NCBI GenBank assembly: GCA_902774125.1 | Contig: CACYHD010000001.1 | Span: forward strand, 2,058 to 66,057 | Origin: an uncultured Lachnospiraceae bacterium | GTDB lineage: Bacteria; Bacillota; Clostridia; Lachnospirales; Lachnospiraceae | Reading direction: 5' to 3' | Length of the DNA: 64,000 bases | Part shown: positions 1 to 64,000 of the stretch, piece after piece | Numbering within the stretch: position 1 is the stretch's first letter | Layout: each line of letters starts with the position of its first letter | The notes under the pieces: generated by a model | What the model was told of the DNA's origin: nothing | The model's input: the letters and a program-made list of their open reading frames with translations, nothing else | Databases searched by the model: none | Program-made: the position numbers and the translations under genes

Positions 1-2397
1 CATAAAACTTACTTCTATTTCAGGTTCAATTTCACTTCCCGTGTAAGAAGCAAGATAGTCAAAATCCAAATCAAAGCGTGTTGCATCTATAACCTTAGAT
101 ATAACACCTAGTTCATAAACCTGGAATCCATATCCACCTGCCACTGCGTTAGAAAACGCCCACTTAACATAGCGCACCTTTTCTATAGTGCATTCGGATG
201 TATCAACCTTGCCACTTTGTAATGCACTAGAACCATTGATTGTAGCTACTTGCTGGAACTCCTCATTATCCTGTGAAAATGATACAACAGTGTTTCTAGG
301 ATATCTTCCTGCAACATAAAGTGCCACTACTCTATCCATATCTTCTAGTTCGTAATCAGCTCCGAGATCAATTACAATCTCTGCTGTAGTTTCTGCCTGT
401 GCTGTTCCGAAAAACTTTTTAAGATCTCCATCTGTCGCTCCATTTTCCGCATAGTCTGTTCCTGTACGGTATGATGAGCTAGTGTAGTCTTTGTTAGTTG
501 CAATATTTCTGCGATTGAGTAGAAGATTTTGAACTGAGGCTACATTAACCTCCTTGCTAACTTTATCAGATACTAATCCTTCAGAATATGACATTACGCT
601 AACTGTGTGAGTTCCTTCATCTAAGTCAGTTATAACATATTCATTGTTAGGCGCTATCATTCCGTACATTGCTCCGTCAATGAATGCATAATATATATAA
701 GTTATGTCAGCGTTTTGTGCGCCTTCAAAACTAAATTCTAACTGTCCATAATCACTTGATTGAACTGTGACAGACTTTGGTGCATCGCAGTTTCCTATCT
801 CTGTTGTTTTAACCTCGTCTACATGAGTTATACCATTAGTCAAAACAGCAAATCCTTGAACCTGCATTCCGTAAGCACTCAAGTCTGTTGTGTTAAGTAT
901 TCGTACATATCTAACATATGGCATACTTACATATTGATTATTATCAAGATCCATTTCATCCAAAAAGATGCAATTAGCACTACCTGTAGCCTTTGTTACA
1001 GTTGCAACATCCACATAATCAATTCCGTTAACCGAATACTGAATTGTGTAGCCTTTTGTTGGGCTAGTTCCAGCTGTCTTATACTGAACAGCTATGCGGT
1101 CAACTGCTTCACTATCATAATAGTTACCCAAGTCAACCTCAACCCATGAATTGTCTTTACTTCCACGATTAATTTCTACAATAGTATCCTTGCTGTTAAC
1201 TAGCGAAAAAGCAGCTTCAGAAGTGATAGAATTCAAGTCCAATCCTCCATCAGTTGTTGTCTGCTTAGATACTGATATGTTTTTGCCCAGGGCAAAATTA
1301 TAATCAGCATTCATAATCTCATCTAGCAAATCTCCTCTTAATTCGCTATCCTTTTTGATTACTGACGATGTAGAATCGGCCTTGACAACCCCTAGAGAGT
1401 TACCATTCATTAATGCTTCTACCTCTTCCTTGGTGGACAGGTTAAAATCTCCTGGAATAGAGTGCTTGAGCACTGATGCTGCCACTGCAAAATCAACAAC
1501 ATCTTGAGTAGTCTTGCCTTCTAGAATTGAATAAATAATTCCGGCTGCAAAAGCATCTCCCCCACCCACTCTATCTATCATAGGATTCATACGATATCGA
1601 GGTGACTTATATAGTTTTTGACCATCGTATATCAAACCGCCCAACTCATTGTCAGATGCGGTAAAACTGCGTCTCATACTGCATGCAACATACTTGAATC
1701 CATATTGTTCAACCATTTCTTCAAACATCTGCTTGTAAGCTTCCAAGTTAGGCGTATCATCATCATTGTGTTTGCTAAGTTTGAAGCCTAGCATCTTCAT
1801 AGCATCTTCTCTACCACCTATACATACATCAACATATTTCATTATCTCAGGCATAACCGCTCTGGCTTGTTCTACAGTCCATAGTTTGGCCCGGTAGTTG
1901 AGATCACAGCTTACGGTTAGACCCTTGTTGTGTGCAACCTTAACTGCCTCAAGAGTTACCTGAGCAGCCTGCTGACTTATAGCTGGTGTTATTCCTGATA
2001 TATGAAGCCAATCCGCATCAAGAAAAACATCATCCCAATTCCAATCATCAAAACTAGCTTGGCTCATAGAAGAACCCGCTCTGTCATAAACAACTTGAGA
2101 GGATCTCTGAGCTGCTCCTTGTTCCAAATAATAAATTCCAACTCGCTGGCCACCCCAAGCAATGGCACTAGTATCTACGCCGTACTTTCTAACTGCCGAC
2201 TGAGCCGCACGACCGATAGGATTGTCAGGGAGTTTTGTGACAAACTTGGCATCCATTCCAAAACAAGCCAGAGACACAGCCACATTGGCTTCGCTGCCTC
2301 CATAGCATGCATTGTACTTGTCAGCCTGTATGAATCTTTCATTATTAATGGTAGATAATCTCATCATTATCTCGCCCATTGTGACAATTTTTTTCAT
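1..2397 (-). CDS. kdgK: 2-keto-3-deoxygluconate kinase (PfkB family, about 336 aa) continuing in frame into F5/8 type C (discoidin/CBM32-like) and FN3-like domains; runs off the left edge
   Basis: Manual translation (absent from ORF track): MKKIVTMGEIMMRLS...GGSEANVA...DRVGGGDAFAAG...KHSIPGDFN...EEVEALMNGNSLGVVKADSTSS...NFALGK...SWVEVDLG...VRYVR. AGGAG RBS upstream of ATG 2397. No in-frame stop seen in the stretches translated, including the junction near 1390. Confidence 0.85.
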   Translation of the reverse strand, partial: MKKIVTMGEIMMRLSTINNERFIQADKYNACYGGSEANVAVSLACFGMDAKFVTKLPDNPIGRAAQSAVRKYGVDTSAIAWGGQRVGIYYLEQGAAQRSSQVVYDRAGSSMSQASFDDWNWDDVFLDADWLHISGITPAISQQAAQVTLEAVKVAHNKGLTVSCDLNYRAKLWTVEQARAVMPEIMKYVDVCIGGREDAMKMLGFKLSKHNDDDTPNLEAYKQMFEEMVEQYGFKYVACSMRRSFTASDNELGGLIYDGQKLYKSPRYRMNPMIDRVGGGDAFAAGIIYSILEGKTTQDVVDFAVAASVLKHSIPGDFNLSTKEEVEALMNGNSLGVVKADSTSSVIKKDSELRGDLLDEIMNADYNFALGKNISVSKQTTTDGGLDLNSITSEAAFSLVNSKDTIVEINRGSKDNSWVEVDLGNYYDSEAVDRIAVQYKTAGTSPTKGYTIQYSVNGIDYVDVATVTKATGSANCIFLDEMDLDNNQYVSMPYVRYVRILNTTDLSAYGMQVQGFAVLTNGITHVDEVKTTEIGNCDAPKSVTVQSSDYGQLEFSFEGAQNADITYIYYAFIDGAMYGMIAPNNEYVITDLDEGTHTVSVMSYSEGLVSDKVSKEVNVASVQNLLLNRRNIATNKDYTSSSYRTGTDYAENGATDGDLKKFFGTAQAETTAEIVIDLGADYELEDMDRVVALYVAGRYPRNTVVSFSQDNEEFQQVATINGSSALQSGKVDTSECTIEKVRYVKWAFSNAVAGGYGFQVYELGVISKVIDATRFDLDFDYLASYTGSEIEPEIEVSFM

Positions 2398-2405
2398 GAT
2401 GACTC

Positions 2406-3038
2406 CTATCTAAGTTCTGCAACAATCTGTGATGCTTCGTGGGCCAATTGTGCAATCTGGTCCCACTCATTATCGTTAATCATTGATGGCTTCACCATCC
2501 AACTTCCACCACATGCAATAATATAATCCTGTTCTAAGTATGATCCAACATTTGCGGCATTTAATCCGCCTGTTGGCATAAATCGAACCGTTCTATACGG
2601 CCCGTGAAGGGCCTTCAAAAAATCAATTCCTCCCACCTGTTCTGCTGGGAAAAATTTCATTACATCAATTCCTAATTGTAAGTTTCTCTCTATCTCACTT
2701 GGAGTCATTACTCCAGGAATAATATCTATGTTACGTGACAGGCAATGTTTAATTACATCTGTGTTAGATCCCGGGCTTACAATAAAATCAGCCCCGGCCT
2801 CTATGGCCTGATCTACCTGTTCAGTAGTAAGGACAGTTCCTGCTGCAATAATCATATCCGGTATGTTCTGTCTAAGCATTGAGATAGCGTCCTGCGCTGC
2901 ATCTGTGCGGAAGGTTATTTCGATACAGCGCAGTCCACCTTTAATCAGTGCGTTTGCTAACGGGACAATATCGGCACACTTATCCATAGCAACAACTGGT
3001 ATAATTCCACATTTTTTTATTTCTTCATAAACATTCAT
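2406..3038 (-). CDS. eda: KDPG/KHG aldolase
   Basis: EITFRT, GAGTV-like AAGTV, KFFPAEQVGG and FMPTGG motifs; operon context. Confidence 0.95.
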   Translation of the reverse strand: MNVYEEIKKCGIIPVVAMDKCADIVPLANALIKGGLRCIEITFRTDAAQDAISMLRQNIPDMIIAAGTVLTTEQVDQAIEAGADFIVSPGSNTDVIKHCLSRNIDIIPGVMTPSEIERNLQLGIDVMKFFPAEQVGGIDFLKALHGPYRTVRFMPTGGLNAANVGSYLEQDYIIACGGSWMVKPSMINDNEWDQIAQLAHEASQIVAELR

Positions 3039-3050
3039 TTTTATTCCTCT

Positions 3051-3890
3051 TTATACTCCTGAATATGCAGCGAATCCGCCATCCACAGGAATGACTACGC
3101 CGTTGACAAATCCTGACATTTCTTCATTACATAAATAATAAAGAGTTCCGATTAGCTCCTCTGCTTCGCCAAAACGCTCCATTGGTGTAGCGTTAATAAT
3201 CTTCTCTGTACGAGGAGTAGGATTACCGTTTTCATCGAACAATAGTTTTTCGTTTTGTTGCGTTACAAAAAAGCCAGGTGCAATTGCATTACATCTAATT
3301 CCAACCTTAGAAAAATGAACAGCCAACCACTGTGTGTAATTAGAAATAGCCGCCTTGGCTCCGCTGTATGCTGGAATCTTAGTTAGCGGTGTAAATGCAT
3401 TCATACTAGAAATATTAATAATGCAACAACCTTTTTTGCCTATCATATCCTTAGCAAAAACTTGTGTTGGAAGGAGGCTTCCCATGTAATTAAGGTTAAA
3501 AACAAACTCAACTCCCTCAGGCTCAAGATCGAAAAATGTTGTTCCATCATCATCAGTATTAAAGTACTCTGCATCTGTAGTTGCGCGAGGATTGTTTCCT
3601 CCTGCGCCGTTAATAAGAATGTCGCATGAGCCCATATCTTCTATTATCATATTATGAGCCTGCTCTATGCTCTTTTTTTCTAGAACGTTGCAATAATAAG
3701 CCTTGGCCACGCCTCCTTGGCTTGTAATGAATTCCGCCTTTTTTTGAGCAGCTTCCTGATTGATGTCTAGCATAGCAACCTTGGCACCTGCTAACGACAT
3801 AGCCTCTGCGAACATTCCACATAGAACGCCGCCTGCTCCTGTTATTACAACCGTCTTATTATCAAAATTAGTATTAAGTGGTAACTTCAT
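3051..3890 (-). CDS. uxuB: D-mannonate oxidoreductase (SDR family)
   Basis: TGAGGVLCG Rossmann motif, INGAGGN, YSGAK catalytic motif; between uxuA and eda; likely start MKLPLN at 3890. Confidence 0.85.
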   Translation of the reverse strand: MKLPLNTNFDNKTVVITGAGGVLCGMFAEAMSLAGAKVAMLDINQEAAQKKAEFITSQGGVAKAYYCNVLEKKSIEQAHNMIIEDMGSCDILINGAGGNNPRATTDAEYFNTDDDGTTFFDLEPEGVEFVFNLNYMGSLLPTQVFAKDMIGKKGCCIINISSMNAFTPLTKIPAYSGAKAAISNYTQWLAVHFSKVGIRCNAIAPGFFVTQQNEKLLFDENGNPTPRTEKIINATPMERFGEAEELIGTLYYLCNEEMSGFVNGVVIPVDGGFAAYSGV

Positions 3891-3892
3891 CT

Positions 3893-4954
3893 TTATTCCT
3901 TTCCACTGGCCTTGTCCAGCGCTTCCCAAATCCCGTTTATATATGTAGCACCTAGCGCTCTGTCATATAGACCATAGCCAGGCTTGCCTTTTTCGCCCCA
4001 TATCATTCGTCCGTGATCAGGTCTTACATAGCCGTCAAAACCATTTTCGTGATACGCTTTCATTATTTCATAAATATCAAGACTTCCACACTTGGACAAG
4101 TGAGCGCTCTCCTCAAACGAGCCGTCTCCCAAAATCTTTACGTTGCGCACATGAGCAAAACAAATTCTATTCATAGCACTATACTTGGCAACAAGCTTAG
4201 GTATATCATTTGCGCTAGTACATCCCAAACTTCCGCTGCAAAGAGTAAGTCCATGATGTGGATCGTCATACAAATCAAGGAAACGATCAATGTTAGCTTC
4301 ATTCGTTATAATTCTAGGTATACCGAAGATTTCCCATGGTGGATCATCCGGATGTATACCCATATAAACATCGCATTCCTTAGCTACAGGCATAATCTCA
4401 CGAATAAAATGCTCTAGATTTTTCCAAAGCCCTTCTTCCCCAAGTTCCTTGTAACTTGCTATAAGCGCCTCCATCTCCTCAGGACTATAGGAAGCATCCC
4501 ATCCTGGAAGAGTCATCTTTGTTGGATCCATCTGGTCTACATCTTCCTTGTAGTAAACCAAAGCATTAGAGCCATCCTCAAGAGGCTGATCTAATCTGGA
4601 GCGAGTCCAGTCAAAAACAGGCATAAAATTGTAGCAAATACATTTCACTCCACAAGCTGCAAGTCTTCTGATGTTCTCCTTGTAATTATCTATATATTCC
4701 TGACAACGGCCTCTGCCCAATTTAATATCCTCGTGGACAGGAACGCTCTCGATTACTTCCATTGTAAGACCATGATCTTCTATATCTTTTTTTAGATTCT
4801 GTATGCTCTCCATAGGCCATACATTACCGGGAGCCACATCATAAACCGCTGTAACCACTCCGTACATTCCAGGTATCTGCCTAATATAATCTAATGAAAT
4901 AGGATCATCCTTGCCGTACCATCTAAATGTCATTTTCATAAATGTTACCTCCAT
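3893..4954 (-). CDS. uxuA: mannonate dehydratase
   Basis: MKMTFRWYG, ESVPVHEDIK, CYNFMP, HPDDPP, RPDHGR and GYGLYDRALG motifs. Confidence 0.97.
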   Translation of the reverse strand: MEVTFMKMTFRWYGKDDPISLDYIRQIPGMYGVVTAVYDVAPGNVWPMESIQNLKKDIEDHGLTMEVIESVPVHEDIKLGRGRCQEYIDNYKENIRRLAACGVKCICYNFMPVFDWTRSRLDQPLEDGSNALVYYKEDVDQMDPTKMTLPGWDASYSPEEMEALIASYKELGEEGLWKNLEHFIREIMPVAKECDVYMGIHPDDPPWEIFGIPRIITNEANIDRFLDLYDDPHHGLTLCSGSLGCTSANDIPKLVAKYSAMNRICFAHVRNVKILGDGSFEESAHLSKCGSLDIYEIMKAYHENGFDGYVRPDHGRMIWGEKGKPGYGLYDRALGATYINGIWEALDKASGKE

Positions 4955-4998
4955 TTTAATAAGATAACGTTACTCAACTGTTCCGCTTCGCTTTATTC

Positions 4999-5012
4999 TG
5001 TAAGCGCTTACA
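4999..5012. promoter_or_regulatory. LacI/cre-type operator TGTAAGCGCTTACA
   Basis: Perfect 14-bp palindrome just downstream of a minus-strand TTGACA-17-TACATT promoter (5044-5016) for the uxuA operon. Confidence 0.8.
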
Positions 5013-5094
5013 TAAAATGTAACGCACATTTCCTTAAATGTCAACAAAAAAATGTAATTTACATTAATTTCTTACATTTTTTAAACATCTCGTA

Positions 5095-5144
5095 TTGTAA
5101 CATTCCTATAAATACGCTATAATCAGGATGTGTAAGCGTTTACA
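5095..5144 (+). promoter_or_regulatory. sigmaA promoter TTGTAA-17-TATAAT plus second operator TGTAAGCGTTTACA (5131-5144)
   Basis: -35 at 5095-5100, -10 at 5118-5123; near-identical operator copy downstream, before the LacI gene. Confidence 0.75.
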
Positions 5145-5183
5145 GTTATGTGAACATATTTTAGCAGAACGGAGTAATGAATA

Positions 5184-6182
5184 ATGAACATATATGATAT
5201 TTCACAAAAAGCCGGTGTTTCTATTGCTACAGTATCAAGAGTTATCAACAATTCTGACAAGGTTAGCGACAAAACCCGCAAAAGAGTCCTTCAAATAATG
5301 GAAGAGACTGGTTACACACCTAATGTTTTTGCCAGAGGTCTCACTAACAATTCAATCCACACTATCGGTCTTTTGTGTGTGGACTGCTCTGACCACTTTA
5401 TTGCTTCGGCAATTTCTTACTTAGAGCACGGTTTCAGGGACAATGGCTACGACTGCATTCTTTGTTGTACCGGTCCAGAGCTTGCTAACCGCCAAAAATA
5501 TCTCAAGCTCATCCTCTCAAAAAAGGTTGACGCTGTTGTTTTGGTTGGTTCATCTTTTATTCAGGAAGGCGATGGCGACGAGAACCAATATTTGCTAGAT
5601 GCAGCCAAAGAAGTTCCATTGTTTTCACTCAATGGTTTTCTAGATGGCGACAATATTTTTTGCACTCTATGTGATGACGAGGAGGCTGTATACAACGCCA
5701 CAACAAAGGTGCTTGCGGATGGTTTTAAAAAACCATTGTTCATATACCGCTCTCGCTCGTACACTGGTTTCCACAAGTTAAAAGGATTCCTCAAGGCTTG
5801 CAAAGAGCAGGGATTTAAAACTAACTCTTACTCTACTCTTCTTATGGATGAATCGATTGAAGATGGCATGCAAAAACTTATTAGCCACAGCAAGGAGTAT
5901 GACTTTGATTGTGTTATTGCAGGTGACGACGAGTTGGCTGTGTCAGCCCATAAATATGCCAAGTCCAAAAAAATGAATATACCTAAGGACTTTGCTATCA
6001 TCGGCTACAACAATTCCAAGGTAAGTATATGTTGCGACCCTGAATTATCCACTATGGACAACCAGTTAGAATTCGTGTGTAACAACACTGTTAGCAATGT
6101 TATGGATTGTTTTGGCGGTGCTAAGGTACCGAACAAAACTATCGTTTCTGCCAAATTTATTGAGAGAGGAACAACTAAGTAA
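5184..6182 (+). CDS. LacI-family transcriptional regulator of hexuronate genes
   Basis: N-terminal HTH IYDISQKAGVSIATVSRVIN, hinge YTPNVFARGL, IIGYNN in sugar-binding domain. Confidence 0.93.
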   Translation: MNIYDISQKAGVSIATVSRVINNSDKVSDKTRKRVLQIMEETGYTPNVFARGLTNNSIHTIGLLCVDCSDHFIASAISYLEHGFRDNGYDCILCCTGPELANRQKYLKLILSKKVDAVVLVGSSFIQEGDGDENQYLLDAAKEVPLFSLNGFLDGDNIFCTLCDDEEAVYNATTKVLADGFKKPLFIYRSRSYTGFHKLKGFLKACKEQGFKTNSYSTLLMDESIEDGMQKLISHSKEYDFDCVIAGDDELAVSAHKYAKSKKMNIPKDFAIIGYNNSKVSICCDPELSTMDNQLEFVCNNTVSNVMDCFGGAKVPNKTIVSAKFIERGTTK

Positions 6183-6193
6183 TTGGTGCTATT

Positions 6194-7591
6194 ATGAAAA
6201 AGTTTTTGGATAATGATTTTTTACTTAATAATGATGTGGCCGTGAAGTTATATAGGGACTATGCCCAAAACATGCCTATTATTGACTACCACTGCCATCT
6301 GGATCCTAAGGAAATTGCACAGAACAAAAAGTTCGAAACAATTACCGAGGCTTGGCTAGGTGGCGATCACTACAAGTGGCGTCTTATGCGTGCGTGCGGT
6401 GTGGAGGAAAAATATATTACAGGCTCTGCAGATGACAAGGACAAGTTTTTTAAATGGGCGGGTATTATGCCTAAGCTTATCGGCAATCCTATTTATCAAT
6501 GGGCGCATATGGAGCTTAGAAAATATTTTGGCTACGATGGAGTTCTATGTCCCGACACTGCTCAGGAAGTTTGGGATGTGTGTAATAGCAAACTCAAGTC
6601 CATGGGAGCACAAGATTTTATAACCGAATCTAATGTAAAAGTTATTTGCACTACTGATGACCCAATCGACAGCCTGGAGTATCACGACGCAATCAGACAG
6701 GAGGACTTGGGCTTCCAGGTACTCCCAACGTGGCGTCCTGATAAGATTCTCAACATTGATAGTGATGGTTTTTCAGATTATCTTACCAAGTTGGCTGATG
6801 TATGTCAGATGGATATTACGGATATTGACACACTCAAGAAAGCTTTAAAACTTCGCATGAATCACTTTGCTTCAATGGGATGTGTTATATCAGATCACAG
6901 TTTGGCATTTGTTATGTATCAGCCTGCAGATTCTGCAACAATCAATGATATATTGAATAAAAAAATCCAAGGTGATTGTCTAACTGACCTTGAGATTCTT
7001 CAATACAAAACAAGTATAATGATGTTTTTGGCCAAGGAATATTACGACAGAAACTGGACTATGCAATTACACTACGGCGTTATGCGTAACAACAACAGCA
7101 AGATGTTCGATCTTGTTGGGGTGGATGGTGGTTTTGACTGCATATGCGACCCTGCTCCGCTGGACTCATTAGCTAAGTTTTTGGACGCATTGAGCAGTGA
7201 TGACACGCTGCCCAAAACAATATTGTATTCTCTCTATGGCGAGGACAATACAGCTATAGATACTTTGATAGGATGTTTCCAGGAAGGTGAGGCATTGGGC
7301 AAGATTCAGCACGGGGCAGCTTGGTGGTTCAACGACAACAAGGACGGAATTATCAACCATATGAAATCTCTGGCCAGCCAGGGAGTGCTAGGTAACTTTA
7401 TTGGAATGCTAACAGATTCTAGAAGTTTTCTTTCCTACACAAGACACGAATACTTCCGTCGCATACTTTGCAACTTTTTAGGCGAGATGGTTGAGCAAGG
7501 AGAATATCCACAAGACTATAAGGCATTAGGTTCAATCGTCCAAGACATTTGTTTTGGCAACGCCAATAGGTACTTGGGATTCAATTTATAG
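6194..7591 (+). CDS. uxaC: uronate isomerase
   Basis: PIIDYHCHL, GDHYKWRLMR, WRPDK, QLHYG, GAAWWFND, DSRSFLSYTRHEYFRR. Confidence 0.97.
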   Translation: MKKFLDNDFLLNNDVAVKLYRDYAQNMPIIDYHCHLDPKEIAQNKKFETITEAWLGGDHYKWRLMRACGVEEKYITGSADDKDKFFKWAGIMPKLIGNPIYQWAHMELRKYFGYDGVLCPDTAQEVWDVCNSKLKSMGAQDFITESNVKVICTTDDPIDSLEYHDAIRQEDLGFQVLPTWRPDKILNIDSDGFSDYLTKLADVCQMDITDIDTLKKALKLRMNHFASMGCVISDHSLAFVMYQPADSATINDILNKKIQGDCLTDLEILQYKTSIMMFLAKEYYDRNWTMQLHYGVMRNNNSKMFDLVGVDGGFDCICDPAPLDSLAKFLDALSSDDTLPKTILYSLYGEDNTAIDTLIGCFQEGEALGKIQHGAAWWFNDNKDGIINHMKSLASQGVLGNFIGMLTDSRSFLSYTRHEYFRRILCNFLGEMVEQGEYPQDYKALGSIVQDICFGNANRYLGFNL

Positions 7592-7623
7592 TTACTTGGG
7601 ATTCAATATACAAAAAACATTTT

Positions 7624-7657
7624 AAAAGGGTAATCCATTAATTTGGATTACCCTTTT
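7624..7657. terminator. bidirectional intrinsic terminator
   Basis: AAAAGGGTAATCCA...TGGATTACCCTTTT inverted repeat between convergent genes. Confidence 0.85.
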
Positions 7658-7660
7658 GTT

Positions 7661-9478
7661 TTATTCTTTAATCTGACCGTTGCTGAATTTCATTATCTTG
7701 TAGGCATTGCCACCTTGTGTTGTAGCTTCGCCTAGATTGTTTATGATGTGAGATATCTCGCCCTGGCCATTAAGCTTAACTGTACAGATGTGATTAACCT
7801 TAACTCCCGGAGCTTTAGGTGCCTCCATAGCTGATGCTATCTTGACATCGGCATCGCGGTTGTAACAGTAAATTCCAAGACCTGTTCCCTCGAACTCTGT
7901 AACCTTGTCTGCCACCTTGAAGGAAGCCCATCCTTTTTTGCCGTTGCTGCTCATATATGACTTCTGATCAGGAGCATCGTATGGCATCTCGCTCTGGTAG
8001 AAGTAGCACTTGCCTTTGTTGCCGTTCCATATAGTTTGATATTCCTGGAAATGCTCTACAAACAATCCATACATTGTAACCTCATCGCCGTTAATAATAA
8101 CTCCGTTAGGTGCTGTATTGATGTCCCAGCCAACATTTGTTGAATGGTCAGCTCTCCAAACCCAAAGGTTATCTCCGATCACATTGTTGCTATTAACAGT
8201 AAGACAACTCTTAACCTTACCTGCCAAGTCACCACCGCCTACTCTAAAGTAAACGTCACTTAGAACGGTAGGATTCTTGGCATGTTTCTTATCTGTTTTC
8301 TTATCGCCCACTTGAAGCAAAGTTGGTGATTGTTTTTCGCCGGCATCAAGTAGAATGCCGCATACTTTTACTCCGTCGACATCGGCAATTTTGATACCAA
8401 CGCAGTCCTTATTCACTTCTAATGTAGCAAGTCCCATTCCGTAAATAATTGTATCAGGATTTTTGACCTCGATTGACTTGTCCAGCTTGTACACACCAGG
8501 TGTCAAAATAATGTTTTTGCCACTATCAAGGGCCTTGTTAATTGTGTCTGCTGTATCCTTGTCAGGGTCAGCTATATAGAAGTTTCCTAGTCCGTAGAAA
8601 GTTCCCTTAACGCCTGTTTGCCATGATACACCTTGTGAATCAGTTTCAGGTTCCTGAACCATAACGCCAAAACCATTTTTCTCATCGTAGCAAAGATATG
8701 GTTTTTCCTGAATGTATTCTGTTCTTGGTACCTTAGTATATGGCTGGTATGGCCACTGTCCCATAGGAATTGTGTTGGAGTTCACGCCAACGAAAACCAT
8801 GTTCCAAACACCGTTCTCGAAGTAGTTCCAATCATCGTTTCTGAAAAGGTACTGCTGCTGAGAGCCCGATGAAACTGTTCCATCAAACATCGAGTCAGCT
8901 ATAAAGCCGCCTGATGACCAGCCCTCGCCATCGCTTAGAACTGCTCCGTTAGACGAGTTGATCTTGCGCATTGAAACCGCCTGTGAGTTGGCCCACATGC
9001 AATATGCATCCATGCTGAAGTTCTCGGCGCTTCGCCAAAAATTACAAGTCGCATTGTGCATCATCCAGTTAGCGTCAACCCAAAGCTTATGAATGTTAGT
9101 CTCTGTCGGACTAATACCCAGTCCAAGCACCTGAGTGTAATAACCAACTCTCACATCAAGAGAATCATCATACTTGCCCGGCATAAACATCAGTGTATAG
9201 CGCTCTTTGCCGAACTGATTGGTCTCTTGCTTCTTATATATACTAGCTACTTTTTTGCTAATAGACTTAGGTGAATCTTTAGGTGTAAAAACATATGTGT
9301 TATCTCCAAAAACAGAAGAATCCTTAACAGCCTCACCTTTCATCTCGTACTTGATCTCGTTTTTTACAATACCGCTAGAATGCTTTTTGGCCTTGGACTG
9401 CTTGACCTCCTCAGAACCGCAAGCCACTAGCATAGCCACTGCCATCATACTAATCAACAAAACCGTAAATTTTCTCAT
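7661..9478 (-). CDS. lipoprotein, bacterial GH55-like exo-beta-1,3-glucanase
   Basis: Lipobox LVAC; QFGKERY-LMFMPGKY, NATCNFWRSAEN, WVWRADH, GLFVEHFQEYQ and FYQSEMPYD resemble bacterial GH55 motifs. Confidence 0.78.
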   Translation of the reverse strand: MRKFTVLLISMMAVAMLVACGSEEVKQSKAKKHSSGIVKNEIKYEMKGEAVKDSSVFGDNTYVFTPKDSPKSISKKVASIYKKQETNQFGKERYTLMFMPGKYDDSLDVRVGYYTQVLGLGISPTETNIHKLWVDANWMMHNATCNFWRSAENFSMDAYCMWANSQAVSMRKINSSNGAVLSDGEGWSSGGFIADSMFDGTVSSGSQQQYLFRNDDWNYFENGVWNMVFVGVNSNTIPMGQWPYQPYTKVPRTEYIQEKPYLCYDEKNGFGVMVQEPETDSQGVSWQTGVKGTFYGLGNFYIADPDKDTADTINKALDSGKNIILTPGVYKLDKSIEVKNPDTIIYGMGLATLEVNKDCVGIKIADVDGVKVCGILLDAGEKQSPTLLQVGDKKTDKKHAKNPTVLSDVYFRVGGGDLAGKVKSCLTVNSNNVIGDNLWVWRADHSTNVGWDINTAPNGVIINGDEVTMYGLFVEHFQEYQTIWNGNKGKCYFYQSEMPYDAPDQKSYMSSNGKKGWASFKVADKVTEFEGTGLGIYCYNRDADVKIASAMEAPKAPGVKVNHICTVKLNGQGEISHIINNLGEATTQGGNAYKIMKFSNGQIKE

Positions 9479-9713
9479 AGCAAACTCCTTTTTTTTAACT
9501 TTAATTTTTCACGATCTAATCATCTACTTAATTATAACAAGCCAGCCTCACAATTAGTAGTAGCAAAAATAATATGTTCGGGGCGATATATTTGATTTTT
9601 TTGTGCGTATATAACAAAAGAAGCAGCTATAATTTGTTATTATAGCCACCCCTTTCGTACGGTTAAGTTATGAAACAATAATTGAAAGGATTGTCGATTA
9701 TTATAAAGTACTT

Positions 9714-12700
9714 TTACTTCTTAATCTTTACTTTCTTCTTAGCTGACCACTTGCTGTAGTATGACTTCTTGTTAACTACCTTGCAAGCTTTGGCTCTAAC
9801 CCAAAGTTTCTTTTTCTTCTTGAGTTTTTTAGATTTCAAAGTAAATGATACTTTTTTAACTGTTTTCTTAACCAAAATATCTTTCTTCTTGAATTTCTTA
9901 GACTTAGAAATCTGAATTAGATATTTTTTGACACCTTTAACCTTTTTAAGTTTAATTTTAATTTTTTTGGAAGATAATTTCTTAGTAGCTGTTTTAACTT
10001 TTGTTTTGGCTACCTTAGGTACTACCTTCTTGTTTTCTTCGCCAGTGGAGAACTTGATCCAGTTAAGATTGATTCCCGATGTGACAAAGTATATTTTGAG
10101 TTTGTGAACACCCTTAGTCAAATGAACCTTTTTGGCTGGTGTAGTAATCCATGACTGATATCCACCTGTACCGTTAATAATGTAGTTAGTTAGAATCTCA
10201 TCGTCGATGTAGATTACCATTTCCATCTGTGCAGTGTTAGATTCCTTCGATGCAACTCGTGCTAACAAGTCGTAAGTTCTATCGTTTACAACATTGATAT
10301 TGTATACCGCATACTCACCTGCATCGCAGTATCCAAAGTTTTTGCCGCCGTCAGAATCTGCGCAGCCCTCAGGTCTAATTACGTTAGAAATATCAACCGG
10401 CTCAAGCTCTGCAACCTTAAGCTTAGTTGTTCCGTTGATGCTAACCGGGTTAGCCAATGGAATGTCTGTCTTGAATCTAACGTAGTCGTAGTTCTGTGTC
10501 GATGCAGTAGAAACAGCATCTGTGTTAGAAACTACTAGGGCGAACTTAGGATTCTGATACTTGGCAGATACGTATCTGTCCATCTTAGTGTATGTAGAAC
10601 CATTGACACTGTAGTATCCTATATAAATATTGCCCTTCTTGCATATCTTAAAGTAAATATCGTTTTTAAAATTATCTGGGATTGCAACCCAGCTCATCTC
10701 ACTGTAAACACCTTTGCGTTCCTGGACCCATCTGATTCTCAATGTGTTGCCGTTTTTTTCTAGTCTAAGTCCGATATAGTTGTTATCGTCCTCCATAACT
10801 GCAACACCGGCATTCTGGTTGTTGTCCCACTTAGATGTATCTACTCTAAGTTTTGTAACGCCTTCCCAGTTACCGAAGGCAGACTGTTCAAAAACATTTC
10901 TGGCATAGTTGCTGCCCTCTTTCATTGTTCCTCGCTCAGCCTTGATTGACAAGTTGCCATTGCCTATAGACCAGTTAGGTGTGTTTTCGTTTTCGATGGT
11001 CCAGAAGCTTGCCGGCTTATTACCGTTGAACTCGTCTCCCTTAGGATACTCACCAAAGTGAAGCACATAGTAGTTGGCCTGATCAGGAGTTGTACAAGTG
11101 ATTATAGCTTTTTTGCTACTCTTGTCATAGTTTGTATCAACATGAACATAGCTTGCTGCTGTGCACTGAATTACCGGATCAGTAGAAAGATTATCAACTG
11201 CTACCGCGTAATCAAAAGTATTGCTTACGAACTCAGCCATGTTTTTGCCGTTAATCTTGATTGCTGACAATGTTGCGTACTGAGGATTGTCAAAAACAGG
11301 TTGGATGTTACCTTCATTAGAGAAAATAACTCTATATATAAGCTGCTCGCCACCCTCGTTAGCATAAATCTTCGCAACAGGACTTGCCTTTGTTGCCTGC
11401 TTGATTGTTATGTCCTCATTGTCCTTAGCTGTGGCTTCAACCTCAGGAAGATTGTCGTCTTCTAGAGAGTTGTAAACCTTGTATTCTAGTGTGTTAGACT
11501 TAAATGCACTAACTGCTCTGCCGCCGACTTTAATTCCGGCTAGCTGTGGATTACCTACCTCTGATTTTTGTACATCGAACCAGTGAGTAATCTTAGACTT
11601 ATAAGGAACAAAACTGATTTTTTGAAGTCTGGCAAATGCCTGTGACTTCATTATATAGTTGCAAATATTAATAGCACATCTTTGTAGTTCGCTTCTCTTG
11701 AGATATCCGGAAGATAGGCTTGAAGCCAAATCAGTTCCAGTTATAGATACCATATCCAAGTCGTTCTGTGCCTTAACCATAGATGCTGTGTTTTTGGTTG
11801 ATGCTCCAGAAGTTGTTGATCCTAAGTTTTTGTTTTTGTTGGACCACCAGTCTGTCATTACGATTCCTGTGTAACCCCATTCCTTACGTAGAATCTCAGT
11901 GTTCATTTCGTAGTTACTTGCTGAGTGGTAAGAATTGATTTTGTTATAAGAAGTCATAATAGCTCTTGGCTCTGAAGTCTTAACTGCTATCTCGAATGGC
12001 TTGAGGTAAATTTCTCTCAAAGCTCTCTCAGAAACAATCGAATCATATAGTGTTCTTGATTGCTCCTGGTTGTTACAAGCAAAATGCTTAAGTGTAACAG
12101 TTGCGCCTGCACTCTGCATTCCTGCAGTTTCGGAAGACGCCATCATTCCTGTCAAAAGTGGATCCTCAGAAAAGTATTCAAAGTTACGTCCGTTAAGTGG
12201 ATTTCTGTGAATATTCATTCCAGGTCCAAGCAAAGCATCGATCTGGTTAAATACTAATTCCTTGCCCTCTGACTGGAATAGTCTCTCTATAAGAGTTAGG
12301 TTCCATGTTGAAGCTATACATGTGCCGTTAGGCATTGATGATGCTTCTCCGCTGCATCTGATTCCGGATGGACCATCAGCACAGCATGCTCCTGCAATAC
12401 CGTACTTGCTTATTAGATCCGCGCCGTCCTCAGCTTTAACGCCGGCAAACGCACCAGCCACGCCACCTGTTACGCCTGAAGGAGACATTCCCTCACCTTT
12501 TACAATAGCCATAAGTTCGTTGTCTGATAACTGTGCAATAAACTGATTCATTGTGACTTTGTTTTTGGCAACATCAGATAACTTGTAGCCCTTGTTTCCA
12601 GTTGGCTTGATTTCTGCTGGCATGCTAGCGTTGATTTTTGTCATAACGTTAGTCTGTCTGACAGGAACCTTTTCATAATCTAATTGTAATTCCCCGTCGT

Positions 12701-14042
12701 TATCAACAGGTTTCATTCTGTCAAAATCAGCTGTTGGAGCCATCTGCTCCTTGAGCTGCTTAGTAACTTTGAGTTCATCTAAGCTGTATGTGTATTCCAT
12801 ACTTGCAGATCTTACATTGTTACCTACGTAAACATTGTAATCTCCTTTTTCCATTACATATGCTGAGTCGTGACCTGTAACTCCGCTGTCATCGTATGAA
12901 GCCATGTCCTCAATGTTATAACTCAATGTAATGTCTTGCGTTTCGTCAGGCTCGAGCAATTTGGTTTTGGCGAAAGCCACCAACTCTCTAGCCGGCTTAC
13001 CTAGCTTGCCCTGAGGTGCGCTGTAATAAACTTGGACTACCTCTTTGCCTGCTCTATCGCCTGTATTTTTTACCTTAACTTGAAGATTGATTTTGTTGTC
13101 CTGAGCCTTAACTGACTCTGTTGTTATATCGAATGTAGTATATGATAAACCGTAACCAAACGGGAACATTACCTTGTCCTTGGCGAAAGTCTCAAAATAT
13201 CTATATCCTACATATACATCTTCCTGGTACTTGATAGTTGTTCCGCCATAGTTACTGGCTGATGGATAATCAGAGTACTTGTATGCAATTGTATCTGGAA
13301 GATGGCCACTTGGATTCACATCACCAGTAATTACATCTGCTGCTGCGTCACCGCCGACCATACCGCCTTGCCAAACACAAAGAACGGCATCGATAGAATA
13401 ATCATTAATCCACTTCATATCCATAACGTTACTTATATTAAGTACAACTGTAACCTTGTCGAACTTGGCAGAAACTTTGCTAAGCATATTTTTTTCATCG
13501 ACTGTCAAAGCAAAACCGTTTGTTGTACTGTTGTCCTGCTCCTCGCCGGCAGTACGACCGATAACGATAAGTGCTGCGTCTGACTGCTCAGCTGCTGCTG
13601 TAACAATCTTGTCAGTCAATGGCATTTCTTTTTGGAAGTGTGGGTCCATGGCCCAGCCACCGCCTTCGACTATTGGATTGTTTTCAATCCACTTGTCATA
13701 AACTGCCACAAGATCTTCATTAACTTTGATTGATCCGTTCTTTCGTAGACCATCTAGTATAGTAACGGTAAAAGGTGCATTAACATATCCACCTGATCCT
13801 GTACCAGTTTTGTAGTAGTGAGATTGCATACGGCCAAAAACAGATACTTTCATTCCATCATCGTATGGCAATGTATTATTATCATTTTTTAGCAATACGC
13901 AACCTTCTGCTGCCACCTGTCTTGATAGACCGGCTACATCCTCTAACACTTTGGCACGTGCTACAGAAGGACTTATATTCAAAGAAGCTAGTGTGATTGC
14001 TAGCAAACACATAATTGATAAAACCCTCTTTCTTATTTTCAT
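9714..14042 (-). CDS. secreted multi-domain GH3 beta-glucosidase (permuted domain order) with concanavalin-like domain, CBM6-like domain and Lys-rich C-terminal domain
   Basis: Signal peptide; AAEGCVLLKN, PFGYGLSYTTF, DGPSGIR, RNPLNGRNFEYFSEDP, KHFACN, nucleophile IVMTDWW. Start reassigned to ATG 14042 behind AGGAGG; the track start at 14090 overlaps the promoter. Confidence 0.9.
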   Translation of the reverse strand: MKIRKRVLSIMCLLAITLASLNISPSVARAKVLEDVAGLSRQVAAEGCVLLKNDNNTLPYDDGMKVSVFGRMQSHYYKTGTGSGGYVNAPFTVTILDGLRKNGSIKVNEDLVAVYDKWIENNPIVEGGGWAMDPHFQKEMPLTDKIVTAAAEQSDAALIVIGRTAGEEQDNSTTNGFALTVDEKNMLSKVSAKFDKVTVVLNISNVMDMKWINDYSIDAVLCVWQGGMVGGDAAADVITGDVNPSGHLPDTIAYKYSDYPSASNYGGTTIKYQEDVYVGYRYFETFAKDKVMFPFGYGLSYTTFDITTESVKAQDNKINLQVKVKNTGDRAGKEVVQVYYSAPQGKLGKPARELVAFAKTKLLEPDETQDITLSYNIEDMASYDDSGVTGHDSAYVMEKGDYNVYVGNNVRSASMEYTYSLDELKVTKQLKEQMAPTADFDRMKPVDNDGELQLDYEKVPVRQTNVMTKINASMPAEIKPTGNKGYKLSDVAKNKVTMNQFIAQLSDNELMAIVKGEGMSPSGVTGGVAGAFAGVKAEDGADLISKYGIAGACCADGPSGIRCSGEASSMPNGTCIASTWNLTLIERLFQSEGKELVFNQIDALLGPGMNIHRNPLNGRNFEYFSEDPLLTGMMASSETAGMQSAGATVTLKHFACNNQEQSRTLYDSIVSERALREIYLKPFEIAVKTSEPRAIMTSYNKINSYHSASNYEMNTEILRKEWGYTGIVMTDWWSNKNKNLGSTTSGASTKNTASMVKAQNDLDMVSITGTDLASSLSSGYLKRSELQRCAINICNYIMKSQAFARLQKISFVPYKSKITHWFDVQKSEVGNPQLAGIKVGGRAVSAFKSNTLEYKVYNSLEDDNLPEVEATAKDNEDITIKQATKASPVAKIYANEGGEQLIYRVIFSNEGNIQPVFDNPQYATLSAIKINGKNMAEFVSNTFDYAVAVDNLSTDPVIQCTAASYVHVDTNYDKSSKKAIITCTTPDQANYYVLHFGEYPKGDEFNGNKPASFWTIENENTPNWSIGNGNLSIKAERGTMKEGSNYARNVFEQSAFGNWEGVTKLRVDTSKWDNNQNAGVAVMEDDNNYIGLRLEKNGNTLRIRWVQERKGVYSEMSWVAIPDNFKNDIYFKICKKGNIYIGYYSVNGSTYTKMDRYVSAKYQNPKFALVVSNTDAVSTASTQNYDYVRFKTDIPLANPVSINGTTKLKVAELEPVDISNVIRPEGCADSDGGKNFGYCDAGEYAVYNINVVNDRTYDLLARVASKESNTAQMEMVIYIDDEILTNYIINGTGGYQSWITTPAKKVHLTKGVHKLKIYFVTSGINLNWIKFSTGEENKKVVPKVAKTKVKTATKKLSSKKIKIKLKKVKGVKKYLIQISKSKKFKKKDILVKKTVKKVSFTLKSKKLKKKKKLWVRAKACKVVNKKSYYSKWSAKKKVKIKK

Positions 14043-14080
14043 GTTTACCTCCTTAACCGTATAACCGCTTTTGTTAATTA

Positions 14081-14123
14081 CATTATACAACTAATGCAAC
14101 AAACTGTGTTATTCTGGATTAGT
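14081..14123 (-). promoter_or_regulatory. GH3 promoter: extended -10 (TGTATAAT) plus conserved upstream box ACTAATCCRGAATAAC
   Basis: Same two elements with identical spacing upstream of the second GH3 (23283-23325). Confidence 0.65.
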
Positions 14124-14194
14124 CAGTCTATTATTCCATTTAGGAATATACATATTTTAGTAGGAAAATCATAATGGTTATGTAGCCAAAAACA

Positions 14195-17100
14195 TTATTT
14201 TTTAATTTTAACTTTTTTGGCCTTGGACCACTTGCCGAACACTTTTGTGCCAGCGTCTAGCTTGTAAGCCCTAACCTTAACAAACAATTTCTTTTTGTTT
14301 TTTAACTTGGCTGACTTAATAGTAGCCGTTGTCTTTTTGACATATTTCTTAACAAGTGCCTTCTTGCAGTTGGACTTAGTAGAAATCTTAACTAAGTAAC
14401 CTGCTGCCTTTTTAACTTTCTTGAACTTAATCTTTAGTTTTTTGGCACTAAGTTTTTTCTTTGGAGCCTTTGTTATGTAAACCTTGCCCGGTGGTGTCAC
14501 TACAGTTTTTTGGGCTGTAGGCTTGTTTGTTGTCTGGGCAACTGTTGTAGGTTCTGGCTCTTTTTCTACAGTGATTGTAAATTCTGCTGTCACAGTAGGT
14601 GTGTATGTACATGTTGCTGTAATGGTTGCAGTACCTGCACTAATTCCTGTTACAACACCATTCTCAACAGTTGCTACTGTCTCGTCTGAACTTGACCATG
14701 TAAGATCTTTGTATGTAGTGTTGCTTGGGAATATCTCTGCAAACAAAGTACAACTGTCACCAATCTTAATTGTTTCCTCAGTCTTTTCGAATGCTATTCC
14801 CTTGGCTTCTACCGGAATGGCTTTGACCTTGCATGTTGCAACATATTCACCATCTGCTGTTGTAGCTTTGAGTGTTGCGCTGCCTTCCTTGTGGGCTGTT
14901 ATCTTGCCAACATCATTGATTGTTATAACACCCTCATCGCCTTCGATAGACCATGTATAATCTTTGTTCCAAGCATCTGCCGGCTCAATTGAAACTGTAA
15001 CGTACTCGCTATCTCCCACGAATATTTCTATGTCGTTAGGAACAATTGCAACTCCTGTAACATCAATTGGAACAGCAACTTTTGTAACTTTTTCGCTAAC
15101 ACTATCGTTAAGTACTCCGCTTGTCTTGTCTGCGATGGCTTTGACATAATAATCGTAATAGCCAGGAGCTAACTCCTTATCAACGAAGCTTGTATCTGTT
15201 CCGGAATAAACCATTGTCTCGTTGTTTCCTACAACTCTGTATAGCTCATATCCAACTGCGTGTTCAACTGTATTCCAGTCAACTTTGATCTGGTCTGTCT
15301 TGTCCACACGCTGAGCTGACACAACAGTTTGGTCAATTGACTTAGTTACATAAACCTTACATGTTCTTGATACGTCAGGGTTGTTTCTTGATACAGCTCT
15401 AACTACTGTTACACCTGCATCTACACCTGCCACAACGCCATCCTGGTTGACGATGCATACTCCTGTATCATCTGATGTCCATATAAGTGTTGGATCACCT
15501 GCATTACCCGGATTAATCTTGGCCTGAATGCTGTCTGAAGCTTGAGCCGGATTATCCAAGTTTAGTCGCATTTCTTTTCTGTTAAACTTCATATCACTAA
15601 CAGGAATAGTTGACTCGTTGTAGACATATATTTCCTTGAGCTCGTATCTGTAAGCGCCGATTGTAACACCTTGCACTCGCAAGTACTTAGACTCCACAGG
15701 CTGAGCCAAATGTATCTTGGCACTTTCGCCTGGTCTTCCGTTAGTAACTGTGTAAATATCTGTCCAGTCCTCTCCGTTATCAGAAGTCTGAAGAATATAT
15801 TCTGAAGGGAATCCGTTGTCCCATACTAGCTTGAATGTGTCAAACTGCTGCTTGCTATCCCACTCTAATGTAATGTTCTCCGATGCCATCTCAGCTTCTG
15901 TTCTACCAACATTAGGAGCCTGCCATTCAGAACCCTCATCGCCGTCAATTGCTTTGGATGGTTTTGTGTTTTCGTTGGCAAATGCACTAGCAGTAGCATG
16001 AGCTTTTGTTGCAATATTTTCAACCTCAACATCAGGCACTGAACCTGTTGTTATAATCTCAACCTCGAATATTCTATATCCGTATTCAAGTGCTCTATGC
16101 TTGAGCTGTAGCTTGACATATCTAGCCTTAACTGGAGCTAGGTCAAAAATCTTTTTGCCTGCCGAACCTTTTTTCTCAGATGCAACTAACACCCACTCTG
16201 AATCTTCATCATTAGTGTTAGAAACATATATATCATAATCAGATGCACATGCGTTTTCCCATGCAATCTTAATAGTGTCAAAAACATAAATTGATTCCAA
16301 ATCAATAATCCAATCTTGAGGATCATACTTAGGATTGCTCTCATCCGGGCTCATAGCCTTGGCCTGAAAACTTGAATCCATATCACCGTCTACAATTTTT
16401 CTTGCGTCATATGAGTTTTCAGGAACATGAACCGGCTTGTTCAAAGCAATGTTTTCACCTAGTGGCTGAACAATATCTCCAGCAGTAACATTAACGATGC
16501 ACATAGCAACAGCCTTGCCGTAATTACTTGTAGCTATAACGACTGTCTGTCCTTCTGATACACCTCGCACAACACCGTCCTTGTTGACAATAGCCACACC
16601 TGGATTTTCAGAAGTCCATGAAACAGTTCTATCCTCTACCTCTGCAGGTGTTACATCAGCTGTAATTCTTGCTGTGTCACCTACTTCTACATCGACTTCT
16701 GTTGTATCTAGTGATACTTCTGTCGGTGAAATATGTTCTGTCTTGTCACTCTTGCTATCTGAAACTAACTTGTCATCCTTGTCAGCAACTGCGACAACAT
16801 AGTATGATGCGCCATCTGCGCCCAAGTCAGTATCAGTAAATGATGTTTCTATGCCTTCAAAAATAAGTGTCTCTTTTTCTCCGGCAACTCTGTAAAGCTG
16901 GTAGCCAGTTGCTTTATCAACCTGACTCCACTCAACACTTGCGTACATTGTTCCAGGGATTTTGGTAGCAACGACTTGTGTTTTAGGGATATTTCGGGAT
17001 ACATATACGCGGAAGGTTTTGTATACATCCGGTGTACTATTAGAAGTACCTGTAATTACCGCCTCACCCTGGGCAACTGCACTTACTAATCCATTCTCAT

Positions 17101-18229
17101 CAACCTTTGCAACACCCTCGTCAGAAGATGTCCAGTTGATAGTTTGGTCCCCTGCGTTTTTAGGGCTTACCTTAACATTTATCTGTTTGGTTTTTTTGTC
17201 AGTCTCATTGAGATACAAAACTGACTGATTAGTAACAATATCTTCTACTGCAATCTGAGATTCGTCCAAAACTTCTATCTCAAATATCTCGCATCTGTAC
17301 GCACCTACCTTGACACATTGCACGCGCAAATACTGAGCATGCTGTGGTGCGAATCTAATAAATCTGCGGTCGTTAGCACCGCCATCCTTGACTGATGCAA
17401 CAGTTGTAAACTCTTCACCGTCATCGGATACTTGTATATCATACTCTCTGGCATGACCGTAATCCCACGCTATCTTAACAGCATTAAAGTTAACAGCTTC
17501 ATCCCATTTGAGAGTTATATAATCATTGTTTTTGTCCTTGTCTGATCTAGGCTTGCCAGTATCAGGATCATTTTCCGGTGCCTGCCAACGTGTTCCCATA
17601 TTGCCATCGATAGCTCTATCAGGTGAGTTGACATCCTCATAGCAGCTTGCCTCGGCAGTGGCATCAGGAGTGATGTTAGTACTCTCTCCCTCCTTGTCCA
17701 CTGTACCTACAGTAAACGCCTCTATCTCATACAGATTGTAACCCCATGTCATAGAACGATACTGCATATCAAGCTTGATATATCTGGCATCAGTTCTGTC
17801 AAAAACATAAGTGTGCTGGCCCGGATTGCCATTTTCTTCTGTGACAATTCGATTCCACTCATCTCCATCTACTGAAACGTAAATGTCAAAAACCTTGGCA
17901 CATGCGTTTTCCCAGTATAGGTTAATTCTATCGATTGTGAACGAATCCTCTAAGTCTACAATCCACTGCTGTGGGTCATACATTGAATCTTCCGGGTCCG
18001 GACTTGCAGCATCAGGCTGAAATCCTTTTGATGTGTTGCCGTCTACTATTGCAGATGCGTCGGTATTTCTTCCCACAACATATGCTTTTTTGCCTAGTGC
18101 GACATTTTCTCCAAGTGGCTGATCATTGAGATCAAGAGCCATTGTGTTAACTGGAACTATCGTAACAGTGAGCAAAAACGCTATTGCTAGGGCAGTTATT
18201 CTCTTAATTATTTTTTGTACCTTCATCAT
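14195..18229 (-). CDS. secreted non-catalytic protein: four F5/8 type C (CBM32-like) domains, Big_2 Ig-like and FN3-like domains, Lys-rich C-terminal domain
   Basis: Repeated NVALGK/NIALNK...DG...W-IDL...ARYIKL units; WTSSD..VA.V..G.V Ig repeats; no catalytic motif recognised. Confidence 0.8.
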   Translation of the reverse strand: MMKVQKIIKRITALAIAFLLTVTIVPVNTMALDLNDQPLGENVALGKKAYVVGRNTDASAIVDGNTSKGFQPDAASPDPEDSMYDPQQWIVDLEDSFTIDRINLYWENACAKVFDIYVSVDGDEWNRIVTEENGNPGQHTYVFDRTDARYIKLDMQYRSMTWGYNLYEIEAFTVGTVDKEGESTNITPDATAEASCYEDVNSPDRAIDGNMGTRWQAPENDPDTGKPRSDKDKNNDYITLKWDEAVNFNAVKIAWDYGHAREYDIQVSDDGEEFTTVASVKDGGANDRRFIRFAPQHAQYLRVQCVKVGAYRCEIFEIEVLDESQIAVEDIVTNQSVLYLNETDKKTKQINVKVSPKNAGDQTINWTSSDEGVAKVDENGLVSAVAQGEAVITGTSNSTPDVYKTFRVYVSRNIPKTQVVATKIPGTMYASVEWSQVDKATGYQLYRVAGEKETLIFEGIETSFTDTDLGADGASYYVVAVADKDDKLVSDSKSDKTEHISPTEVSLDTTEVDVEVGDTARITADVTPAEVEDRTVSWTSENPGVAIVNKDGVVRGVSEGQTVVIATSNYGKAVAMCIVNVTAGDIVQPLGENIALNKPVHVPENSYDARKIVDGDMDSSFQAKAMSPDESNPKYDPQDWIIDLESIYVFDTIKIAWENACASDYDIYVSNTNDEDSEWVLVASEKKGSAGKKIFDLAPVKARYVKLQLKHRALEYGYRIFEVEIITTGSVPDVEVENIATKAHATASAFANENTKPSKAIDGDEGSEWQAPNVGRTEAEMASENITLEWDSKQQFDTFKLVWDNGFPSEYILQTSDNGEDWTDIYTVTNGRPGESAKIHLAQPVESKYLRVQGVTIGAYRYELKEIYVYNESTIPVSDMKFNRKEMRLNLDNPAQASDSIQAKINPGNAGDPTLIWTSDDTGVCIVNQDGVVAGVDAGVTVVRAVSRNNPDVSRTCKVYVTKSIDQTVVSAQRVDKTDQIKVDWNTVEHAVGYELYRVVGNNETMVYSGTDTSFVDKELAPGYYDYYVKAIADKTSGVLNDSVSEKVTKVAVPIDVTGVAIVPNDIEIFVGDSEYVTVSIEPADAWNKDYTWSIEGDEGVITINDVGKITAHKEGSATLKATTADGEYVATCKVKAIPVEAKGIAFEKTEETIKIGDSCTLFAEIFPSNTTYKDLTWSSSDETVATVENGVVTGISAGTATITATCTYTPTVTAEFTITVEKEPEPTTVAQTTNKPTAQKTVVTPPGKVYITKAPKKKLSAKKLKIKFKKVKKAAGYLVKISTKSNCKKALVKKYVKKTTATIKSAKLKNKKKLFVKVRAYKLDAGTKVFGKWSKAKKVKIKK

Positions 18230-18238
18230 ATCTCCTCA

Positions 18239-21200
18239 TTATTTAACAATTTTTACTTTCTTCTTGTTAGACCACTTTCCGTAACTTGGATTGTTGCCGG
18301 AGTTTTTAATTGCTCTTGCTCTAACCCAAAGTTTCTTCTTACCTTTAAGTTTCTTAGATTTGATTTTTGATGTAGCTTTCTTTACTGTCTTTTTAATAAT
18401 AATATTTTTCTTTTTGAACTTAGCCTTCTTAGAAATCTGAATCTGATATCTAGATATCTTTTTGATTTTTTTCAGGCTAATTTTGATTGTGTTGGAACGT
18501 AGCTTCTTGCTCGCCTTCTTTACCTTAGCCTTAGGAGCAGAGCTACTTGCAGAAATTGTCTTGTTAGTTACATCGTTGTTTGCAACAGACTTAGTAACTT
18601 CTGACTCCTTCTTGCTTGTTGTCGCTTCTGTAGTTGGCTTAGTTGTAGGCTTAATTGTAGGCTTTGTTGTAGCTCGGGCCTTAGTTGTTGTCTCAATAAC
18701 TAAGTGAGGAACAACATCGCTTTCTGTCTCCTGTCCATATATACCGATTTCATAAATTGAATATCCGTATGTAGTAGTTCTTGATAATCCAAGAATCTTA
18801 ACGTATCGACCTCTAACCGGTGCTCTGAACTGAATCTCATCTACTCTGTTGTTTTTGCTGGCCTTCTCTACGAAGTATGCCTCCTCCCAATTGCTTCCGT
18901 CTTCCGAAACAAGCACTTGGTAGCTCTTAGCGCTGGCACCTTCCCAGTTAATATCAATCTCGTGAATCTCGAATACGCCGTTGAGTTCTACGATCACATA
19001 TTGTGGATCCTTGTCCATTTCTGATGCCCATCGTGACTTGGCATAATTGTCGATAGCATATTCTACTGCACTATTATTGTTTTCCTGTGATGAAGCAAAG
19101 GCCTTAACCTTTTCATCTCTTACGCAGTTATCATATGTAACTCCGTTTATTTCTTTTTGCTCATCGAATGTAACAGGGTCTGATGTTCTACTGTTAAAAA
19201 TTGTTGCAGTATCATCCGGATCGTCATTTTCTGTTCGTGACTTGAACTTAATCCAGTTGAGATTCATTCCCGATGTAGCAAAATATATTTTTATCTTGTG
19301 CTCGCCCTTAGGTAGATTAACTTCCTTAGCGTCCGTTGTAACCCATTCCTGGTAACCGCCTGTGCCGCTAATGTAATAACTTCCCAGCACTTGGTCATCC
19401 AGATAAATGATCAACTGCATCTGAGCCGTGTTAGATTCGTTCGATGCAACTCTGGCCATCAAGTCATACGCGCCGTCCTTGATAACATCGATATTGTATG
19501 AAACGAATTCGCCGCCATCGCAGTAACCAAAGTTTTTGCCTTCGCCAACATCTGAGCAATCTTCCGATCTGATAATGCTAGACATATCGATTGGCTCTAG
19601 CTCTGCCACTTTGAGCTTTGTTGTACCATCAATCTTCACCGGTGGTGCAATCTCAATATTAGTGTCAAAGTGAACGTAGTCGTATCTTTGAGTTGTAGAT
19701 GTACCAACTCCCTCTGTGTTAATTACGATAAGTGAATACTGTGGATTAGAGTAAGCTGCTGACAGATATCTATCCATCTTAGTGTATTCCTTGCCGTCTA
19801 TACTGAATGAACCTGTGTACAAGTTACCTTTTTTGCAAATCTTAAAATAAAGTTCTCCTTTGAAATCTTTAGGGAGATCTTTTTCGTTAACAGTTTCTGC
19901 AGTACCCTTCTTTTCCTGCGCCCACTGAAGCTTCAAGTCTGTTCCACTGTGCTCAAGTTTGAGCGCAATGTAGTTGTTGTCATCCTGCTTAACCGCAACA
20001 CCTACATTCTGATATCTGCTCCAGCCTGTTGTATCGACATTAACCTTCGCGACTGCTTCCCAGTTTCCATATGCCTGCTGGGCAAAAACATTGTTGGCAT
20101 TGTTGTAGCCTTCGTACAAACTTCCTCGTTCTGTTTTGATTGAAAGAATTCCTCCGCCTATCAACCAGTTTTTGTCATTCTCGTTTTCGATAGTCCAGTT
20201 CTTGCTTAATTCCATTCCGTCGAACTCATCGCTCTTAGGATATCCTCCAAAATTAAGTGAATAGTAGTTGGCCTGGTCTGTAGTCTGACATGTAATGCGA
20301 GCCTGCTTAGTTTTTTTGTCGTAAGTAACCTTAACATTAACATCGTCGTTTGCTACCGGAGTGATTGTAGGCTCAACTGACGGATCATCTAGTGCAATAG
20401 CGTAGCTAAAAACACTGCTGTCGAACTCAGGTAATGACTTGTCGTTAATCTTGATACCTGTTAGCACTGCATATCGCGGATTGTCAAAAACAGGTGTGAT
20501 ATTACCTTCATTAGTAAAAATAACTCTGTATATTGCCTGCTCACCATCTTCCTTGACGTAAATCTTGGCAACAGGGTTGTCTAGTGTAGCCTGCTTGATT
20601 GTTACAGTCTCCTTGTCCTGAGCTGTAGCTTTAACCTCTGGCAAATTGTCAGATTCTAGTGGATTATAAACCTTATACTCCATTGTGTATGGCTTGAACA
20701 CTTTGATAGCACGTCCGCCAACACTTATGCCTGATAGTTTAGGGTCTCCCATTTCTGATATTGATGTGTCGAACCAATCTGTAATAGTAGACTTGTATGG
20801 AACGAATTCCACGCCCTTAAGTCTGGCAAATGCCTGTGACTTCATAACATAGTTACAAACATTGATTGCACATCTTTGTAATTCGCTTCTCTTCAAGTAG
20901 CCTGACTGAAGACTATCTTTGAGATCAGTTCCAGATACTGAAACCATGTCTAAGTCGTTTTGGGCCTTAACCATTGAAGCTGTATAGTTAACTGAAGTTC
21001 CTGCTGATAGGTTTCCTAGGTTTTTGTTTTTGTTGGCCCACCAGTCTGTCATGACGATACCTGTGTATCCCCATTCCTTACGCAAGATTTCAGTGTTCAT
21101 TTCGTAGTTGCTCGCAGAATAGAAGCCATTAACCTTGTTGTATGATGTCATGATAGCTCTAGGCTCTGATGACTTAACTGCAATCTCATATGTTTTGAGA

Positions 21201-23233
21201 TATATTTCTCTAAGTGCTCTCTCTGATACGTTAGCATCATATCCAGTTCTTGCTTCCTCCTGGTTGTTGCATGCCATGTGCTTAAGTGTAACTGTTGCAC
21301 CTGCACTCTGCATTCCTGTTGTCTCTGCAGCCGCCATCATACCTGATAGCAATGGGTCCTCTGCAAAGTACTCAAAGTTACGTCCGTTAAGAGGATTTCT
21401 GTGGATATTGATACCAGGTCCTAGAAGTGCATCGATTTCGTTGAGAACTAACTCCTCACCTTCAATCTTGAATAATTTTTCTATTAGATCAAGATTCCAT
21501 GTTGATGCTATACATGTTCCGTTAGGCATTGATGATGCCTTGTCGCTACTTCTAATTCCGGATGGACCGTCCGCACAGCATGCTCTTGCAATGTTATATT
21601 TTTCAACAAGGTCAGAACCATCCTCAGCTCTAACTCCACCAAAAGCACCTGCCACACCACCGGTAACTCCGCCTGGTGACATTCCATCACCCTTTACTAT
21701 AGCCATCAATTCATTGTCTGTTAGCTGAGCAATAAACTGATCCATAGTAACAGTTCCTTTTTCAACATCTGTCAACTTGTAGCCTTTGTATTCTGTCTGC
21801 TTGATTTCCTTAGGCATAGAGTCGTTGATTTTTTGCATTACATCTGTTGTTCTCTTAGGAACTTTTTCATATGTAAGCTTGAACTCATCTCCGTTTTCTA
21901 CAGGCTTCATTCTCTCGAAGTCCATAGATGGAGCCATCTGTTCTGATAACTGTTCAACAACTTTTAAGCTCTGCTGATTGTATGTGTATTCATGCGATGC
22001 AGATCTTACATTGTCGCCTACATAAACCTTATAATTGCCAGCTTCTAGAACGTAAGCTGAGTCATGTCCTGTAACTCCGCTATCATCATAAGAAGCCATG
22101 TCATCTATATTGAAGCTAAGTGTAATTTCTTGTGATTCGCCTGCTTCAAGCAACTTAGTCTTGGCAAAAGCCGCAAGCTCTCTAGCCGGCTGACCTAGCT
22201 TACCTTGTGGTGCACCATAGTACACCTGCACAACTTGCTTGCCGGCTCTATGGCCAGTGTTTTTGACCTTAGTTTTTACAGTAATTTTTTTGTCGTTGTT
22301 TGTTGTAGAAATTGTATCTATATCAAACGTTGTATAAGAAAGACCGTAGCCAAAAGGATACATTACCTTATCCTTGGCAAATGTCTCAAAATATCTATAT
22401 CCAACATAAATATCTTCCTGATATCTAAGTGTAGTTCCGCCGTAATTATCTGCAGATGGATAATCCTTGTAGTCATATGCAATAGTATCTGGCAAGTGTC
22501 CGCTTGGATTAACATCACCTGTAATAATATCTGCAGCAACGTCGCCACCGATCATTCCGCCTTGCCAAACATATAGCACTGCATCTATTGAATACTTGTC
22601 TACCCATTTCATATCGATTATGTTGCTGACATTAAGTACAACTGTGACCTTGTTGAACTGAGCTGAAACTTTGCTTAGCATATCTTCTTCGGCCTCTGTC
22701 AAAACATAACTGTCTGTTGACTTGTTGTCCTGATCCTCGCCGGCTGTACGGCCAATCACTACCAGTGCGGCGTCTGAGTGGGAGGCAGCAGTCGCCACAA
22801 CATCGTCCTTAAGGGGCATTTCTTTCTGGTAGTGTGGTTCTGAAGCCCAACCTCCACCAGCTACAAAAGGATTCGCATCATCCCATTCAGCATAAATAGA
22901 AGCTAGTTCCTCATTAACTTTGACCGAACCATTTTTTCTCAGGCCGTCTAATATATTAACTTCATATGGCACATTAACAAAGCCGCCTGAGCCTGTACCT
23001 GTCTTGTAATAGTGAAGTTGCATACGACCAAAAACAGATACTTTGGTACCGCCGTCGTATGGCAATGTGTTATTGTCGTTTTTTAACAGCACGCAACCTT
23101 CTGCTGCTGCCTGTCTGCTTATTCCTGCAACATCATCTAACACTTTGGCTTGTGTTTTTACCGCCGGGGTCCAAGCTAGTGTTGTCACCAACATTGCAAT
23201 AGAACAAATAATTGAGATAATTCTTTTTTTCAT
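18239..23233 (-). CDS. second secreted multi-domain GH3 beta-glucosidase, paralog of 9714-14042 with an extra F5/8 type C domain and Thr/Pro linker
   Basis: Same GH3 motifs (IVMTDWW, RNFEYFAEDP); near-colinear with the first copy; extra DNYAKSRWASE...RGRYVKI domain. Confidence 0.9.
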   Translation of the reverse strand: MKKRIISIICSIAMLVTTLAWTPAVKTQAKVLDDVAGISRQAAAEGCVLLKNDNNTLPYDGGTKVSVFGRMQLHYYKTGTGSGGFVNVPYEVNILDGLRKNGSVKVNEELASIYAEWDDANPFVAGGGWASEPHYQKEMPLKDDVVATAASHSDAALVVIGRTAGEDQDNKSTDSYVLTEAEEDMLSKVSAQFNKVTVVLNVSNIIDMKWVDKYSIDAVLYVWQGGMIGGDVAADIITGDVNPSGHLPDTIAYDYKDYPSADNYGGTTLRYQEDIYVGYRYFETFAKDKVMYPFGYGLSYTTFDIDTISTTNNDKKITVKTKVKNTGHRAGKQVVQVYYGAPQGKLGQPARELAAFAKTKLLEAGESQEITLSFNIDDMASYDDSGVTGHDSAYVLEAGNYKVYVGDNVRSASHEYTYNQQSLKVVEQLSEQMAPSMDFERMKPVENGDEFKLTYEKVPKRTTDVMQKINDSMPKEIKQTEYKGYKLTDVEKGTVTMDQFIAQLTDNELMAIVKGDGMSPGGVTGGVAGAFGGVRAEDGSDLVEKYNIARACCADGPSGIRSSDKASSMPNGTCIASTWNLDLIEKLFKIEGEELVLNEIDALLGPGINIHRNPLNGRNFEYFAEDPLLSGMMAAAETTGMQSAGATVTLKHMACNNQEEARTGYDANVSERALREIYLKTYEIAVKSSEPRAIMTSYNKVNGFYSASNYEMNTEILRKEWGYTGIVMTDWWANKNKNLGNLSAGTSVNYTASMVKAQNDLDMVSVSGTDLKDSLQSGYLKRSELQRCAINVCNYVMKSQAFARLKGVEFVPYKSTITDWFDTSISEMGDPKLSGISVGGRAIKVFKPYTMEYKVYNPLESDNLPEVKATAQDKETVTIKQATLDNPVAKIYVKEDGEQAIYRVIFTNEGNITPVFDNPRYAVLTGIKINDKSLPEFDSSVFSYAIALDDPSVEPTITPVANDDVNVKVTYDKKTKQARITCQTTDQANYYSLNFGGYPKSDEFDGMELSKNWTIENENDKNWLIGGGILSIKTERGSLYEGYNNANNVFAQQAYGNWEAVAKVNVDTTGWSRYQNVGVAVKQDDNNYIALKLEHSGTDLKLQWAQEKKGTAETVNEKDLPKDFKGELYFKICKKGNLYTGSFSIDGKEYTKMDRYLSAAYSNPQYSLIVINTEGVGTSTTQRYDYVHFDTNIEIAPPVKIDGTTKLKVAELEPIDMSSIIRSEDCSDVGEGKNFGYCDGGEFVSYNIDVIKDGAYDLMARVASNESNTAQMQLIIYLDDQVLGSYYISGTGGYQEWVTTDAKEVNLPKGEHKIKIYFATSGMNLNWIKFKSRTENDDPDDTATIFNSRTSDPVTFDEQKEINGVTYDNCVRDEKVKAFASSQENNNSAVEYAIDNYAKSRWASEMDKDPQYVIVELNGVFEIHEIDINWEGASAKSYQVLVSEDGSNWEEAYFVEKASKNNRVDEIQFRAPVRGRYVKILGLSRTTTYGYSIYEIGIYGQETESDVVPHLVIETTTKARATTKPTIKPTTKPTTEATTSKKESEVTKSVANNDVTNKTISASSSAPKAKVKKASKKLRSNTIKISLKKIKKISRYQIQISKKAKFKKKNIIIKKTVKKATSKIKSKKLKGKKKLWVRARAIKNSGNNPSYGKWSNKKKVKIVK

Positions 23234-23282
23234 TTTCGTCTCCTTTTTGGTTGAAAAATAAATCCGTTTGTTTAATCAACGC

Positions 23283-23325
23283 CATTATACAATCATTTCA
23301 ATAGGTGTGGTTATTCCGGATTAGT
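23283..23325 (-). promoter_or_regulatory. second copy of GH3 promoter architecture
   Basis: CATTATACAA and GTTATTCCGGATTAGT on plus strand, spaced as at 14081-14123. Confidence 0.65.
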
Positions 23326-23440
23326 TAAGGATTTATGCAAAAAAAGAATATAACTCTCTAACCCCTTTTTTTATGGGCTTTTCTCAGTGGCCGTTTTCTT
23401 GACATTGTCATTTTTTTTAGTTAAATTTATGTTATATTGA

Positions 23441-24346
23441 TTGATAATGGTTGCCCTAGGCAACAATTCGGAGGGAAAAATGGATATAACTTATCTCAAA
23501 TATTTCAAAGATGCAGCTTTTTATGAGAACTTCTCCAAGGCGGCCCAGGCCAACTTTGTTCCTCAGTCGTCTATAAGCAAAGCTGTAAAGGCACTAGAAT
23601 TGCAATACGAAACTAATCTTTTTGACCGCGTTGGAAAAAGCATTTTTCTCAATGACAACGGTCGCTTTTTATACGAGAAGGTATGTCAGATATTAGATAA
23701 TCTTCAGGAATGCGAGCAGCATTTTAGTTATGCCAGTCAGCAAAATATTTCTATTTATGTTCAAGATGCGGGCTTTTTTATCGCCCTTCTATCTGCTGAT
23801 TATATGCGTTCTCATCCTAAGCACCATCTATCACATCTTTCCTATCTAGATGTGCAGCACTCCTCGGGTCACGCCTTTGACTTCACTTTCATGCCGCTAC
23901 TAGATGACATGGATGGCTACAACTATGAGGAACTGCTTACTGATGAGTTCGTGCTTTTAGTTTCTAAGGATCGTCCTTTGGCACAATACGAAGAGATTTC
24001 AGTAGACCAGCTAAAAGACGAGGAATTCATCTGCCTGTATTCTTCCATGTGGGCTAGAATTCTAACCAATTCATTTTGTAGGGAAGAAGGTGGTTTTGAC
24101 CCTAATGTTATATACGAAACTAACGATGAGGATGTTATATTGTATCTTGTTGCCAAAAATGAAGGGATTACCCTTTTTCCAAGAAGAATGTACTACATAC
24201 ATCCTGAAGAAAACATACAAGTAGTGAAACTCAAAAAGGCTATCACAACTACATCAGTTATAGCTTGGCAAAAGGACAAGAAACTTTCCAAGACAGAACA
24301 GGGATTTTTGGAGTTTGCTAAACAATGGTTCGATAAGTACAAGTAA
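23441..24346 (+). CDS. LysR-family regulator
   Basis: MDITYLKYF...NFSKAAQANFVPQSSISKAVKALE...LFDRVGK HTH; divergent from GH3; TTGACA at 23399. Confidence 0.92.
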   Translation: MIMVALGNNSEGKMDITYLKYFKDAAFYENFSKAAQANFVPQSSISKAVKALELQYETNLFDRVGKSIFLNDNGRFLYEKVCQILDNLQECEQHFSYASQQNISIYVQDAGFFIALLSADYMRSHPKHHLSHLSYLDVQHSSGHAFDFTFMPLLDDMDGYNYEELLTDEFVLLVSKDRPLAQYEEISVDQLKDEEFICLYSSMWARILTNSFCREEGGFDPNVIYETNDEDVILYLVAKNEGITLFPRRMYYIHPEENIQVVKLKKAITTTSVIAWQKDKKLSKTEQGFLEFAKQWFDKYK

Positions 24347-24431
24347 GTATGACCCCCAGCAATCACTATTTAGATAATAGAATGATAGATAAGGGTATAG
24401 TATAATAATTATTAGATAAGGGAGGCACGGT

Positions 24432-26123
24432 ATGAAAAAATATAAAAAGTTGACAGCAATTGTTTCAAGTATGGTTTTGGTTCTTACTACACTAGCATAT
24501 ACTGGTATCCAAAAAGGCCCTAACACACTTGCAGACGAAATAACTAGTCAACAAACTGAAGCGCAACAAAGCGAGACTACTGAAGCTCAACAAAGCGAGA
24601 CTACTGAAGCAAATACGGAAGAGTCTGAATCAGTAACAGAAGCGCCAACGACAGAACCTGAAATAGGCACAGTCGATTATGCGTATTCTTTTGTTTCACA
24701 CTATGAGATATTCACTGATTCTAATGATAACGGAACCGGCTTAGTTACACAGAACGGAATTACATTAGATAATGTTACTGCCAACGCTTCAGCAGATGGC
24801 GCAGAGGCTGTTATAGATAATGACGACTCTACTTTTTGGAACGCTGAAGGTGGCGAACAATGGTTGACTTTGGATTTGGGCAAGGTCCAAACAATAAAGG
24901 AAATCGACTACTGGTGGGCATACGACAACACTGCCCTAAGTTATGAAGTTATGGTTTCAACATACGGCAATGATTACACTACTATCGCCACAGTGAACAA
25001 TAATTCTTTCTATGATAACCGCTTGGACATGATAGTTCTATCTAACTCCATTAGCGCTAGATATATCAAAATTAATATGACAGAAAGTAACGCCGGAGAT
25101 GTGTATTCTCTATTTGATGTTGCAGTCTATGATGATTCTAATTACAACACAATAACGGATTACCTGGCAAAAATAAATACAACCGATAACTTAGCTTACA
25201 AGAAAACTCCTATAGTGGCTCGTTACAACAACGAAGGCCAAGCGAGAAGATACTGTGACGGCAAACTTAATACAGGGTGGCGCGCCAACAAACCAACTGA
25301 CAACTCTTGGTTTGCAATCGACCTCAAGGACTATTACAACATTAAGGATGTAATGGTATGTTGGTCCGATTGTAACGCTATTGCTTATGATATTTATGCC
25401 GGTTCTATACCAGATTGGTACGGTGAAGAACCAGTTGCTTCAGTGAGAGGTCTTTGGGAAAACAAAGCTGTATCAGTCGTTACAAAGGACATTAATGTCA
25501 AGGCTAGATATATTAAAATCAATGTTGAGGAATGGAGCGAAAATTCAGAACGCGACGGAATACAACCGCTCGAGATTGCTGTTTTTGGCGACAAAGCAGA
25601 AGGTTACTACTCCATAAGGGATTATAAGTGGGTTCGGCCTTGGATATACCCAGAAGAGGAAGGCAAGATTTTCTCAGGATGGTTCACTGATGATACATTG
25701 ACTGAATCTTATTGTGATGAAGATGGATATGCTTTTTCTAAGTTCATTGATGCGAAGGCGTTAACAGTTCAGTTCCAAAAAAAGAATGACAATACTGCAG
25801 TTCGCTTCGTTAGTACAATCGACAAGAGGTTGGATGATTATGATTCAATCGGATTCGACTTTTCGGGAACTTATGGCGACGCTACTATTTCTTCAAAATC
25901 TAAAGAATGTCAAACAGTTTATAATACTATAATTGCTAACCATGAGAGGCTTACTCCTAACGCAGCATTCGACAACGATGACTCAACATACTTCTTCACC
26001 TATACTATTAGGGCAATGGACGGAACTACTCCATCAACCTGGAATGTCACACCATTCTACATAACAAAAGATGGAACTAAGGTGACAGGCCCAAGCAATA
26101 CATTCGAATTAAATATTGAGTAA
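24432..26123 (+). CDS. secreted protein with two F5/8 type C domains and an uncharacterised C-terminal domain
   Basis: Signal peptide; QQSETTEA tandem repeat (about 24560-24610); WLTLDLG/WFAIDL...ARYIKI domains. Confidence 0.75.
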   Translation: MKKYKKLTAIVSSMVLVLTTLAYTGIQKGPNTLADEITSQQTEAQQSETTEAQQSETTEANTEESESVTEAPTTEPEIGTVDYAYSFVSHYEIFTDSNDNGTGLVTQNGITLDNVTANASADGAEAVIDNDDSTFWNAEGGEQWLTLDLGKVQTIKEIDYWWAYDNTALSYEVMVSTYGNDYTTIATVNNNSFYDNRLDMIVLSNSISARYIKINMTESNAGDVYSLFDVAVYDDSNYNTITDYLAKINTTDNLAYKKTPIVARYNNEGQARRYCDGKLNTGWRANKPTDNSWFAIDLKDYYNIKDVMVCWSDCNAIAYDIYAGSIPDWYGEEPVASVRGLWENKAVSVVTKDINVKARYIKINVEEWSENSERDGIQPLEIAVFGDKAEGYYSIRDYKWVRPWIYPEEEGKIFSGWFTDDTLTESYCDEDGYAFSKFIDAKALTVQFQKKNDNTAVRFVSTIDKRLDDYDSIGFDFSGTYGDATISSKSKECQTVYNTIIANHERLTPNAAFDNDDSTYFFTYTIRAMDGTTPSTWNVTPFYITKDGTKVTGPSNTFELNIE

Positions 26124-26128
26124 CAAAT

Positions 26129-26193
26129 AAAAAATCCAAGTTTGTTAGATTAATTGGTTGTTTTAACCTCTTAACTAAAAACTTGGATTTTTT
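26129..26193. terminator. bidirectional terminator
   Basis: AAAAATCCAAGTTT...AAACTTGGATTTTT between convergent genes. Confidence 0.75.
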
Positions 26194-26210
26194 GTGCTTA
26201 ATAATAATTA

Positions 26211-28247
26211 TTATTCATCGAGTTCAATTGATACTTCACCAGTTAAGCCTTGTTCATCATATTCGTTAAGTATAATGTAATATGTTGCTCCAGCTTCGAG
26301 ATCTACATTAAAATCAAAATTGAGATTAGTAATTGTTATATCATCATCTGATCCTATAAAACTCATATCAGGACCTATAACTGCACAAGCCGGATCTCCG
26401 TCTCCGGTAGCGAAGTTACTTGCGATTCGATAACTTCCAGAAACTTCTGGCACAAACTTAAAGAATAAATAATCATTATTAGGTATTATTGCCTGGTTGA
26501 CGCCAATGGCAGCTTCTTCGTATGGTACTTCACTATAAGTGATTTCTGGTGATACTTCCATGTCGCCAGTAACAGTTAGAAGAATCTTTGCCAAGAACTT
26601 GAACAACTTGTTATTTTCCATAAAGAAACCTTTATTGAATAAGTTGTATGTTCCTGCAGGGAGTGTCAAAAGATTACCATATCCAACAAAATCACCATCT
26701 TCATATTTTTCGTCCTCAGCTATTCTCCAATCACCATACTTAATATTAGCATTAGGACTTATCATATTGATGGCATATACATTATTCATAACAAAGTTAA
26801 CTGTTGTGTCCTCTGTTACATTCTTGTTAGGCTCTATTTTTTCGACATCTTTATAGGAGCAGTAAATGTTACACTTACCTTTTTTAACATAAGCTTCATA
26901 ATAACCGTTTTGGTCAGTTTCGCCTGTGACAAACTCTGTTGTACTATCAAATGTGAATGGGTAAGCTGATATACTTGCACCAGTAATTGGGGCTCCACTT
27001 TTTGTTTTGACATAACCACTTATCTTGGCCATCGCCTCAACTATTACCTTAACAGTGATGTCCTTGTGAACCTCTCCATCAGTTATTCTTACTTGGGCTG
27101 TGTGTTCGCCAACTTTATCAAAGTCGAATCCCACTTCACCATTGTCTTGAATAAAGAAACCTTCATCTGATCCATCTAGTAGACTATAAGTTTGCTTGTT
27201 AGTTGGTCCACCATCTGCAAAAATGAAAACAGTTCCGTTAGCTGTAAATTTGCCATCTTCCATATGTCCATATACTGTTATATCTCTACAGTAAGCAGAT
27301 ATAGTTTGGGCATCGCCTATAGCGAATATCTGTTCATAGTTATAAACGACTCCATCGCCATCCTTGATTTTAATAGGAACAATATATACTCCGGCTTCGT
27401 TAACTGTACCCTTGAAATTTATAAAACCTTTTGGATCAACTGTGCATTGAAGATCGCCAGGCATTTTTCCAACGCTAACAAGTGAGCAGTCGCCTACTCC
27501 AACCATACAAGTATCTTCATCGTCAATTAGCTGGCCAACCGTGCCATAAGTATAGCCGCGGTATGTGAAATCTTCAGACATATAAATTCTGCACTCAGCA
27601 ACAACTGTGCTATTTTTAATGGAGAATCTAAAATATTCATAATCTAGATCAAGCTCGCCCTCAAGAACAACTGAATATTCCTTCTTGTCACTAGTTGTTA
27701 CATAGAATGGAGTATCGATTTTCTTATACTCGCCATTTTTTCCTATTTTGGCTTCAATAGTCAAATCTTCAGCTTTAAGATCCTTCTCCATATTGAAGTT
27801 TAACAAGAAAACGCTAAAATCAATGTTTGTTGCTTCCATAGTAAGTACTTTAGGTACATCTGGAATAATCTCAGGAGAACTCTTAGCTTTGACTTTAATA
27901 GTCATTACATATTTTTTCTTCTTGTTAGTCTTAGATCTAACTGTAACCTTAGCCTTGCCGGCCTTCAAAGCCTTTAATGTTATTTTTTTGCCCTTCTTAG
28001 TTACCTTTAAAACTTTTTTCTTAGATGACTTAACTGTAAACTTGGCGTACTTCTTCTTTGACGCCTTAATCTTTACCTTGAAAGTTTTCTTCTGACCTAC
28101 TGTCAATGTCATCTTCTTTTTGGCTTTTTGTACTTTGAGACTTTTTACCTTGCCCTTACTCTTAGCAAAAGCAGGCTGGGCACTTGCTCCAAAAACAGTA
28201 ACAAAAGCCAGCATCATTACCATTACAAAAGATGCTAAACGTTTCAT
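26211..28247 (-). CDS. secreted protein: Lys-rich Ig-like N-terminal domain, Ig/cadherin-like repeats, carboxypeptidase-regulatory-like domain and PPC-like C-terminus
   Basis: Signal peptide; ISGYVKTKSGAPITGASI..TDQNGYY; FKFVPEVSGSYRI...DLEAGATYYI. Confidence 0.6.
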   Translation of the reverse strand: MKRLASFVMVMMLAFVTVFGASAQPAFAKSKGKVKSLKVQKAKKKMTLTVGQKKTFKVKIKASKKKYAKFTVKSSKKKVLKVTKKGKKITLKALKAGKAKVTVRSKTNKKKKYVMTIKVKAKSSPEIIPDVPKVLTMEATNIDFSVFLLNFNMEKDLKAEDLTIEAKIGKNGEYKKIDTPFYVTTSDKKEYSVVLEGELDLDYEYFRFSIKNSTVVAECRIYMSEDFTYRGYTYGTVGQLIDDEDTCMVGVGDCSLVSVGKMPGDLQCTVDPKGFINFKGTVNEAGVYIVPIKIKDGDGVVYNYEQIFAIGDAQTISAYCRDITVYGHMEDGKFTANGTVFIFADGGPTNKQTYSLLDGSDEGFFIQDNGEVGFDFDKVGEHTAQVRITDGEVHKDITVKVIVEAMAKISGYVKTKSGAPITGASISAYPFTFDSTTEFVTGETDQNGYYEAYVKKGKCNIYCSYKDVEKIEPNKNVTEDTTVNFVMNNVYAINMISPNANIKYGDWRIAEDEKYEDGDFVGYGNLLTLPAGTYNLFNKGFFMENNKLFKFLAKILLTVTGDMEVSPEITYSEVPYEEAAIGVNQAIIPNNDYLFFKFVPEVSGSYRIASNFATGDGDPACAVIGPDMSFIGSDDDITITNLNFDFNVDLEAGATYYIILNEYDEQGLTGEVSIELDE

Positions 28248-28320
28248 AAATATTCACTTCCTTTCCGAAATCTTGGTAATTCCATTTTAACACAAAAAGG
28301 TCGTTTATTAAAAGATAATA

Positions 28321-28887
28321 TTACTTTTCCACTACACCTACATAGTCCAGTTCTCTGTATTTTTGATCATAGTCTAAGCCAAAACCAACGACGAAGTAGT
28401 CATCAATTGTAAATCCCACATAGTCAACATCCACGTTTTCCTTTCGTCTGGATGGCTTGTCTAGTAGAGTTGTGATACTCACGCTAGCAGGGCCATGTTC
28501 CTTGAGTATTGGAACAAGTGATGAAAGGGTAATTCCAGTGTCGATAATGTCCTCTACTATCAGGACATTTTTATTCTCGATAGAAGTGCTTAGGTCTTGC
28601 TCTATATCGATGGAGCCCTTGCTTGTAGTTCCTCTTCCGTAGCTCGAAACTTTCATAAAATCGATTTCAACTGGAACGTTAATATGCTTGGCAAGCTCGC
28701 ATGCATAGAAAACGCCTCCCTTCAATATGCAGACTAGAAGCAATTCTTGGCCCGCATAGTCTCTGTTGATTTGCCTAGCTATCGTGCGTATTCTCTTATT
28801 TATTTTTCTCTTGCTAATTAATTTTTTTATTTTCATTCTTGTTATCCTGGCCTTCTTTTGACTGAGCATTCGCATCTCCATAACCAT
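28321..28887 (-). CDS. hpt: hypoxanthine phosphoribosyltransferase
   Basis: CILKGG, VLIVEDIIDTGITL PRPP motif, FVVGFGLDYDQKYR. Confidence 0.95.
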   Translation of the reverse strand: MVMEMRMLSQKKARITRMKIKKLISKRKINKRIRTIARQINRDYAGQELLLVCILKGGVFYACELAKHINVPVEIDFMKVSSYGRGTTSKGSIDIEQDLSTSIENKNVLIVEDIIDTGITLSSLVPILKEHGPASVSITTLLDKPSRRKENVDVDYVGFTIDDYFVVGFGLDYDQKYRELDYVGVVEK

Positions 28888-28923
28888 TTTCTATTTCTTT
28901 GCGTATCATAGCATCTACATCTA

Positions 28924-29466
28924 TCACAATACCTCCAATCTAAGTGTCTCCATTATCATTGAAGATTTAGGGACAGCTTCTGCGTAATCTTGAATTGCTC
29001 TAATATCCAAATCATTAACTATTTCCCTATAGTTTAATAAAATTTCCTTATAATAATCAAATGGCAAAGTATTCTTATGCCTCAATAATTCAACTAATAA
29101 TCTTTCCTTGGAATAGATATTTATAACATAATCATTAACCTCTTCCTTAGTTACTCCAAGAGACAATATTTCACTCTTCTCAAATATCTGGATAACTCGC
29201 TTATCAGATATTTTTGCAGCATTTCTATCTGTAGCCAGATAATATTTATCTGGAATAACATCAGTAAGATTATAATGATAAAATGCTGTATTTAAAGTAA
29301 AAACAGCCTTAGGATATTTTTTAGCAATGATATTTTTTTCTGGAACATATTTTTCATCAGAATATATTCCTTTTTCTAATTGATATATTATCTCTGACTC
29401 TACAGCTTTTTTTACTAAATATTTACTTCCAAAACGTTTTATACATTCCTCATATGAATAGATCAT
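28924..29466 (-). CDS. AbiEi-like (type IV TA) antitoxin, apparently orphan
   Basis: LEKGIYS, AVFTLNTAFYHYNLTDVIP and IYSKERLLVELLR resemble the AbiEi family. Confidence 0.7.
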   Translation of the reverse strand: MIYSYEECIKRFGSKYLVKKAVESEIIYQLEKGIYSDEKYVPEKNIIAKKYPKAVFTLNTAFYHYNLTDVIPDKYYLATDRNAAKISDKRVIQIFEKSEILSLGVTKEEVNDYVINIYSKERLLVELLRHKNTLPFDYYKEILLNYREIVNDLDIRAIQDYAEAVPKSSMIMETLRLEVL

Positions 29467-29741
29467 TTTTCTAAACCTCCGCTTTTTTTCTTTTTTTGCG
29501 TATGTTTAGTTAAATTATAATCTATTGTTCTTTATATGGCAACACTGTTGCTTTATATCGATAGGTCTAAAAGAATAAAATCTTGATTATTTATTTCAAT
29601 CCACTGTTTTGGATTACGCTAGAAATGCCTATAATAAAAAACTTCTGCTGTGTTAATCATTATTTATCATCTCCCCTAAAAAATGCAATATTCTGCGTTT
29701 TAAGTGTTGTTTGCGTGCTTAATATGCAGTTTGTTGCGTTT

Positions 29742-30431
29742 TTAATCCAACTCCACAACTTTATAATACAAGCACTGGTACTTTCCCATATCTCGATTCA
29801 TATGCCAGTGTCCAAAGTACCACTTCTCAAATTCTGTCACCTCAGATATATGGTCGAAGTATCGGTTAATCTCCTTCTCACCTTTTTCCGTGTCGCCATA
29901 TGCAAGTATACGAGCTATCTCGCTAGGACAAGTATGAGTTAGGATGTAGTCAACCTTATAATCATGCTGCTCAAGGTTCTTAATTCCCTCGTCATATTCT
30001 TCCTTAGACGGCATCTCTTGTGGCCACCAGGACTTTCCTTCGTGACGCATCCATCTATCAATCGACAAGCCTCCGCCCATGACAAAAAACTTCTTGCCCT
30101 CAATTTCAAAGACCTGCCCGCGCATCAAGTGAATAATATCATCTGTTATAAAATGAACCTTGCCGCCATTCCACTCCTTTACTGGAAACTTAGCAATCTC
30201 ATCAAAATTCTCGTGGTTGCCATCAAGCCACAAAACAGTGCAGGGAAGTTTTTGAAGCCTTTTCCTGAGATTGTAATCTCCCCATTTGCCATCCCAGCAA
30301 ACTCCAACATCACCTAGAATTATGACATAATCATCCTTAGTTATTTCCTTAGTTTTTCGTTCTTCTACAAAAAACATTTCTAATCTTCTAAGGTCTATCG
30401 TTCCGTGTGTATCTCCTGTTATCCATATCAT
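29742..30431 (-). CDS. calcineurin-like metallophosphoesterase
   Basis: GDTHG, LGDVG, DGNHE, ILTHTCP and FGHWH motifs. Confidence 0.9.
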   Translation of the reverse strand: MIWITGDTHGTIDLRRLEMFFVEERKTKEITKDDYVIILGDVGVCWDGKWGDYNLRKRLQKLPCTVLWLDGNHENFDEIAKFPVKEWNGGKVHFITDDIIHLMRGQVFEIEGKKFFVMGGGLSIDRWMRHEGKSWWPQEMPSKEEYDEGIKNLEQHDYKVDYILTHTCPSEIARILAYGDTEKGEKEINRYFDHISEVTEFEKWYFGHWHMNRDMGKYQCLYYKVVELD

Positions 30432-30540
30432 AATAATTCACTCCCCATTTAAATATACATATGAACTTTTACAGTTACCATTAAAACAACTAGAATTATT
30501 TAATATCAACATTACGAATCAGCATCTAAAACAATTTATT

Positions 30541-31113
30541 CTAAACCTTTTCCAACTTCATCATTTCAGCTATCTGCTCAATACTGACAGGCTTATAATC
30601 ATTGGCATCCACGCCCACATCATAGATTCTAAGTCCTAATTCACTATTCTTAACATCATGCCCCCAAGCAAAACGATCACAATATTTCTTCCCAAGATTT
30701 TCCTTATTATATAAACCGTCCGAATGGATATGCCCATGGAGATGAACCGAACCATAATGGCCTGTGTTCCATTCGAGTATTGGAAAATGAAATAGCACGA
30801 ACCTACCATACTCTGTCTTTAATTCTTTGTAAGTATATACTGACTCAAAAATCTTATCTCCCGTATAGTCCTTATCATGATTACCTTTCACCAAATGAAT
30901 ATGCTTACATTTAATCTTTCTCCTTAATTCACGCACTTCGTCTGTATTTATCCTAAATGCGAAGTCCCCCAACACCCAGAGTTCATCATCTTCACCTACA
31001 ACACTGTTAATATTGTTTATCAGTGTTTCGTTCATTTCTTCAACGGACTCAAACGGCCTTCTTTTGATAGCATTAGCATGCCCTAAATGTAAATCACTTG
31101 TAAAATTAATCAT
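30541..31113 (-). CDS. calcineurin-like metallophosphoesterase (MGE/phage-type small clade)
   Basis: SDLHLGH, LGDF, GNHD, HFP, HLHGHIH and DVGVD motifs. Confidence 0.88.
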   Translation of the reverse strand: MINFTSDLHLGHANAIKRRPFESVEEMNETLINNINSVVGEDDELWVLGDFAFRINTDEVRELRRKIKCKHIHLVKGNHDKDYTGDKIFESVYTYKELKTEYGRFVLFHFPILEWNTGHYGSVHLHGHIHSDGLYNKENLGKKYCDRFAWGHDVKNSELGLRIYDVGVDANDYKPVSIEQIAEMMKLEKV

Positions 31114-31149
31114 ATTATAACTTCCTAAAATCTATATTCTGCAATCAAC

Positions 31150-32625
31150 CTACGCACTACTCGCCGGTCTATGTATTCCCAATCTCTCATACGCAATGTT
31201 ATTATTCTCATCGCAAAAAATTCTAAAACTATCTCTATTAACTGCTATGTCATACATCAGCGATGCATCAAAAATCTTATTAATCGCCGACTGCAAGGAT
31301 CTTGCCCCAAACTCACTAGAAATTGTTATATCATCAAATACATTGTCGTCTATATCGAGTCTCACGCCATGCTTTTTCTCTAGCGATTTAGCCTTTTCGA
31401 TAATATCCTTCTTAAGCTTATCCTTTAATATATCATCGCCCAATTCATTCAAGATAAAGAAACAAGATACTCGCCCAACTAGTTCAGGCATCGCACCCAT
31501 TCCCAGTAACTCTTCTCCTATATCTATTTGAAGATTATCCTCAGAACAAGTAATATCTTCCTGGATAGCAAATCCGATAGTTTTCTTGCTTGATTTCTTA
31601 ACGCCAAACTCATGATTTTGAAAAGCACCTAGTAATATCACTGGCATATTGCTAAAATCCACCACCTCAATCTCATTATTCTTATTTTTTTCTATAGTCA
31701 CTTTATTATGAGATAGAATCTGTAAGTAACTCTGTTGAAGTTGTCTCTCATAGTCCGAGGTACTCTTTTCAAGAACAACTTTATCAAACTCGTCTATAAT
31801 CAAAATAAAGAATTCATATTTCTTCCTAGCTGTTTCGATATCAGATATAGCTTGAGTTATATTGCATCCCTTATATGCTTCTGCAGTTATAGTTGTTGCG
31901 TCGATAATCTTGTATCCTAATACATCTTTTAGAGGACTTTTTTCATCCATGCATAATAATTCCCACGCATATGTCTTTCCACTTCCAGACTTCCCTATAA
32001 AAAATGAGGTGTCAACCTTTTCCCCTGTAAATATCTGCATGAGGATATAACAAACTCGCTTGATATATTCGTCCTGTCCTACCATCTTTGATTCCAAAAA
32101 CGCTCTAGCCTTACGAACCATTGTTCTAGCATGGTCGATTTTGCTCATTTGAGTTCTATTCAACCTTCTTTGTCTCCCTGCCTGTTTTTTCTCGTAGTCT
32201 TTTACATATGTATCATGTATTTCCCCTGCCTGAATAATATGTTTTTCAATTTTTTGAAAAAACAAATCAACTTCTCGTGGTGAAACATCTTCAGACAGTT
32301 CACCCTTAAATCTCAAAAACACAGATGTGTTAGGAAAAGGCGATTCGTCCCTATATAGATAATAAGGTTCACATTTTTTCTCATCACTACACATGTCAAC
32401 AAAACATCTAAAAAGAGGTTCTTTATCATTTTGCACATATATGTTTACTACTACAATATCTTCTAACAAGTCAAACTTCAATAATACTCCATAACGATCA
32501 ATCTCATACTTTATCTCTTTAAGTTTTTCTGACCCTGCATGTAGTTCAAAATCAAATGTACCAATGTTCATATTTCTCATGTATTCAAAAATTGCCATTT
32601 TCTTCAACATACTAGCCACCTCCAT
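31150..32625 (-). CDS. ClpX/HslU-like AAA+ ATPase with an unrecognised N-terminal region of about 165 aa
   Basis: MVGQDE, GKSGSGKT, IIDATTITAEAYKG, IIDEFDK, ILLGAF, GAMPELVGR and FGARSL; no ClpX zinc finger seen. Confidence 0.8.
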   Translation of the reverse strand: MEVASMLKKMAIFEYMRNMNIGTFDFELHAGSEKLKEIKYEIDRYGVLLKFDLLEDIVVVNIYVQNDKEPLFRCFVDMCSDEKKCEPYYLYRDESPFPNTSVFLRFKGELSEDVSPREVDLFFQKIEKHIIQAGEIHDTYVKDYEKKQAGRQRRLNRTQMSKIDHARTMVRKARAFLESKMVGQDEYIKRVCYILMQIFTGEKVDTSFFIGKSGSGKTYAWELLCMDEKSPLKDVLGYKIIDATTITAEAYKGCNITQAISDIETARKKYEFFILIIDEFDKVVLEKSTSDYERQLQQSYLQILSHNKVTIEKNKNNEIEVVDFSNMPVILLGAFQNHEFGVKKSSKKTIGFAIQEDITCSEDNLQIDIGEELLGMGAMPELVGRVSCFFILNELGDDILKDKLKKDIIEKAKSLEKKHGVRLDIDDNVFDDITISSEFGARSLQSAINKIFDASLMYDIAVNRDSFRIFCDENNNIAYERLGIHRPASSA

Positions 32626-32626
32626 C

Positions 32627-33484
32627 TCAAGTCATATTGTGCAATAAATTTTGATATGTCTCCTTAATTCTTATAGTCTGTTCATTGGAACCGTTAGCAT
32701 TATCAGGATGGAAAATCTTAATCAATTCCCTATAACGCTTGTTCAAAGACGCCTTATCTGTACAATTTGCAAAAAGTTCCTCATAATCCGAACCATTATT
32801 CTTACTTTGCTGTTCTCTAATAATCTTCGTGTAAGTTTCTTTTTGTTGTCTCAACAATTCTTTATACTGTTCTTCTTTTTCCTTAGCCTTCTTTAACTCT
32901 TCGAAAGCTTGATAATTGCTGCCATAAAAATTACTGTTAGGCGTACCTCCTACTTGATGTGCCATTTTCTGTCCATTATAATATGCATTACCATAAACGT
33001 AATTATTAGCTGTATTAGCGGTGGCTTTATTATGCATTGTTTTAAAGTCATCTTCATTCATAACAACATACGAATTGGTTTTAGCTTTAATAGGAACATC
33101 AACATCCCAAAATTCCAAAACAGAATGTAAATGAAGTCCTCCTATAATCAAAGCAACTATGCAACCCACAACTATTCTCCACGTCAAGTCCGCACCACAA
33201 TCATACATGATCCAAACTATTAGCCAAGTCCATCCAACTGTAAAAACTAGAGATACTATTGCTTTAAGTATTATAAAAAAGTTCAGTATAGTTATTATTG
33301 CAATAGGAATTACAACACTTAACACTATACAAATCGCTGTGTGTATATGTGTAAACTTATGGAAAACCCAAAGCAATGCAACATGTCCCCAAATAGCTTC
33401 TGTAAACAAGATATCTTCTTTAATCACAGCAAATGCACCTAAAGCTATAAAAACTGAATATATTACTAGTATTGTCTCATTCAT
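32627..33484 (-). CDS. membrane protein with C-terminal J-domain
   Basis: Several hydrophobic helices in the N-terminal half; LNKRYRELIKIFHPDN (HPD motif). Confidence 0.85.
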   Translation of the reverse strand: MNETILVIYSVFIALGAFAVIKEDILFTEAIWGHVALLWVFHKFTHIHTAICIVLSVVIPIAIITILNFFIILKAIVSLVFTVGWTWLIVWIMYDCGADLTWRIVVGCIVALIIGGLHLHSVLEFWDVDVPIKAKTNSYVVMNEDDFKTMHNKATANTANNYVYGNAYYNGQKMAHQVGGTPNSNFYGSNYQAFEELKKAKEKEEQYKELLRQQKETYTKIIREQQSKNNGSDYEELFANCTDKASLNKRYRELIKIFHPDNANGSNEQTIRIKETYQNLLHNMT

Positions 33485-34098
33485 TATTTATCATCCCTCT
33501 CAATCATTTTCTTAACTCTCCCATAGTATGTAGACAATCTCACAGAATTCGGTGCAAAAATAAATCTATTGACATATTCTTCAAACTTAAAATCTTTATT
33601 CGCCGAACTTAAAAAAAGATAAACATATATATCTAAATTAGATATTTTATCTAGCCTTTCCAAAAATTCAGATGGCATTTCACTATCTCTCTTATAAGAT
33701 TTCACCAACCTCGTTCTATACAAATCAATAGTACCCTCAAAGTCAATCGCATCACTGGCATCACTGTTTCCAGTCGCCTCTTCAATTACTTTTTTCTTAA
33801 GTTCCCTCACCATATTCAAAACAACATCAAAATCGTTTTCACTAATGCCTTTTTCTTCATTTCGATATTTATTGATAACAGTATTCACATAACCTATTTC
33901 TTTTCCTAAGGCTTTATCAATGTTAGAATGTATCTCATTTTCAGGATAATTCTGACCTTTACACCAATGATTAACTGTTCGAAAATTAACTCCTACCATT
34001 TCAGCAAAGCTATTTTGACGATATCCGTGTTCCTTTAGTTCTTTTTTAAGCCAAATGCCAAATCCTTCTCTACCTGTTTTCATAACTAGTGCCTCCAA
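33484..34098 (-). CDS. XRE-family HTH regulator
   Basis: LKKELKEHGYRQNSFAEMVGVNFRTVNHWCKGQNYP; stop overlaps the start of the J-domain gene. Confidence 0.85.
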   Translation of the reverse strand: MEALVMKTGREGFGIWLKKELKEHGYRQNSFAEMVGVNFRTVNHWCKGQNYPENEIHSNIDKALGKEIGYVNTVINKYRNEEKGISENDFDVVLNMVRELKKKVIEEATGNSDASDAIDFEGTIDLYRTRLVKSYKRDSEMPSEFLERLDKISNLDIYVYLFLSSANKDFKFEEYVNRFIFAPNSVRLSTYYGRVKKMIERDDK

Positions 34099-34223
34099 CT
34101 AAATAATTTTATTATCTATCACGATTGTAACAACCGAACAAACGTTTGTAAATGGAAAATTCTCGAGAGTTTTTATTGAGAAGGGATTTTGTTTTTTATT
34201 TATCGGCCAAAAGATACAAAAAA

Positions 34224-34259
34224 AGCCAACAGATGACTCCCACATCACCTGTTGGCTCT
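34224..34259. terminator. intrinsic terminator downstream of hicB
   Basis: AGCCAACAG...CTGTTGGCT hairpin flanked by an A-run. Confidence 0.7.
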
Positions 34260-34299
34260 AAAAACAAAATATACTATTATATAGACCGCCCCCCGCGAA

Positions 34300-34752
34300 T
34301 TAATCTAAATCATCCAGCATTTTAGGAAGCGATATACTAACTCCATCCTCAAGCGCCGCCTCAATCCAAAGTCTTTTCACTTCGGCCAGATACTCTATAA
34401 GCTGTTCCTTGCTATCAGCCTGCGTGATACATCCAGGCAACTCCGGATAATACCCCGCATAACTTTCCTCGCACTTTTCGATTTTGATTTCATAAGGCAA
34501 CGCCAGATAAAACATTAAATCCTTCTTCATTTTGCAAGGATCAGGTAGTTTCCTTCCTTCCTCAAGCGCTGTCTCAATCCACAACTTCATGTTTTCGTGA
34601 ATATTGGCTGCCGCCTCTAGATAAGTTTTACCATCCGCCATGCACCCAGGCAGCTCCGTCACTTCAGCGACAAAGTGACCGTATTCATCCGACCAACATA
34701 TGACCGTTCTGTACTTCTTCACCAAATCATCCATTTTACAACTTTCCAACAT
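34300..34752 (-). CDS. hicB: HicB-like antitoxin made of two tandem HicB domains, no adjacent hicA
   Basis: Two copies of the ELPGC..G/A.T/S..E....L.E...LWIE.ALE.G...P motif. Confidence 0.8.
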   Translation of the reverse strand: MLESCKMDDLVKKYRTVICWSDEYGHFVAEVTELPGCMADGKTYLEAAANIHENMKLWIETALEEGRKLPDPCKMKKDLMFYLALPYEIKIEKCEESYAGYYPELPGCITQADSKEQLIEYLAEVKRLWIEAALEDGVSISLPKMLDDLD

Positions 34753-34824
34753 AAAACCACCTCCCTCGTTTTACCTAAGGTCCCATAAACGCTTCATCTT
34801 CCTCCTTTTTATTTTTACCAATCG

Positions 34825-36138
34825 CTACAACCCAACATTCCTCAAACACACCTCATTGATATTACACTTAGCCTTAATCTCTGCAATCTCCTTCCTTGTA
34901 ATATACTTGTGCTCCATCAACGCCTGCGCAACAGTCTCGAAGAACGCCATATTGTTAGCCAGAATTATCATGGTGTTCTTGTAAGCGTCTCTTGCAATCT
35001 TGATTTTATTCATATCTGTCAAAAACTGCTTGTTCTCCGAACTATGAGGAATAGTAAGTCCAATCACATCCATCACATCGCTAGCACCCAGACCTGATGA
35101 AATATGAGAAACCAAATCGCCTAAGTTCTGCATATCCTCCTGAGCTCCACAATCGTAACCCGGGAACTTCAACTCGGTAGCCACCTTGCCAGCAACATAT
35201 GTGTATAGGCATCTGTCGTAGTCACGCTTAGAACCATACACCTCAGACTTAATCTTAGTCACTCCCTTCATAAAACTATCATGAATAGCCACAAGCACAA
35301 CGCTTCCAGGATTAATCAATTCGTTAACCACCGCGTGTCCGGCCTCGTGGTAAGCAACTCTCATTCTCATATCTTCTGTGTAGTTTTGGTCATACTTGAT
35401 AGGCGCATAGTTCACTTCAATATCCGAGTATCTATTAATGTAGTTAACCACCAAGTCATCCATAGAAATAAACTCTTTGTTCTTGTAAATATTCTTTCCC
35501 GCAGTGTCGTTAATCAAATTCTCTAGCGATGCAGCATTCTCGTCGTTGGCCATGTCGCATAGCACGTCCAGAGAAACTGTATCGTCTATCTTTTTGCCTC
35601 GAAGGAAGTACTCAGCCAACTTCTTCGCATCCTCACCGAACGGTGGTCTGATATTAAACTTGATGTCGAATCTTCCGGATCTAAGAAGTGACTCAGGAAG
35701 TTTCATCTTATCATTAACCGTCGCCAAAACAATGACATTCTCATTCTTACAACCGTCGATGCAAGACTGAACCGCAATATACTCTTCGGCATCTCGATAC
35801 TCATATCTGGCATTAGCGTACTTATCCATATCGTCTAGCAAAACAATTGATGCCCCATCTTCCTTAGCACTAGCCTTAGCCTCCTCAAAAATTGACATAA
35901 TCTTCTGGGCAAATCTTCCACTACTCTCGCTACGTCTGCAAATATAATACTTAACACCACTCTCCTTCATAAATTCCTCAGACAACAAAGTCTTTCCTAC
36001 ACCTGGTTCACCATAGAACATAATCCCCTTAACTAGCTTAACCCCCTGCTTATCGTACAACTCAGGATTCTTAATCTGGTTAATCACCTTTTCTAGTTCT
36101 CTCTTTTCTCTTTCCATTCCAATAACTCTTTCAAACAT
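34825..36138 (-). CDS. soluble FtsH-like AAA+ metalloprotease (AAA plus M41), no transmembrane segment
   Basis: GEPGVGKT, LLDDMDK, LLRSGRFD, zinc motif HEAGH, GAQED. Confidence 0.85.
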   Translation of the reverse strand: MFERVIGMEREKRELEKVINQIKNPELYDKQGVKLVKGIMFYGEPGVGKTLLSEEFMKESGVKYYICRRSESSGRFAQKIMSIFEEAKASAKEDGASIVLLDDMDKYANARYEYRDAEEYIAVQSCIDGCKNENVIVLATVNDKMKLPESLLRSGRFDIKFNIRPPFGEDAKKLAEYFLRGKKIDDTVSLDVLCDMANDENAASLENLINDTAGKNIYKNKEFISMDDLVVNYINRYSDIEVNYAPIKYDQNYTEDMRMRVAYHEAGHAVVNELINPGSVVLVAIHDSFMKGVTKIKSEVYGSKRDYDRCLYTYVAGKVATELKFPGYDCGAQEDMQNLGDLVSHISSGLGASDVMDVIGLTIPHSSENKQFLTDMNKIKIARDAYKNTMIILANNMAFFETVAQALMEHKYITRKEIAEIKAKCNINEVCLRNVGL

Positions 36139-36173
36139 AATTAAATCTCCTTTCTGTTTTTAACACAAAAAAA

Positions 36174-36269
36174 CACTTGGCGGAGCGCGAGGAGGATAAA
36201 GCGCTCCACCATGTGTCATCTAAATCAGCACATCGCTCTAGGAGGAGTCGAGCTAGTGCCTTGTTTTTT
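36174..36269. other. paired hairpins with AGGAGG-containing loops; terminator pair or small RNA
   Basis: Hairpins at 36174-36215 and 36228-36259, with an A-run on the left and a T-run on the right. Confidence 0.5.
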
Positions 36270-36279
36270 ACATGCCTCT

Positions 36280-36765
36280 TTAATAATTAGTTTGTCCATT
36301 ATAGTTTCTACTATCGTCATCATCATAGTCATAATAGTCATCATCGCTACTACTACTATTATCTTCACTAGAACTACCACAACTTACAACATAAAGAATA
36401 AACATAATTACCACTAAAAGTGCAACTGTTGTTATGGCCAATGCTCTAACAAAAGCTCTAAAAATCCAAGTCATAACCAAAACAAAATCTAACCCAAATT
36501 TTCCTTCTCTTACCAAATAATAAATTATACAAACTACTAGTGACACTAAAAATATACCTATAAGACACATGTCTATCTTATTATCCCAGTCTATTCCGTG
36601 AGAGAAACAGTTAGTGATCCAACATGGTATCGCCACTAAACCGAATCCTGCAATAAAGTTTTCAAGCCAATACACATCACCATCCTCAAAAACAAGTTTT
36701 CCTAATCCAATAAATCCTAATCCTACTAAAGCTGCAATAATTACTACTGTTATTAATGTTGTCAT
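36280..36765 (-). CDS. hypothetical multi-pass membrane protein with acidic Ser/Asp tail
   Basis: Hydrophobic helices; AGGAG RBS 7 nt before ATG 36765 (track start 36789 is likely too long). Confidence 0.7.
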   Translation of the reverse strand: MTTLITVVIIAALVGLGFIGLGKLVFEDGDVYWLENFIAGFGLVAIPCWITNCFSHGIDWDNKIDMCLIGIFLVSLVVCIIYYLVREGKFGLDFVLVMTWIFRAFVRALAITTVALLVVIMFILYVVSCGSSSEDNSSSSDDDYYDYDDDDSRNYNGQTNY

Positions 36766-36812
36766 GATAATTCTCCTTTCAAAAAGCAATTAATTATTTC
36801 TTCTTACACTTA

Positions 36813-36843
36813 TATATACTGTCATTAAAAACGAGAATTAACA
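36813..36843 (-). promoter_or_regulatory. bipartite motif copy 1 (TGTTAATT-N12-GACAGTATATA)
   Basis: One of five exactly spaced copies; 47 nt upstream of ATG 36765. Confidence 0.75.
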
Positions 36844-36893
36844 TTTTTCACAAAAAAAGAACAAGGCATTACACCTTGTTCTCATTATTTTAG

Positions 36894-37200
36894 TTATTTA
36901 ATTACTCTTTCTTTTATTACAGCTTCCCTGGTGCTAATTATCTTTTCGGTGGTTTTAAGCGATTCTTCATTAATCTCTATCAATTTCTTCTCACCTAATC
37001 GCTCACCTCTTTCTATGCCTTCAAGAGATATCATTTCTATCAAGATTGAGCATTATTGTGCACTCTACAGGTTCTTTTCGTATTAGTTCTTTAAAATAAT
37101 CCATCGCCTCTGTGTAATGGACTCTATCTTCTTCAGGGGTTCTACATTTATCAATATTAATTAAACTCTCGTCAAATTGCAATATTTTAATAGTCATCAC
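36894..37200 (-). pseudogene. internally deleted, frameshifted paralog of the JAB/RadC-like gene at 37995-38645
   Basis: TIKILQFDESLINIDKCRTPEEDR aligns with TIKLLEYDEKLINADKCITPEKDR; stops at 37021; a second frame gives a weakly similar C-terminus; JAB core missing. Confidence 0.7.
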
Positions 37201-37228
37201 TCCTATCTTTTGCATTCCACGATGCTGA

Positions 37229-37511
37229 TTTTCAATTCCTCATAGTACTCCTGCAACAAAAAAGTGTTGATTGTTAATCTTTTTGGCGGTCCGTTTCAAT
37301 TCCTCATAGTACTCCTGCACAAAGACCAAGGAAGCGATACGAAAATTAGAAGAGTTTCAATTCCTCATAGTACTCCTGCAACTTTTTTATTTATATAGCA
37401 CTACGAAGGAGGACGTTATGGTTTCAATTCCTCATAGTACTCCTGCAACAACGAAATTGGTGATGATTTACTCATTTTACCAGTTTCAATTCCTCATAGT
37501 ACTCCTGCAAC
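37229..37511 (-). CRISPR. CRISPR array 1: 5 repeats, 4 spacers (33-38 nt); repeat GTTGCAGGAGTACTATGAGGAATTGAAAC
   Basis: Repeats start at 37229, 37293, 37354, 37421 and 37483; degenerate terminal repeat on the left; leader on the right. Confidence 0.97.
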
Positions 37512-37560
37512 AGACGGTTTTCCTAGCTCCGTCATAACCATTTTATCATAATATGTTGTT
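37512..37560 (-). promoter_or_regulatory. CRISPR leader 1
   Basis: GACGG...CCGTC inverted repeat next to the first repeat; TGATAAAAT extended -10-like element; near-identical to 39208-39256. Confidence 0.75.
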
Positions 37561-37683
37561 TTTTCAATATTTTAGGCCTTTTTTGACCTCAATTATTCGT
37601 CGGGGATTGTTCAAAAATCCCTATAATACGGCATAATAACCTCCCTTCACAAACCAAACCTCGAGTTACTAAACCAATCCTTA

Positions 37684-37896
37684 TCAAGTCTTACTAGTCA
37701 GATTCAATTTAAAGTCTCCTTTCTCAATATACGCACTCTTACAACAAGCAGCAAAAATTCCAGCAATAATTATTCCAGCCCCGCATTCAACTATTCTAGT
37801 AATATTATCTCCGCTTAATTTGTCACATAAACTAGTCTTGCCTGTTGTTGCTTCGTTAGTAGTTACTTCGTTAATTTCTTTTCTGATATCTGTCAT
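37684..37896 (-). CDS. small (about 70 aa) single-helix membrane protein between the arrays
   Basis: ATG 37896 with GAGGT RBS; hydrophobic GAGIIIAGIFAACC; track start at 37998 lies inside a terminator. Confidence 0.55.
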   Translation of the reverse strand: MTDIRKEINEVTTNEATTGKTSLCDKLSGDNITRIVECGAGIIIAGIFAACCKSAYIEKGDFKLNLTSKT

Positions 37897-37936
37897 AATA
37901 CACCTCATTTCTAAAACAATTGCTCGGTTACACTTA

Positions 37937-37967
37937 TATATACTGTCATCAGAAATGAAAATTAACA
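37937..37967 (-). promoter_or_regulatory. bipartite motif copy 2
   Basis: TATATACTGTC-N12-AATTAACA on plus strand; 40 nt upstream of ATG 37896. Confidence 0.75.
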
Positions 37968-37976
37968 TTTTTGCAT

Positions 37977-38010
37977 AAAAAAAGCAGATTTTTTTCAATC
38001 TGCTTTTTTT
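37977..38010. terminator. terminator overlapping the stop of the JAB-like gene
   Basis: AAAAAAAGCAGATT...AATCTGCTTTTTTT. Confidence 0.8.
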
Positions 38011-38645
38011 TGATATGCTTTTCTGAATAACTCTTCTTCCATTTTTCTGATTTCCTCTTCTCTACTATTCAAATTCTTAGTTGCAACTTCAACCATATTA
38101 CAATCATCTAAGTATTTGCTTTCAATAGTAATACCTGCCCTATCTAACAGTTCATATTTTTCTTTACTTTTTCTAAAAACCTCTCTATATCGATATGCCG
38201 CCAACAACTCTTCGTCATATTCAAGAACTTTCCCATCAGGCATTACCACAAAATTTGCTGCAAATATTATTTCATATTCTGCTAAGTTTTTGGCCATTGA
38301 TCTAGTAAAAAGAATATCTCCTTCCGAAAAATATTCATATTTTTGTAAAGTGTGATTATGCATATATACAACCGACTTAGCTTTACTTATTAAGGTTGGC
38401 GCAAATAATTCCGAGAAAGGAACATCCACTCTATTAGCGTCATTAGAAGTATGCTTGCAATAGTTTATTATATTACCTTTTTCATCAAGATTGATAATTA
38501 TTGAAGACTCAATCTTATCGCTCCTAATCATATCAAAAAAATAATCTAATGCATCTTCACAGTAGATTCTATCCTTTTCAGGTGTTATGCACTTATCTGC
38601 ATTTATTAGTTTCTCGTCATATTCTAATAGTTTAATGGTGATCAC
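37995..38645 (-). CDS. divergent JAB/MPN (RadC-like) domain protein
   Basis: IESSIIINLD...VVYMHNH-x8-SEGDILFT resembles the RadC E...HNHx7SxxD motif. Confidence 0.65.
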   Translation of the reverse strand: MITIKLLEYDEKLINADKCITPEKDRIYCEDALDYFFDMIRSDKIESSIIINLDEKGNIINYCKHTSNDANRVDVPFSELFAPTLISKAKSVVYMHNHTLQKYEYFSEGDILFTRSMAKNLAEYEIIFAANFVVMPDGKVLEYDEELLAAYRYREVFRKSKEKYELLDRAGITIESKYLDDCNMVEVATKNLNSREEEIRKMEEELFRKAYQKKAD

Positions 38646-38672
38646 TCCTTTACTTACATATTCATGGTGTGG

Positions 38673-39207
38673 TTTTCAATTCCTTATAGTAGTTCAACAA
38701 CCACTAGGTTTCATTTGTGCCTTATATAACAGACTGTTTCAATTCCTTATAGTAGTTCAACAACTTGATGATCCATGGGTCTGACTTCTATGCTATGCTT
38801 CAATTCCTTATAGTAGTTCAACAACGACTAAGAAACATAGCTAATTGCATAAACACCTAGTTTCAATTCCTTATAGTAGTTCAACAACACCTATACAGAT
38901 AGGCAAATAGAAGAACTTATCAAGCTTCAATTCCTTATAGTAGTTCAATAACTGCTTCATATAACAGATGAGTGCTCAACATATCTTGATGTTTCAATTC
39001 CTTATAGTAGTTCAACAACGCCGAAGATGTTCCAACACCCACATTACAAGTGTTTCAATTCCTTATAGTAGTTCAACAACTCGGCATCGTTGAGTCTTGC
39101 ATCAAAGATAAGCAGGGTTTCAATTCCTTATAGTAGTTCAACAACCTGAAGCCCTTGATGAAGCAATACCTTTCGTTGGTTTCAATTCCTTATAGTAGTT
39201 CAACAAC
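38673..39207 (-). CRISPR. CRISPR array 2: 9 repeats, 8 spacers (32-38 nt); repeat GTTGTTGAACTACTATAAGGAATTGAAAC
   Basis: Repeats start at 38673, 38736, 38797, 38860, 38924, 38991, 39052, 39117 and 39179; variants concentrated toward the trailer side. Confidence 0.98.
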
Positions 39208-39256
39208 AGACGGTTTTTCTGGCTCCGTCATAACCATTTTATCACAATATGTGTAT
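39208..39256 (-). promoter_or_regulatory. CRISPR leader 2
   Basis: Homologous to leader 1 (AGACGGTTTT.CT.GCTCCGTCATAACCATTTTATCA). Confidence 0.75.
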
Positions 39257-39446
39257 TATTCAACTTTTCATAGTAATTACCGGCATCTTTTTTCGTCGAG
39301 GAATTCACAAAAACCGCCATTTTACAGCATTTTTTGTATTAGCATATCCTCGACGAAAAATTGCAATATAATTAGTGACTTCTATAACTCCACAATCTAT
39401 TTAATTGCTTTTAATTATAGATCATAAAGTATTTTATATTTCCCTA

Positions 39447-40691
39447 TTAATAAGACACTAACTCTCCCTTCTTAGCATTTAAATTTGTTATTTTTTTCAA
39501 CTCTAACACTGATTTACTATCCAGTTTTTCTTCAATAGAACTTATTCTATCCTTTATCTCGCTCACGTTCCATTCGACATAATCACTATTCAAATCATAC
39601 GATTTCTTCTTAACAATAACTTTCTCTACGCGATTGTTTACACTTCCTAGTCCCAACGGTTTTCCATGTCCAATTTTTTGACAATATATTTCATTATCGT
39701 TATCTCCTAGTGATATTGCCCATAGTAATTTGTTTAACTCTTCCTCTGTGATGCCGTCGAAGAAAACACTATAACGAAACTCTGCATTTTCTTTTATCAA
39801 ATCCATAGTAGCATTTCGTTTGTTTCTTTTTACCCTTTTAGAGCCATTAATATCAAACTTATGATGCCAATAGTATTTTCTTCCATTCAAAAACTCTGCA
39901 TTTACTTCAAAAAAGTGTTTATTCTTTTCTGCGTCAGTATAATAGCCATAAGACCACGATTTGGCACTGTCATCAGGCTTCTTAGTGTACAACTTCACTG
40001 CTGAAACCTGAGGAGATGCAAGTTCTTTAAGCGTTATGTTTTTATGTGTCATTTCTTCCAACGGTTTCCCTAATTCCATCACAGCATCTGTAAACCTCAC
40101 TCTACTTCCCATTGCTCTTTCACCAGTCAAACCAAACAGTGCGCATGTACTACATACGTTTTCTTTTCGAACACATACAGAATGCTTACCCATTATAGAT
40201 TTCATTTTTTTATTACGCGTCGCACTCGTATTTTTTCCATCAGTTAGCTTGCCTTCGTCAATTTTGCTCACACATGATTCAGTTACTGTTTCAAAAATAT
40301 TTCGCATGCAACCACGAATACTACTACCTGGTATTATAGGAATACCTCCAACTTCATAAAAATAATAACTTTTGTGTTCATCATTTTTATTCTTTATTTT
40401 ATCTGGAATAGCCAAAGGTGACTTCGTTTTTAAAACACAATCTATTCTACCTGAAATCAGTTTTTCTTTATTATCATTCAAATATTCTTCTATATTACGT
40501 CTGACTAATCTTTTAGAAAAAGGAATGAATGTATAAGGATTTACCTTTTCTGTCTTATTTTTAGTTCCCCTACTTCCTTTATTACCATTTCCCTTGCGAT
40601 TGTTGTTACGATTATAATTATTATTTTTGCTTCCGTAATAACCAGGTCGAGAACCATTCTTGCTACCATAATTATCATTTTTCTCAGCCAT
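39447..40691 (-). CDS. cas7: type III-D Cas7-group RAMP (TIGR03986-like), short form
   Basis: NPYTFIP, IPGSSIRG, CALFG, GRKYYWH and IGHGKPLGLGSV. Confidence 0.88.
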   Translation of the reverse strand: MAEKNDNYGSKNGSRPGYYGSKNNNYNRNNNRKGNGNKGSRGTKNKTEKVNPYTFIPFSKRLVRRNIEEYLNDNKEKLISGRIDCVLKTKSPLAIPDKIKNKNDEHKSYYFYEVGGIPIIPGSSIRGCMRNIFETVTESCVSKIDEGKLTDGKNTSATRNKKMKSIMGKHSVCVRKENVCSTCALFGLTGERAMGSRVRFTDAVMELGKPLEEMTHKNITLKELASPQVSAVKLYTKKPDDSAKSWSYGYYTDAEKNKHFFEVNAEFLNGRKYYWHHKFDINGSKRVKRNKRNATMDLIKENAEFRYSVFFDGITEEELNKLLWAISLGDNDNEIYCQKIGHGKPLGLGSVNNRVEKVIVKKKSYDLNSDYVEWNVSEIKDRISSIEEKLDSKSVLELKKITNLNAKKGELVSY

Positions 40692-40692
40692 A

Positions 40693-41184
40693 TTACTTAC
40701 CTCCCTTCACTATCTCAACAACTCTGTAGTCTACAATCTTTGCAATGCCTTCGTCGGTGTATTGAATGTAGTTCTTAATCTTTAACTTAGCATCGTCATC
40801 ATACAATTCCGCTGGGAGCCTGTATTTTCCACCGCCAGTGCTAACCACTTCTATCGTTCCATATTGATCAGCGTCTTGTCGTGTTTTTGTAGTATCAATA
40901 TCTAAGAATTGTGTTTCTTCGATTGTATCTCTAGGGTCAGATTCATCTAGTGTTCTTACCTTAAAATCTTCAGAGATAGAGTTTCTCCAAATTCTAGTCT
41001 CGGACTCTTTATTGAAAACTCTTACCTCAAGCAAATGGTTGATGTCGATTGCATCCACATCGAACTTATCTAATGGCCATATGCCCAATTTCTTATCAGT
41101 GTAGAAAGGCATAATATATGACGCGTTTGTATCGCGAATCGCTTCAACCAATTGGTCTTTTTTGTATTTTTCAATTGTCATCAT
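40693..41184 (-). CDS. csx19: Csx19 (type III-D signature)
   Basis: LEVRVFNKESE, QFLDID, KIKNYIQY and DYRVV pattern; position between RAMP genes. Confidence 0.8.
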   Translation of the reverse strand: MMTIEKYKKDQLVEAIRDTNASYIMPFYTDKKLGIWPLDKFDVDAIDINHLLEVRVFNKESETRIWRNSISEDFKVRTLDESDPRDTIEETQFLDIDTTKTRQDADQYGTIEVVSTGGGKYRLPAELYDDDAKLKIKNYIQYTDEGIAKIVDYRVVEIVKGGK

Positions 41185-41194
41185 TCACACCTCC

Positions 41195-42463
41195 CTACTT
41201 GTCTAAGTATTGCTTAATACTCTTATATACGTTGTTTTGAGCATCAGTCAAATCTAATGGCTCGTTTGCGTTTTTAGTAACCTTCTGTATCTTGAACAAT
41301 CCACGCCCTATGGAAGTGAGTCCACCCACTGCTAGAAAACCATAGTTCAAATCCGTCAGCGTTGCCGCCAATGCATGATTTAGTGCTTCCACCTGATCGC
41401 TCAAGTCCTCATCTTTTTTGATTGTGATTACTAACTCTCCGTTGCCGTAGTAATATGTCTTTTCCTTGAACAGTGCCGAATCCAAACTACCGCCCGAAAA
41501 TCTGTCTATCGCATTTCTTGTGTTAATTTTTTCTTTAGCATCTTTTAGCATTGTCTCTGAGAAAAATATGTTGGACTTAGTCTTTTTGCCGTCCTCGCCC
41601 TGTCCACTAGAACCAAACCAAGCCTCGTCATTCTTGCTATCCCAGTATTCTTTCATGCGAGATCTAAATGCTCCCGCCCAACTTGTTCCAGGAACAACAG
41701 GAGTTTCTTTGCCATTCTGATCCTTTACTGTAAGCTGAACGAAATCTGGGCCGTTCGCATCTTCCTCGTCTTTTCCCACATCAGTCGAATACTTACGAAT
41801 AGATATTCCTCCTTCTTGCTCAAGAGCTATTCTAATAACATCGTAAGAATCATTTTCATTAGTAAGCGCTTCACTATATTCTTGCCAATCTTCGCTCGTA
41901 TACATATCAAAGTCCAACCACTTCTCAATATCAGCTGAAGAACTCATATCAAACTTAACGTGCCCTATATTGATTACTTTAATTTGTCCATAACCTCTAG
42001 TAGTCTTAGCACCAAAATGACACGCACTACTTTGCATAAAGGAAAAAAGCTGTGGTATGCACTTATCAACAATATCGCTTTCATCGCTCACTTCGAGGAA
42101 AGTTGTAAACTTAGCACCTGTCTCTACGACCTGAAAGTCCATCTTAGCGCCAGCCTTAGCAACTTTGTGTTCATCAAGAGCAACTCCATCTCTGATTGAT
42201 ATTCTATACCAGCCATTTACGTTAGCATCATATGTAATGATGCTACTTTCTGTATATGCTTCTCCGTTTGTTTCACCAAAGATTTCATTGGCTACTTTTT
42301 CTTCAATTGAATGTCTAAGCACACCTGCTATCGCAGAACCCGGAATGTACGGTCTCTCATTTGAGTTAAGATTAACATCATTATCTGTTACATAATCTGT
42401 TCCACATCCCACTATAAGAGGAGATGCTAGTTCAAACTCGATTTTGTAATATACTTTTTTCAT
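41195..42463 (-). CDS. cas7: Cas7-Cas7 fusion (two RAMP domains)
   Basis: Two sets of RAMP motifs: IPGSAIAGVLR/FGAKTTRGYG and VPGTSWAGAFR/VGGLTSIGRG. Confidence 0.85.
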   Translation of the reverse strand: MKKVYYKIEFELASPLIVGCGTDYVTDNDVNLNSNERPYIPGSAIAGVLRHSIEEKVANEIFGETNGEAYTESSIITYDANVNGWYRISIRDGVALDEHKVAKAGAKMDFQVVETGAKFTTFLEVSDESDIVDKCIPQLFSFMQSSACHFGAKTTRGYGQIKVINIGHVKFDMSSSADIEKWLDFDMYTSEDWQEYSEALTNENDSYDVIRIALEQEGGISIRKYSTDVGKDEEDANGPDFVQLTVKDQNGKETPVVPGTSWAGAFRSRMKEYWDSKNDEAWFGSSGQGEDGKKTKSNIFFSETMLKDAKEKINTRNAIDRFSGGSLDSALFKEKTYYYGNGELVITIKKDEDLSDQVEALNHALAATLTDLNYGFLAVGGLTSIGRGLFKIQKVTKNANEPLDLTDAQNNVYKSIKQYLDK

Positions 42464-44712
42464 TACTTATTCTCCTCCTTCTTAATAGCGGCTCTGTACT
42501 TAAGTGTTTCAAATATATGCATTAAATAATCATATTTAAGTTTATGCTTTGTCTCATCTTTTAGACTAGCGTATTCTTCTTTCTTCAACTCTACGTCTAT
42601 ATCTTCAATCCACACATTTGCAATTTTTCTCTTTGACTTATCCCTTATGCTATTTACACGTTTCTTGAAATTTTCTTCCTTATTAGCAACTAACTCCTTA
42701 GAATCATATTCAGATTCAAGCAGCATCAACTTCACTCTACCAATAAATGAATTAGTAGCATCTCCAACAGTTGACATCTTACTTGCATCTCTACTTGCTT
42801 TCTCGTGCAATTTTTCACTCAAGTACTTAATCCTAATCTTTTCCATAATTGCTTTAACATCTTCTGAACAACTGTTGATATTTGTATTCACTTTATTCTC
42901 AACATTGTCAGATGCAACAGCAGTGTCAACCTTATCCCTGTCTTGAACATACTTAGAATAATATGATTCAGTTGCAATCTTAAGTTGACCGTAGCCTTCT
43001 TTGTTGTCGACACCTACCCACATAGATGTAGGAACACTCACATTCTCCAGGACATTAAATACAAATGAACTTCCCGCTGTAATAGCAGGTTTTGGAGCTT
43101 TACGCATATTCCAAACACCATAGTATCCTGTCTGTTTTTTACCTGTAGCTAGAATAAGTGGTCTATTCATATCTTCACTTATCTCGGAAGCGTCATCCAC
43201 AACATCTTTAGTTTTTGCAATTTCTAAAAATGTTTTTCCAACTACCTGTTCAATTTGGTTTTTGATCATCAATGCCACTTCTTCTACATCAGTAACATAT
43301 CCTGTTTCATTTTCAAATACTGAATCTGACTCTAAAACGACAACTAGTTTGTCCTCTGTAGTAATGTCCTGATTCTCAGTCTTTATGACTTTAAATACTT
43401 TATTAGAACCATCATTTTCCAATGTACATTTGCCATACTGAGCTGACTTAGACTTACCTAATCTTATATCTTGTTCACACATCAACTTCATTATTTCTTG
43501 AATAAGATCAGCATCACCTGTTATAGTTCCCGTAAAATACTGTCCAGGGCTAAGCACTTCTGACATGTACAAAAGTCGATCCATATCAATTTGCTTTCTG
43601 CGGTTATGATACACAACTTCATATACTGGTGCATATTTCTCAACTTCAAGTTTAGCCACTTCATCATTATAAACAAGACTAATAAACTTGTCTCTCAGTG
43701 GCTTAGGATATAGATTCTTTTTATTAGGTTTTGCATTAATACGTGTTGCATAATCAGCCGGATTTTCTTCGCCAGCTTCCTTATACTGACCCATACATAA
43801 AGGTGCTGGTTTGTAAATCTTACTAGCACTATTATTAGATGGATATGCATTAGAAAAAACTACATCTCCACTTACAAATAGTTTTTCAAAAGTATCATCA
43901 ACTTTATTTTTTCTTAAATAATTACCAGCCAATGCACCTTGTATCATTTGACCTTTAATATAAGGCATTGTAGCACTATCATTCTCAGAAGAAAGAAGAA
44001 GCGGCTGTTCATTGCGCAATGTGTATCTAATTGTAACTTTACCAGCCCCATTCAAAGCTATCTCATCATTATTAGAAGCCGACTGCTTATCCTGTTCTAA
44101 TGATACTTTGACATTGCCTAGACCACGGTTTCTGTTAAGTCCCATATGTCTAACAGCTTTACATGTTTTACTCAATATTTCTTCATATGATTCGTTTTCG
44201 TCTATTCCATCCACCTTTGCAAAGAAAACTAAGTTATCCCCTTCGGCAGATGTAGGATTATACTGATTAACAACTCTGATATATCTAAGAGTATTATCCT
44301 CAGCTACACCTTCCTTGTTAATCTTTGTTTGTGCAACGATGGTAGTATACTGTTCCAAAACATCCTGTGCAGTATATTTTTCATCACTACTATCCTGCAA
44401 ATCGCGCAGTTCACGATATATAGTCTTATAGTTATCTATGTATGCATCGGAAAATCTAATTCCCTTAGTAGAATCAGCTCCACTTTCTCCGAACATCAAC
44501 TTGATACATTCATCATCCTCTTCTTTTTCAGCAGTGTTGTAAACAATCCTAGCCGCATCTCTTAGAACACCTTTGATTCGTCTCGCAGGAATATAAGGAA
44601 GTCCTACTTTGTCGTAGCAGACATCACTGTCCACTATTCCAGCATATGAATAACCTGATCCAATACATAGATTGGATTGTAATTCTATTCTTATTAAAGC
44701 CATCCTTTTCAC
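42463..44712 (-). CDS. csx10: Csx10-like Cas7-Cas5 fusion with probable C-terminal Cas11-like helical domain
   Basis: LPYIPARRIKGVLR, GLNRNRGLG, IKGQMIQGAL, LGKSKSAQYG and VGVDNKEGYG, then an all-helical tail. Confidence 0.82.
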   Translation of the reverse strand: MKRMALIRIELQSNLCIGSGYSYAGIVDSDVCYDKVGLPYIPARRIKGVLRDAARIVYNTAEKEEDDECIKLMFGESGADSTKGIRFSDAYIDNYKTIYRELRDLQDSSDEKYTAQDVLEQYTTIVAQTKINKEGVAEDNTLRYIRVVNQYNPTSAEGDNLVFFAKVDGIDENESYEEILSKTCKAVRHMGLNRNRGLGNVKVSLEQDKQSASNNDEIALNGAGKVTIRYTLRNEQPLLLSSENDSATMPYIKGQMIQGALAGNYLRKNKVDDTFEKLFVSGDVVFSNAYPSNNSASKIYKPAPLCMGQYKEAGEENPADYATRINAKPNKKNLYPKPLRDKFISLVYNDEVAKLEVEKYAPVYEVVYHNRRKQIDMDRLLYMSEVLSPGQYFTGTITGDADLIQEIMKLMCEQDIRLGKSKSAQYGKCTLENDGSNKVFKVIKTENQDITTEDKLVVVLESDSVFENETGYVTDVEEVALMIKNQIEQVVGKTFLEIAKTKDVVDDASEISEDMNRPLILATGKKQTGYYGVWNMRKAPKPAITAGSSFVFNVLENVSVPTSMWVGVDNKEGYGQLKIATESYYSKYVQDRDKVDTAVASDNVENKVNTNINSCSEDVKAIMEKIRIKYLSEKLHEKASRDASKMSTVGDATNSFIGRVKLMLLESEYDSKELVANKEENFKKRVNSIRDKSKRKIANVWIEDIDVELKKEEYASLKDETKHKLKYDYLMHIFETLKYRAAIKKEENK

Positions 44713-44715
44713 CTC

Positions 44716-46356
44716 CTATATTTCCCTTTTATCGTCGAACCAAATATCATAAACAAGTACCATATCATATATCAATTTTTGAATCTTATCAGAACTCAAA
44801 TTCTCTATGTCGAAATAATCTTTTGGCAATTTGTGATGTGCTTTGATTCTTTCTAATTCCTTGTCAAAACTTGCCTTGCTATTAAAAGCATGCGTCAACA
44901 AGTTTTTAACATTGTTACGTCCAACTTCATTATGATTTAGTTTTTTTTGCATCTTCTTAACTACTTCGTCTGTAATACTTGCCGGCTCTTCATCTTGATC
45001 AGTGATTACCTTCCAAGGCCTTGAAGAGTTTTCTTCAAAATGTTCTTTTTCTCTTATCATATCTAATGAACTGTTAATACCGCTTTGGCAGTATTGATAA
45101 TCAATCCATGTTGTATTTTCTTTCTCATGCGCTTTTTTCTTAGCATTGTCACAGCATTCCTCTGCAATTCTATAAGCATCGGAAAAAGGTGTATGGCTAT
45201 GGAATATAGCTATTCCCGCACAAGAAGTGAACTTATTCTCATTAGTATTATTGGCAACTGCTTTAAGATAAGCTAAGCACAAATCATATGCCAATCTAGC
45301 ATTACATATGAATGTTGCTTCATCTCCTGCACCAACTATTCTTCGATATCCATACTTCCATAAATCTTTTTTATTGCCGTTATACTCGTTTGTTACGACA
45401 GGCACTCCGCCTTTAACCTCTACTCCATCAGGTGATACCTTTGTTAGATATTCATCTAATTTATCGTATCCCGCTACTACGGTTACATCATTAATAGTCT
45501 TAGAGAAACTCTGGAAGTTCTTAACTGCATTCTCCCATCTCTTGCCTTCTGCATCTTTAGCTTCACGATCAGCAACAATTGCTCCCATATTGTTTCCGTC
45601 AATGAATGCAACTGCAAGCAAACTTTCTTCACCTTTTTTATGAATATAATTATCTAATTCTTTTCCTCCCGATGTATCCATACCATTAACTTTATTCTTT
45701 TTTTCCTCATAATCAGTATACTTTTTATACTCTTTAAGTTTAGCTGATGATTCTTTAGAAACTTTGTCATCTTTAGAAGCAGATTTATTACTATTGTCCC
45801 TTTCACACAGAGGAAAAGCTGTTTTTCTGTCAACCTGAACAAAAGGTAGAACATTGCATCTATCAACTGCTATATCCATGTTTTCTACCATATTGTGTTT
45901 CTTATATAATTTCTTTCTTGTAGCATAAAAATCTTGCTTATCAAGTTCTGCCGGTACATAAGAACAAATCATATTGAGCCCATAGTAATCCTCTAGAAGT
46001 TTTTTAGAGAAAACCTTGTTGATTCTTTCGCATGTATCAGCGCAGTCGAATAGTATATTAAGGTTTCCACCTCCCTCATATACTACTATTCCCTTGTGTT
46101 CGTCTTCCTTAAACATAGCATCACTATAAACTTCGTTTGACGATTTGACTATAGAAACACCAACCGACTTAGCTGCATCCACAAGTCTTCCAGTAGGATG
46201 GCCTTCTTTCTGATCATCATGATGGTCAAAAAAACCGTTTTTGATTATTTGTGATGCTCCTATAATTTCTTTAATTCTATTAGTTCTATATATGAACTTC
46301 TGCTTAGCACGAAAATCATATAGTGCTAGAACTGGTCCTTGTATTTTATTTGACAT
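44716..46356 (-). CDS. cas10: type III-D Cas10, HD-less, with variant palm motif GAGDE
   Basis: YDFRAKQKFIY, YEGGGN, AFIDGNNMG, RIVGAGDE, CAGIAIFHSHTPF and AEECCDNAKK; start reassigned to ATG 46356. Confidence 0.9.
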   Translation of the reverse strand: MSNKIQGPVLALYDFRAKQKFIYRTNRIKEIIGASQIIKNGFFDHHDDQKEGHPTGRLVDAAKSVGVSIVKSSNEVYSDAMFKEDEHKGIVVYEGGGNLNILFDCADTCERINKVFSKKLLEDYYGLNMICSYVPAELDKQDFYATRKKLYKKHNMVENMDIAVDRCNVLPFVQVDRKTAFPLCERDNSNKSASKDDKVSKESSAKLKEYKKYTDYEEKKNKVNGMDTSGGKELDNYIHKKGEESLLAVAFIDGNNMGAIVADREAKDAEGKRWENAVKNFQSFSKTINDVTVVAGYDKLDEYLTKVSPDGVEVKGGVPVVTNEYNGNKKDLWKYGYRRIVGAGDEATFICNARLAYDLCLAYLKAVANNTNENKFTSCAGIAIFHSHTPFSDAYRIAEECCDNAKKKAHEKENTTWIDYQYCQSGINSSLDMIREKEHFEENSSRPWKVITDQDEEPASITDEVVKKMQKKLNHNEVGRNNVKNLLTHAFNSKASFDKELERIKAHHKLPKDYFDIENLSSDKIQKLIYDMVLVYDIWFDDKREI

Positions 46357-48046
46357 TTTTTCTCTCCTTGTCATAATGAATATTATTCGCATCCAATGCA
46401 AAAGCAAAAGCGCTATATTTATTAACACCGGCTGTGTCATATTTTTTATAATTAGATTCTACTTTTACATCCTTTAAAGAATAGAATTTTATATTTTCAT
46501 TTATTGCTTCTTTCAAAAGATTTCTAATACTCTGATACTCTCTCGAAAGATTTCTCTTAAATTTTTCGTTCACAATCGCTAGTTTTCCCAATAAATCCGA
46601 AGCATGATTCATACAGTTTCTCAATTCTTTTATACAAGTATAGTATTCCAGTATTCGAGCTATCTCTTCTTTATAATCAATACTATTTTGAGAATATATC
46701 AATTTATACTCTTGAGGTATATTATTACCACCATTAGTATTATTTTCTTCTGCAGTTTCGATCACTATTTTTTTACGTTGATGGCGTCTTTTCAGTATTA
46801 GTACTGCATCAATCATACTCTCCCTTTTAATGGTCTTTTTAGTATTATTTCCGCTCAGATCAATAGACTTTACTTTTTCTGTTTTTTTTCTCAGATTTAT
46901 TCCTATAGGTAAAATGGCATCATAATAACTTTTAAAATCCTTACTTATTTTTTCAATATCTTTTTCTTCATAACCCTCCTTAACATTCTTATAATCCTTT
47001 TCTTTATTTCTTAATAACTCCAACATTATATCCATTTGTGAATAATCATCAAATATTTTTTCAGTGTACAATGTCGCGGCTTGTTGTATCATTCCATTTT
47101 TTACACACCAATCCACCCAATCTAAAATGCTATTTTCATCTGAAAGAGGCATTTTATTTTCTATATTTTTAACCAGCCCCCTTACCATACTTGAAAACAA
47201 ATTGCTATCAATTTCATTTTTTTTGCACTCTTCTATACATTTTTTTATTTCTTCAATATTATTTTGGAATTCCTCCACATAAGAAATATTCATATTCTCT
47301 GAAAACTTGTTCAGACTTGATATAAGCCTACTAACATCATCACTAACATTGTCTTCTTTTTCTTTTAGTGCCATTAGTTTTACTGCACTTCCAGTTGTTA
47401 CAAATTCATCCACCGCATTTATTATGGAAAACATTGAATAAACACGATCTAATGGATGCAATATACCATCCTTATCCTGGTTGTACTCTGAATAAACACT
47501 TTTAGCACAAATCTTATTGTTATATTCAAGAAATCTGAGAATTGCTAACATCAAGAAATTTATATCTCTCATTCCGCCAGAACAATCGATATAATAATAA
47601 TCATTTTTTTCGGATAATTCCGCTATACGTCTATATATTTTCTCTATTTTTTCTTCCGTATTTTCGATTTTTTCATCAACCTCAATTTTTTTAATGACTA
47701 TTGTTTCCCCGTCTACAATAATGCTATTATCCGCAAAATCATTGGTGATTATTGGTTGCACATTTTCATATTTTTTTTCACGCAAGTATTTAGCAATATT
47801 ATTAACAAAATTCGAATAAGCGCTTTCTCCATCATCTTTTTGTTTACGAGATTCTTCAGTAACCAAACATATAATAGTATTAATATCATGTTGGTCCGCT
47901 TGAGCCTGATGAACCAAGTATTTAGTCGGTGCATCATTTGTTTGTGCACCTTTAAATTCAGTATTTGTATTTTCCACAGTATAACTTTTTGCAGCCATGC
48001 CAGGTCGATATGTGCTAATAAATGTTAACAATGTTCCGTTTTCCAT
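46346..48046 (-). CDS. csx1: Csx1/Csm6-like CARF-HEPN ribonuclease (TM1812-type)
   Basis: CARF motif YIDCSGGMRD; VDEFVTTGSA; HEPN R-x4-H motif LRNCMNHA. Confidence 0.8.
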   Translation of the reverse strand: MENGTLLTFISTYRPGMAAKSYTVENTNTEFKGAQTNDAPTKYLVHQAQADQHDINTIICLVTEESRKQKDDGESAYSNFVNNIAKYLREKKYENVQPIITNDFADNSIIVDGETIVIKKIEVDEKIENTEEKIEKIYRRIAELSEKNDYYYIDCSGGMRDINFLMLAILRFLEYNNKICAKSVYSEYNQDKDGILHPLDRVYSMFSIINAVDEFVTTGSAVKLMALKEKEDNVSDDVSRLISSLNKFSENMNISYVEEFQNNIEEIKKCIEECKKNEIDSNLFSSMVRGLVKNIENKMPLSDENSILDWVDWCVKNGMIQQAATLYTEKIFDDYSQMDIMLELLRNKEKDYKNVKEGYEEKDIEKISKDFKSYYDAILPIGINLRKKTEKVKSIDLSGNNTKKTIKRESMIDAVLILKRRHQRKKIVIETAEENNTNGGNNIPQEYKLIYSQNSIDYKEEIARILEYYTCIKELRNCMNHASDLLGKLAIVNEKFKRNLSREYQSIRNLLKEAINENIKFYSLKDVKVESNYKKYDTAGVNKYSAFAFALDANNIHYDKERKNVK

Positions 48047-48048
48047 CT

Positions 48049-48780
48049 CTATTCCTCCACTTCTTTTATCATTCCAAATCCCTGGGCGTTTTTTGATCCG
48101 ATTCCGACATTGAGGATCATGGTCAAGGCTTTGGGGTTGCCGTATAGTTTAAATTTTCCGAGCCAACCTGTCATTGGCGTTCGTTTATATCTTGTCGCGT
48201 ACTCGATTGGTGTGCTACCATCAGCTATCGCGATTAACATATCCGATGTTGCATCCTCTCCGCAGAGAGTTACGTACTTACGCTTGTAATTGTCGTTGAT
48301 TAGTTCTACGAACTCTTCTTCGTCTGGTGCGAAAAACTGCATCGCCTTGGTATGTAAGTCAGTCCTGTGAGCCATGATAGGCGAAAGCGTCTCCACCAGT
48401 ATTTCGTTTTTCATCGTAAATACATCAACTAGTTCCGTCTTGATGCTTGTATATTTCTTCTTACCGAACTGAATTCCATCTTCCAATAAAACAGTATTCA
48501 ATTCTTTTATCCAATCATCATAGACACTTGATATAGAAAACTTAATGTCACCTCTATATGTCAATCTACCTAATTCTTCAGTATAGTCACCTTCGATTAG
48601 GCTGAAGGTAAACAACTTGTACGTTCGTTTACCGTACTTGACCCCTTCATCGTGTAGCCATTTGGTGTACTCTGGATTACCTTTAGAGCTCACGCTATAT
48701 ATGGCCGCTTGAAGAATTTGATGATAATTCTGAGGAACTGTAAGCGGACTATCAAGTGTTACCGTTACATCCAATCTCAT
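48049..48780 (-). CDS. cas6: Cas6 crRNA-processing endoribonuclease
   Basis: KLFTFS, TLSPI and the C-terminal Gly-rich loop GIGSKNAQGFG. Confidence 0.95.
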   Translation of the reverse strand: MRLDVTVTLDSPLTVPQNYHQILQAAIYSVSSKGNPEYTKWLHDEGVKYGKRTYKLFTFSLIEGDYTEELGRLTYRGDIKFSISSVYDDWIKELNTVLLEDGIQFGKKKYTSIKTELVDVFTMKNEILVETLSPIMAHRTDLHTKAMQFFAPDEEEFVELINDNYKRKYVTLCGEDATSDMLIAIADGSTPIEYATRYKRTPMTGWLGKFKLYGNPKALTMILNVGIGSKNAQGFGMIKEVEE

Positions 48781-48798
48781 TCCCTTTTCTCCGTTCTT

Positions 48799-49158
48799 TT
48801 AGTATTCTCTAAATCCCATAAACTTGAATACCGCTGTTTTGACCGTCTCTCCGTTCTCGTTGACGGTTTCTTTAGTTTCACGCACTGTGCATGAAGATAG
48901 TACTTTGATATTTCTTCTCTTTAATTCAGTCACTAAAGCAAATGTCAAACTAAAATCTCCTACACAAAGAACAGCAGCTGGTTTTTGGCTAGCTATCTTT
49001 TCCGCCTCATCCTTTGCCATCTGCTGTATATCTTCTTTAGTATCCGAAGGCGACACATTCTTAAATGGTATATCCACTACTTCCCCATATTGCAATGCCG
49101 CCTCATATTGTTCTTTTGACCATCTATCAGATGGGTGGTTTGAATAATTAATAAACAT
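48799..49158 (-). CDS. small Csx15/Csx20-like protein, candidate ring nuclease
   Basis: FINYSNHPSDRWS...GEVVDIPF...VLCVGDF...F.FMGFREY pattern typical of small type III ancillary proteins; exact family not resolved. Confidence 0.6.
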   Translation of the reverse strand: MFINYSNHPSDRWSKEQYEAALQYGEVVDIPFKNVSPSDTKEDIQQMAKDEAEKIASQKPAAVLCVGDFSLTFALVTELKRRNIKVLSSCTVRETKETVNENGETVKTAVFKFMGFREY

Positions 49159-49225
49159 AGTATCATCCCCTTTACTTGTAATATTCTAAATGTCACGTCA
49201 TTCGAAAAAAACAGATGTATATCCG

Positions 49226-50485
49226 TTAATCTTCGTATGTCATTTTTCCTAACTTTTCATTTATTGTTTTCAGAGATCTCGAATAAGAACTAGGTTTTAC
49301 ATCAATAAATTCTGCAACCTCTTTATCCGTATATTCGACTCCTTTGAGAACCATATTGTAGTATATTCCATATAAATTCTCAGTAGATTCCGGTTCAGGC
49401 TCTACAGTACTTCTAGCATAGTCGTATTTGAACATTTTTCTCATAAAGTCACTGTCATCTTGAGACATTATTGTATATATCTCTTTGTTTCCAGCAGGCT
49501 CTTTATCGTAAAATTCTTTGCCGTCGTCTGTTTTGAGTTCTTTCATTATGTTTTTAGTCGCATCTAATGCCAAAATCGCACGGTGATTAGCTCTAGTTAA
49601 ACTCAAGTATCGTTTAAATAGTTCTTCCATTCCTGCTTTAATAGTCTGTGATTTATCATTAAACAAATTATCCAGCTGTTCTTTCTGTTTTTCGTCCTCT
49701 ATGTTGTCTATCAAACTTATTTCTTCATCACCGTCAAGAGAATTAATATGATCCGAAACAACCAAAACTCCTCCTGATTTCATGTATTTTTCAACTTGTT
49801 TGAAAGTCTCTTCAGTGTGTTTTTTGTATTGAGGATCATCTCTCATTATGTCAAGAATATCCTGCTCACTAAGACATGTATATGCAACATCCCCTTTCAT
49901 ATGCTCAAGAAATTCTTCCTCAATTGGACGCATATAATTAGGCTCTTCTTTCATCCTCTCAACAGCTTCCTCTTCAGTGTAATAATTACAATTCATTGAA
50001 GCATGAAGAGATCTCGCATCACAAATCAATTTGTAGACAGTTCTACTAATTCTAATAGGCTCTTCCTTTAGATAATAATCAATCCATACATTATCGTAAA
50101 CGCTACGATAGTATGTATAGAACTTTGCACCTTTAGTACTAGAAAAATACTTTAAAGCCCTTGTTACAGCTTCAAGAGCAGCGACGTTATCATACTCTGG
50201 AAGAAATGTATTGTCAGCCATTAATGAGCCATGCTTTTTGATTCCTTTAGTTCCAATAAATTTAATAGCACTATCAATCGCTTCATCGTAATCCTGATCG
50301 TCATCGATGTCATCATAATAAATTTTAGAATCTAGTTTTGATCCATCAAGATAATACACCAACAGAAGTATCTCATCACGATACTTGTTATCTACATCTT
50401 TTTCCAAAACCTCTTTACGTTTTTCATCACTCATTTGAAATAGAGGATGATTATTTAATTGTTCTAATTTCTCTTTCCTAGTCAT
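49226..50485 (-). CDS. divergent sigma70-family factor inside the cas operon
   Basis: Region 2-like ALKYFSSTKGAKFYTYY...EEPIRISR (compare AVEKFD..KG.KFSTYA...RTIRIP); region 3.2-like SLDGDEEISLIDNIED; region 4-like YTDKEVAEFIDVKPSSYSRSLKTINEKL. Confidence 0.75.
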   Translation of the reverse strand: MTRKEKLEQLNNHPLFQMSDEKRKEVLEKDVDNKYRDEILLLVYYLDGSKLDSKIYYDDIDDDQDYDEAIDSAIKFIGTKGIKKHGSLMADNTFLPEYDNVAALEAVTRALKYFSSTKGAKFYTYYRSVYDNVWIDYYLKEEPIRISRTVYKLICDARSLHASMNCNYYTEEEAVERMKEEPNYMRPIEEEFLEHMKGDVAYTCLSEQDILDIMRDDPQYKKHTEETFKQVEKYMKSGGVLVVSDHINSLDGDEEISLIDNIEDEKQKEQLDNLFNDKSQTIKAGMEELFKRYLSLTRANHRAILALDATKNIMKELKTDDGKEFYDKEPAGNKEIYTIMSQDDSDFMRKMFKYDYARSTVEPEPESTENLYGIYYNMVLKGVEYTDKEVAEFIDVKPSSYSRSLKTINEKLGKMTYED

Positions 50486-50495
50486 TTTCCGCTCC

Positions 50496-51107
50496 CTAAT
50501 CCATCTTTAATAGTTTCTTTAAGAATTCTTCTGGTTTCTGTAGTTTCAGATCATCAAGATCCTTAATAGTTCTATTCAAAAATACTAGATTAGTAATTTC
50601 GTAAAAGAATGCTTCTCTTTCTTTTCCTTCGTTTCTCTGTACTTCGCCGTAGTAAACGCCCTGCACCTTTACGTTGCGGCGAATGTACTCTAGTGAGTCA
50701 AGTAGGTATGCCATCATCAGTGACATAACCTTAGTTCCGTATGTTATACATGCGTATACATCAGAGTCTTCTTCTATAGCGTTAAGTACCTGCATGAATA
50801 GTTTTACGCCTGTGTCGTATTCTTGATTTTCTGGAACAGCGACATCCACTATCTGCTCTGGCTTAATGCCAAGCTCTGCTGCTTCATCGTAAAACATCTT
50901 TAAGTTAGTATCAGAATCATCATTTTTAAATCTTACTGTAATAACTTGTGTCTCGATTTCATCTTCCTGATATCTTTTGATTACAGGAATAATAGGAAAT
51001 CTTGTTTCCATGTTTGTGTCAAAATCTACTCCCTGAGTTCTCTTGTATACTTGAGGATTCAATTTCCCTCCCATCATAGGAATAACTGTAATAAATACAT
51101 TTTTCAT
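50496..51107 (-). CDS. stand-alone CARF-domain protein (TM1812-like), no effector domain
   Basis: VFITVIP N-terminal strand; VYACITYGTKVMS (compare DxTHG/DITYG); GVYYGE; 203 aa, no HEPN motif. Confidence 0.7.
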   Translation of the reverse strand: MKNVFITVIPMMGGKLNPQVYKRTQGVDFDTNMETRFPIIPVIKRYQEDEIETQVITVRFKNDDSDTNLKMFYDEAAELGIKPEQIVDVAVPENQEYDTGVKLFMQVLNAIEEDSDVYACITYGTKVMSLMMAYLLDSLEYIRRNVKVQGVYYGEVQRNEGKEREAFFYEITNLVFLNRTIKDLDDLKLQKPEEFLKKLLKMD

Positions 51108-51279
51108 AATTCTCCACCTTTCAATATTATTATCTTTTTGATTAATAATTGTCCTTTCTTAATTCTTATCTCCAACTACCAAACAACAAGTTTCGTCCTT
51201 TTGTTTCCAAACAGTTGGTATCTTTTTTTAATTATTTTCGTCTCATTTTTTGTTTCCCGATTACATTACTCTAGTTACT

Positions 51280-51308
51280 ATTATAGCCCTTCCCGCTTCT
51301 TTTCACAA
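51280..51308 (-). promoter_or_regulatory. possible sigmaA promoter for the CARF-sigma-cas operon
   Basis: TTGTGA-17-TATAAT on the minus strand. Confidence 0.45.
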
Positions 51309-51357
51309 CCAAAAACGGGTAATTCTTCCAAAAAAACGCACTTTTTATACCACCCCC

Positions 51358-53658
51358 TTATTCTACCTTGACTGTTAGTGTTGAAGGGTCTGATTCTAGC
51401 AAGTTGCCGTCATCTTCTGCGTCTTCTAATGAGCCTGTCACCTCAACCACTATTACATCGCCTACGTACACTTCTGATACTTCGAAATGGATTGCTCCGT
51501 CATCTGCTGGGTATGCTCTCTCTACCGGCTTGTCGCCGTTAATGCTGTATTTTACTGTATACATTTCTGGATCCAAGCCCTCTGAAGCTTCGTCTGGATT
51601 GATATCGAATTCAACTGTCTTTTTGGCCTTCTTCCACTGTGCATACATGCAAACTACTGCGCCATCTTTTTCGGCTAGATTCTTCACTGTGTCACCTGAA
51701 TTGTATACGTTCTCTGCATCATCCTCGTCCAAACTCCATCCTATGAACTTGTAACCGTCCCTTGTTGGAACCTCTTCTGTTAGTTTTGCTTCCTGGTCAT
51801 ATACACATTCAGTGTCCGCGATAGTGAAGGCGTTGCCACCGTTTTTCTTATACTGAATCTTGTAGTTGTTAGCTTCGTACTCAAGTTCTAGCTGGATAGT
51901 TCCGTTGGCCTTGGATAGCTTGCTAGCTGTAGTGTTGGCCTTAAAAACTGTGTCCGGCGCACTGTCGCCTGTGAACTTGTAACCGCTGATATGGTATCCC
52001 ACCTTGGCAAACTTCTCGTCGTCAGGATATGGCTGGAACTTAACCTCGTCGCTTACTGCAAGCTTATAGTCATCGCCGTCCTGGTATTCGCTCTTTTTCT
52101 TGCCATCAACAGTCAATAATTCAAAACCAAGTCCTTTGATAGTATATTTCTTGTCTCTTGTGACAGGCTTTACGATGTATACATACACATTGTTATTTAG
52201 AGGGAAAGATTTAATAGAGTCACCAGTTAGTGACTGTTGTGTCGTTTTAAATGCCATATTGTCAACAGTTAACACAACCACACCTACTAGTTCTTTATCA
52301 TCAGGTATTTTGAAAGAGTCTATTAAGTCAATTTTACTGTTACCAGCTACGTCTTTTTTACCATTCTCTGTCTCTACTCTAGTCTTTGCAGCCTTGACCT
52401 TAATTGCATCTCCGAACACACTATTTTCATATAAATACTCATACACATTGTAGTTATCAATCTCTATGTTACCTTTTTCTCTTTTAGGATTATCGCTGTC
52501 CTTTATAGGATTATCATTAAACGAAGTCTCATCCATTTCTCCCATCTCTTTTCCTTTCAAAACAACCTTAGAAATATTATTTCCTTCAAATGCATAGTAT
52601 CCAACCGATGGTTTATTTCCCGCTAGAACAACCTCTACCAACTCATTGTTTCCAAAAGAACAATCATCAATTTCTACATTATCACCACTTATAGTTACTT
52701 TTTTAATATTATTTCCCCAAAATGCTTCCTCACCAATTTTCTTAACACTTGCAGGTATATTTATATCAGTTATATTATTCTCATAAAATGCGACTGAACT
52801 TATTTCTTTTACCGCATTCCCCAATTTCACAGTTTTAATAGCGTTATTACTGAAGCAAAATCCTCCTATCTTCTTTACTCCATTAGGAATAATTACTGTT
52901 CCTGCTATATTATTATTTTCAAATGCGCCACTACCAAGTTTAGCTAAAGACTGTGGAAAACTAACACTTTTTAAATTGCACTCCATAAAGGCGCTTTCTT
53001 CTATGTTCTTCAAATTAGCGCACTGAGACAAGTTAACGCTTCCCAAACTGTCATTTTCAGAAAATGCGCACACTCCAATCTTTTCAATAGACTTAGGAAG
53101 ATTAATGCTCTTTAAATTATTATTAGAAAATGCCCCCCATTCATACTCTTCATCCTCAGATGGTCCATTACATATCTTTTTCAACTTGCTATCTGCCGGA
53201 AACTCTACGCTAGTTAGACAACATTCTGAGAAGGCTGAACCACCTATTTCTGTAACATTCTTAGGGATTACAACTTTAGATACATATTTGTAAAAAGCTT
53301 CTGAGTGAGCATCCTTTTTCTTATTCTTTCTAGCCTCCTTACACTGCTTGCACTCGCATTCGTAGTTCTGATCATTAAGAATCTTAGTTACATTGTAGCT
53401 TTTCTTGTCGATCTTAACTGTGTTAGGATAGCTAATAGTTTTGTCCGCTTTAGTAATTTTCTGAGTACGAACACGTAGTCCAACAGAGTTAGTATCCTTG
53501 TAGTAATAGTAATGCCACTTATCGTTGTCACATGTTCCACTTATATTCTTAGGGCCTGCCGCCTTTACCTCCTTCGCGCCTAGATGCAATCCGCCTAATA
53601 ATGTTGATACTGCCAAAACACTTGCTACAACCATTGAAATAACTTTTTTCATTTTCAT
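51358..53658 (-). CDS. secreted BspA-type leucine-rich-repeat surface protein with InlB B-repeat-like domain
   Basis: Signal peptide; repeats IP..VT.IG..AF..N.L..V; PTRDGYKFIGWS. Confidence 0.85.
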   Translation of the reverse strand: MKMKKVISMVVASVLAVSTLLGGLHLGAKEVKAAGPKNISGTCDNDKWHYYYYKDTNSVGLRVRTQKITKADKTISYPNTVKIDKKSYNVTKILNDQNYECECKQCKEARKNKKKDAHSEAFYKYVSKVVIPKNVTEIGGSAFSECCLTSVEFPADSKLKKICNGPSEDEEYEWGAFSNNNLKSINLPKSIEKIGVCAFSENDSLGSVNLSQCANLKNIEESAFMECNLKSVSFPQSLAKLGSGAFENNNIAGTVIIPNGVKKIGGFCFSNNAIKTVKLGNAVKEISSVAFYENNITDINIPASVKKIGEEAFWGNNIKKVTISGDNVEIDDCSFGNNELVEVVLAGNKPSVGYYAFEGNNISKVVLKGKEMGEMDETSFNDNPIKDSDNPKREKGNIEIDNYNVYEYLYENSVFGDAIKVKAAKTRVETENGKKDVAGNSKIDLIDSFKIPDDKELVGVVVLTVDNMAFKTTQQSLTGDSIKSFPLNNNVYVYIVKPVTRDKKYTIKGLGFELLTVDGKKKSEYQDGDDYKLAVSDEVKFQPYPDDEKFAKVGYHISGYKFTGDSAPDTVFKANTTASKLSKANGTIQLELEYEANNYKIQYKKNGGNAFTIADTECVYDQEAKLTEEVPTRDGYKFIGWSLDEDDAENVYNSGDTVKNLAEKDGAVVCMYAQWKKAKKTVEFDINPDEASEGLDPEMYTVKYSINGDKPVERAYPADDGAIHFEVSEVYVGDVIVVEVTGSLEDAEDDGNLLESDPSTLTVKVE

Positions 53659-53698
53659 AATAAAACTCCTTTCAGACTCGTTTATTGTTCTCTATTTA

Positions 53699-53729
53699 TA
53701 TATACTGTCATTTCACAAGGGAATTAACA
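53699..53729 (-). promoter_or_regulatory. bipartite motif copy 3
   Basis: TATATACTGTC-N12-AATTAACA; 40 nt upstream of ATG 53658. Confidence 0.75.
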
Positions 53730-53836
53730 CTTTTGATGAAAAATATTTTTCCATCAATATCCCCGGCACTATCGTGTTTCACTAGCACCCTGCCGGAACA
53801 CTACTTTCCAGCACCAGGCAACATCCTGCCACAACG

Positions 53837-54913
53837 CTACATCTCCATCACCATGCAGTTTCCAGCATCCTCGATTCCGCTGTCATCGCGCATCTCCTTA
53901 GGTCTCACATAGATAATCTTCGCGTACTGCTGGTTGATTCCATTGCACATGATATACTCGGCCACAGTTTTCTCGTCGCTGTCTGCGTAAGTTTCCAGAA
54001 CAGTTTTGACCTCGTTGTCATAGTCGTCGATTGAAGAGATATGCTTCTCAGGCGCAACGGCATTCTTCTGAGTATCCATTCTGTAGATCGTGTGGCCTAG
54101 ATTCTCTTCAAGTAGCAGTCTGGACACGTCGAACACTCTTCCGATAATGCGATTGTTAGTCTCCTTATCCTCGTGTGGCGCGTAGTCGCAAACTATCATT
54201 ATTGAATTATCGTTAGGGGTATCCAGCTCTTTGACTAGTAGCTTGTCATCTGTTGCGGCCGAAAGATTCCAGTGAATATTCTTAATGTTGTCGCCCATTC
54301 GATACTCCCTAATTTGAAGAATCTCAGACACGTCATTGCCCACAACATGCTTGTAAGTTAGCTCGTCGCCCTCTGAAACCGTGTCCTCAAGTTCCGCGAT
54401 ATATGTCTCGCTCTCGTTAGGATAAATGTACGCGCAACCCTCAACGTTAACCTTCTTAGTTCTGTATGTTATATCGAACCAGTCGTAAATCTTGCACTCC
54501 TCAACCTTGATGTCAATTCGTCCACAGTACTTGCACTTAAGAGGAACCCTAATAGGCTTAACCTTTCTAGACTGTCTTCCGCGAATAGATATGTCGAACT
54601 TCACGCTCTCACTGCTGCCAAAAACAGCGTTGTCGCACTTGATACTGTTCTCGACGTGGTTAGCAGGGAAGATGCATCTATTGATTGGTGTGATCTGGAT
54701 GTAGCTTTTACCTGTCTCGTTGTCATAAACTATCTCGTACTTTATCTTTACGCTTTTGCACACAATCTGGTTGATCAAAACAACTAGACCTAATGCCCCT
54801 ACTGTGAATAGAAGCGCCCAAAGAGTAAGCTTAACGTTTGTTTTGACAAAAATAACTCCAAGTAATAAAACAATTCCTGCATAACCGATTCTGTTCTTCA
54901 TTTCATTCACCAT
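53837..54913 (-). CDS. DUF58-family protein
   Basis: N-terminal TM helices; QIREYRMGDNIKNIHWNLSA...LLVKE; MoxR operon context. Confidence 0.85.
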   Translation of the reverse strand: MVNEMKNRIGYAGIVLLLGVIFVKTNVKLTLWALLFTVGALGLVVLINQIVCKSVKIKYEIVYDNETGKSYIQITPINRCIFPANHVENSIKCDNAVFGSSESVKFDISIRGRQSRKVKPIRVPLKCKYCGRIDIKVEECKIYDWFDITYRTKKVNVEGCAYIYPNESETYIAELEDTVSEGDELTYKHVVGNDVSEILQIREYRMGDNIKNIHWNLSAATDDKLLVKELDTPNDNSIMIVCDYAPHEDKETNNRIIGRVFDVSRLLLEENLGHTIYRMDTQKNAVAPEKHISSIDDYDNEVKTVLETYADSDEKTVAEYIMCNGINQQYAKIIYVRPKEMRDDSGIEDAGNCMVMEM

Positions 54914-54926
54914 TTCCTTTCATTAA

Positions 54927-57212
54927 TTATCTTAAGCCTTTCCAGACAACCATCTTGATTTTGGTACCAAGCTTGGCCTCTTTCCATCTTTCATCTGTCA
55001 CAGTTTCCATAGTCTCAATCATCAAGTCGGCGTCTCTTTCCTGTATCTCATAGCGGCTGAACTTAATCTTCTCTAGTAGTTCGTAAACTTCCTCGCTCAC
55101 CATATCCTTAAGCTCTACGCCTGTAGCCTCGCACATATCGTAGATGTACTTAGACGCTGCACCCACTCTAATGTCTAGGTTCTCGCTGTCTAAGCGATTG
55201 TTGCGGATGCGCTTGATAACTAGTCTTCTAATAGCGAGAGCTATAATAGCCAAAACTATCAAAACACCTATAACTATTCCAATCATTATTAAGATTTCTA
55301 TCAATCTCTGGTTGTAACTCTTGCGTTCCTTGCTTCTAGATGATCCACCTGAGCCACCGCCGCCTACCTGAGGCTCTGTGCTCTTAAGTGAACTTCCGCC
55401 ACCCTGGTCATCTTCCTTGTAAAAGCCAGGTGTAACCTCGACTGGTGTGAAACCAAGTCCTGCAATATATATCTCAACCCAGGCATGTGCCTTGTCGTTT
55501 TTAATCTTTACTTCAGTGCTCTTAACTTCGTTAGCTGCATAGTAGCCTTCCACATATCTCGCTGGAATCCCATAATATCTAAACATCAATGTCGCAACTG
55601 TCGCGAAGTGTGGAGAGAAGCCTCTCTTGTCCTTAAGAAGAATCTGCTCAAGGTAGTTGCCGTCAGGATTGTACTCTGCACATTTTTTGCTGTACTTGAT
55701 ATGCCCCTTCAAGTAACTTCTTACTGTTGATATCGCATCATCTATATTGTTGCTGCATGCTGGGATGTTTTGTTCTAGAATCGCTTTTTCATCGGCTGGA
55801 ACATCCCTGTACGCCTTAGTGTTTACGAACTTGCGATACTCAGTCTCGACAGTGGCGAACTGCTGCTGATTAGATGTCTTAAACTCCTGATTCTCATACC
55901 ACTGTGCCTGAGATAACTTGATGTAATCACCATCACTAATCGCCTTAGTAGTAAATGTGTACTCGCTCACCTTTCCCATAAAAGAACATCTGAAGTTCAC
56001 GTCGTTCTTAGAATCAACCAGTCCGTTAAGATTATCAAGCGTTTCTGTAACGTACTGGTACTTCTGTGACGCACTCACATTGTTGATATGAATAGTATTC
56101 TGCTGAATCTCATTCTCATCGATTTCCTTGGCCTCCCAAGTACAACTTGTAAAGAAAGCATTCTGTGTCAAAGGATATATTCTGTTTTGGTAAAAGAAAT
56201 CCATAATGCCTGTTGGATAAACATTCTCGTCGTTGTCGCTCCACCCCTTCTCAGTGTACTTGCAACCCACATAGCCCTTAAGATGTAACTCGCAACCCTC
56301 TTCCATCTTCACGTTAAGTCTGACCTCATTATCCTTGGCAGGATACTCGTGAAATCTCTTGAACGCGCCCTCAGGATAGTCGCTCTTGCCGTAATAAATG
56401 TTCTCAAGTCTGTATGACACCTCATCTCTTAGATCATCGATGCTAGTCAAACCTTCATATCTAGCCCAAGTCAAAAACGCTGCTGAACAAGCTAGAAGCA
56501 CACCAAGAATCACCCATACAACCTTTGCGTTCCTGCTACCCTTAGTCATCTTGATATTAGATAGATATAGAACAGCAAAAATTGAAAGAAGTGCTGCAAC
56601 AACGTAGGCTACCTTGCCCTCACCCTTGAACCAGATGTTGGCCATGGTTGACATAATTAGCAGAGCACTTATAATGTAAGTTCTTCTGAAGTACAATAAA
56701 AAAGCCACAACCGCTGTGACTATAAATGTAATCGCGCAGTACGCTAAGACGATATCTATGTTCATACTCTTAAGGTTTTCAACATATGCGATATGGTTTT
56801 CTGCCATGTTTTTGTTGATGGTTCTGATAACGCTGTTCACGATTCCCATCATTCCGTTCTCTGTAAATAGTACAAGCGCTAAAGTAGGAACAACGATTTC
56901 AAGTAATGTTATAGACATTACCTTAGTAAATGACGCGCTACGCTTAGTCAAAAGTTTGAATAGAAAAGCTGACAAAAACGCTGCAAACACACTCGCATAC
57001 GCAATTAAGGAAATTCCAAGGAAGTGATTAGCGATATTAAGTATTCCGAATCCCTCACCAAAACCAAGTGTCATAACGATTGCACATATTGAAGTTAGAA
57101 GCACGAACATAGGGATGTTGCTCATAGATTTAGCCTCAACTGAAGAAAGGTCTACTGATACATCGCTTGTCTTTTTCACTCTCTGAATGTTTTCTCTTCT
57201 TAGTTTTTTCAT
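54927..57212 (-). CDS. membrane transglutaminase-like domain protein
   Basis: Multiple TM helices; RGFSPHFAT...GIPARYVEGY...HAWVEIY. Confidence 0.85.
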   Translation of the reverse strand: MKKLRRENIQRVKKTSDVSVDLSSVEAKSMSNIPMFVLLTSICAIVMTLGFGEGFGILNIANHFLGISLIAYASVFAAFLSAFLFKLLTKRSASFTKVMSITLLEIVVPTLALVLFTENGMMGIVNSVIRTINKNMAENHIAYVENLKSMNIDIVLAYCAITFIVTAVVAFLLYFRRTYIISALLIMSTMANIWFKGEGKVAYVVAALLSIFAVLYLSNIKMTKGSRNAKVVWVILGVLLACSAAFLTWARYEGLTSIDDLRDEVSYRLENIYYGKSDYPEGAFKRFHEYPAKDNEVRLNVKMEEGCELHLKGYVGCKYTEKGWSDNDENVYPTGIMDFFYQNRIYPLTQNAFFTSCTWEAKEIDENEIQQNTIHINNVSASQKYQYVTETLDNLNGLVDSKNDVNFRCSFMGKVSEYTFTTKAISDGDYIKLSQAQWYENQEFKTSNQQQFATVETEYRKFVNTKAYRDVPADEKAILEQNIPACSNNIDDAISTVRSYLKGHIKYSKKCAEYNPDGNYLEQILLKDKRGFSPHFATVATLMFRYYGIPARYVEGYYAANEVKSTEVKIKNDKAHAWVEIYIAGLGFTPVEVTPGFYKEDDQGGGSSLKSTEPQVGGGGSGGSSRSKERKSYNQRLIEILIMIGIVIGVLIVLAIIALAIRRLVIKRIRNNRLDSENLDIRVGAASKYIYDMCEATGVELKDMVSEEVYELLEKIKFSRYEIQERDADLMIETMETVTDERWKEAKLGTKIKMVVWKGLR

Positions 57213-57250
57213 AACGTTACCTCCTTGGTTTTTCTATCATTTTATTACGA

Positions 57251-57850
57251 TTAGTCGGCGTCCTTGATGTTGTATGAGATCACAGGTTTCTTAACTGCCT
57301 TAACTACGTCGCCCACCTGGTCACTGTCGCCGTTCTCTCTGCCTTCATTACCATCTACTGCGTTACCACTGTTGCCGTTTCCTGCACCGTTGCCGTCACG
57401 TCCCTGCTCGCCAAAACCGCCGTCACCATTACCACTGTTGCCTTTACCCTTACCAGTCTTACCCTTGCGGCCATGTGACTTAGTGTCATTTCCTCGTCTC
57501 TCGCCCTGCTGCTTCTGTTCTGGCATATCCTGCTTTTCCATATTGTTCTTATTCTGCTCGGCTTTCTCAGGCTGCTCTATGTTAGGCATAGTCTGATCCT
57601 GCTTTACAGTCTCTTCATCCTGGCGCTGTTCCTGCTTAGTCTGCTCCTGATTCTGCTCTTCCTTCTTCTTATTAGCATTGTCACCATTTCCATCGTTACG
57701 GTTACCCGTCTTCTTCTTAAGGGACTTAGCCTGCTTTTCGAACTTGAAGGTTGGAGCCTCATACTTGGCCTCTTGCTTTTTGCATCCTGTTAATACTACT
57801 GAACCGATAATCATCATTGCCAAAAACATAATTCCAAATAACTTTTTCAT
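57251..57850 (-). CDS. low-complexity lipoprotein (Gln/Glu-rich and Gly/Asn-rich)
   Basis: Lipobox LTGC; GNGDGG/GNGAGNGNSG segments. Confidence 0.65.
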   Translation of the reverse strand: MKKLFGIMFLAMMIIGSVVLTGCKKQEAKYEAPTFKFEKQAKSLKKKTGNRNDGNGDNANKKKEEQNQEQTKQEQRQDEETVKQDQTMPNIEQPEKAEQNKNNMEKQDMPEQKQQGERRGNDTKSHGRKGKTGKGKGNSGNGDGGFGEQGRDGNGAGNGNSGNAVDGNEGRENGDSDQVGDVVKAVKKPVISYNIKDAD

Positions 57851-57921
57851 CTCTCTTACCTCCTAAAATTCAAAAATGTATTGTTGTTCAAATTAGTTAT
57901 TTATACTAGATTGGTGCGGCA

Positions 57922-58920
57922 TTACACCGCCTTGATGTCAAACATACCGTTGTAGTCGTTTCTGTAACCTGCCACCTGAGGTGCAACTACAGCACCCAGC
58001 ATCTCGCTAAGCACCTTGCCTATAGCGTTTTCTTCTCGTCTATATGATGGTGTTAAGATTAGTCTGTGTGAGAAGACACTAGGAATAACCTGCTGAACAT
58101 CCTCTACTGTCACATAATCTCTGCCGCTGATGAACGCATGTGCCTTAGCCATCTTAGTAAGCGCCTTGGCTCCTCTAGGACTGATTCCAACTGTAATCTT
58201 ATCTTTTTGGTTACGAGTGTAAGCACATAGTCTAACTATATATCTAGCTACGTTCTCGTCCATGTAAGTCTTCTTAACCTCCTGTCTCATATGATTCATC
58301 TCTTCGGCGTTAATCACTGCCATTACTCTATCTAGTGAGTTGCTTCCGTTGTCGTCCATTAGCATTGAAACCTCACCTTCCTCGTCAGGATAACCCATGC
58401 TAGTCTTAATAATGAATCTGTCTAGCTGAGCCTCTGGAAGCTGCTGTGTACCGCCACTAGTGTTAGGGTTCTGAGTCGCAATTACCATAAATGGTGAAGG
58501 AAGTTCCCTAGTCTTACCGTCCGCTGTAACTGTACACTCCTCCATAACCTCTAGTAACGCAGCCTGAGTCTTGCCAGATGTTCGGTTAATCTCGTCCGCT
58601 AGTAGGATGTTAGTGAACACTGGGCCTCCTTCAAAATGCTTCTTATATTGTTCTCTTCCATCCTCGAATTTCTTCTCCATCATAACCATTCCAACTATAT
58701 CTGTAGGCATAGTGTCCGGTGTAAACTGAATTCTCTTCTGGTCAACCGCCATAGCCCTAGACAGAGTCTTAGCCAATACAGTCTTACCCAATCCCGGATT
58801 ATCCTCAAGTAACACGTGTCCTGATGCAAGCATCGCCATTACAACCTCTATAATCTTATCGTCTTTACCCTTAATAACTTTCTTAACCTCATTTACTAAT
58901 TCATTAATCATCTTGTTCAT
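57922..58920 (-). CDS. moxR: MoxR-family AAA+ ATPase
   Basis: GHVLLEDNPGLGKT, RIQFTPD, LADEINR, ATQNP, LPEAQLDRF and SPRG; start MNKMIN at 58920. Confidence 0.93.
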   Translation of the reverse strand: MNKMINELVNEVKKVIKGKDDKIIEVVMAMLASGHVLLEDNPGLGKTVLAKTLSRAMAVDQKRIQFTPDTMPTDIVGMVMMEKKFEDGREQYKKHFEGGPVFTNILLADEINRTSGKTQAALLEVMEECTVTADGKTRELPSPFMVIATQNPNTSGGTQQLPEAQLDRFIIKTSMGYPDEEGEVSMLMDDNGSNSLDRVMAVINAEEMNHMRQEVKKTYMDENVARYIVRLCAYTRNQKDKITVGISPRGAKALTKMAKAHAFISGRDYVTVEDVQQVIPSVFSHRLILTPSYRREENAIGKVLSEMLGAVVAPQVAGYRNDYNGMFDIKAV

Positions 58921-58961
58921 AATAAACTCCTTTCGAATCATCAATTATTTACTCACACTAA

Positions 58962-64000: not shown

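What the first reader, a model, noticed from the sequence alone, without database searches (positions are those of the whole stretch)
36894..39256. Duplicated leader-array-JAB cassette with diverged repeats
Each array has a near-identical leader and the same T-for-G change in its terminal repeat. Each is followed within about 30 nt by an RBS and a JAB/RadC-like gene (intact after array 2, internally deleted after array 1). The repeats differ at 5 of 29 positions but keep the ATTGAAAC handle, and no spacer is shared. This indicates duplication followed by independent repeat homogenisation. The JAB mRNA probably is the tail of the pre-crRNA, so Cas6 processing could release it. I know of no described role for a JAB protein in type III-D.
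Basis: partly seen in the sequence, partly recalled or inferred. Interest (0 to 1): 0.6.

Follow-up and report, generated by a model that had tools for sequence, protein, structure and literature searches.

The report
Twin CRISPR arrays trailing RadC-like genes
Two old copies of a promoter-CRISPR array-RadC-like gene unit sit behind a type III-D CRISPR operon; the RadC-like gene looks like a plasmid-derived passenger that probably rides on the array transcript, not a general CRISPR partner.

Summary
On the minus strand, after the last type III-D gene, there are two units. Each has a conserved sigma70-type leader promoter, an array (9 or 5 repeats of 29 nt, differing at 5 positions, no shared spacer) and a terminal repeat with the same last-base change. 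GGAG follows 24-25 nt later, then a RadC-like JAB ORF and a strong intrinsic terminator.

JAB2 (216 aa) is intact, with the E..HxH..S..D site and a RadC fold. JAB1 keeps only about 54 homologous codons. Its 3' part matches nothing, so it is truncated; an internal deletion is not shown.

The copies are old: synonymous sites are saturated and dN/dS is about 0.24. Leader similarity therefore reflects constraint on the promoter, not recent duplication.

No promoter or terminator lies between array and JAB, so co-transcription is likely.

JAB-array linkage is not general:
- The JAB subfamily has three members among 1.8 billion representative proteins.
- The only relative with context lies on a Rep_3 plasmid-like contig without an array.
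- None of 10 other type III-D genomes has RadC on the Csx19 contig.

Each unit is followed by a locus-specific promoter motif (five copies in the genome) driving a small membrane protein. The scan has one unchecked note of a RadC-like gene after an array in another genome.

Interest is modest.

The parts
39209..39330 (-). Leader 2. The part homologous to leader 1 includes a small GACGG...CCGTC hairpin just before the first repeat.
39236..39263 (-). Leader-2 promoter: TTGAAT, 16-nt spacer, extended -10 TGaTAAAAT.
   Evidence: 9/12 matches with TG; the element is conserved in leader 1.
38673..39207 (-). CRISPR array 2: 9 repeats of 29 nt and 8 spacers. The terminal repeat ends in A instead of C.
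38646..38672 (-). Junction 2: 24 nt followed by the GGAG ribosome-binding site. The region is predicted to be unusually unstructured.
   Evidence: (z +2.56 for 38620-38701).
37995..38645 (-). JAB2, a 216-aa RadC-like JAB protein with E46, H96, H98, S107 and D110 intact and a C-terminal helical hairpin.
   Evidence: PF04002, 43 bits; motif; pLDDT 79; PDB 2QLC RadC, TM 0.76.
37977..38010 (-). Intrinsic terminator overlapping the JAB2 stop codon, -16.1 kcal/mol with a U tract.
37936..37967 (-). Locus-specific promoter motif TGTTAATTY-N12-ACAGTATATAT, copy 2.
   Evidence: 5 copies in 1.9 Mb, all in this window.
37684..37896 (-). Small membrane protein TM2: 70 aa, one hydrophobic helix, no family match.
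37513..37634 (-). Leader 1, the part homologous to leader 2.
37540..37567 (-). Leader-1 promoter: TTGAAA, 16-nt spacer, TGaTAAAAT.
   Evidence: 10/12 matches with TG.
37229..37511 (-). CRISPR array 1: 5 repeats and 4 spacers. The terminal repeat ends in A, and the fourth repeat starts TGTG.
37021..37215 (-). JAB1 remnant, a 64-aa ORF. 37039-37200 is homologous to JAB2 residues 1-54, and the metal-binding motif is missing.
   Evidence: P0005 and P0021.
36894..37034 (-). Sequence after the JAB1 break: a 46-aa ORF in another frame, with no detectable similarity to JAB C-termini.
36857..36883 (-). Intrinsic terminator after JAB1, -14.6 kcal/mol with a U tract.
36812..36843 (-). Locus-specific promoter motif, copy 1.
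36280..36765 (-). Membrane protein TM1: 161 aa, about 4 hydrophobic helices and an acidic tail. It is unrelated to TM2.
48049..48780 (-). Cas6, the only Cas6 found in the genome and the presumed processor of both arrays.
39447..51107 (-). Type III-D operon: CARF, sigma-like protein, Csx20, Cas6, a 566-aa CARF-like protein, Cas10, Csx10-type fusion, Csx7-type, Csx19 and a TIGR03986 RAMP.

Best explanation
These are two anciently diverged paralogous CRISPR transcription units at the 3' end of a chromosomal type III-D operon. Each is read from a conserved sigma70-type promoter that ends about 27 nt upstream of the first repeat. Transcription runs through the array and, with no promoter or terminator in between, continues into a RadC-like JAB ORF and stops at a strong intrinsic terminator (inferred from sequence).

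The single Cas6 probably cuts both repeat variants 8 nt from their 3' ends. The reason is that the conserved 3' 19 nt of the repeat is kept, while the differences lie mostly in the 5' half, which varies across this repeat family. A cut in the terminal repeat would leave a JAB mRNA that starts with AUUGAAAA (inferred, untested).

The JAB gene belongs to the mobile-element branch of RadC-like proteins. It most likely arrived as a passenger from a plasmid-like element and hitchhikes on the array promoter. It is not a conserved component of type III-D. One copy is already a truncated remnant.

The shared last-base change of the terminal repeats marks an inherited array-JAB junction. The rest of each terminal repeat could have been updated by repeat-repeat recombination during spacer loss (inference).

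Behind each terminator sits a separate, locus-specific promoter that drives a small membrane protein. This is a second, independent transcription unit.
For: - Anatomy and homology of the two units.
- Leader promoters with an extended -10 sit at equivalent positions. No promoter-like site of at least 9/12 lies upstream of JAB2 inside array 2, and no terminator lies before either JAB.
- Terminators after the JABs fold at -16.1 and -14.6 kcal/mol.
- The genome has one Cas6. The repeats are unstructured. The 3' 19 nt of the repeat is shared by arrays in Muribaculaceae, Aeribacillus and Thermacetogeniaceae, which have other 5' halves.
- JAB2 is a RadC-like JAB by profile, motif and fold. The genome also has a canonical RadC elsewhere, scoring 144 bits against 44 for JAB2.
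- The subfamily is tiny: P0002, P0003 and JAB1 are the only close hits among 1.84 billion representatives.
- The relative L012 lies after Rep_3, 3D-domain and DUF4313 genes with no repeats nearby.
- There were no hits in plasmid, phage or viral collections.
- RadC is never on the Csx19 contig in 10 other type III-D genomes.
- Atlas look-alikes are RadC domains of ArdC-N/YodL polyvalent proteins of Bacillota elements (a lead only).
- Old divergence under purifying selection: dS about 1.3, dN/dS 0.24.
- The JAB1 truncation is shared by a second strain.
Against: - Co-transcription and the Cas6 cut are therefore inference.
- AT-rich spacers can carry promoters. One 9/12 site (37299-37270) lies inside array 1.
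- The array-JAB junction persisted in both copies across a divergence that saturated synonymous sites, with dN/dS of 0.24. This argues for more than a transient passenger.
- Differences at repeat positions 5, 6 and 8 could matter if this Cas6 binds the 5' end of the repeat, as some Cas6 proteins that act on unstructured repeats do (from my own knowledge, not tested).
- The GGAG-to-ATG/GTG spacing is 0-2 nt, so efficient translation from the annotated starts is doubtful.
Confidence: 0.6

Rival explanations
1. JAB is a true functional partner of this type III-D system. It might be a nucleic-acid-processing enzyme acting on crRNA or on targets, or a regulator. Its expression would be deliberately tied to the array transcript and to Cas6 cleavage.
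For: - The linkage to the array end is kept in both old paralogous units, with the same terminal-repeat variant and the same GGAGTGAT ribosome-binding context.
- dN/dS is 0.24 over the shared 54 codons.
- The catalytic residues are intact.
- The RadC clade has been proposed to process nucleic acids (PMC5512222).
- An unchecked scan note reports another RadC-like gene right after an array in another genome.
Against: - One copy has decayed, in two strains.
- The subfamily's other context is a plasmid-like contig without CRISPR.
- Linkage is 0/10 in other type III-D genomes.
- RadC and JAB are absent from the main text of three type III accessory surveys.
- JAB2 has no CARF or SAVED sensor domain.
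Confidence: 0.15
2. The two units are not an in-situ duplication. They were brought together from different lineages, for example by recombination between the resident array and an array-JAB module from a related strain or element.
For: - In the N-terminal 54 residues, JAB1 is as far from JAB2 (54%) as the plasmid-like L012 homologue is (58%).
- Synonymous sites are saturated.
- The sequences flanking the homologous unit are unrelated: TM2 versus TM1, and the upstream regions.
- This does not match a simple tandem duplication.
- The region has lower GC than its flanks.
Against: - Both units carry the locus-specific promoter motif, which occurs only in this 22-kb neighbourhood.
- The two motif copies are closer to each other than to the other three.
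- No donor-like locus was found anywhere.
- Faster change in the broken JAB1 could inflate its distance.
Confidence: 0.2
3. JAB2 is transcribed from its own promoter inside the last spacer or terminal repeat. The repeat end TTGAAA resembles a -35 hexamer. On this reading, JAB2's position after the array has no regulatory meaning.
For: - Every repeat ends in TTGAAAC, a 5/6 match to a -35 hexamer.
- One such site with a downstream -10-like hexamer scores 9/12 inside array 1.
Against: - No site of at least 9/12 lies upstream of JAB2.
- The sequence 17 nt after the terminal TTGAAA is TAAGTA in unit 2 and CAAAAG in unit 1. Neither is a good -10, and they are not conserved.
- Only 24-25 nt separate the repeat from GGAG.
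Confidence: 0.15

Closest known systems
Ordinary multi-array type III CRISPR loci with a degenerate terminal repeat
   Same: - Leader with a promoter, 29-nt repeats and spacers of 32-38 nt.
- An 8-nt ATTGAAAC handle and a mutated last repeat.
- One Cas6 serving more than one array.
- No adaptation genes in the locus: no Cas1 was found in the assembly.
   Different: Each array runs without a gap, promoter or terminator into a protein-coding ORF. The whole promoter-array-ORF-terminator unit is present twice, with diverged repeats.
RadC-like JAB domains of mobile elements (polyvalent proteins and solo forms; Iyer et al. 2017, PMC5512222)
   Same: - The JAB fold and E..HxH..S..D site.
- No N-terminal helix-hairpin-helix domain.
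- The nearest relative with context is on a Rep_3 plasmid-like contig next to DUF4313 and 3D-domain genes.
- Atlas look-alikes are fused to ArdC-N or YodL.
   Different: - The gene is chromosomal and sits inside a CRISPR transcription unit.
- The motif is HNHT..Q.Y..FS..D rather than HNHPSG...PS..D.
- The later DH motif of RadC is absent.
- There is an extra C-terminal helical hairpin.
Canonical RadC (YicR/UPF0758; PDB 2QLC)
   Same: It is the best structural match (TM 0.76 on the target) and belongs to the same Pfam family.
   Different: - JAB2 scores 33 bits against the NCBIfam equivalog cut-off of 180.
- It lacks the N-terminal domain.
- The genome has its own canonical RadC on another contig.
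CreTA-type modules, in which a degenerate mini-array next to cas genes controls an adjacent gene (from my own knowledge, not checked in the literature here)
   Same: A repeat-derived element sits directly upstream of a non-cas gene at the edge of a CRISPR locus.
   Different: - These are full arrays with real spacers, not a single pseudo-spacer.
- No complementarity between any spacer and the JAB region or the genome was found.
- A type III guide of the same sense as the mRNA could not pair with it.

Membership tests
CRISPR array (type III-D associated) | Three or more near-identical direct repeats of 23-47 nt separated by unique spacers of similar length. | tested here: met
   There are 9 and 5 repeats of 29 nt, with spacers of 32-38 nt, all unique.
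CRISPR array (type III-D associated) | Adjacent cas genes of the subtype, including Cas6 and Cas10. | tested here: met
   Csx19, Csx10-like, Csx7-like, TIGR03986 RAMP, Cas10 palm2, Cas6 and Csx20 lie directly upstream on the same strand.
CRISPR array (type III-D associated) | A leader with a promoter on the side opposite the degenerate terminal repeat. | tested here: met
   Conserved TTGAAw-16-TGaTAAAAT promoters are present. The variant repeat is at the far end.
CRISPR array (type III-D associated) | Transcription and Cas6 processing into crRNAs. | not testable with these tools
RadC-like JAB domain (PF04002) | A profile match above the curated cut-off. | tested here: met
   JAB2 scores 43.3 bits against a cut-off of 22.1. 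The L012 homologue scores 38.6 bits.
RadC-like JAB domain (PF04002) | The metal-binding E ... HxH ... S..D motif. | tested here: met
   E46, H96, H98 and D110 are invariant and S107 nearly so in the alignment with 14 relatives. JAB1 lacks everything after residue 54.
RadC-like JAB domain (PF04002) | The JAB/MPN fold. | tested here: met
   The model has pLDDT 79. The best PDB match is RadC 2QLC (E 2e-6, TM 0.76), followed by JAMM1 and Rpn11.
Canonical RadC (NF000642/TIGR00608 equivalog) | A full-length match, including the N-terminal helix-hairpin-helix/UPF0758 domain, above the equivalog cut-off. | tested here: not met
   JAB2 scores 33.1 bits against a cut-off of 180, and only the JAB part aligns. 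The canonical gene is on contig C25.
Type III CRISPR accessory (ancillary) gene | Recurrent co-location with type III loci in unrelated genomes. | tested here: not met
   - In 0 of 10 other Csx19-bearing genomes is RadC on the same contig.
- The only relative with context is not near CRISPR.
- The cassette is absent from 24 genomes of the same genus.
- The sample is small.
Type III CRISPR accessory (ancillary) gene | A sensor domain for the Cas10 signal (CARF, SAVED or similar). | tested here: not met
   RadC is the only Pfam or NCBIfam match. The model shows a JAB core plus helices.
Type III CRISPR accessory (ancillary) gene | Co-transcription with cas genes or the array. | tested here: inconclusive
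   The sequence shows no promoter or terminator between the array and JAB, and a terminator after JAB. There are no RNA data.

The most novel reading that the evidence does not exclude
The RadC-like gene is a deliberately array-coupled gene. It would be made only as the tail of the pre-crRNA and freed by Cas6 cutting in the terminal repeat. Its mRNA would then start with a near-perfect crRNA handle (AUUGAAAA), so its level would be set by array transcription and by competition with the type III-D complex for that handle. The enzyme would act on nucleic acids in crRNA maturation or interference. That would give the enigmatic RadC clade a first defined context and show a new way of wiring a gene to a CRISPR array.
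Probability: 0.1. Interest if true: 0.65.

Novelty: new variant of a known kind. Interest (0 to 1): 0.3.

Why it matters
If the read-through is real, a protein-coding gene is expressed as the 3' tail of a pre-crRNA and released by Cas6. I found no description of this arrangement in the papers searched. It would be a simple natural example of CRISPR processing controlling an mRNA.

It also gives a testable setting for a RadC-like protein, a family with no agreed function.

On present evidence, however, the arrangement is confined to one species, and one of the two copies is already broken. It is more likely a curiosity of locus history, a plasmid gene lodged at an array end, than a new principle.

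The finding also sharpens a separate observation on this locus. The two small membrane-protein genes after the JAB terminators belong to a five-member promoter set found only around this type III-D operon.

Tried and rejected
I could not fetch the contigs of P0002 (687 nt), P0021 (14.7 kb) or P0003.
There is no RNA evidence.

Searches that found nothing:
- Pattern-based searches for JAB relatives found nothing in genome contigs or viral contigs. One locus turned up in metagenome contigs.
- tblastn of JAB2 against plasmids and phages gave no match.
- blastn of the arrays and cassette against phages and plasmids gave no match, so no protospacer was found.
- Two newest spacers, as exact 26-mers, gave no match in viral contigs.
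- Spacers against the genome and L012 gave no self-target and no hit to the plasmid-like contig.
- The cassette DNA was not found in 24 genomes of the same genus or 16 of the order.
- The RAMP protein in 200 genomes of the family gave only partial hits at 35-38% identity.
- The region has no Rfam match.

Ideas rejected:
- Internal deletion of JAB1: the 3' part scores at or below the mean of shuffled controls, as DNA and as protein.
- Repeat hairpin covariation: both repeats are unstructured, with free energy about 0.

A survey that failed:
- I searched PF04002 in 400 genomes of the class as a survey of non-canonical RadC genes. It listed only the strongest, canonical matches, so it could not be used for an array-adjacency survey.
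Full report
**What is there**

All genes in the region run on the minus strand. A type III-D operon ends at 39447. It comprises a stand-alone CARF protein, a sigma-like protein, Csx20, Cas6, a 566-aa CARF-like protein, Cas10, a Csx10-type fusion, a Csx7-type protein, Csx19 and a TIGR03986 RAMP. Two CRISPR arrays follow it.
- Array 2 spans 39207-38673 and has 9 repeats.
- Array 1 spans 37511-37229 and has 5 repeats.
- The 29-nt repeats differ at positions 5, 6, 8, 10 and 17. Both end in ATTGAAAC.
- All 12 spacers are different and match nothing else in the genome.
- These 14 repeats are the only copies of this repeat in the 1.9-Mb, 86-contig assembly.
- The assembly has one Cas6. No Cas1 was found (completeness 92.7%).

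**The repeated unit**

BLAST and alignment of the two stretches show homology in four pieces:
- the leader (87% over 86 nt including the first repeat, with weaker homology out to about 125 nt);
- the repeats;
- the junction plus the first 54 codons of the following ORF (68-75% nucleotide identity);
- a 57-nt element after the ORF (89%).

The best-conserved leader part is a sigma70-type promoter with an extended -10. It reads TTGAAT-16-TGaTAAAAT at 39263-39236 and TTGAAA-16-TGaTAAAAT at 37567-37540. From the -10 to the first repeat there are only 2 differences in 34 nt.

Both terminal repeats carry the same single change, a last base A instead of C. GGAG follows after 24 or 25 nt, and then the ORF begins.

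After each ORF comes a strong intrinsic terminator, at -16.1 and -14.6 kcal/mol with U tracts. The scan found no terminator between array and ORF. It found no promoter-like site of at least 9/12 upstream of JAB2 within array 2. One 9/12 site lies inside array 1.

**The ORFs**

JAB2 (38645-37995, 216 aa) is a RadC-like JAB protein:
- It matches Pfam RadC at E 4e-11.
- It keeps E46, H96, H98, S107 and D110 in an alignment with 14 relatives.
- Its AlphaFold model (pLDDT 79) matches the RadC crystal structure 2QLC best, at TM 0.76, followed by JAMM and Rpn11 proteases.
- It lacks the N-terminal domain of canonical RadC and scores far below the NCBIfam equivalog cut-off.
- The genome has a canonical RadC on another contig.

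JAB1 keeps only the first 54 residues at 54% identity, and then stops. The following 140 nt has no similarity to JAB2 or to the C-termini of relatives beyond shuffled controls. JAB1 is therefore a truncated remnant, and an internal deletion is not demonstrated. A second strain carries the same truncated ORF with one substitution (P0021). A Logan contig reads through the same spacer 8 and terminal repeat into JAB2 (P0019). The structure is therefore not an assembly artefact.

**Age of the duplication**

Over the 54 shared codons, pS is 0.62 (dS about 1.3, saturated), dN is 0.31 and dN/dS is 0.24. In the same 54 residues, JAB2 is 54% identical to JAB1, 58% to the plasmid-like homologue in L012 and 80% to P0002.

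The two units are thus old paralogues, or were brought together from different lineages. The high identity of the leader and of the downstream 57-nt element must reflect selection on these elements or gene conversion. It does not reflect recent duplication.

The flanks of the homologous unit are unrelated, both the two membrane proteins and the upstream regions. A simple tandem duplication does not describe the present state.

**Repeat divergence**

The 3' 19 nt of the repeat (TACTATRAGGAATTGAAAC) occurs in arrays of a Muribaculaceae MAG (43 copies), Aeribacillus composti and a Thermacetogeniaceae MAG. Those arrays have quite different 5' halves. Four of the five differences between the two arrays here lie in that variable 5' half. 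The fifth is the A/G position that also varies in the wider family.

Both repeats are unstructured. One Cas6 serving both arrays is therefore plausible but untested.

The terminal repeats carry their own array's five variant positions together with the shared last-base change. This fits an inherited array-ORF junction, with the remainder of the repeat replaced by repeat-repeat recombination. That is inference.

**Is JAB linked to arrays elsewhere?**

- An exhaustive profile search of 1.84 billion representative proteins found only three close relatives: P0002, P0003 and JAB1 itself. After those come ordinary RadC proteins at E of 1e-5 or worse.
- The only relative whose DNA I could read is L012, a 4-kb metagenome contig. 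It lies at the end of a row of small genes after a Rep_3 initiator, a 3D-domain protein and a DUF4313 protein, with no repeats nearby. This is a plasmid-like context.
- No relative was found in the plasmid, phage or viral collections.
- Among 400 genomes of the same order, 10 others have Csx19. In none is a RadC-family match on the Csx19 contig.
- The cassette is absent from 24 genomes of the genus.
- The main texts of three surveys of type III accessory genes do not mention RadC or JAB.
- RadC is described as a domain of conjugative-element polyvalent proteins with a suspected nucleic-acid-processing role (PMC5512222). Its function is still called unknown in a 2025 review (PMC11981726).
- Atlas look-alikes of JAB2 are RadC domains fused to ArdC-N or YodL in Bacillota elements (a lead only).

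**Most likely mechanism**

The leader promoter drives a single transcript covering the array, JAB and the terminator. Cas6 cuts 8 nt before the end of each repeat, including the terminal one. This frees a JAB mRNA that begins AUUGAAAA, followed by 24 nt and the ribosome-binding site. That region is predicted to be unusually open in unit 2 (z +2.56).

JAB itself is most likely a plasmid-derived passenger. The rival view is that it is a real partner of this system. That view draws support from the long persistence of the junction in both units under purifying selection. It is weakened by the decay of one copy and the lack of linkage elsewhere.

**Beyond the finding**

The 57-nt element after each terminator contains a motif, TGTTAATTY-N12-ACAGTATATAT. 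It occurs exactly five times in the genome, all on the minus strand of this window:
- upstream of the two small membrane proteins;
- upstream of the LRR surface protein gene, which lies next to the CARF gene;
- twice upstream of the MoxR-type ATPase gene.

This confirms an earlier scan note on a locus-specific promoter set. It also shows that each 'cassette' is really two transcription units.

**Verdict**

The arrangement is a new variant of a known kind of locus, of modest interest unless RNA data or a wider survey show that the coupling is functional.

Noticed in passing
window 36812-36843, 37936-37967, 53698-53729, 58961-58992, 59066-59097 (minus strand): The promoter-like motif TGTTAATTY-N12-ACAGTATATAT occurs exactly five times in the 1.9-Mb genome, all in this window. 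The copies lie upstream of two small membrane proteins, a BspA-type LRR surface protein and a MoxR-type ATPase operon. It is a candidate regulon of the operon's own sigma-like protein.
   Followed up: partly
window 38631-38633 and 37192-37194; L012 3104-3106: ATT may be the conserved start codon. In JAB2, JAB1 and the L012 homologue, ATT AAA lies 7-8 nt after GGAG. The annotated GTG/ATG starts lie only 0-2 nt after it. In L012 no in-frame ATG, GTG or TTG covers the 35 conserved N-terminal residues.
   Followed up: partly
window 39209-39229 and 37513-37533 (minus strand): A 5-bp stem, GACGG...CCGTC, lies directly before the first repeat in both leaders. Both leader differences in this stretch fall in the loop. 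It could be a 5' hairpin of the pre-crRNA.
   Followed up: no
window 39290-39302 and 39348-39360: A perfect 13-bp inverted repeat (TTTTCGTCGAGGA / TCCTCGACGAAAA) lies upstream of the leader-2 promoter. Leader 1 has a related CGACGAA segment with a different small hairpin. It could be a regulator site.
   Followed up: no
whole genome G000: No Cas1 was found in the assembly (92.7% complete), and there is only one Cas6. The type III-D locus appears to lack its own adaptation module.
   Followed up: partly
L046/L048 (Muribaculaceae MAG CALUMG010000010.1), L040 (Aeribacillus composti), L039 (Thermacetogeniaceae MAG): Arrays in distant phyla share the 3' 19 nt of the repeat (TACTATRAGGAATTGAAAC) but have unrelated 5' halves. 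This points to a widely shared Cas6 recognition or handle module.
   Followed up: partly
protein P0019 (Logan contig, 1283 nt): A public gene call for JAB2 is 250 aa long. It was translated with TGA read as Trp, so it reads through spacer 8, the terminal repeat and the stop codon. This is an annotation artefact, but it shows the same junction in an independent data set.
   Followed up: yes
L012 1-4012 (metagenome contig Ga0326513_10031116): A plasmid-like fragment carries a Rep_3 initiator, a 3D-domain protein, DUF4313, several small ORFs, a 57-aa membrane peptide and then the JAB homologue. The stop codon of the peptide gene lies 1 nt before the JAB ATT codon.
   Followed up: partly
window 37634-37659 and 40694-40719 (minus strand): The same strong ribosome-binding stretch, GTGAAGGGAGGT, precedes the last RAMP gene. 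It also precedes a 7-codon mini-ORF just upstream of the leader-1 promoter. This is either a remnant or chance.
   Followed up: no
window 26000-54000: The CRISPR locus and its neighbours have 33-37% GC, against 39-43% in the flanks. The neighbours include an FtsH-like AAA-M41 protease without membrane helices, HicB, an XRE regulator, a J-domain protein and a ClpX-like ATPase. The region is probably an acquired island, but no integrase or transfer genes were seen.
   Followed up: no

What the first reader, a model, noticed from the sequence alone, without database searches (positions are those of the whole stretch)
48799..51107. Type III-D operon headed by a stand-alone CARF and a divergent sigma70 factor: candidate cOA-controlled transcription system
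CARF (203 aa), sigma-like (419 aa), Csx15/20-like, cas6, csx1 and cas10 are co-directional with gaps of 10, 67, 18 and 2 nt and an 11-nt overlap. The 419-aa protein has recognisable sigma regions 2, 3.2 and 4. Having region 3 makes it unlike the ECF-type sigmas of CalpL-CalpT-CalpS and type III-E, and no protease or anti-sigma pair of those kinds is in the operon. Model (inference): Cas10-made cOA binds the effector-less CARF, which gates the sigma; the sigma drives the 31-nt motif promoters for surface, membrane and MoxR genes; the small Csx protein resets the signal. I know of no description of this arrangement.
Basis: partly seen in the sequence, partly recalled or inferred. Interest (0 to 1): 0.92.

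Follow-up and report, generated by a model that had tools for sequence, protein, structure and literature searches.

The report
CARF sensor–sigma factor pair in CRISPR
A type III-D CRISPR operon starts with a small signal-sensor protein (CARF) coupled to its own divergent sigma factor, and a promoter motif found only around this locus suggests a protease-free route, not found in the literature searched, from the CRISPR alarm molecule to switching on nearby envelope and membrane genes.

Summary
On the minus strand lie CARF (203 aa), a sigma-like protein (419 aa), Csx20, Cas6, Csx1, Cas10d and four RAMP/Csx19 genes, with exactly the stated gaps, followed by two CRISPR arrays.

The 203-aa protein is a true CARF: AF2 pLDDT 91.8, the top 36 Foldseek PDB hits are all CARF proteins, and PADLOC 'CARF2--CARF' gives E 1e-51.

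The 419-aa protein belongs to a rare family of 34 representatives among 1.8 billion proteins. Its profile matches housekeeping sigma factors from region 2 through region 3.2 (SigA in PDB E 2e-6; hhalign 96%). Region 4 could not be shown.

CARF sits directly upstream of the sigma in all 24 loci examined. In 14 of 21 informative loci the pair lies inside a type III locus. Five genomes carry the pair but no detectable Cas10.

A TTAATT-17-TATATATAAGTG motif occurs five times in the 1.9-Mb genome, all flanking this locus and each 30-45 nt upstream of a start codon. Relatives keep the -10 box but change the -35 box.

Best reading (0.55): a cOA-gated CARF-sigma switch with a private local regulon. 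The gating is inferred. It is a new variant of the CalpL/Craspase theme, and I found no description of it.

The parts
51280..51308 (-). sigmaA-type promoter candidate (TTGTGA-17-TATAAT) upstream of the CARF gene
   Evidence: The same arrangement (TTGTGG-17-TATAAT) is present upstream of CARF in relative L001. The private motif is absent here.
50496..51107 (-). stand-alone CARF protein, 203 aa (CARF2 clade, CARF-only architecture)
   Evidence: AF2 pLDDT 91.8. The top 36 Foldseek PDB hits are all CARF proteins: Csx1-Crn2 8y6z E 1.6e-8, then Csx1, Csm6, Csa3, Can2, Crn1. PADLOC PDLC01822 E 1.1e-51. 22 of 23 homologues hit TIGR02221. Conserved ITYGTK motif.
49226..50485 (-). divergent sigma70-family protein, 419 aa, with regions 2 to 3.2 plus a C-terminal HTH
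   Evidence: The family profile hits SigA 7ckq_F at E 2.4e-6 and about 50 other SigA/RpoD/HrdB/RpoS chains. hhalign against ordinary sigmas gives 96.2%, E 2.2e-9. There are weak NCBIfam hits to the III-E sigma, ECF, RpoD, SigI, SigB/F/G and FliA models. Region 4 is not significant.
48799..49158 (-). Csx20 (ring-nuclease family)
   Evidence: Csx20 was shown to degrade cA4 in PMC12409355.
48049..48780 (-). Cas6
46346..48046 (-). Csx1-type CARF-HEPN effector, 566 aa (RNCMNH motif)
   Evidence: PADLOC Csx1/Csm6 E 3e-38; sequence.
44716..46356 (-). Cas10d without an HD domain; palm motifs FIDGNNMG and GAGDE
   Evidence: PADLOC Cas10d E 1e-87. The acidic pair (GDD or GDE) is conserved in 9 related Cas10 proteins.
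39447..44712 (-). Type III-D backbone: Csx10-type fused RAMP, Csx7-like double RAMP, Csx19, TIGR03986 RAMP
38674..39268 (-). CRISPR array 1 (9 repeats ending in ATTGAAAC on the minus strand) with a conserved 60-nt leader
   Evidence: D1, D2, D4
37230..37572 (-). CRISPR array 2 (5 repeats) with a copy of the same leader
59066..59096 (-). private promoter motif copy 1 (GTTAATTC-N13-CAGTATATAT), upstream of moxR
58961..58991 (-). private promoter motif copy 2, about 40 nt upstream of the moxR ATG (58920)
53837..58920 (-). MoxR AAA+ ATPase, 199-aa low-complexity lipoprotein, membrane transglutaminase-like protein and DUF58: the predicted main target operon
   Evidence: Pfam hits. Synteny with the CARF-sigma pair in L001, L003, L005, L026 and L037.
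53698..53728 (-). private promoter motif copy 3, upstream of the LRR surface-protein gene
   Evidence: The homologous position is kept in L001.
51358..53658 (-). BspA-type LRR / Listeria-Bacteroides-repeat secreted surface protein, 766 aa. No terminator was detected between it and the CARF gene.
37936..37966 (-). private promoter motif copy 4, upstream of a small one-TM protein
37684..37908 (-). small predicted membrane protein (about 70-74 aa)
   Evidence: no family hit
36812..36842 (-). private promoter motif copy 5, upstream of a multi-TM protein
36280..36765 (-). 161-aa multi-pass membrane protein with an acidic tail
   Evidence: no family hit

Best explanation
The first two genes of this type III-D operon form a conserved two-gene regulatory module: a stand-alone CARF sensor and a divergent, non-ECF sigma70-family factor.

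Proposed mechanism, step by step:
1. The operon is transcribed from an ordinary sigmaA-type promoter. This rests on a sequence match only.
2. When the crRNA-guided complex binds target RNA, Cas10d makes cyclic oligoadenylate, most likely cA4. This is inferred from the conserved palm motifs and from the presence of a Csx1 effector and a Csx20 ring nuclease.
3. The CARF dimer binds the signal and changes its hold on the sigma. Either it releases the sigma, acting as an anti-sigma, or it licenses it. This step is inferred.
4. The sigma directs RNA polymerase to five private promoters of the form TTAATT-17-TATATATAAGTG. That these are promoters is inferred from geometry, exclusivity and comparative co-variation. 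They precede the moxR-lipoprotein-transglutaminase-DUF58 operon, an LRR surface protein and two small membrane proteins.
5. Csx20 degrades cA4 and resets the switch. This is a family-level inference.

The output is a local transcriptional response of envelope and membrane genes, running in parallel to Csx1 RNase activity and needing no protease.
For: CARF fold and family:
- AF2 pLDDT 91.8.
- The top 36 Foldseek hits are all CARF proteins.
- PADLOC CARF2--CARF E 1e-51.
- The canonical ligand-loop motif ITYGTK is almost invariant.

Sigma homology:
- Family profile against PDB: SigA E 2.4e-6, aligned from region 2.1 to the 3.2 acidic loop.
- hhalign 96.2%, E 2.2e-9, reaching the start of region 4.1.
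- Several members independently hit different sigma models.

Pairing:
- CARF lies directly upstream of the sigma in all 24 loci examined, often overlapping or within 30 nt.
- The CARF and sigma distance matrices correlate: Mantel r 0.85, exceeded by 0 of 2000 permutations.

Link to type III:
- 14 of 21 informative loci have Cas10 or type III-D genes beside the pair, placed either before Cas10 or after the last RAMP.

Regulon:
- The motif has 5 copies against 0.12 expected.
- In a genome-wide PWM scan these 5 sites score 52-56 bits and the next best site scores 15.
- Each copy lies 30-45 nt before an RBS and ATG.
- It is conserved upstream of the moxR and LRR genes in L001.
- The clade whose sigma is only about 24% identical keeps the -10 box TATATATAA(A/G)TG at the same positions but has a different -35 box.
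- A third clade (L035) has TTAATT-17-TA(C/T)ATAT.A.TG just downstream of its pair, in front of an HTH gene and a secreted Big_2/CAP protein.

Signalling context:
- The Cas10 palm motifs are conserved.
- Csx20 is a cA4 ring nuclease (PMC12409355).
Against: - No experiment or structure shows cOA binding, a CARF-sigma contact or RNAP binding.
- The AF2 model of the sigma failed (pLDDT 37).
- Region 4 is not detectable. Only a generic C-terminal HTH is seen.
- Seven of 21 informative pairs have no cas gene within 7-10 kb. Five of those genomes (Ruthenibacterium, three Allofournierella, Pygmaiobacter MAGs) have no PF22335 Cas10 match anywhere. These are MAGs and may be incomplete.
- In the closest clade the pair is tied to the MoxR operon in every locus where the upstream flank is held. 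It is followed by CRISPR in window, L001 and L005, and by other genes in L003 and L026.
- The PWM was trained on the sites it scores highest.
- Two of the five motif copies lie in a segmental duplication, so they are not independent.
- A Mantel correlation is expected for any two co-inherited neighbouring genes.
Confidence: 0.55

Rival explanations
1. The sigma factor is a dedicated regulator of the neighbouring MoxR/transglutaminase/LRR and membrane genes, but it is controlled by something other than cOA. The stand-alone CARF is a ring nuclease or cOA sponge that only tunes the Csx1 response. On this view the two genes are neighbours, not partners.
For: Stand-alone CARF proteins such as Crn1 (Sso2081) are ring nucleases and appear among the fold matches. 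The MoxR operon travels with the pair even where no cas10 follows.
Against: The operon already has a Csx20 ring nuclease. CARF stays glued upstream of the sigma in all 24 loci, including those with no Cas10 and no Csx1 to tune. That is hard to explain for a pure ring nuclease.
Confidence: 0.18
2. The CARF-sigma pair is a portable sensor-regulator that responds to a ligand not made by Cas10, such as another nucleotide messenger or a metabolite. Its frequent position in type III-D loci would then reflect clustering in defence islands or co-mobility.
For: Five genomes carry the pair but have no detectable Cas10. Loci L003 and L042 place the pair next to kinase, vWA, PP2C, Sel1 or HD-GYP genes instead of cas genes.
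Against: 14 of 21 informative pairs lie inside type III operons. They are often translationally coupled to cas10 or to the last RAMP gene and appear at two different insertion points. The fold and motifs match cA4-binding CARF proteins. The genomes without Cas10 are MAGs.
Confidence: 0.15
3. The 419-aa protein is not a working sigma factor. It may be a sigma-derived DNA-binding regulator or an RNAP decoy. The motif would then be a sigmaA promoter carrying an operator for some other regulator.
For: Region 4 cannot be aligned. The tryptophan pair of region 2.3 is not kept (sequence). TTAATT-17-TATATA is a weak match to the sigmaA consensus. The AF2 model failed.
Against: Homology runs through regions 2.1-2.4, 3 and the 3.2 finger, which are the parts that bind core RNAP. 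The -35 box changes with the sigma clade while the -10 box stays the same. The motif occurs only at this locus.
Confidence: 0.1

Closest known systems
CalpL-CalpT-CalpS (type III SAVED-Lon protease, anti-sigma factor, ECF-like sigma)
   Same: A type III CRISPR accessory that converts the cA4 signal into a sigma-factor-driven transcriptional response. The sigma is encoded in the cas locus.
   Different: This locus has no SAVED domain, no Lon protease and no CalpT-like anti-sigma. The sensor is a 203-aa CARF-only protein. The sigma has region 3/3.2, so it is not ECF, and it is about twice the size.
Type III-E Craspase (gRAMP-TPR-CHAT) with Csx30-Csx31-RpoE
   Same: A CRISPR-associated sigma factor. 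The best single NCBIfam hit of the 419-aa protein is the III-E sigma model (E 1e-5, far below its cut-off).
   Different: The type III-E system works by target-RNA-activated proteolysis of Csx30 without cOA. Here there is a cyclase-type Cas10d, a CARF sensor and no CHAT protease.
Csa3 (CARF fused to a winged HTH), a cA4-responsive transcription factor
   Same: A CARF sensor coupled directly to transcription without a protease. Csa3 is among the fold matches (6wxq).
   Different: Csa3 is a single polypeptide and a classical DNA-binding regulator of cas and CRISPR genes. Here the sensor and the output are two proteins, the output is a sigma factor, and the predicted targets are non-cas envelope and membrane genes.
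Stand-alone CARF ring nucleases (Crn1/Sso2081, Csx20)
   Same: Small CARF-only proteins encoded in type III loci; same fold.
   Different: This family is invariably paired with a sigma-like gene and also persists in loci that lack cas genes. Ring-nuclease activity has not been tested.
DdvS-DdvA of Myxococcus xanthus (ECF sigma and transmembrane anti-sigma controlling a CBASS/type III-B island; PMC11506125)
   Same: A dedicated sigma factor with a private regulon in a defence island.
   Different: DdvS acts upstream of the defence genes and is gated by a membrane anti-sigma. Here the sigma is predicted to act downstream of CRISPR signalling and to be gated by a cytoplasmic CARF.

Membership tests
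CARF superfamily (CARF2 clade, CARF-only) | Rossmann-like CARF fold | tested here: met
   AF2 pLDDT 91.8. The top 36 Foldseek PDB hits are all CARF proteins, TMq up to 0.67.
CARF superfamily (CARF2 clade, CARF-only) | Profile membership and conserved ligand-loop motifs | tested here: met
   PADLOC PDLC01822 E 1.1e-51 over the full length. TIGR02221 is hit by 22 of 23 homologues. The ITYGTK and RFPIIPVI motifs are conserved.
CARF superfamily (CARF2 clade, CARF-only) | Binding of a cyclic oligoadenylate | not testable with these tools
   Needs a binding assay.
sigma70 family | Region 2 (core binding, -10 recognition) | tested here: met
   hmmsearch of the family profile against PDB: SigA E 2.4e-6. 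hhalign 96.2%. The F-x-T-Y of region 2.3 is kept; the WW pair is not.
sigma70 family | Region 3 and the 3.2 linker | tested here: met
   The alignments run through '[21 protein letters not shown]' of SigA.
sigma70 family | Region 4 (-35 recognition HTH) | tested here: inconclusive
   hhalign stops at the start of region 4.1. The C-terminal sub-profile gives no significant match. Only weak generic HTH hits fall at one constant position; Sigma70_r4 scores E 0.21 in one member.
sigma70 family | Binds core RNAP and initiates at specific promoters | not testable with these tools
   The only support is indirect: a private promoter-like motif whose -35 box co-varies with the sigma clade.
ECF (group 4) sigma factors | Only regions 2 and 4, no region 3, about 170-200 aa | tested here: not met
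   The protein has 419 aa with region 3/3.2 aligned to SigA. The ECF and III-E sigma models are hit only below their cut-offs.
Calp system (CalpL-CalpT-CalpS) | SAVED-Lon protease and a cleavable anti-sigma next to the sigma | tested here: not met
   No SAVED, Lon or CalpT-like protein is present in the operon. The only nearby protease is a soluble FtsH-like AAA-M41 protein 13 kb away.
Type III-D CRISPR-Cas | Cas10d lacking HD, Csx10, Csx19, multiple RAMPs, Cas6, array | tested here: met
Crn1-type ring nuclease | cA4 cleavage by the CARF dimer | not testable with these tools
   Fold similarity to Sso2081 exists (E 1.6e-3) but ranks below the Csx1 and Csm6 CARF domains.

The most novel reading that the evidence does not exclude
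A stand-alone CARF protein acts as a direct, protease-free, cOA-controlled anti-sigma or sigma licensing factor for a new sigma70 subfamily. The module is portable: it plugs into type III-D operons at either end and also occurs without CRISPR. It switches on a private, readable regulon of envelope-remodelling, surface and small membrane proteins. This would be a third, mechanistically distinct CRISPR-to-transcription pathway whose targets can be predicted from sequence.
Probability: 0.45. Interest if true: 0.9.

Novelty: new variant of a known kind. Interest (0 to 1): 0.8.

Why it matters
Two routes from type III CRISPR detection to a sigma factor are known: CalpL-CalpT-CalpS and Craspase-Csx30-RpoE. 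Both need a protease. To my knowledge their target genes are largely unknown; I did not check this in the literature here.

In this module a sensor and a sigma appear to be coupled directly. The target promoters can be read from the genome: five sites, all local. They point to a concrete output consisting of a MoxR-DUF58-transglutaminase envelope module, an LRR surface protein and small membrane proteins.

That makes the question 'what does a CRISPR-triggered transcriptional response actually switch on?' directly testable. It also gives a function to a catalogued but unexplained class of CARF-only proteins, and it defines a new sigma subfamily with its promoter.

The copies in genomes without Cas10 raise a further question: which signal feeds the CARF in those genomes?

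Tried and rejected
- AF2 of the sigma with a 2-sequence alignment failed (pLDDT 37), so there is no fold evidence for the sigma.
- Single-sequence PDB searches of both proteins found nothing. The CARF profile also found no CARF in PDB by sequence; only the fold search did.
- Word-index homologue searches for the sigma returned only 2-3 proteins. The exhaustive HMMER scan was needed.
- The search for related loci with the sigma alignments failed because no conserved stretch was available.
- The first motif search used the wrong spacer and found nothing.
- hhalign of the N- and C-terminal sub-profiles against ordinary sigmas was not significant.
- Partners of the most distant CARF clade (138, 278 and 330 aa; L029, L028, L006) hit no family. 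Some relatives of these give weak sigma-profile hits (L046, L050, L052).
- No private motif could be found in L025, L027, L031, L033 or L036.
- Literature searches for CARF plus sigma or anti-sigma found only Calp, Craspase, Csa3 and DdvS. One query was too broad to be useful.
- Makarova et al. 2020 is not held in the library, so I cannot exclude that it mentions this neighbourhood.
- I rejected an ECF assignment because region 3 is present.
- I rejected autoregulation through the private motif because no copy lies upstream of the CARF gene. Read-through from the LRR gene remains possible, since no terminator was detected.
Full report
**1. The observation**

All genes of interest lie on the minus strand:

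| Gene | Coordinates | Length |
|---|---|---|
| CARF-like | 50496-51107 | 203 aa |
| sigma-like | 49226-50485 | 419 aa |
| Csx20 | 48799-49158 | 119 aa |
| Cas6 | 48049-48780 | 243 aa |
| Csx1 | 46346-48046 | 566 aa |
| Cas10 | 44716-46356 | 546 aa |

Downstream follow a Csx10-type fused RAMP, a Csx7-like double RAMP, Csx19 and a TIGR03986 RAMP. Two CRISPR arrays of 9 and 5 repeats come next. Each has a conserved 60-nt leader, and the repeats end in ATTGAAAC on the minus strand.

PADLOC profiles give Cas10d E 1e-87, Csx1/Csm6 E 3e-38 and Csx20 E 4.5e-33. Csx1 carries an RNCMNH (R-x4-H) motif. The locus is therefore a complete type III-D system whose Cas10 lacks an HD domain.

**2. The 203-aa protein is a true CARF**

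- Library hits on the single sequence were below cut-off: TIGR02221 E 1e-7 and PF23400 E 8e-4.
- 22 of 23 homologues hit TIGR02221.
- PADLOC's 'CARF2--CARF' profile matches over the full length at E 1.1e-51.
- An AF2 model built on 23 homologues has pLDDT 91.8.
- Its 36 best Foldseek matches in PDB are all CARF proteins: Marinitoga Csx1-Crn2 E 1.6e-8 with TMq 0.63-0.67, then Csx1, Csm6, Csa3, Can2 and Crn1/Sso2081.
- The family conserves RFPIIPVI and YAC-ITYGTK. The second corresponds to the CARF ligand-loop motif (own knowledge).

The family is already catalogued as CARF-only. Its function is not known.

**3. The 419-aa protein is a divergent sigma70-family member**

On its own it hits only sub-threshold models: III-E sigma E 1e-5, ECF E 5e-5 and Sigma70_r2 E 0.035.

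It is rare. The word-index search found one homologue among 5.8 billion proteins. An exhaustive HMMER scan of 1.84 billion representatives found 34.

A 33-member alignment (A2) gave stronger evidence:
- Its profile matches B. subtilis SigA (7ckq_F) at E 2.4e-6, plus about 50 other SigA, RpoD, HrdB and RpoS chains. The match runs from region 2.1 to the acidic 3.2 loop.
- hhalign against 13 ordinary sigma factors from the same order gives 96.2%, E 2.2e-9, and ends at the start of region 4.1.
- Individual members weakly hit RpoD, SigI, SigB/F/G and FliA models.

Regions 2 and 3/3.2 are thus supported, and the architecture is not ECF.

Region 4 is not demonstrated. The C-terminal sub-profile finds nothing significant. 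Only weak, generic HTH hits fall at one constant position near the C-terminus.

**4. The pair is a conserved module**

Contexts came from encoding contigs, whole genomes and a scan of species-representative genomes.

In all 24 distinct loci that hold a sigma-family gene, a CARF of this family lies immediately upstream. The distance ranges from a 4-nt overlap to a gap of about 55 nt. One locus (L026) has a small zinc-ribbon ORF inserted between them.

Hosts named in the records are mostly gut and rumen Clostridia: Eubacterium, Lachnospiraceae, Enterocloster, Ruthenibacterium, Allofournierella, Pygmaiobacter. Single Solobacterium, Synergistales and Oxalobacter records also occur.

The CARF and sigma distance matrices correlate (Mantel r 0.85, exceeded in 0 of 2000 permutations). 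The sigma evolves faster, with mean identity 21% against 34% for the CARF. This shows co-inheritance, not contact.

Within the window's own order, only 2 of 401 genomes carry a full-length family member.

**5. Association with type III**

| Category | Count | Loci |
|---|---|---|
| Cas10/type III-D genes beside the pair | 14 | window, L001, L005, L025, L031, L033, L035, L036, L039, L040, L044, L046, L050, L052 |
| No cas gene within 7-10 kb | 7 | L003, L026, L041, L042, L043, L045, L047 |
| Contig too short to tell | 3 | L027, L037, L038 |

Where type III genes are present, the pair sits either directly before cas10 or after the last RAMP.

The five named genomes among the seven loci without cas genes have no PF22335 (Cas10 palm) match anywhere. 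They are MAGs, so absence is not proven.

The link is nonetheless not obligatory.

In the clade closest to the window, the moxR-lipoprotein-transglutaminase-DUF58 operon (usually with an LRR gene) precedes the pair in all six loci whose upstream flank is held: window, L001, L003, L005, L026 and L037. What follows the pair varies. It is CRISPR-Cas in window, L001 and L005. In L003 it is a kinase, vWA, PP2C, Sel1 and RadC. In L026 it is genes with no family match. The L037 contig ends at the sigma.

**6. A private promoter motif**

GTTAATTC-N13-CAGTATATAT occurs five times in the window against 0.12 expected by chance. Read as hexamers it is TTAATT-17-TATATA, extended to TATATATAAGTG.

In the 1.9-Mb genome (93% complete), a pattern search with up to 2 mismatches adds only one weak sixth match. 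A PWM scan scores the five sites at 52-56 bits and the next best site at 15 bits. The PWM was trained on these sites, so the informative result is that nothing else scores highly.

Each copy lies 30-45 nt upstream of an RBS and ATG:
- two tandem copies before moxR;
- one before the LRR surface protein;
- one before a roughly 70-aa one-TM protein;
- one before a 161-aa multi-TM protein.

The last two copies lie in a duplicated leader-array-JAB cassette and are not independent.

No copy precedes the CARF gene. That gene has a sigmaA-like TTGTGA-17-TATAAT, which is conserved in L001.

Comparative evidence:
- L001 (sigma 63% identical) keeps the motif before moxR and the LRR gene.
- Clade B (L003, L005, L026; sigma about 24% identical, CARF about 60%) keeps the -10 box TATATATAA(A/G)TG. 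It lies at the same positions before moxR and LRR, and additionally before the transglutaminase and RadC genes. Its -35 box is different: TCTACATTT against TGTTAATTC.
- L035 (sigma 22-28% identical, depending on the alignment used; the pair lies at the 3' end of a III-D operon with no MoxR cluster) has two copies of TTAATT-17-TA(C/T)ATAT.A.TG just downstream of the pair. They precede an HTH gene and a secreted Big_2/CAP protein.

A constant -10 box with a clade-specific -35 box, always next to the sigma gene, is what a dedicated sigma-promoter pair would produce. No such motif was found in five other loci with short flanks.

**7. Signalling context**

The Cas10 palm motifs (hIDGN.MG and xGDD/xGDE) are conserved in nine related loci. 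The window's GAGDE shares its GDE form with L001, L005 and L033.

Csx20 family proteins degrade cA4 (PMC12409355). Csx1 is a standard cA4-type effector (own knowledge). cA4 is therefore the most likely signal. This is an inference.

**8. Mechanism and rivals**

The best-supported reading is a cOA-gated CARF-sigma switch with a local regulon of envelope and membrane genes, acting in parallel with Csx1 and reset by Csx20.

Shown by computation:
- the folds and families of both proteins;
- the pairing;
- enrichment in type III loci;
- promoter-like geometry, exclusivity and co-variation of the motif.

Inferred:
- cOA binding;
- gating of the sigma by the CARF (release or licensing);
- RNAP binding;
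- promoter use.

Rivals:
- the CARF is only a ring nuclease, and the sigma is regulated otherwise;
- the module senses a ligand not made by CRISPR, which the genomes without Cas10 support;
- the protein is not a working sigma.

**9. Comparison and novelty**

The closest known systems are CalpL-CalpT-CalpS, Craspase-Csx30-RpoE, Csa3, DdvS-DdvA and the stand-alone CARF ring nucleases. None has a CARF-only protein paired with a sigma that contains region 3.

Full-text searches found no description of such a pair. Makarova et al. 2020 could not be read.

Two earlier AI notes of this scan report similar CARF-sigma pairs in other genomes. They agree with this reading, but I did not test them.

I rate this a new variant of a known kind: CRISPR signalling to a sigma factor, by a different and simpler architecture, with a readable regulon.

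Noticed in passing
L041, L042, L043, L045, L047 (Ruthenibacterium, three Allofournierella, Pygmaiobacter MAGs): These genomes carry the CARF-sigma pair with no cas genes within 7-10 kb and no Cas10 palm match anywhere in the genome. In L042 the neighbours are a 1144-aa kinase-like protein, a Sel1/TM protein, a lipoprotein, a secreted 458-aa protein and a 1010-aa protein that looked HD-GYP-like by eye (no family scan was run).
   Followed up: partly
L003 9021-15918 (and L004): Downstream of the CARF-sigma pair, in place of CRISPR-Cas, lie a 927-aa protein-kinase-like protein, a vWA protein, a PP2C phosphatase, a Sel1 protein and RadC. The clade-B promoter motif also precedes the RadC gene (position 15454).
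   Followed up: partly
L003 7133-7310, L005 7826-8010, L026 5385-5575: The leader upstream of the CARF gene in clade B is conserved. It has an extended -10-like TAGTACAAT/TAGTATAAT followed by a hairpin and a T-run (AGTCCTTT..AAGGGACTTTTTGT). This may be a transcription attenuator in front of the CARF-sigma pair.
   Followed up: no
window 49226-50485, residues ~165-235: The window's sigma and its 63% relative carry an internal duplication of a helix pair in region 3 (EEAVERMKEEPNYMRPIEEEFLEHMK / QDILDIMRDDPQYKKHTEETFKQVEKYMK). All other family members lack it (alignment A2).
   Followed up: partly
window 36800-39270: A leader-array-(RadC/JAB)-promoter-motif cassette is duplicated. The two arrays have repeats that differ at several positions but keep the ATTGAAAC handle. 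An intact RadC-like JAB gene (37995-38645) follows array 1.
   Followed up: partly
window 34825-36138: A soluble FtsH-like protein (AAA plus peptidase M41, with HEAGH, no TM segment) that has PADLOC IetA-type AAA hits (E 3e-20). It lies just downstream of the sigma-motif-driven membrane-protein gene and could be co-transcribed with it.
   Followed up: no
window 29742-34752: A cluster of a tandem HicB-like protein, an XRE regulator, a membrane J-domain protein, an AAA ATPase and two calcineurin-like phosphoesterases lies next to the CRISPR island. It may be another defence or stress module.
   Followed up: no
L029/L030 6366-7434; L028 990-2517; L006 8001-9642: The distant branch of the CARF family (26-32% identity) is also coupled to an overlapping downstream gene, but of 138, 278 or 330 aa with no family hit. 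L029 is a type III-A locus next to cas1-cas2. Related partners in L046, L050 and L052 give weak sigma-profile hits (E 5e-6 to 8e-4).
   Followed up: partly
L056, L057, L058 (G410-G412): The CARF-only gene has no detectable sigma partner here. PF22335 matches in open frames of 401-408 aa lie on the same contig as the CARF gene in G410 and G411, and on another contig in G412. These may be short Cas10 or mCpol-like cyclases.
   Followed up: no
window 44716-46356: Cas10 has GAGDE where most Cas10 proteins have GGDD. Related loci carry AGDE, AGDD, EGDD or DGDD, so the first glycine is generally lost in this III-D lineage.
   Followed up: partly

Follow-up and report, generated by a model that had tools for sequence, protein, structure and literature searches.

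A stand-alone CARF protein and a sigma-70-like partner at the head of a type III-Dv CRISPR operon: a candidate alarm-to-transcription switch

Most of what is known of type III CRISPR signalling concerns the activation of destructive enzymes. To our knowledge, transcription has been found among its outputs only where a proteolytic cascade (CalpL/T/S, or Craspase in type III-E) or a CARF-HTH fusion (Csa3) provides the link. CalpL, CalpT and CalpS are a SAVED-Lon protease, an anti-sigma factor and a sigma factor that is ECF-like, respectively. Type III-E, to which type III-Dv systems lie on the evolutionary path, lacks Cas10 and cyclic oligoadenylate (cOA) signalling, and its RpoE is controlled through protease cleavage of Csx30. 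Type III signalling has already been found to reach sigma factors through CalpL-CalpT-CalpS (PMC11229360).

We analysed a 64,000-nucleotide stretch of DNA from an uncultured Lachnospiraceae bacterium (the window), in which two adjacent genes head a type III-Dv operon and two CRISPR arrays come after it. The first gene (50496..51107, minus strand, ATG start) encodes a 203-aa stand-alone CARF protein of the CARF2 clade with CARF-only architecture, and the second (49226..50485, minus strand) encodes a divergent sigma-70-family-like protein of 419 aa with a pI of 4.8. Judging from sequence comparisons and predicted structures, we give a probability of about 0.55 to a reading in which cA4 is sensed by the CARF protein, which in turn gates the sigma-like partner. 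The arrangement points to a path by which the CRISPR alarm could reach transcription directly, with no protease in between. We found no publication describing the CARF/sigma-like pair; an earlier mention of the sigma-like neighbour is possible.

The closest described arrangement is the Calp system, in which a type III cA4 signal likewise leads to transcription via a locus-encoded sigma factor and the sensor and sigma are separate polypeptides (PMC11229360; PMC12751052). The window operon differs from it in having no Lon protease, SAVED domain or CalpT-like anti-sigma factor, the sensor being a bare CARF protein. Lon or SAVED matches were found in 0 of the 10 operon proteins, and the locus was not assigned to the Calp system. 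Partners of the window type (270-420 aa) are not recognisable as ECF sigma factors and rather resemble a group 3 sigma that carries insertions, and control here would be direct and reversible, not proteolytic. The locus also recalls type III-E Craspase (Csx30/Csx31/RpoE) in having a CRISPR-associated sigma, the best NCBIfam match of the window partner being NF041236, but it lacks Csx29, Csx30 and Csx31. Csa3 (a CARF-winged-HTH protein that binds cA4) offers a further parallel, as a nuclease-free CARF sensor coupling cA4 to transcription; it differs from the 203-aa protein, which has no DNA-binding domain and whose output would lie in the separate sigma-like protein. Only ~30 helical residues follow the CARF domain, with no winged-HTH, and the PADLOC Csa3 model gave no match, so the protein was not classed as Csa3.

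After the pair, the operon continues on the minus strand with Csx20, Cas6, Csx1, an HD-less Cas10, Cas7/Cas5 fusions and Csx19. Csx20 (48799..49158; 119 aa; PADLOC E 4.5e-33, NF040559 E 1.6e-12) belongs to a family of proven cA4-specific ring nucleases (PMC12409355) and is likely the off-switch of the signal. The Cas6 endoribonuclease (48049..48780) matches TIGR01877 (E 7.7e-30) and PF01881 (E 7.9e-27). The Csx1-type CARF-HEPN ribonuclease (46346..48046; 566 aa) matches the PADLOC Csx1/Csm6 models (E 3e-38) and has the HEPN motif R476-NCMN-H. Cas10 (44716..46440; PF22335 E 1e-9), the only Cas10 of the genome, has no HD domain and keeps the palm motifs DGNNMG (281) and GAGDE (370), which we checked by alignment with the Cas10 proteins of other pair-bearing loci; it is the presumed source of the messenger. 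The type III-Dv effector genes (39447..44712), identified by NCBIfam and Pfam matches, comprise a Cas7-Cas5(Csx10)-like fusion (42463-44712), Cas7-2x (41195-42463), Csx19 (40693-41184) and a Cas7-insertion/TIGR03986 protein (39447-40691). A repeat search located CRISPR array 2 (38671..39207, minus strand; nine repeats, repeat end ATTGAAAC on the minus strand) and CRISPR array 1 (37227..37511, minus strand; five repeats of a diverged variant). With Cas10, the Cas7-Cas5 fusion, Cas7-2x, Csx19, Cas7-insertion and two arrays, the locus is of type III-Dv, and its architecture is that of the Synechocystis III-Dv system (PMC11026444; PMC13294483).

The GAGDE motif of Cas10, in place of GGDD, bears on the identity of the messenger. 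SAM-AMP, not cOA, is the product of a related III-D2 Cas10 that has a D-E pair (PMC13294483), and the CARF protein might respond to SAM-AMP or another Cas10 product, or might even belong to the III-Dv complex itself as a structural or regulatory subunit independent of cOA. We regard these possibilities as very unlikely. CorA, the signature SAM-AMP effector and the one employed, in place of CARF, by the SAM-AMP systems yet described, is absent, and the locus has two CARF proteins together with the cA4-specific Csx20. As for a subunit of the complex, most long contigs carry the pair alongside type III-Dv genes, but in two loci (L003 and L019) it is found apart from any III-Dv complex. In L019 it lies beside an mCpol-like cyclase, and in L003, L004 and L021 there is no cyclase on the contig. 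Csx1 is nearly always present alongside the pair.

A preliminary description of this DNA had assigned to the 203-aa protein a lone CARF-like Rossmann domain and a short helical tail, an assignment on which the AF2 fold, Foldseek and PADLOC all agree. The AF2 model (pLDDT 92.5, pTM 0.88) has CARF strands at residues 2-8, 53-60, 86-91, 115-120, 147-159 and 162-170, followed by a tail of short helices (172-199), and no effector domain was found in the protein. The PADLOC model PDLC01822 ('CARF2--CARF') matches residues 1-201 on model positions 1-196 of 201 (E 1.1e-51), and PDLC01821 matches with E 9.8e-41. HMM, fold and ligand-loop motif all place the protein in the CARF2 clade with CARF-only architecture (PADLOC PDLC01820-01823), and since the 'CARF2--CARF' match is full-length, the family is one already catalogued. 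TIGR02221 (cas_TM1812) is a related family only, matching residues 74-200 alone (E 1.1e-7) with 32.1 bits against a curated cut-off of 76.25. A word-based search gave 23 homologues, of which 12 span the full length (42-82% identity); a profile search gave 1188 cluster representatives at E <= 1e-3 and 197 at E <= 1e-30, nearly all 200-225 aa long. A scan of viral contigs found no relatives.

When the PDB was searched with the CARF protein by sequence and by profile, no match was significant. By Foldseek, the best 24 PDB matches of its model are all CARF proteins (probability 1.00). The top match is the CARF-HTH domain of Marinitoga Csx1-Crn2 (PDB 8y75, 8y7g; E 4e-8, TMq 0.65), to which the whole 203 aa align; Csx1, Csm6, Can2, Csa3 (6wxq, 6w11) and Crn1 structures follow. 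Csx1 falls in the same PADLOC clade (CARF2) and shares the ligand-loop motif C/D-x-T-x-G-x-K. The window protein differs from Csx1 in stopping after the first post-CARF helices, without HEPN, and sequence identity is 10-14%. It is also distinct from the CARF-HEPN Csx1 of its own operon, as had been claimed (BLASTP between the two, E 0.6).

The canonical CARF ligand site is formed by the β1-α1 and β4-α4 loops. Among 163 diverse representatives of the family, the most conserved positions fall in these loops (F37 and P38 in the first; T122, G124 and K126 in the second) and at Y153 and G154; Y21, F37, P38, Y153 and G154 are nearly invariant. The ligand-loop motif after β4 ([DN/C]-x-[ST]-x-G-x-[KR]) is present as C120-I-T122-Y-G124-T-K126, the family form is C/D-I-T-Y/F-G-T-K, and conservation reaches 93% for T122, 95% for G124 and 99% for K126. 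The window protein departs from the consensus at M12 (Q in 83% of members) and E170 (D in 90%).

Since many CARF domains degrade their ligand, the CARF protein may itself have ring-nuclease activity. If it were a ring nuclease or a cOA sponge and nothing else, it would degrade or buffer cA4 and so set the threshold and duration of the Csx1 response, and it would lie next to the sigma-like gene because the two are co-regulated, not because they share a mechanism. Conservation in the protein is highest at the ligand pocket, and non-catalytic 'sponge'-like CARF relatives may exist, as Csx15 indicates. Crn1 (Sso2081, Sis0455), like Csx20, is a small stand-alone CARF or CARF-like cA4-binding protein of type III loci; the Crn1 proteins are ring nucleases of similar size and turn up in the fold search as well (E about 2e-3, TMq 0.44-0.49). 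An obligate sigma-like partner is a feature of neither Crn1 nor Csx20. The Crn1 structures (E 1.6e-3 to 1.4e-2) rank behind those of Csx1, Csm6, Can2 and Csa3, the nearest fold and HMM matches being sensor CARF domains of the Csx1/CARF2 clade, and no Crn1/CARF7 model is among the PADLOC matches. Crn1-type ring nucleases have a conserved catalytic Ser in the β1-α1 loop and a Lys; no Ser/Thr of this type is evident in that loop among the 163 representatives, where I-P-L/M-Q dominates. A sole ring-nuclease role is unlikely because Csx20 is already present in the operon and in most related loci (at least 8 of the 14 long ones), and second ring nucleases are rare (~4% of ring-nuclease-positive loci; PMC12409355).

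A sensor that gates its neighbour is favoured by the tie between the two genes. The spacer between them (50486..50495, minus strand), read directly, is exactly 10 nt, as first described (TAG-GGAGCGGAAA-ATG), and holds the GGAG ribosome-binding site of the sigma-like gene. In most related loci the gap falls between -38 and +30 nt and the genes usually overlap, and we propose that they are translationally coupled. We collected 60 loci with a member of the CARF family, 58 of which had enough downstream sequence to judge. In all 58 the CARF gene is followed by a sigma-like homologue on the same strand, at -215 to +55 nt, that falls into either of two partner clusters (A and B). Two apparent exceptions could be explained: in locus L024 a small Zn-ribbon membrane gene lies between the CARF gene and a partner that matches the cluster A HMM with E 1.7e-137, and L041 has a truncated partner. 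The window's genome has one CARF gene, one partner and one Cas10, and ten other genomes have one CARF gene and one partner each, adjacent, giving a strict 1:1 copy number in 11 genomes. CARF proteins and partners co-diverge (r = 0.78; Mantel test, 0 of 2000 permutations), with mean identities of 47% for the CARF proteins and 21% for the partners.

Co-inheritance, which the preliminary description had named as a check, is thus borne out by a pair that is invariant in 58/58 loci, 1:1 in 11 genomes and co-diverging. The same description had offered three roles for the CARF protein (anti-sigma, co-activator or second ring nuclease): comparative genomics strongly supports the tie to the sigma-like gene, and the presence of Csx20 disfavours the third as a sole role. 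A ring nuclease, moreover, would have no need of a translationally coupled partner gene that stays strictly at 1:1 and diverges in step with it. Any two genes that are inherited together can be expected to be adjacent and to co-diverge, so neither property proves interaction.

The weakest part of the observation is the earlier label of 'sigma' for the partner. It is backed by concordant σ2 and σ4.2 signals, but every match lies below the curated cut-offs. The 419-aa protein matches NF041236 (type III-E CRISPR sigma) with E 1e-5 and 25.6 bits (cut-off 100) and TIGR02937 with E 5e-5 and 22.9 bits (cut-off 42.9), residues 104-414 aligning to model positions 36-163; Sigma70_r2 gives 14.4 bits (cut-off 24). 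When it was aligned with a local sigma alignment by hhalign, σ2 fell at residues 107-151 (E 1.4e-4) and σ4.2 at residues 384-417 (E 4e-4), colinear and in the correct order, with probabilities of only 27-52%. The AF2 model is poor (pLDDT 44, from a nine-sequence alignment), so its Foldseek matches are only suggestive: the best 50 from 350,000 PDB chains are almost all sigma chains, none significant (E >= 0.12). PADLOC gave no match for the partner, nor did the partner profiles retrieve any significant match from the PDB.

Word-based searches with the partner found just 2-5 proteins, and the partners were therefore gathered from the CARF-bearing loci themselves. Both clusters match NF041236 (E 1e-5 and 3e-6). 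Within cluster B, 5 of 32 members match TIGR02937, 4 of 32 match Sigma70_r2 and several match SigI models, with no other family recurring; across both clusters only sigma-70-family models recur. Compared directly, profile to profile, the clusters match weakly (probability 2-8%), with E 0.004 over the σ2-like stretch and 0.023-0.035 in other runs. They are linked by the partner of locus L097, which matches both cluster HMMs (E 4e-21 and 6e-6), and their homology rests on this bridge together with shared position and motifs.

Because AF2 does not fold it, the matches are sub-threshold and the hhalign probabilities reach only 27-52%, the partner may not be a functioning sigma factor at all. It could be an unrecognised helical effector or HTH regulator, such as a toxic protein or one that represses or activates the cas operon, switched on in trans by the CARF protein as one half of a split effector. 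Such a reading likens the pair to a Csx1 or a Csa3 divided into two polypeptides. The best-conserved partner motifs [EPAG(D/N)xxIY and PESLxxLYGIY(F/Y)N in cluster A, FEGFFTFD in cluster B] have no counterpart in canonical sigma factors, and the whole-length alignment of the CARF protein with the CARF-HTH part of Csx1-Crn2 is consistent with a truncated Csx1. We nevertheless think a non-sigma partner improbable: only sigma-70-family models recur in both clusters, the σ2- and σ4.2-like matches are ordered and colinear, and even a poor model retrieves almost only sigma chains.

The head of the operon looks like an ordinary σA promoter: a consensus scan placed a candidate housekeeping-type promoter (TTGTGA-17-TATAAT; 51280..51308, minus strand), a consensus match only, ~170 nt upstream of the CARF start. 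Its -10 box is conserved in related loci, where upstream alignment shows that the window shares GGCTATAATAGTA with L001, L003 and L023. A motif search found no candidate target ('private') promoter of the sigma-like protein, and the CARF upstream region, the gap upstream of csx20 and the two CRISPR leaders have only A/T-rich 8-mers in common.

Other CARF proteins form homodimers. We suggest that the 203-aa protein is a stand-alone sensor, probably also a homodimer, and the regulatory subunit of the sigma-like protein encoded 10 nt downstream, the two forming a two-gene 'alarm-to-transcription' switch. The ligand would be a cyclic oligoadenylate, most likely cA4, made by the HD-less Cas10 upon recognition of foreign RNA. 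Its binding at the conserved CARF pocket would change the conformation of the dimer and of the C-terminal helical tail, and so alter the activity of the partner. The polarity we favour is anti-sigma-like, the CARF protein holding the partner in the absence of signal and freeing it on cA4 binding; alternatively, the cA4-bound CARF protein would activate the partner. With either polarity, RNA polymerase would be redirected. Through Csx1, the same signal would also have an RNase output in parallel, and Csx20 would reset the system by degrading cA4.

We infer both the anti-sigma role of the CARF protein and the function of its partner as a sigma factor. The fold of the CARF protein is that of a CARF domain, and no Pfam, NCBIfam or PADLOC model of an anti-sigma domain matches it. 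We know of no relation between the CARF fold and known anti-sigma domains; the protein could still work like an anti-sigma factor despite its fold. More tentatively, and with the odds against it, the CARF-only protein may represent an anti-sigma factor of a new sort, whose gating by cyclic oligoadenylate is direct and reversible and needs no protease. With its private, fast-evolving sigma-70-family partner it would then form a portable 'alarm-to-transcription' cassette, which evolution would have connected to different signal sources and outputs: type III-Dv CRISPR, minimal cyclases of the mCpol type together with Upf1-like helicases, and defence kinases. A cOA-gated anti-sigma factor would be a third distinct link between type III systems and RNA polymerase, after CalpL/T/S and Craspase/Csx30/RpoE.

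If the proposed switch is correct, a bare CARF protein and a dedicated sigma-like factor would make up a simpler, reversible route from signal to transcription, with Csx20 as a built-in reset. The switch would explain why 'effector-less' CARF proteins make up an entire catalogued clade, and a very divergent sigma family would gain a function. Should that family be real, it would widen the known sequence space of sigma-70 proteins.

The CARF protein (203 aa) is encoded by an ATG-initiated ORF at window positions 50496–51107 on the minus strand, preceded by a ribosome binding site (GGTGGAG) and first in a long minus-strand operon. The second gene (49226–50485, minus strand) encodes a 419-aa sigma-like protein. 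The spacing of 10 nt between the two genes reported in the preliminary description is exact (TAG-GGAGCGGAAA-ATG, from CARF stop to partner start). We collected 60 CARF-family loci from homologue-encoding contigs, GTDB genomes and JGI metagenomes and placed the CARF genes by HMM. All 58 loci that extend 150 nt or more beyond the CARF gene have a same-strand ORF at −215 to +55 nt after it; they sample the motif-keeping part of the family, as their retrieval used a pattern based on the conserved motif CITYGTK. In most of them this ORF and the CARF gene overlap or are no more than 30 nt apart. Complete partners are 268–424 aa long and fall into two clusters, A (8, later 10 sequences, including that of the window) and B (36 sequences), which are barely alignable with each other in profile comparison. 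Four further loci have the same arrangement: L094 and L095, from homologues of the first search, L096, with a tandem CARF, and L097, with an N-terminally extended CARF, whose partner matches both cluster HMMs (4e-21 and 6e-6). The two genes are not adjacent in only one locus, L024 (5436–7632), where a gene for a 166-aa protein with a Zn-ribbon and transmembrane helices separates the CARF gene from an A-type partner (HMM E = 1.7e-137). Another apparent exception, L041, was resolved as a truncated B-type partner.

Whole-genome searches of ten genomes (1.9–8.8 Mb) found exactly one CARF gene and one partner gene in each, adjacent to one another; in the window's own genome, the CARF, partner and Cas10 genes each occur once. 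Pairwise identities of CARF proteins and partners are correlated (r = 0.78 over 27 pairs; 0 of 2000 Mantel permutations as high), with the partner evolving much faster (mean identity 21% versus 47% for the CARF proteins). This pairing is the key result, and the comparative sequence evidence for it is strong. The stand-alone CARF family itself is rare: among 399 genomes sampled from the same class, only the window's own has a member, and a scan of viral contigs found none.

The CARF protein matches CARF_Card1 of Pfam (7.8e-4) and TIGR02221/TM1812 of NCBIfam (1.1e-7, 32 bits against a cut-off of 76) below threshold, and the PADLOC model 'CARF2--CARF' (PDLC01822) over its full length (E = 1.1e-51). 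The PADLOC library includes CARF-classification models, by which the family is already catalogued. The AF2 model (22 homologues in the alignment) is confident (pLDDT 92.5, pTM 0.88) and predicts a six-stranded Rossmann-like core with a short helical tail (residues 172–199). The first 24 Foldseek matches in the PDB are all CARF proteins, led by the CARF-HTH part of Marinitoga Csx1-Crn2 (E = 4e-8, TMq 0.65, whole query aligned) and followed by Csx1, Csm6, Can2, Csa3 and Crn1. No effector domain was found in the 203 residues with HMM libraries or AF2/Foldseek, which upholds the earlier view of a CARF-like domain with only a helical tail. Structurally the protein corresponds to the CARF domain of Csx1 minus the HEPN domain. 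It is also, as had been claimed, distinct from the CARF-HEPN Csx1 of the same operon, and is not a recent copy of its CARF domain (BLASTP E = 0.6).

Searching 1.84 billion cluster representatives with a profile returned 1188 relatives (197 at E ≤ 1e-30), almost all 200–225 aa long. Near-invariant positions among 163 representatives are Y21, F37-P38, N68, E75, T122-x-G124-x-K126, Y153-G154 and D170. The ligand site of characterised CARF domains is built from the β1-α1 and β4-α4 loops. Since the near-invariant positions include these loops, the predicted ligand pocket is under selection. A few homologues (P0072, P0091 and P0152) are tandem CARF-CARF fusions of 433–444 aa that resemble single-chain pseudo-dimers, and such fusions support a dimeric working unit. 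At L096 (6001–8566), a CARF-CARF fusion is followed by an overlapping gene for a 424-aa partner with an N-terminal Zn-ribbon, and then by Cas10.

The preliminary description took the neighboring gene for a sigma gene; matches to sigma regions 2 and 4.2, colinear in the partner, agree with this, but all family matches lie below curated cut-offs. The latter are to NF041236 (type III-E CRISPR-associated RpoE-like sigma; E = 1e-5), TIGR02937 (E = 5e-5; residues 104–414 against model positions 36–163 of 165) and Sigma70_r2 (0.035); the L001 partner, 63% identical to the window's, also matches NF041236 (3e-6). We compared the partner by hhalign with a local sigma-70 alignment assembled from relatives' genomes. 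Residues 107–151 match regions 2.2–2.4 ('...ALKYFSSTKGAKFYTYYR...PIRISRT' against '...Fd...vKFsTYa...iRvSrs') with E = 1.4e-4 and 52% probability in one alignment, weakening to E = 7e-3 with the expanded cluster-A alignment, and residues 384–417 match the region 4.2 HTH (E = 4e-4). The AF2 model is poor (pLDDT 44), and its top 50 Foldseek matches are almost only sigma chains of RNAP holoenzymes, none significant (E ≥ 0.12). Cluster B alone gave matches to TIGR02937 (5/32), Sigma70_r2 (4/32) and, for several members, SigI models; no other family recurred among the 32 members searched. These data give moderate support for a sigma factor, and we regard the 419-aa protein as most probably a highly divergent, putative sigma-70-family protein with large insertions. 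A split effector with a non-sigma partner seems unlikely to us. Canonical sigma factors have nothing equivalent to the best-conserved motifs of cluster A (EPAG[DN]xxIY and PESLxxLYGIY[FY]N) and cluster B (FEGFFTFD). Located between the sigma2-like part and the sigma4-like part, these motifs are candidate docking elements for the CARF protein.

The operon continues on the minus strand with Csx20 (48799–49158), Cas6 (48049–48780), CARF-HEPN Csx1 (46346–48046; motif R476NCMNH) and a Cas10 without an HD domain (44716–46440; DGNNMG at 281, and GAGDE instead of GGDD at 370), then a Cas7-Cas5/Csx10-like fusion, Cas7-2x, Csx19 and a TIGR03986 Cas7-insertion protein. This gene order is the published type III-Dv architecture (PMC11026444; PMC13294483). 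Two CRISPR arrays (38671–39207 and 37227–37511) follow. In this region (37227–39446) the repeats of the two arrays have diverged, and the leaders end in near-identical sequences (…ATATT[G/A]TGATAAAATGGTTATGACGGAGC…AAAACCGTCT) that resemble an extended −10 promoter. A RadC/JAB-like gene follows each array (the copy at 37995–38645 is intact), and in L003 the pair is likewise flanked by RadC genes. Immediately upstream of the operon is a MoxR AAA+/DUF58/transglutaminase/LRR-surface-protein cluster (51358–58944) that is syntenic in L001, L003, L008 and L024, marking a conserved chromosomal site where variable defence cargo integrates.

A candidate sigma-A-type promoter matching the consensus (TTGTGA-17-TATAAT, 51308–51280, minus strand) lies ~170 nt upstream of the CARF gene, and its −10 box is common to related loci in an upstream alignment. 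The operon's own promoter looks like an ordinary housekeeping type. A motif search of the CARF upstream region, the gap upstream of csx20 and the CRISPR leaders found no target promoter for the sigma-like partner. Three loci (L003:7120–7306, L008:8805–9003 and L023:3380–3573) have a terminator-like hairpin (GTCCTTT…AAGGGAC + TTTTT) between the conserved TATAAT and the CARF start, which may be a leader attenuator or simply the upstream gene's terminator.

A III-Dv cassette contains or adjoins the pair on most long contigs, with the pair at its head in A-type loci and at its tail in B-type loci. Cas10 in every one of these cassettes retains the palm motifs DGNxMG and G-x-G-D-[DE], and a CARF-HEPN gene is almost always present. 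Csx20, which co-occurs with the pair in at least 8 of the 14 long loci, is a cA4-specific ring nuclease that goes with cA4-dependent Csx1 (PMC12409355), so cA4 is the likely messenger. A second ring nuclease is found in only ~4% of ring-nuclease-positive loci (PMC12409355), which makes the earlier suggestion of another such enzyme uneconomical; that the CARF-only protein acts solely as a ring nuclease or sponge is improbable. In related loci with the pair, the Cas10 motif corresponding to GAGDE is GDGDD, GGGDE or LAGDD, and a III-D2 Cas10 carrying a D-E pair is reported to make SAM-AMP (PMC13294483). We consider it very improbable that the CARF protein responds to a different ligand or acts within the effector complex.

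We favor, at a probability of roughly 0.55, a CARF protein that is the cOA-sensing subunit controlling the sigma-like protein. It could act as an anti-sigma, sequestering the partner and freeing it upon cA4 binding, or the ligand-bound form alone could activate the partner. The position of the CARF gene, first and translationally coupled, with a stoichiometric product expected, slightly favors the anti-sigma polarity. CalpL-CalpT-CalpS is functionally closest to the pair, but the window operon has neither a SAVED-Lon protease nor a CalpT-like anti-sigma. The closest single protein in logic is Csa3, in which a CARF domain is coupled to transcription; Csa3, unlike the CARF protein, has its own wHTH domain. 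Full-text literature searches found no published description of the obligate sigma-like partner of this family, although an earlier mention is possible. The pairing is notable for specialists, with the sigma assignment soft.

At L019 (7382–18038), genes for a CARF-HEPN protein, the CARF protein and the sigma-like protein are followed by those for a 398-aa minimal Cas10-palm/mCpol-like protein (PF22335, 1e-13), a 1104-aa Upf1-like SF1 helicase and a Sel1-repeat protein. The gene set looks like a cOA signalling module free of a CRISPR complex, with the same CARF/sigma-like switch. Three close relatives (L003, 7304–11804; L004; L021) carry the pair in a window-like MoxR/DUF58/transglutaminase neighborhood, with a gene for a 927-aa protein 2 nt after it, where the window has the III-Dv cassette. 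This protein has a Ser/Thr-kinase domain (Pfam Pkinase, 6.8e-7; weak PADLOC PD-T4-6 match), C-terminal Zn-ribbons and an N-terminal R-x5-H motif, and no cyclase was found on the three contigs. Occurring with III-Dv, with the mCpol-like protein and helicase, or with the kinase, the pair behaves as a portable module.
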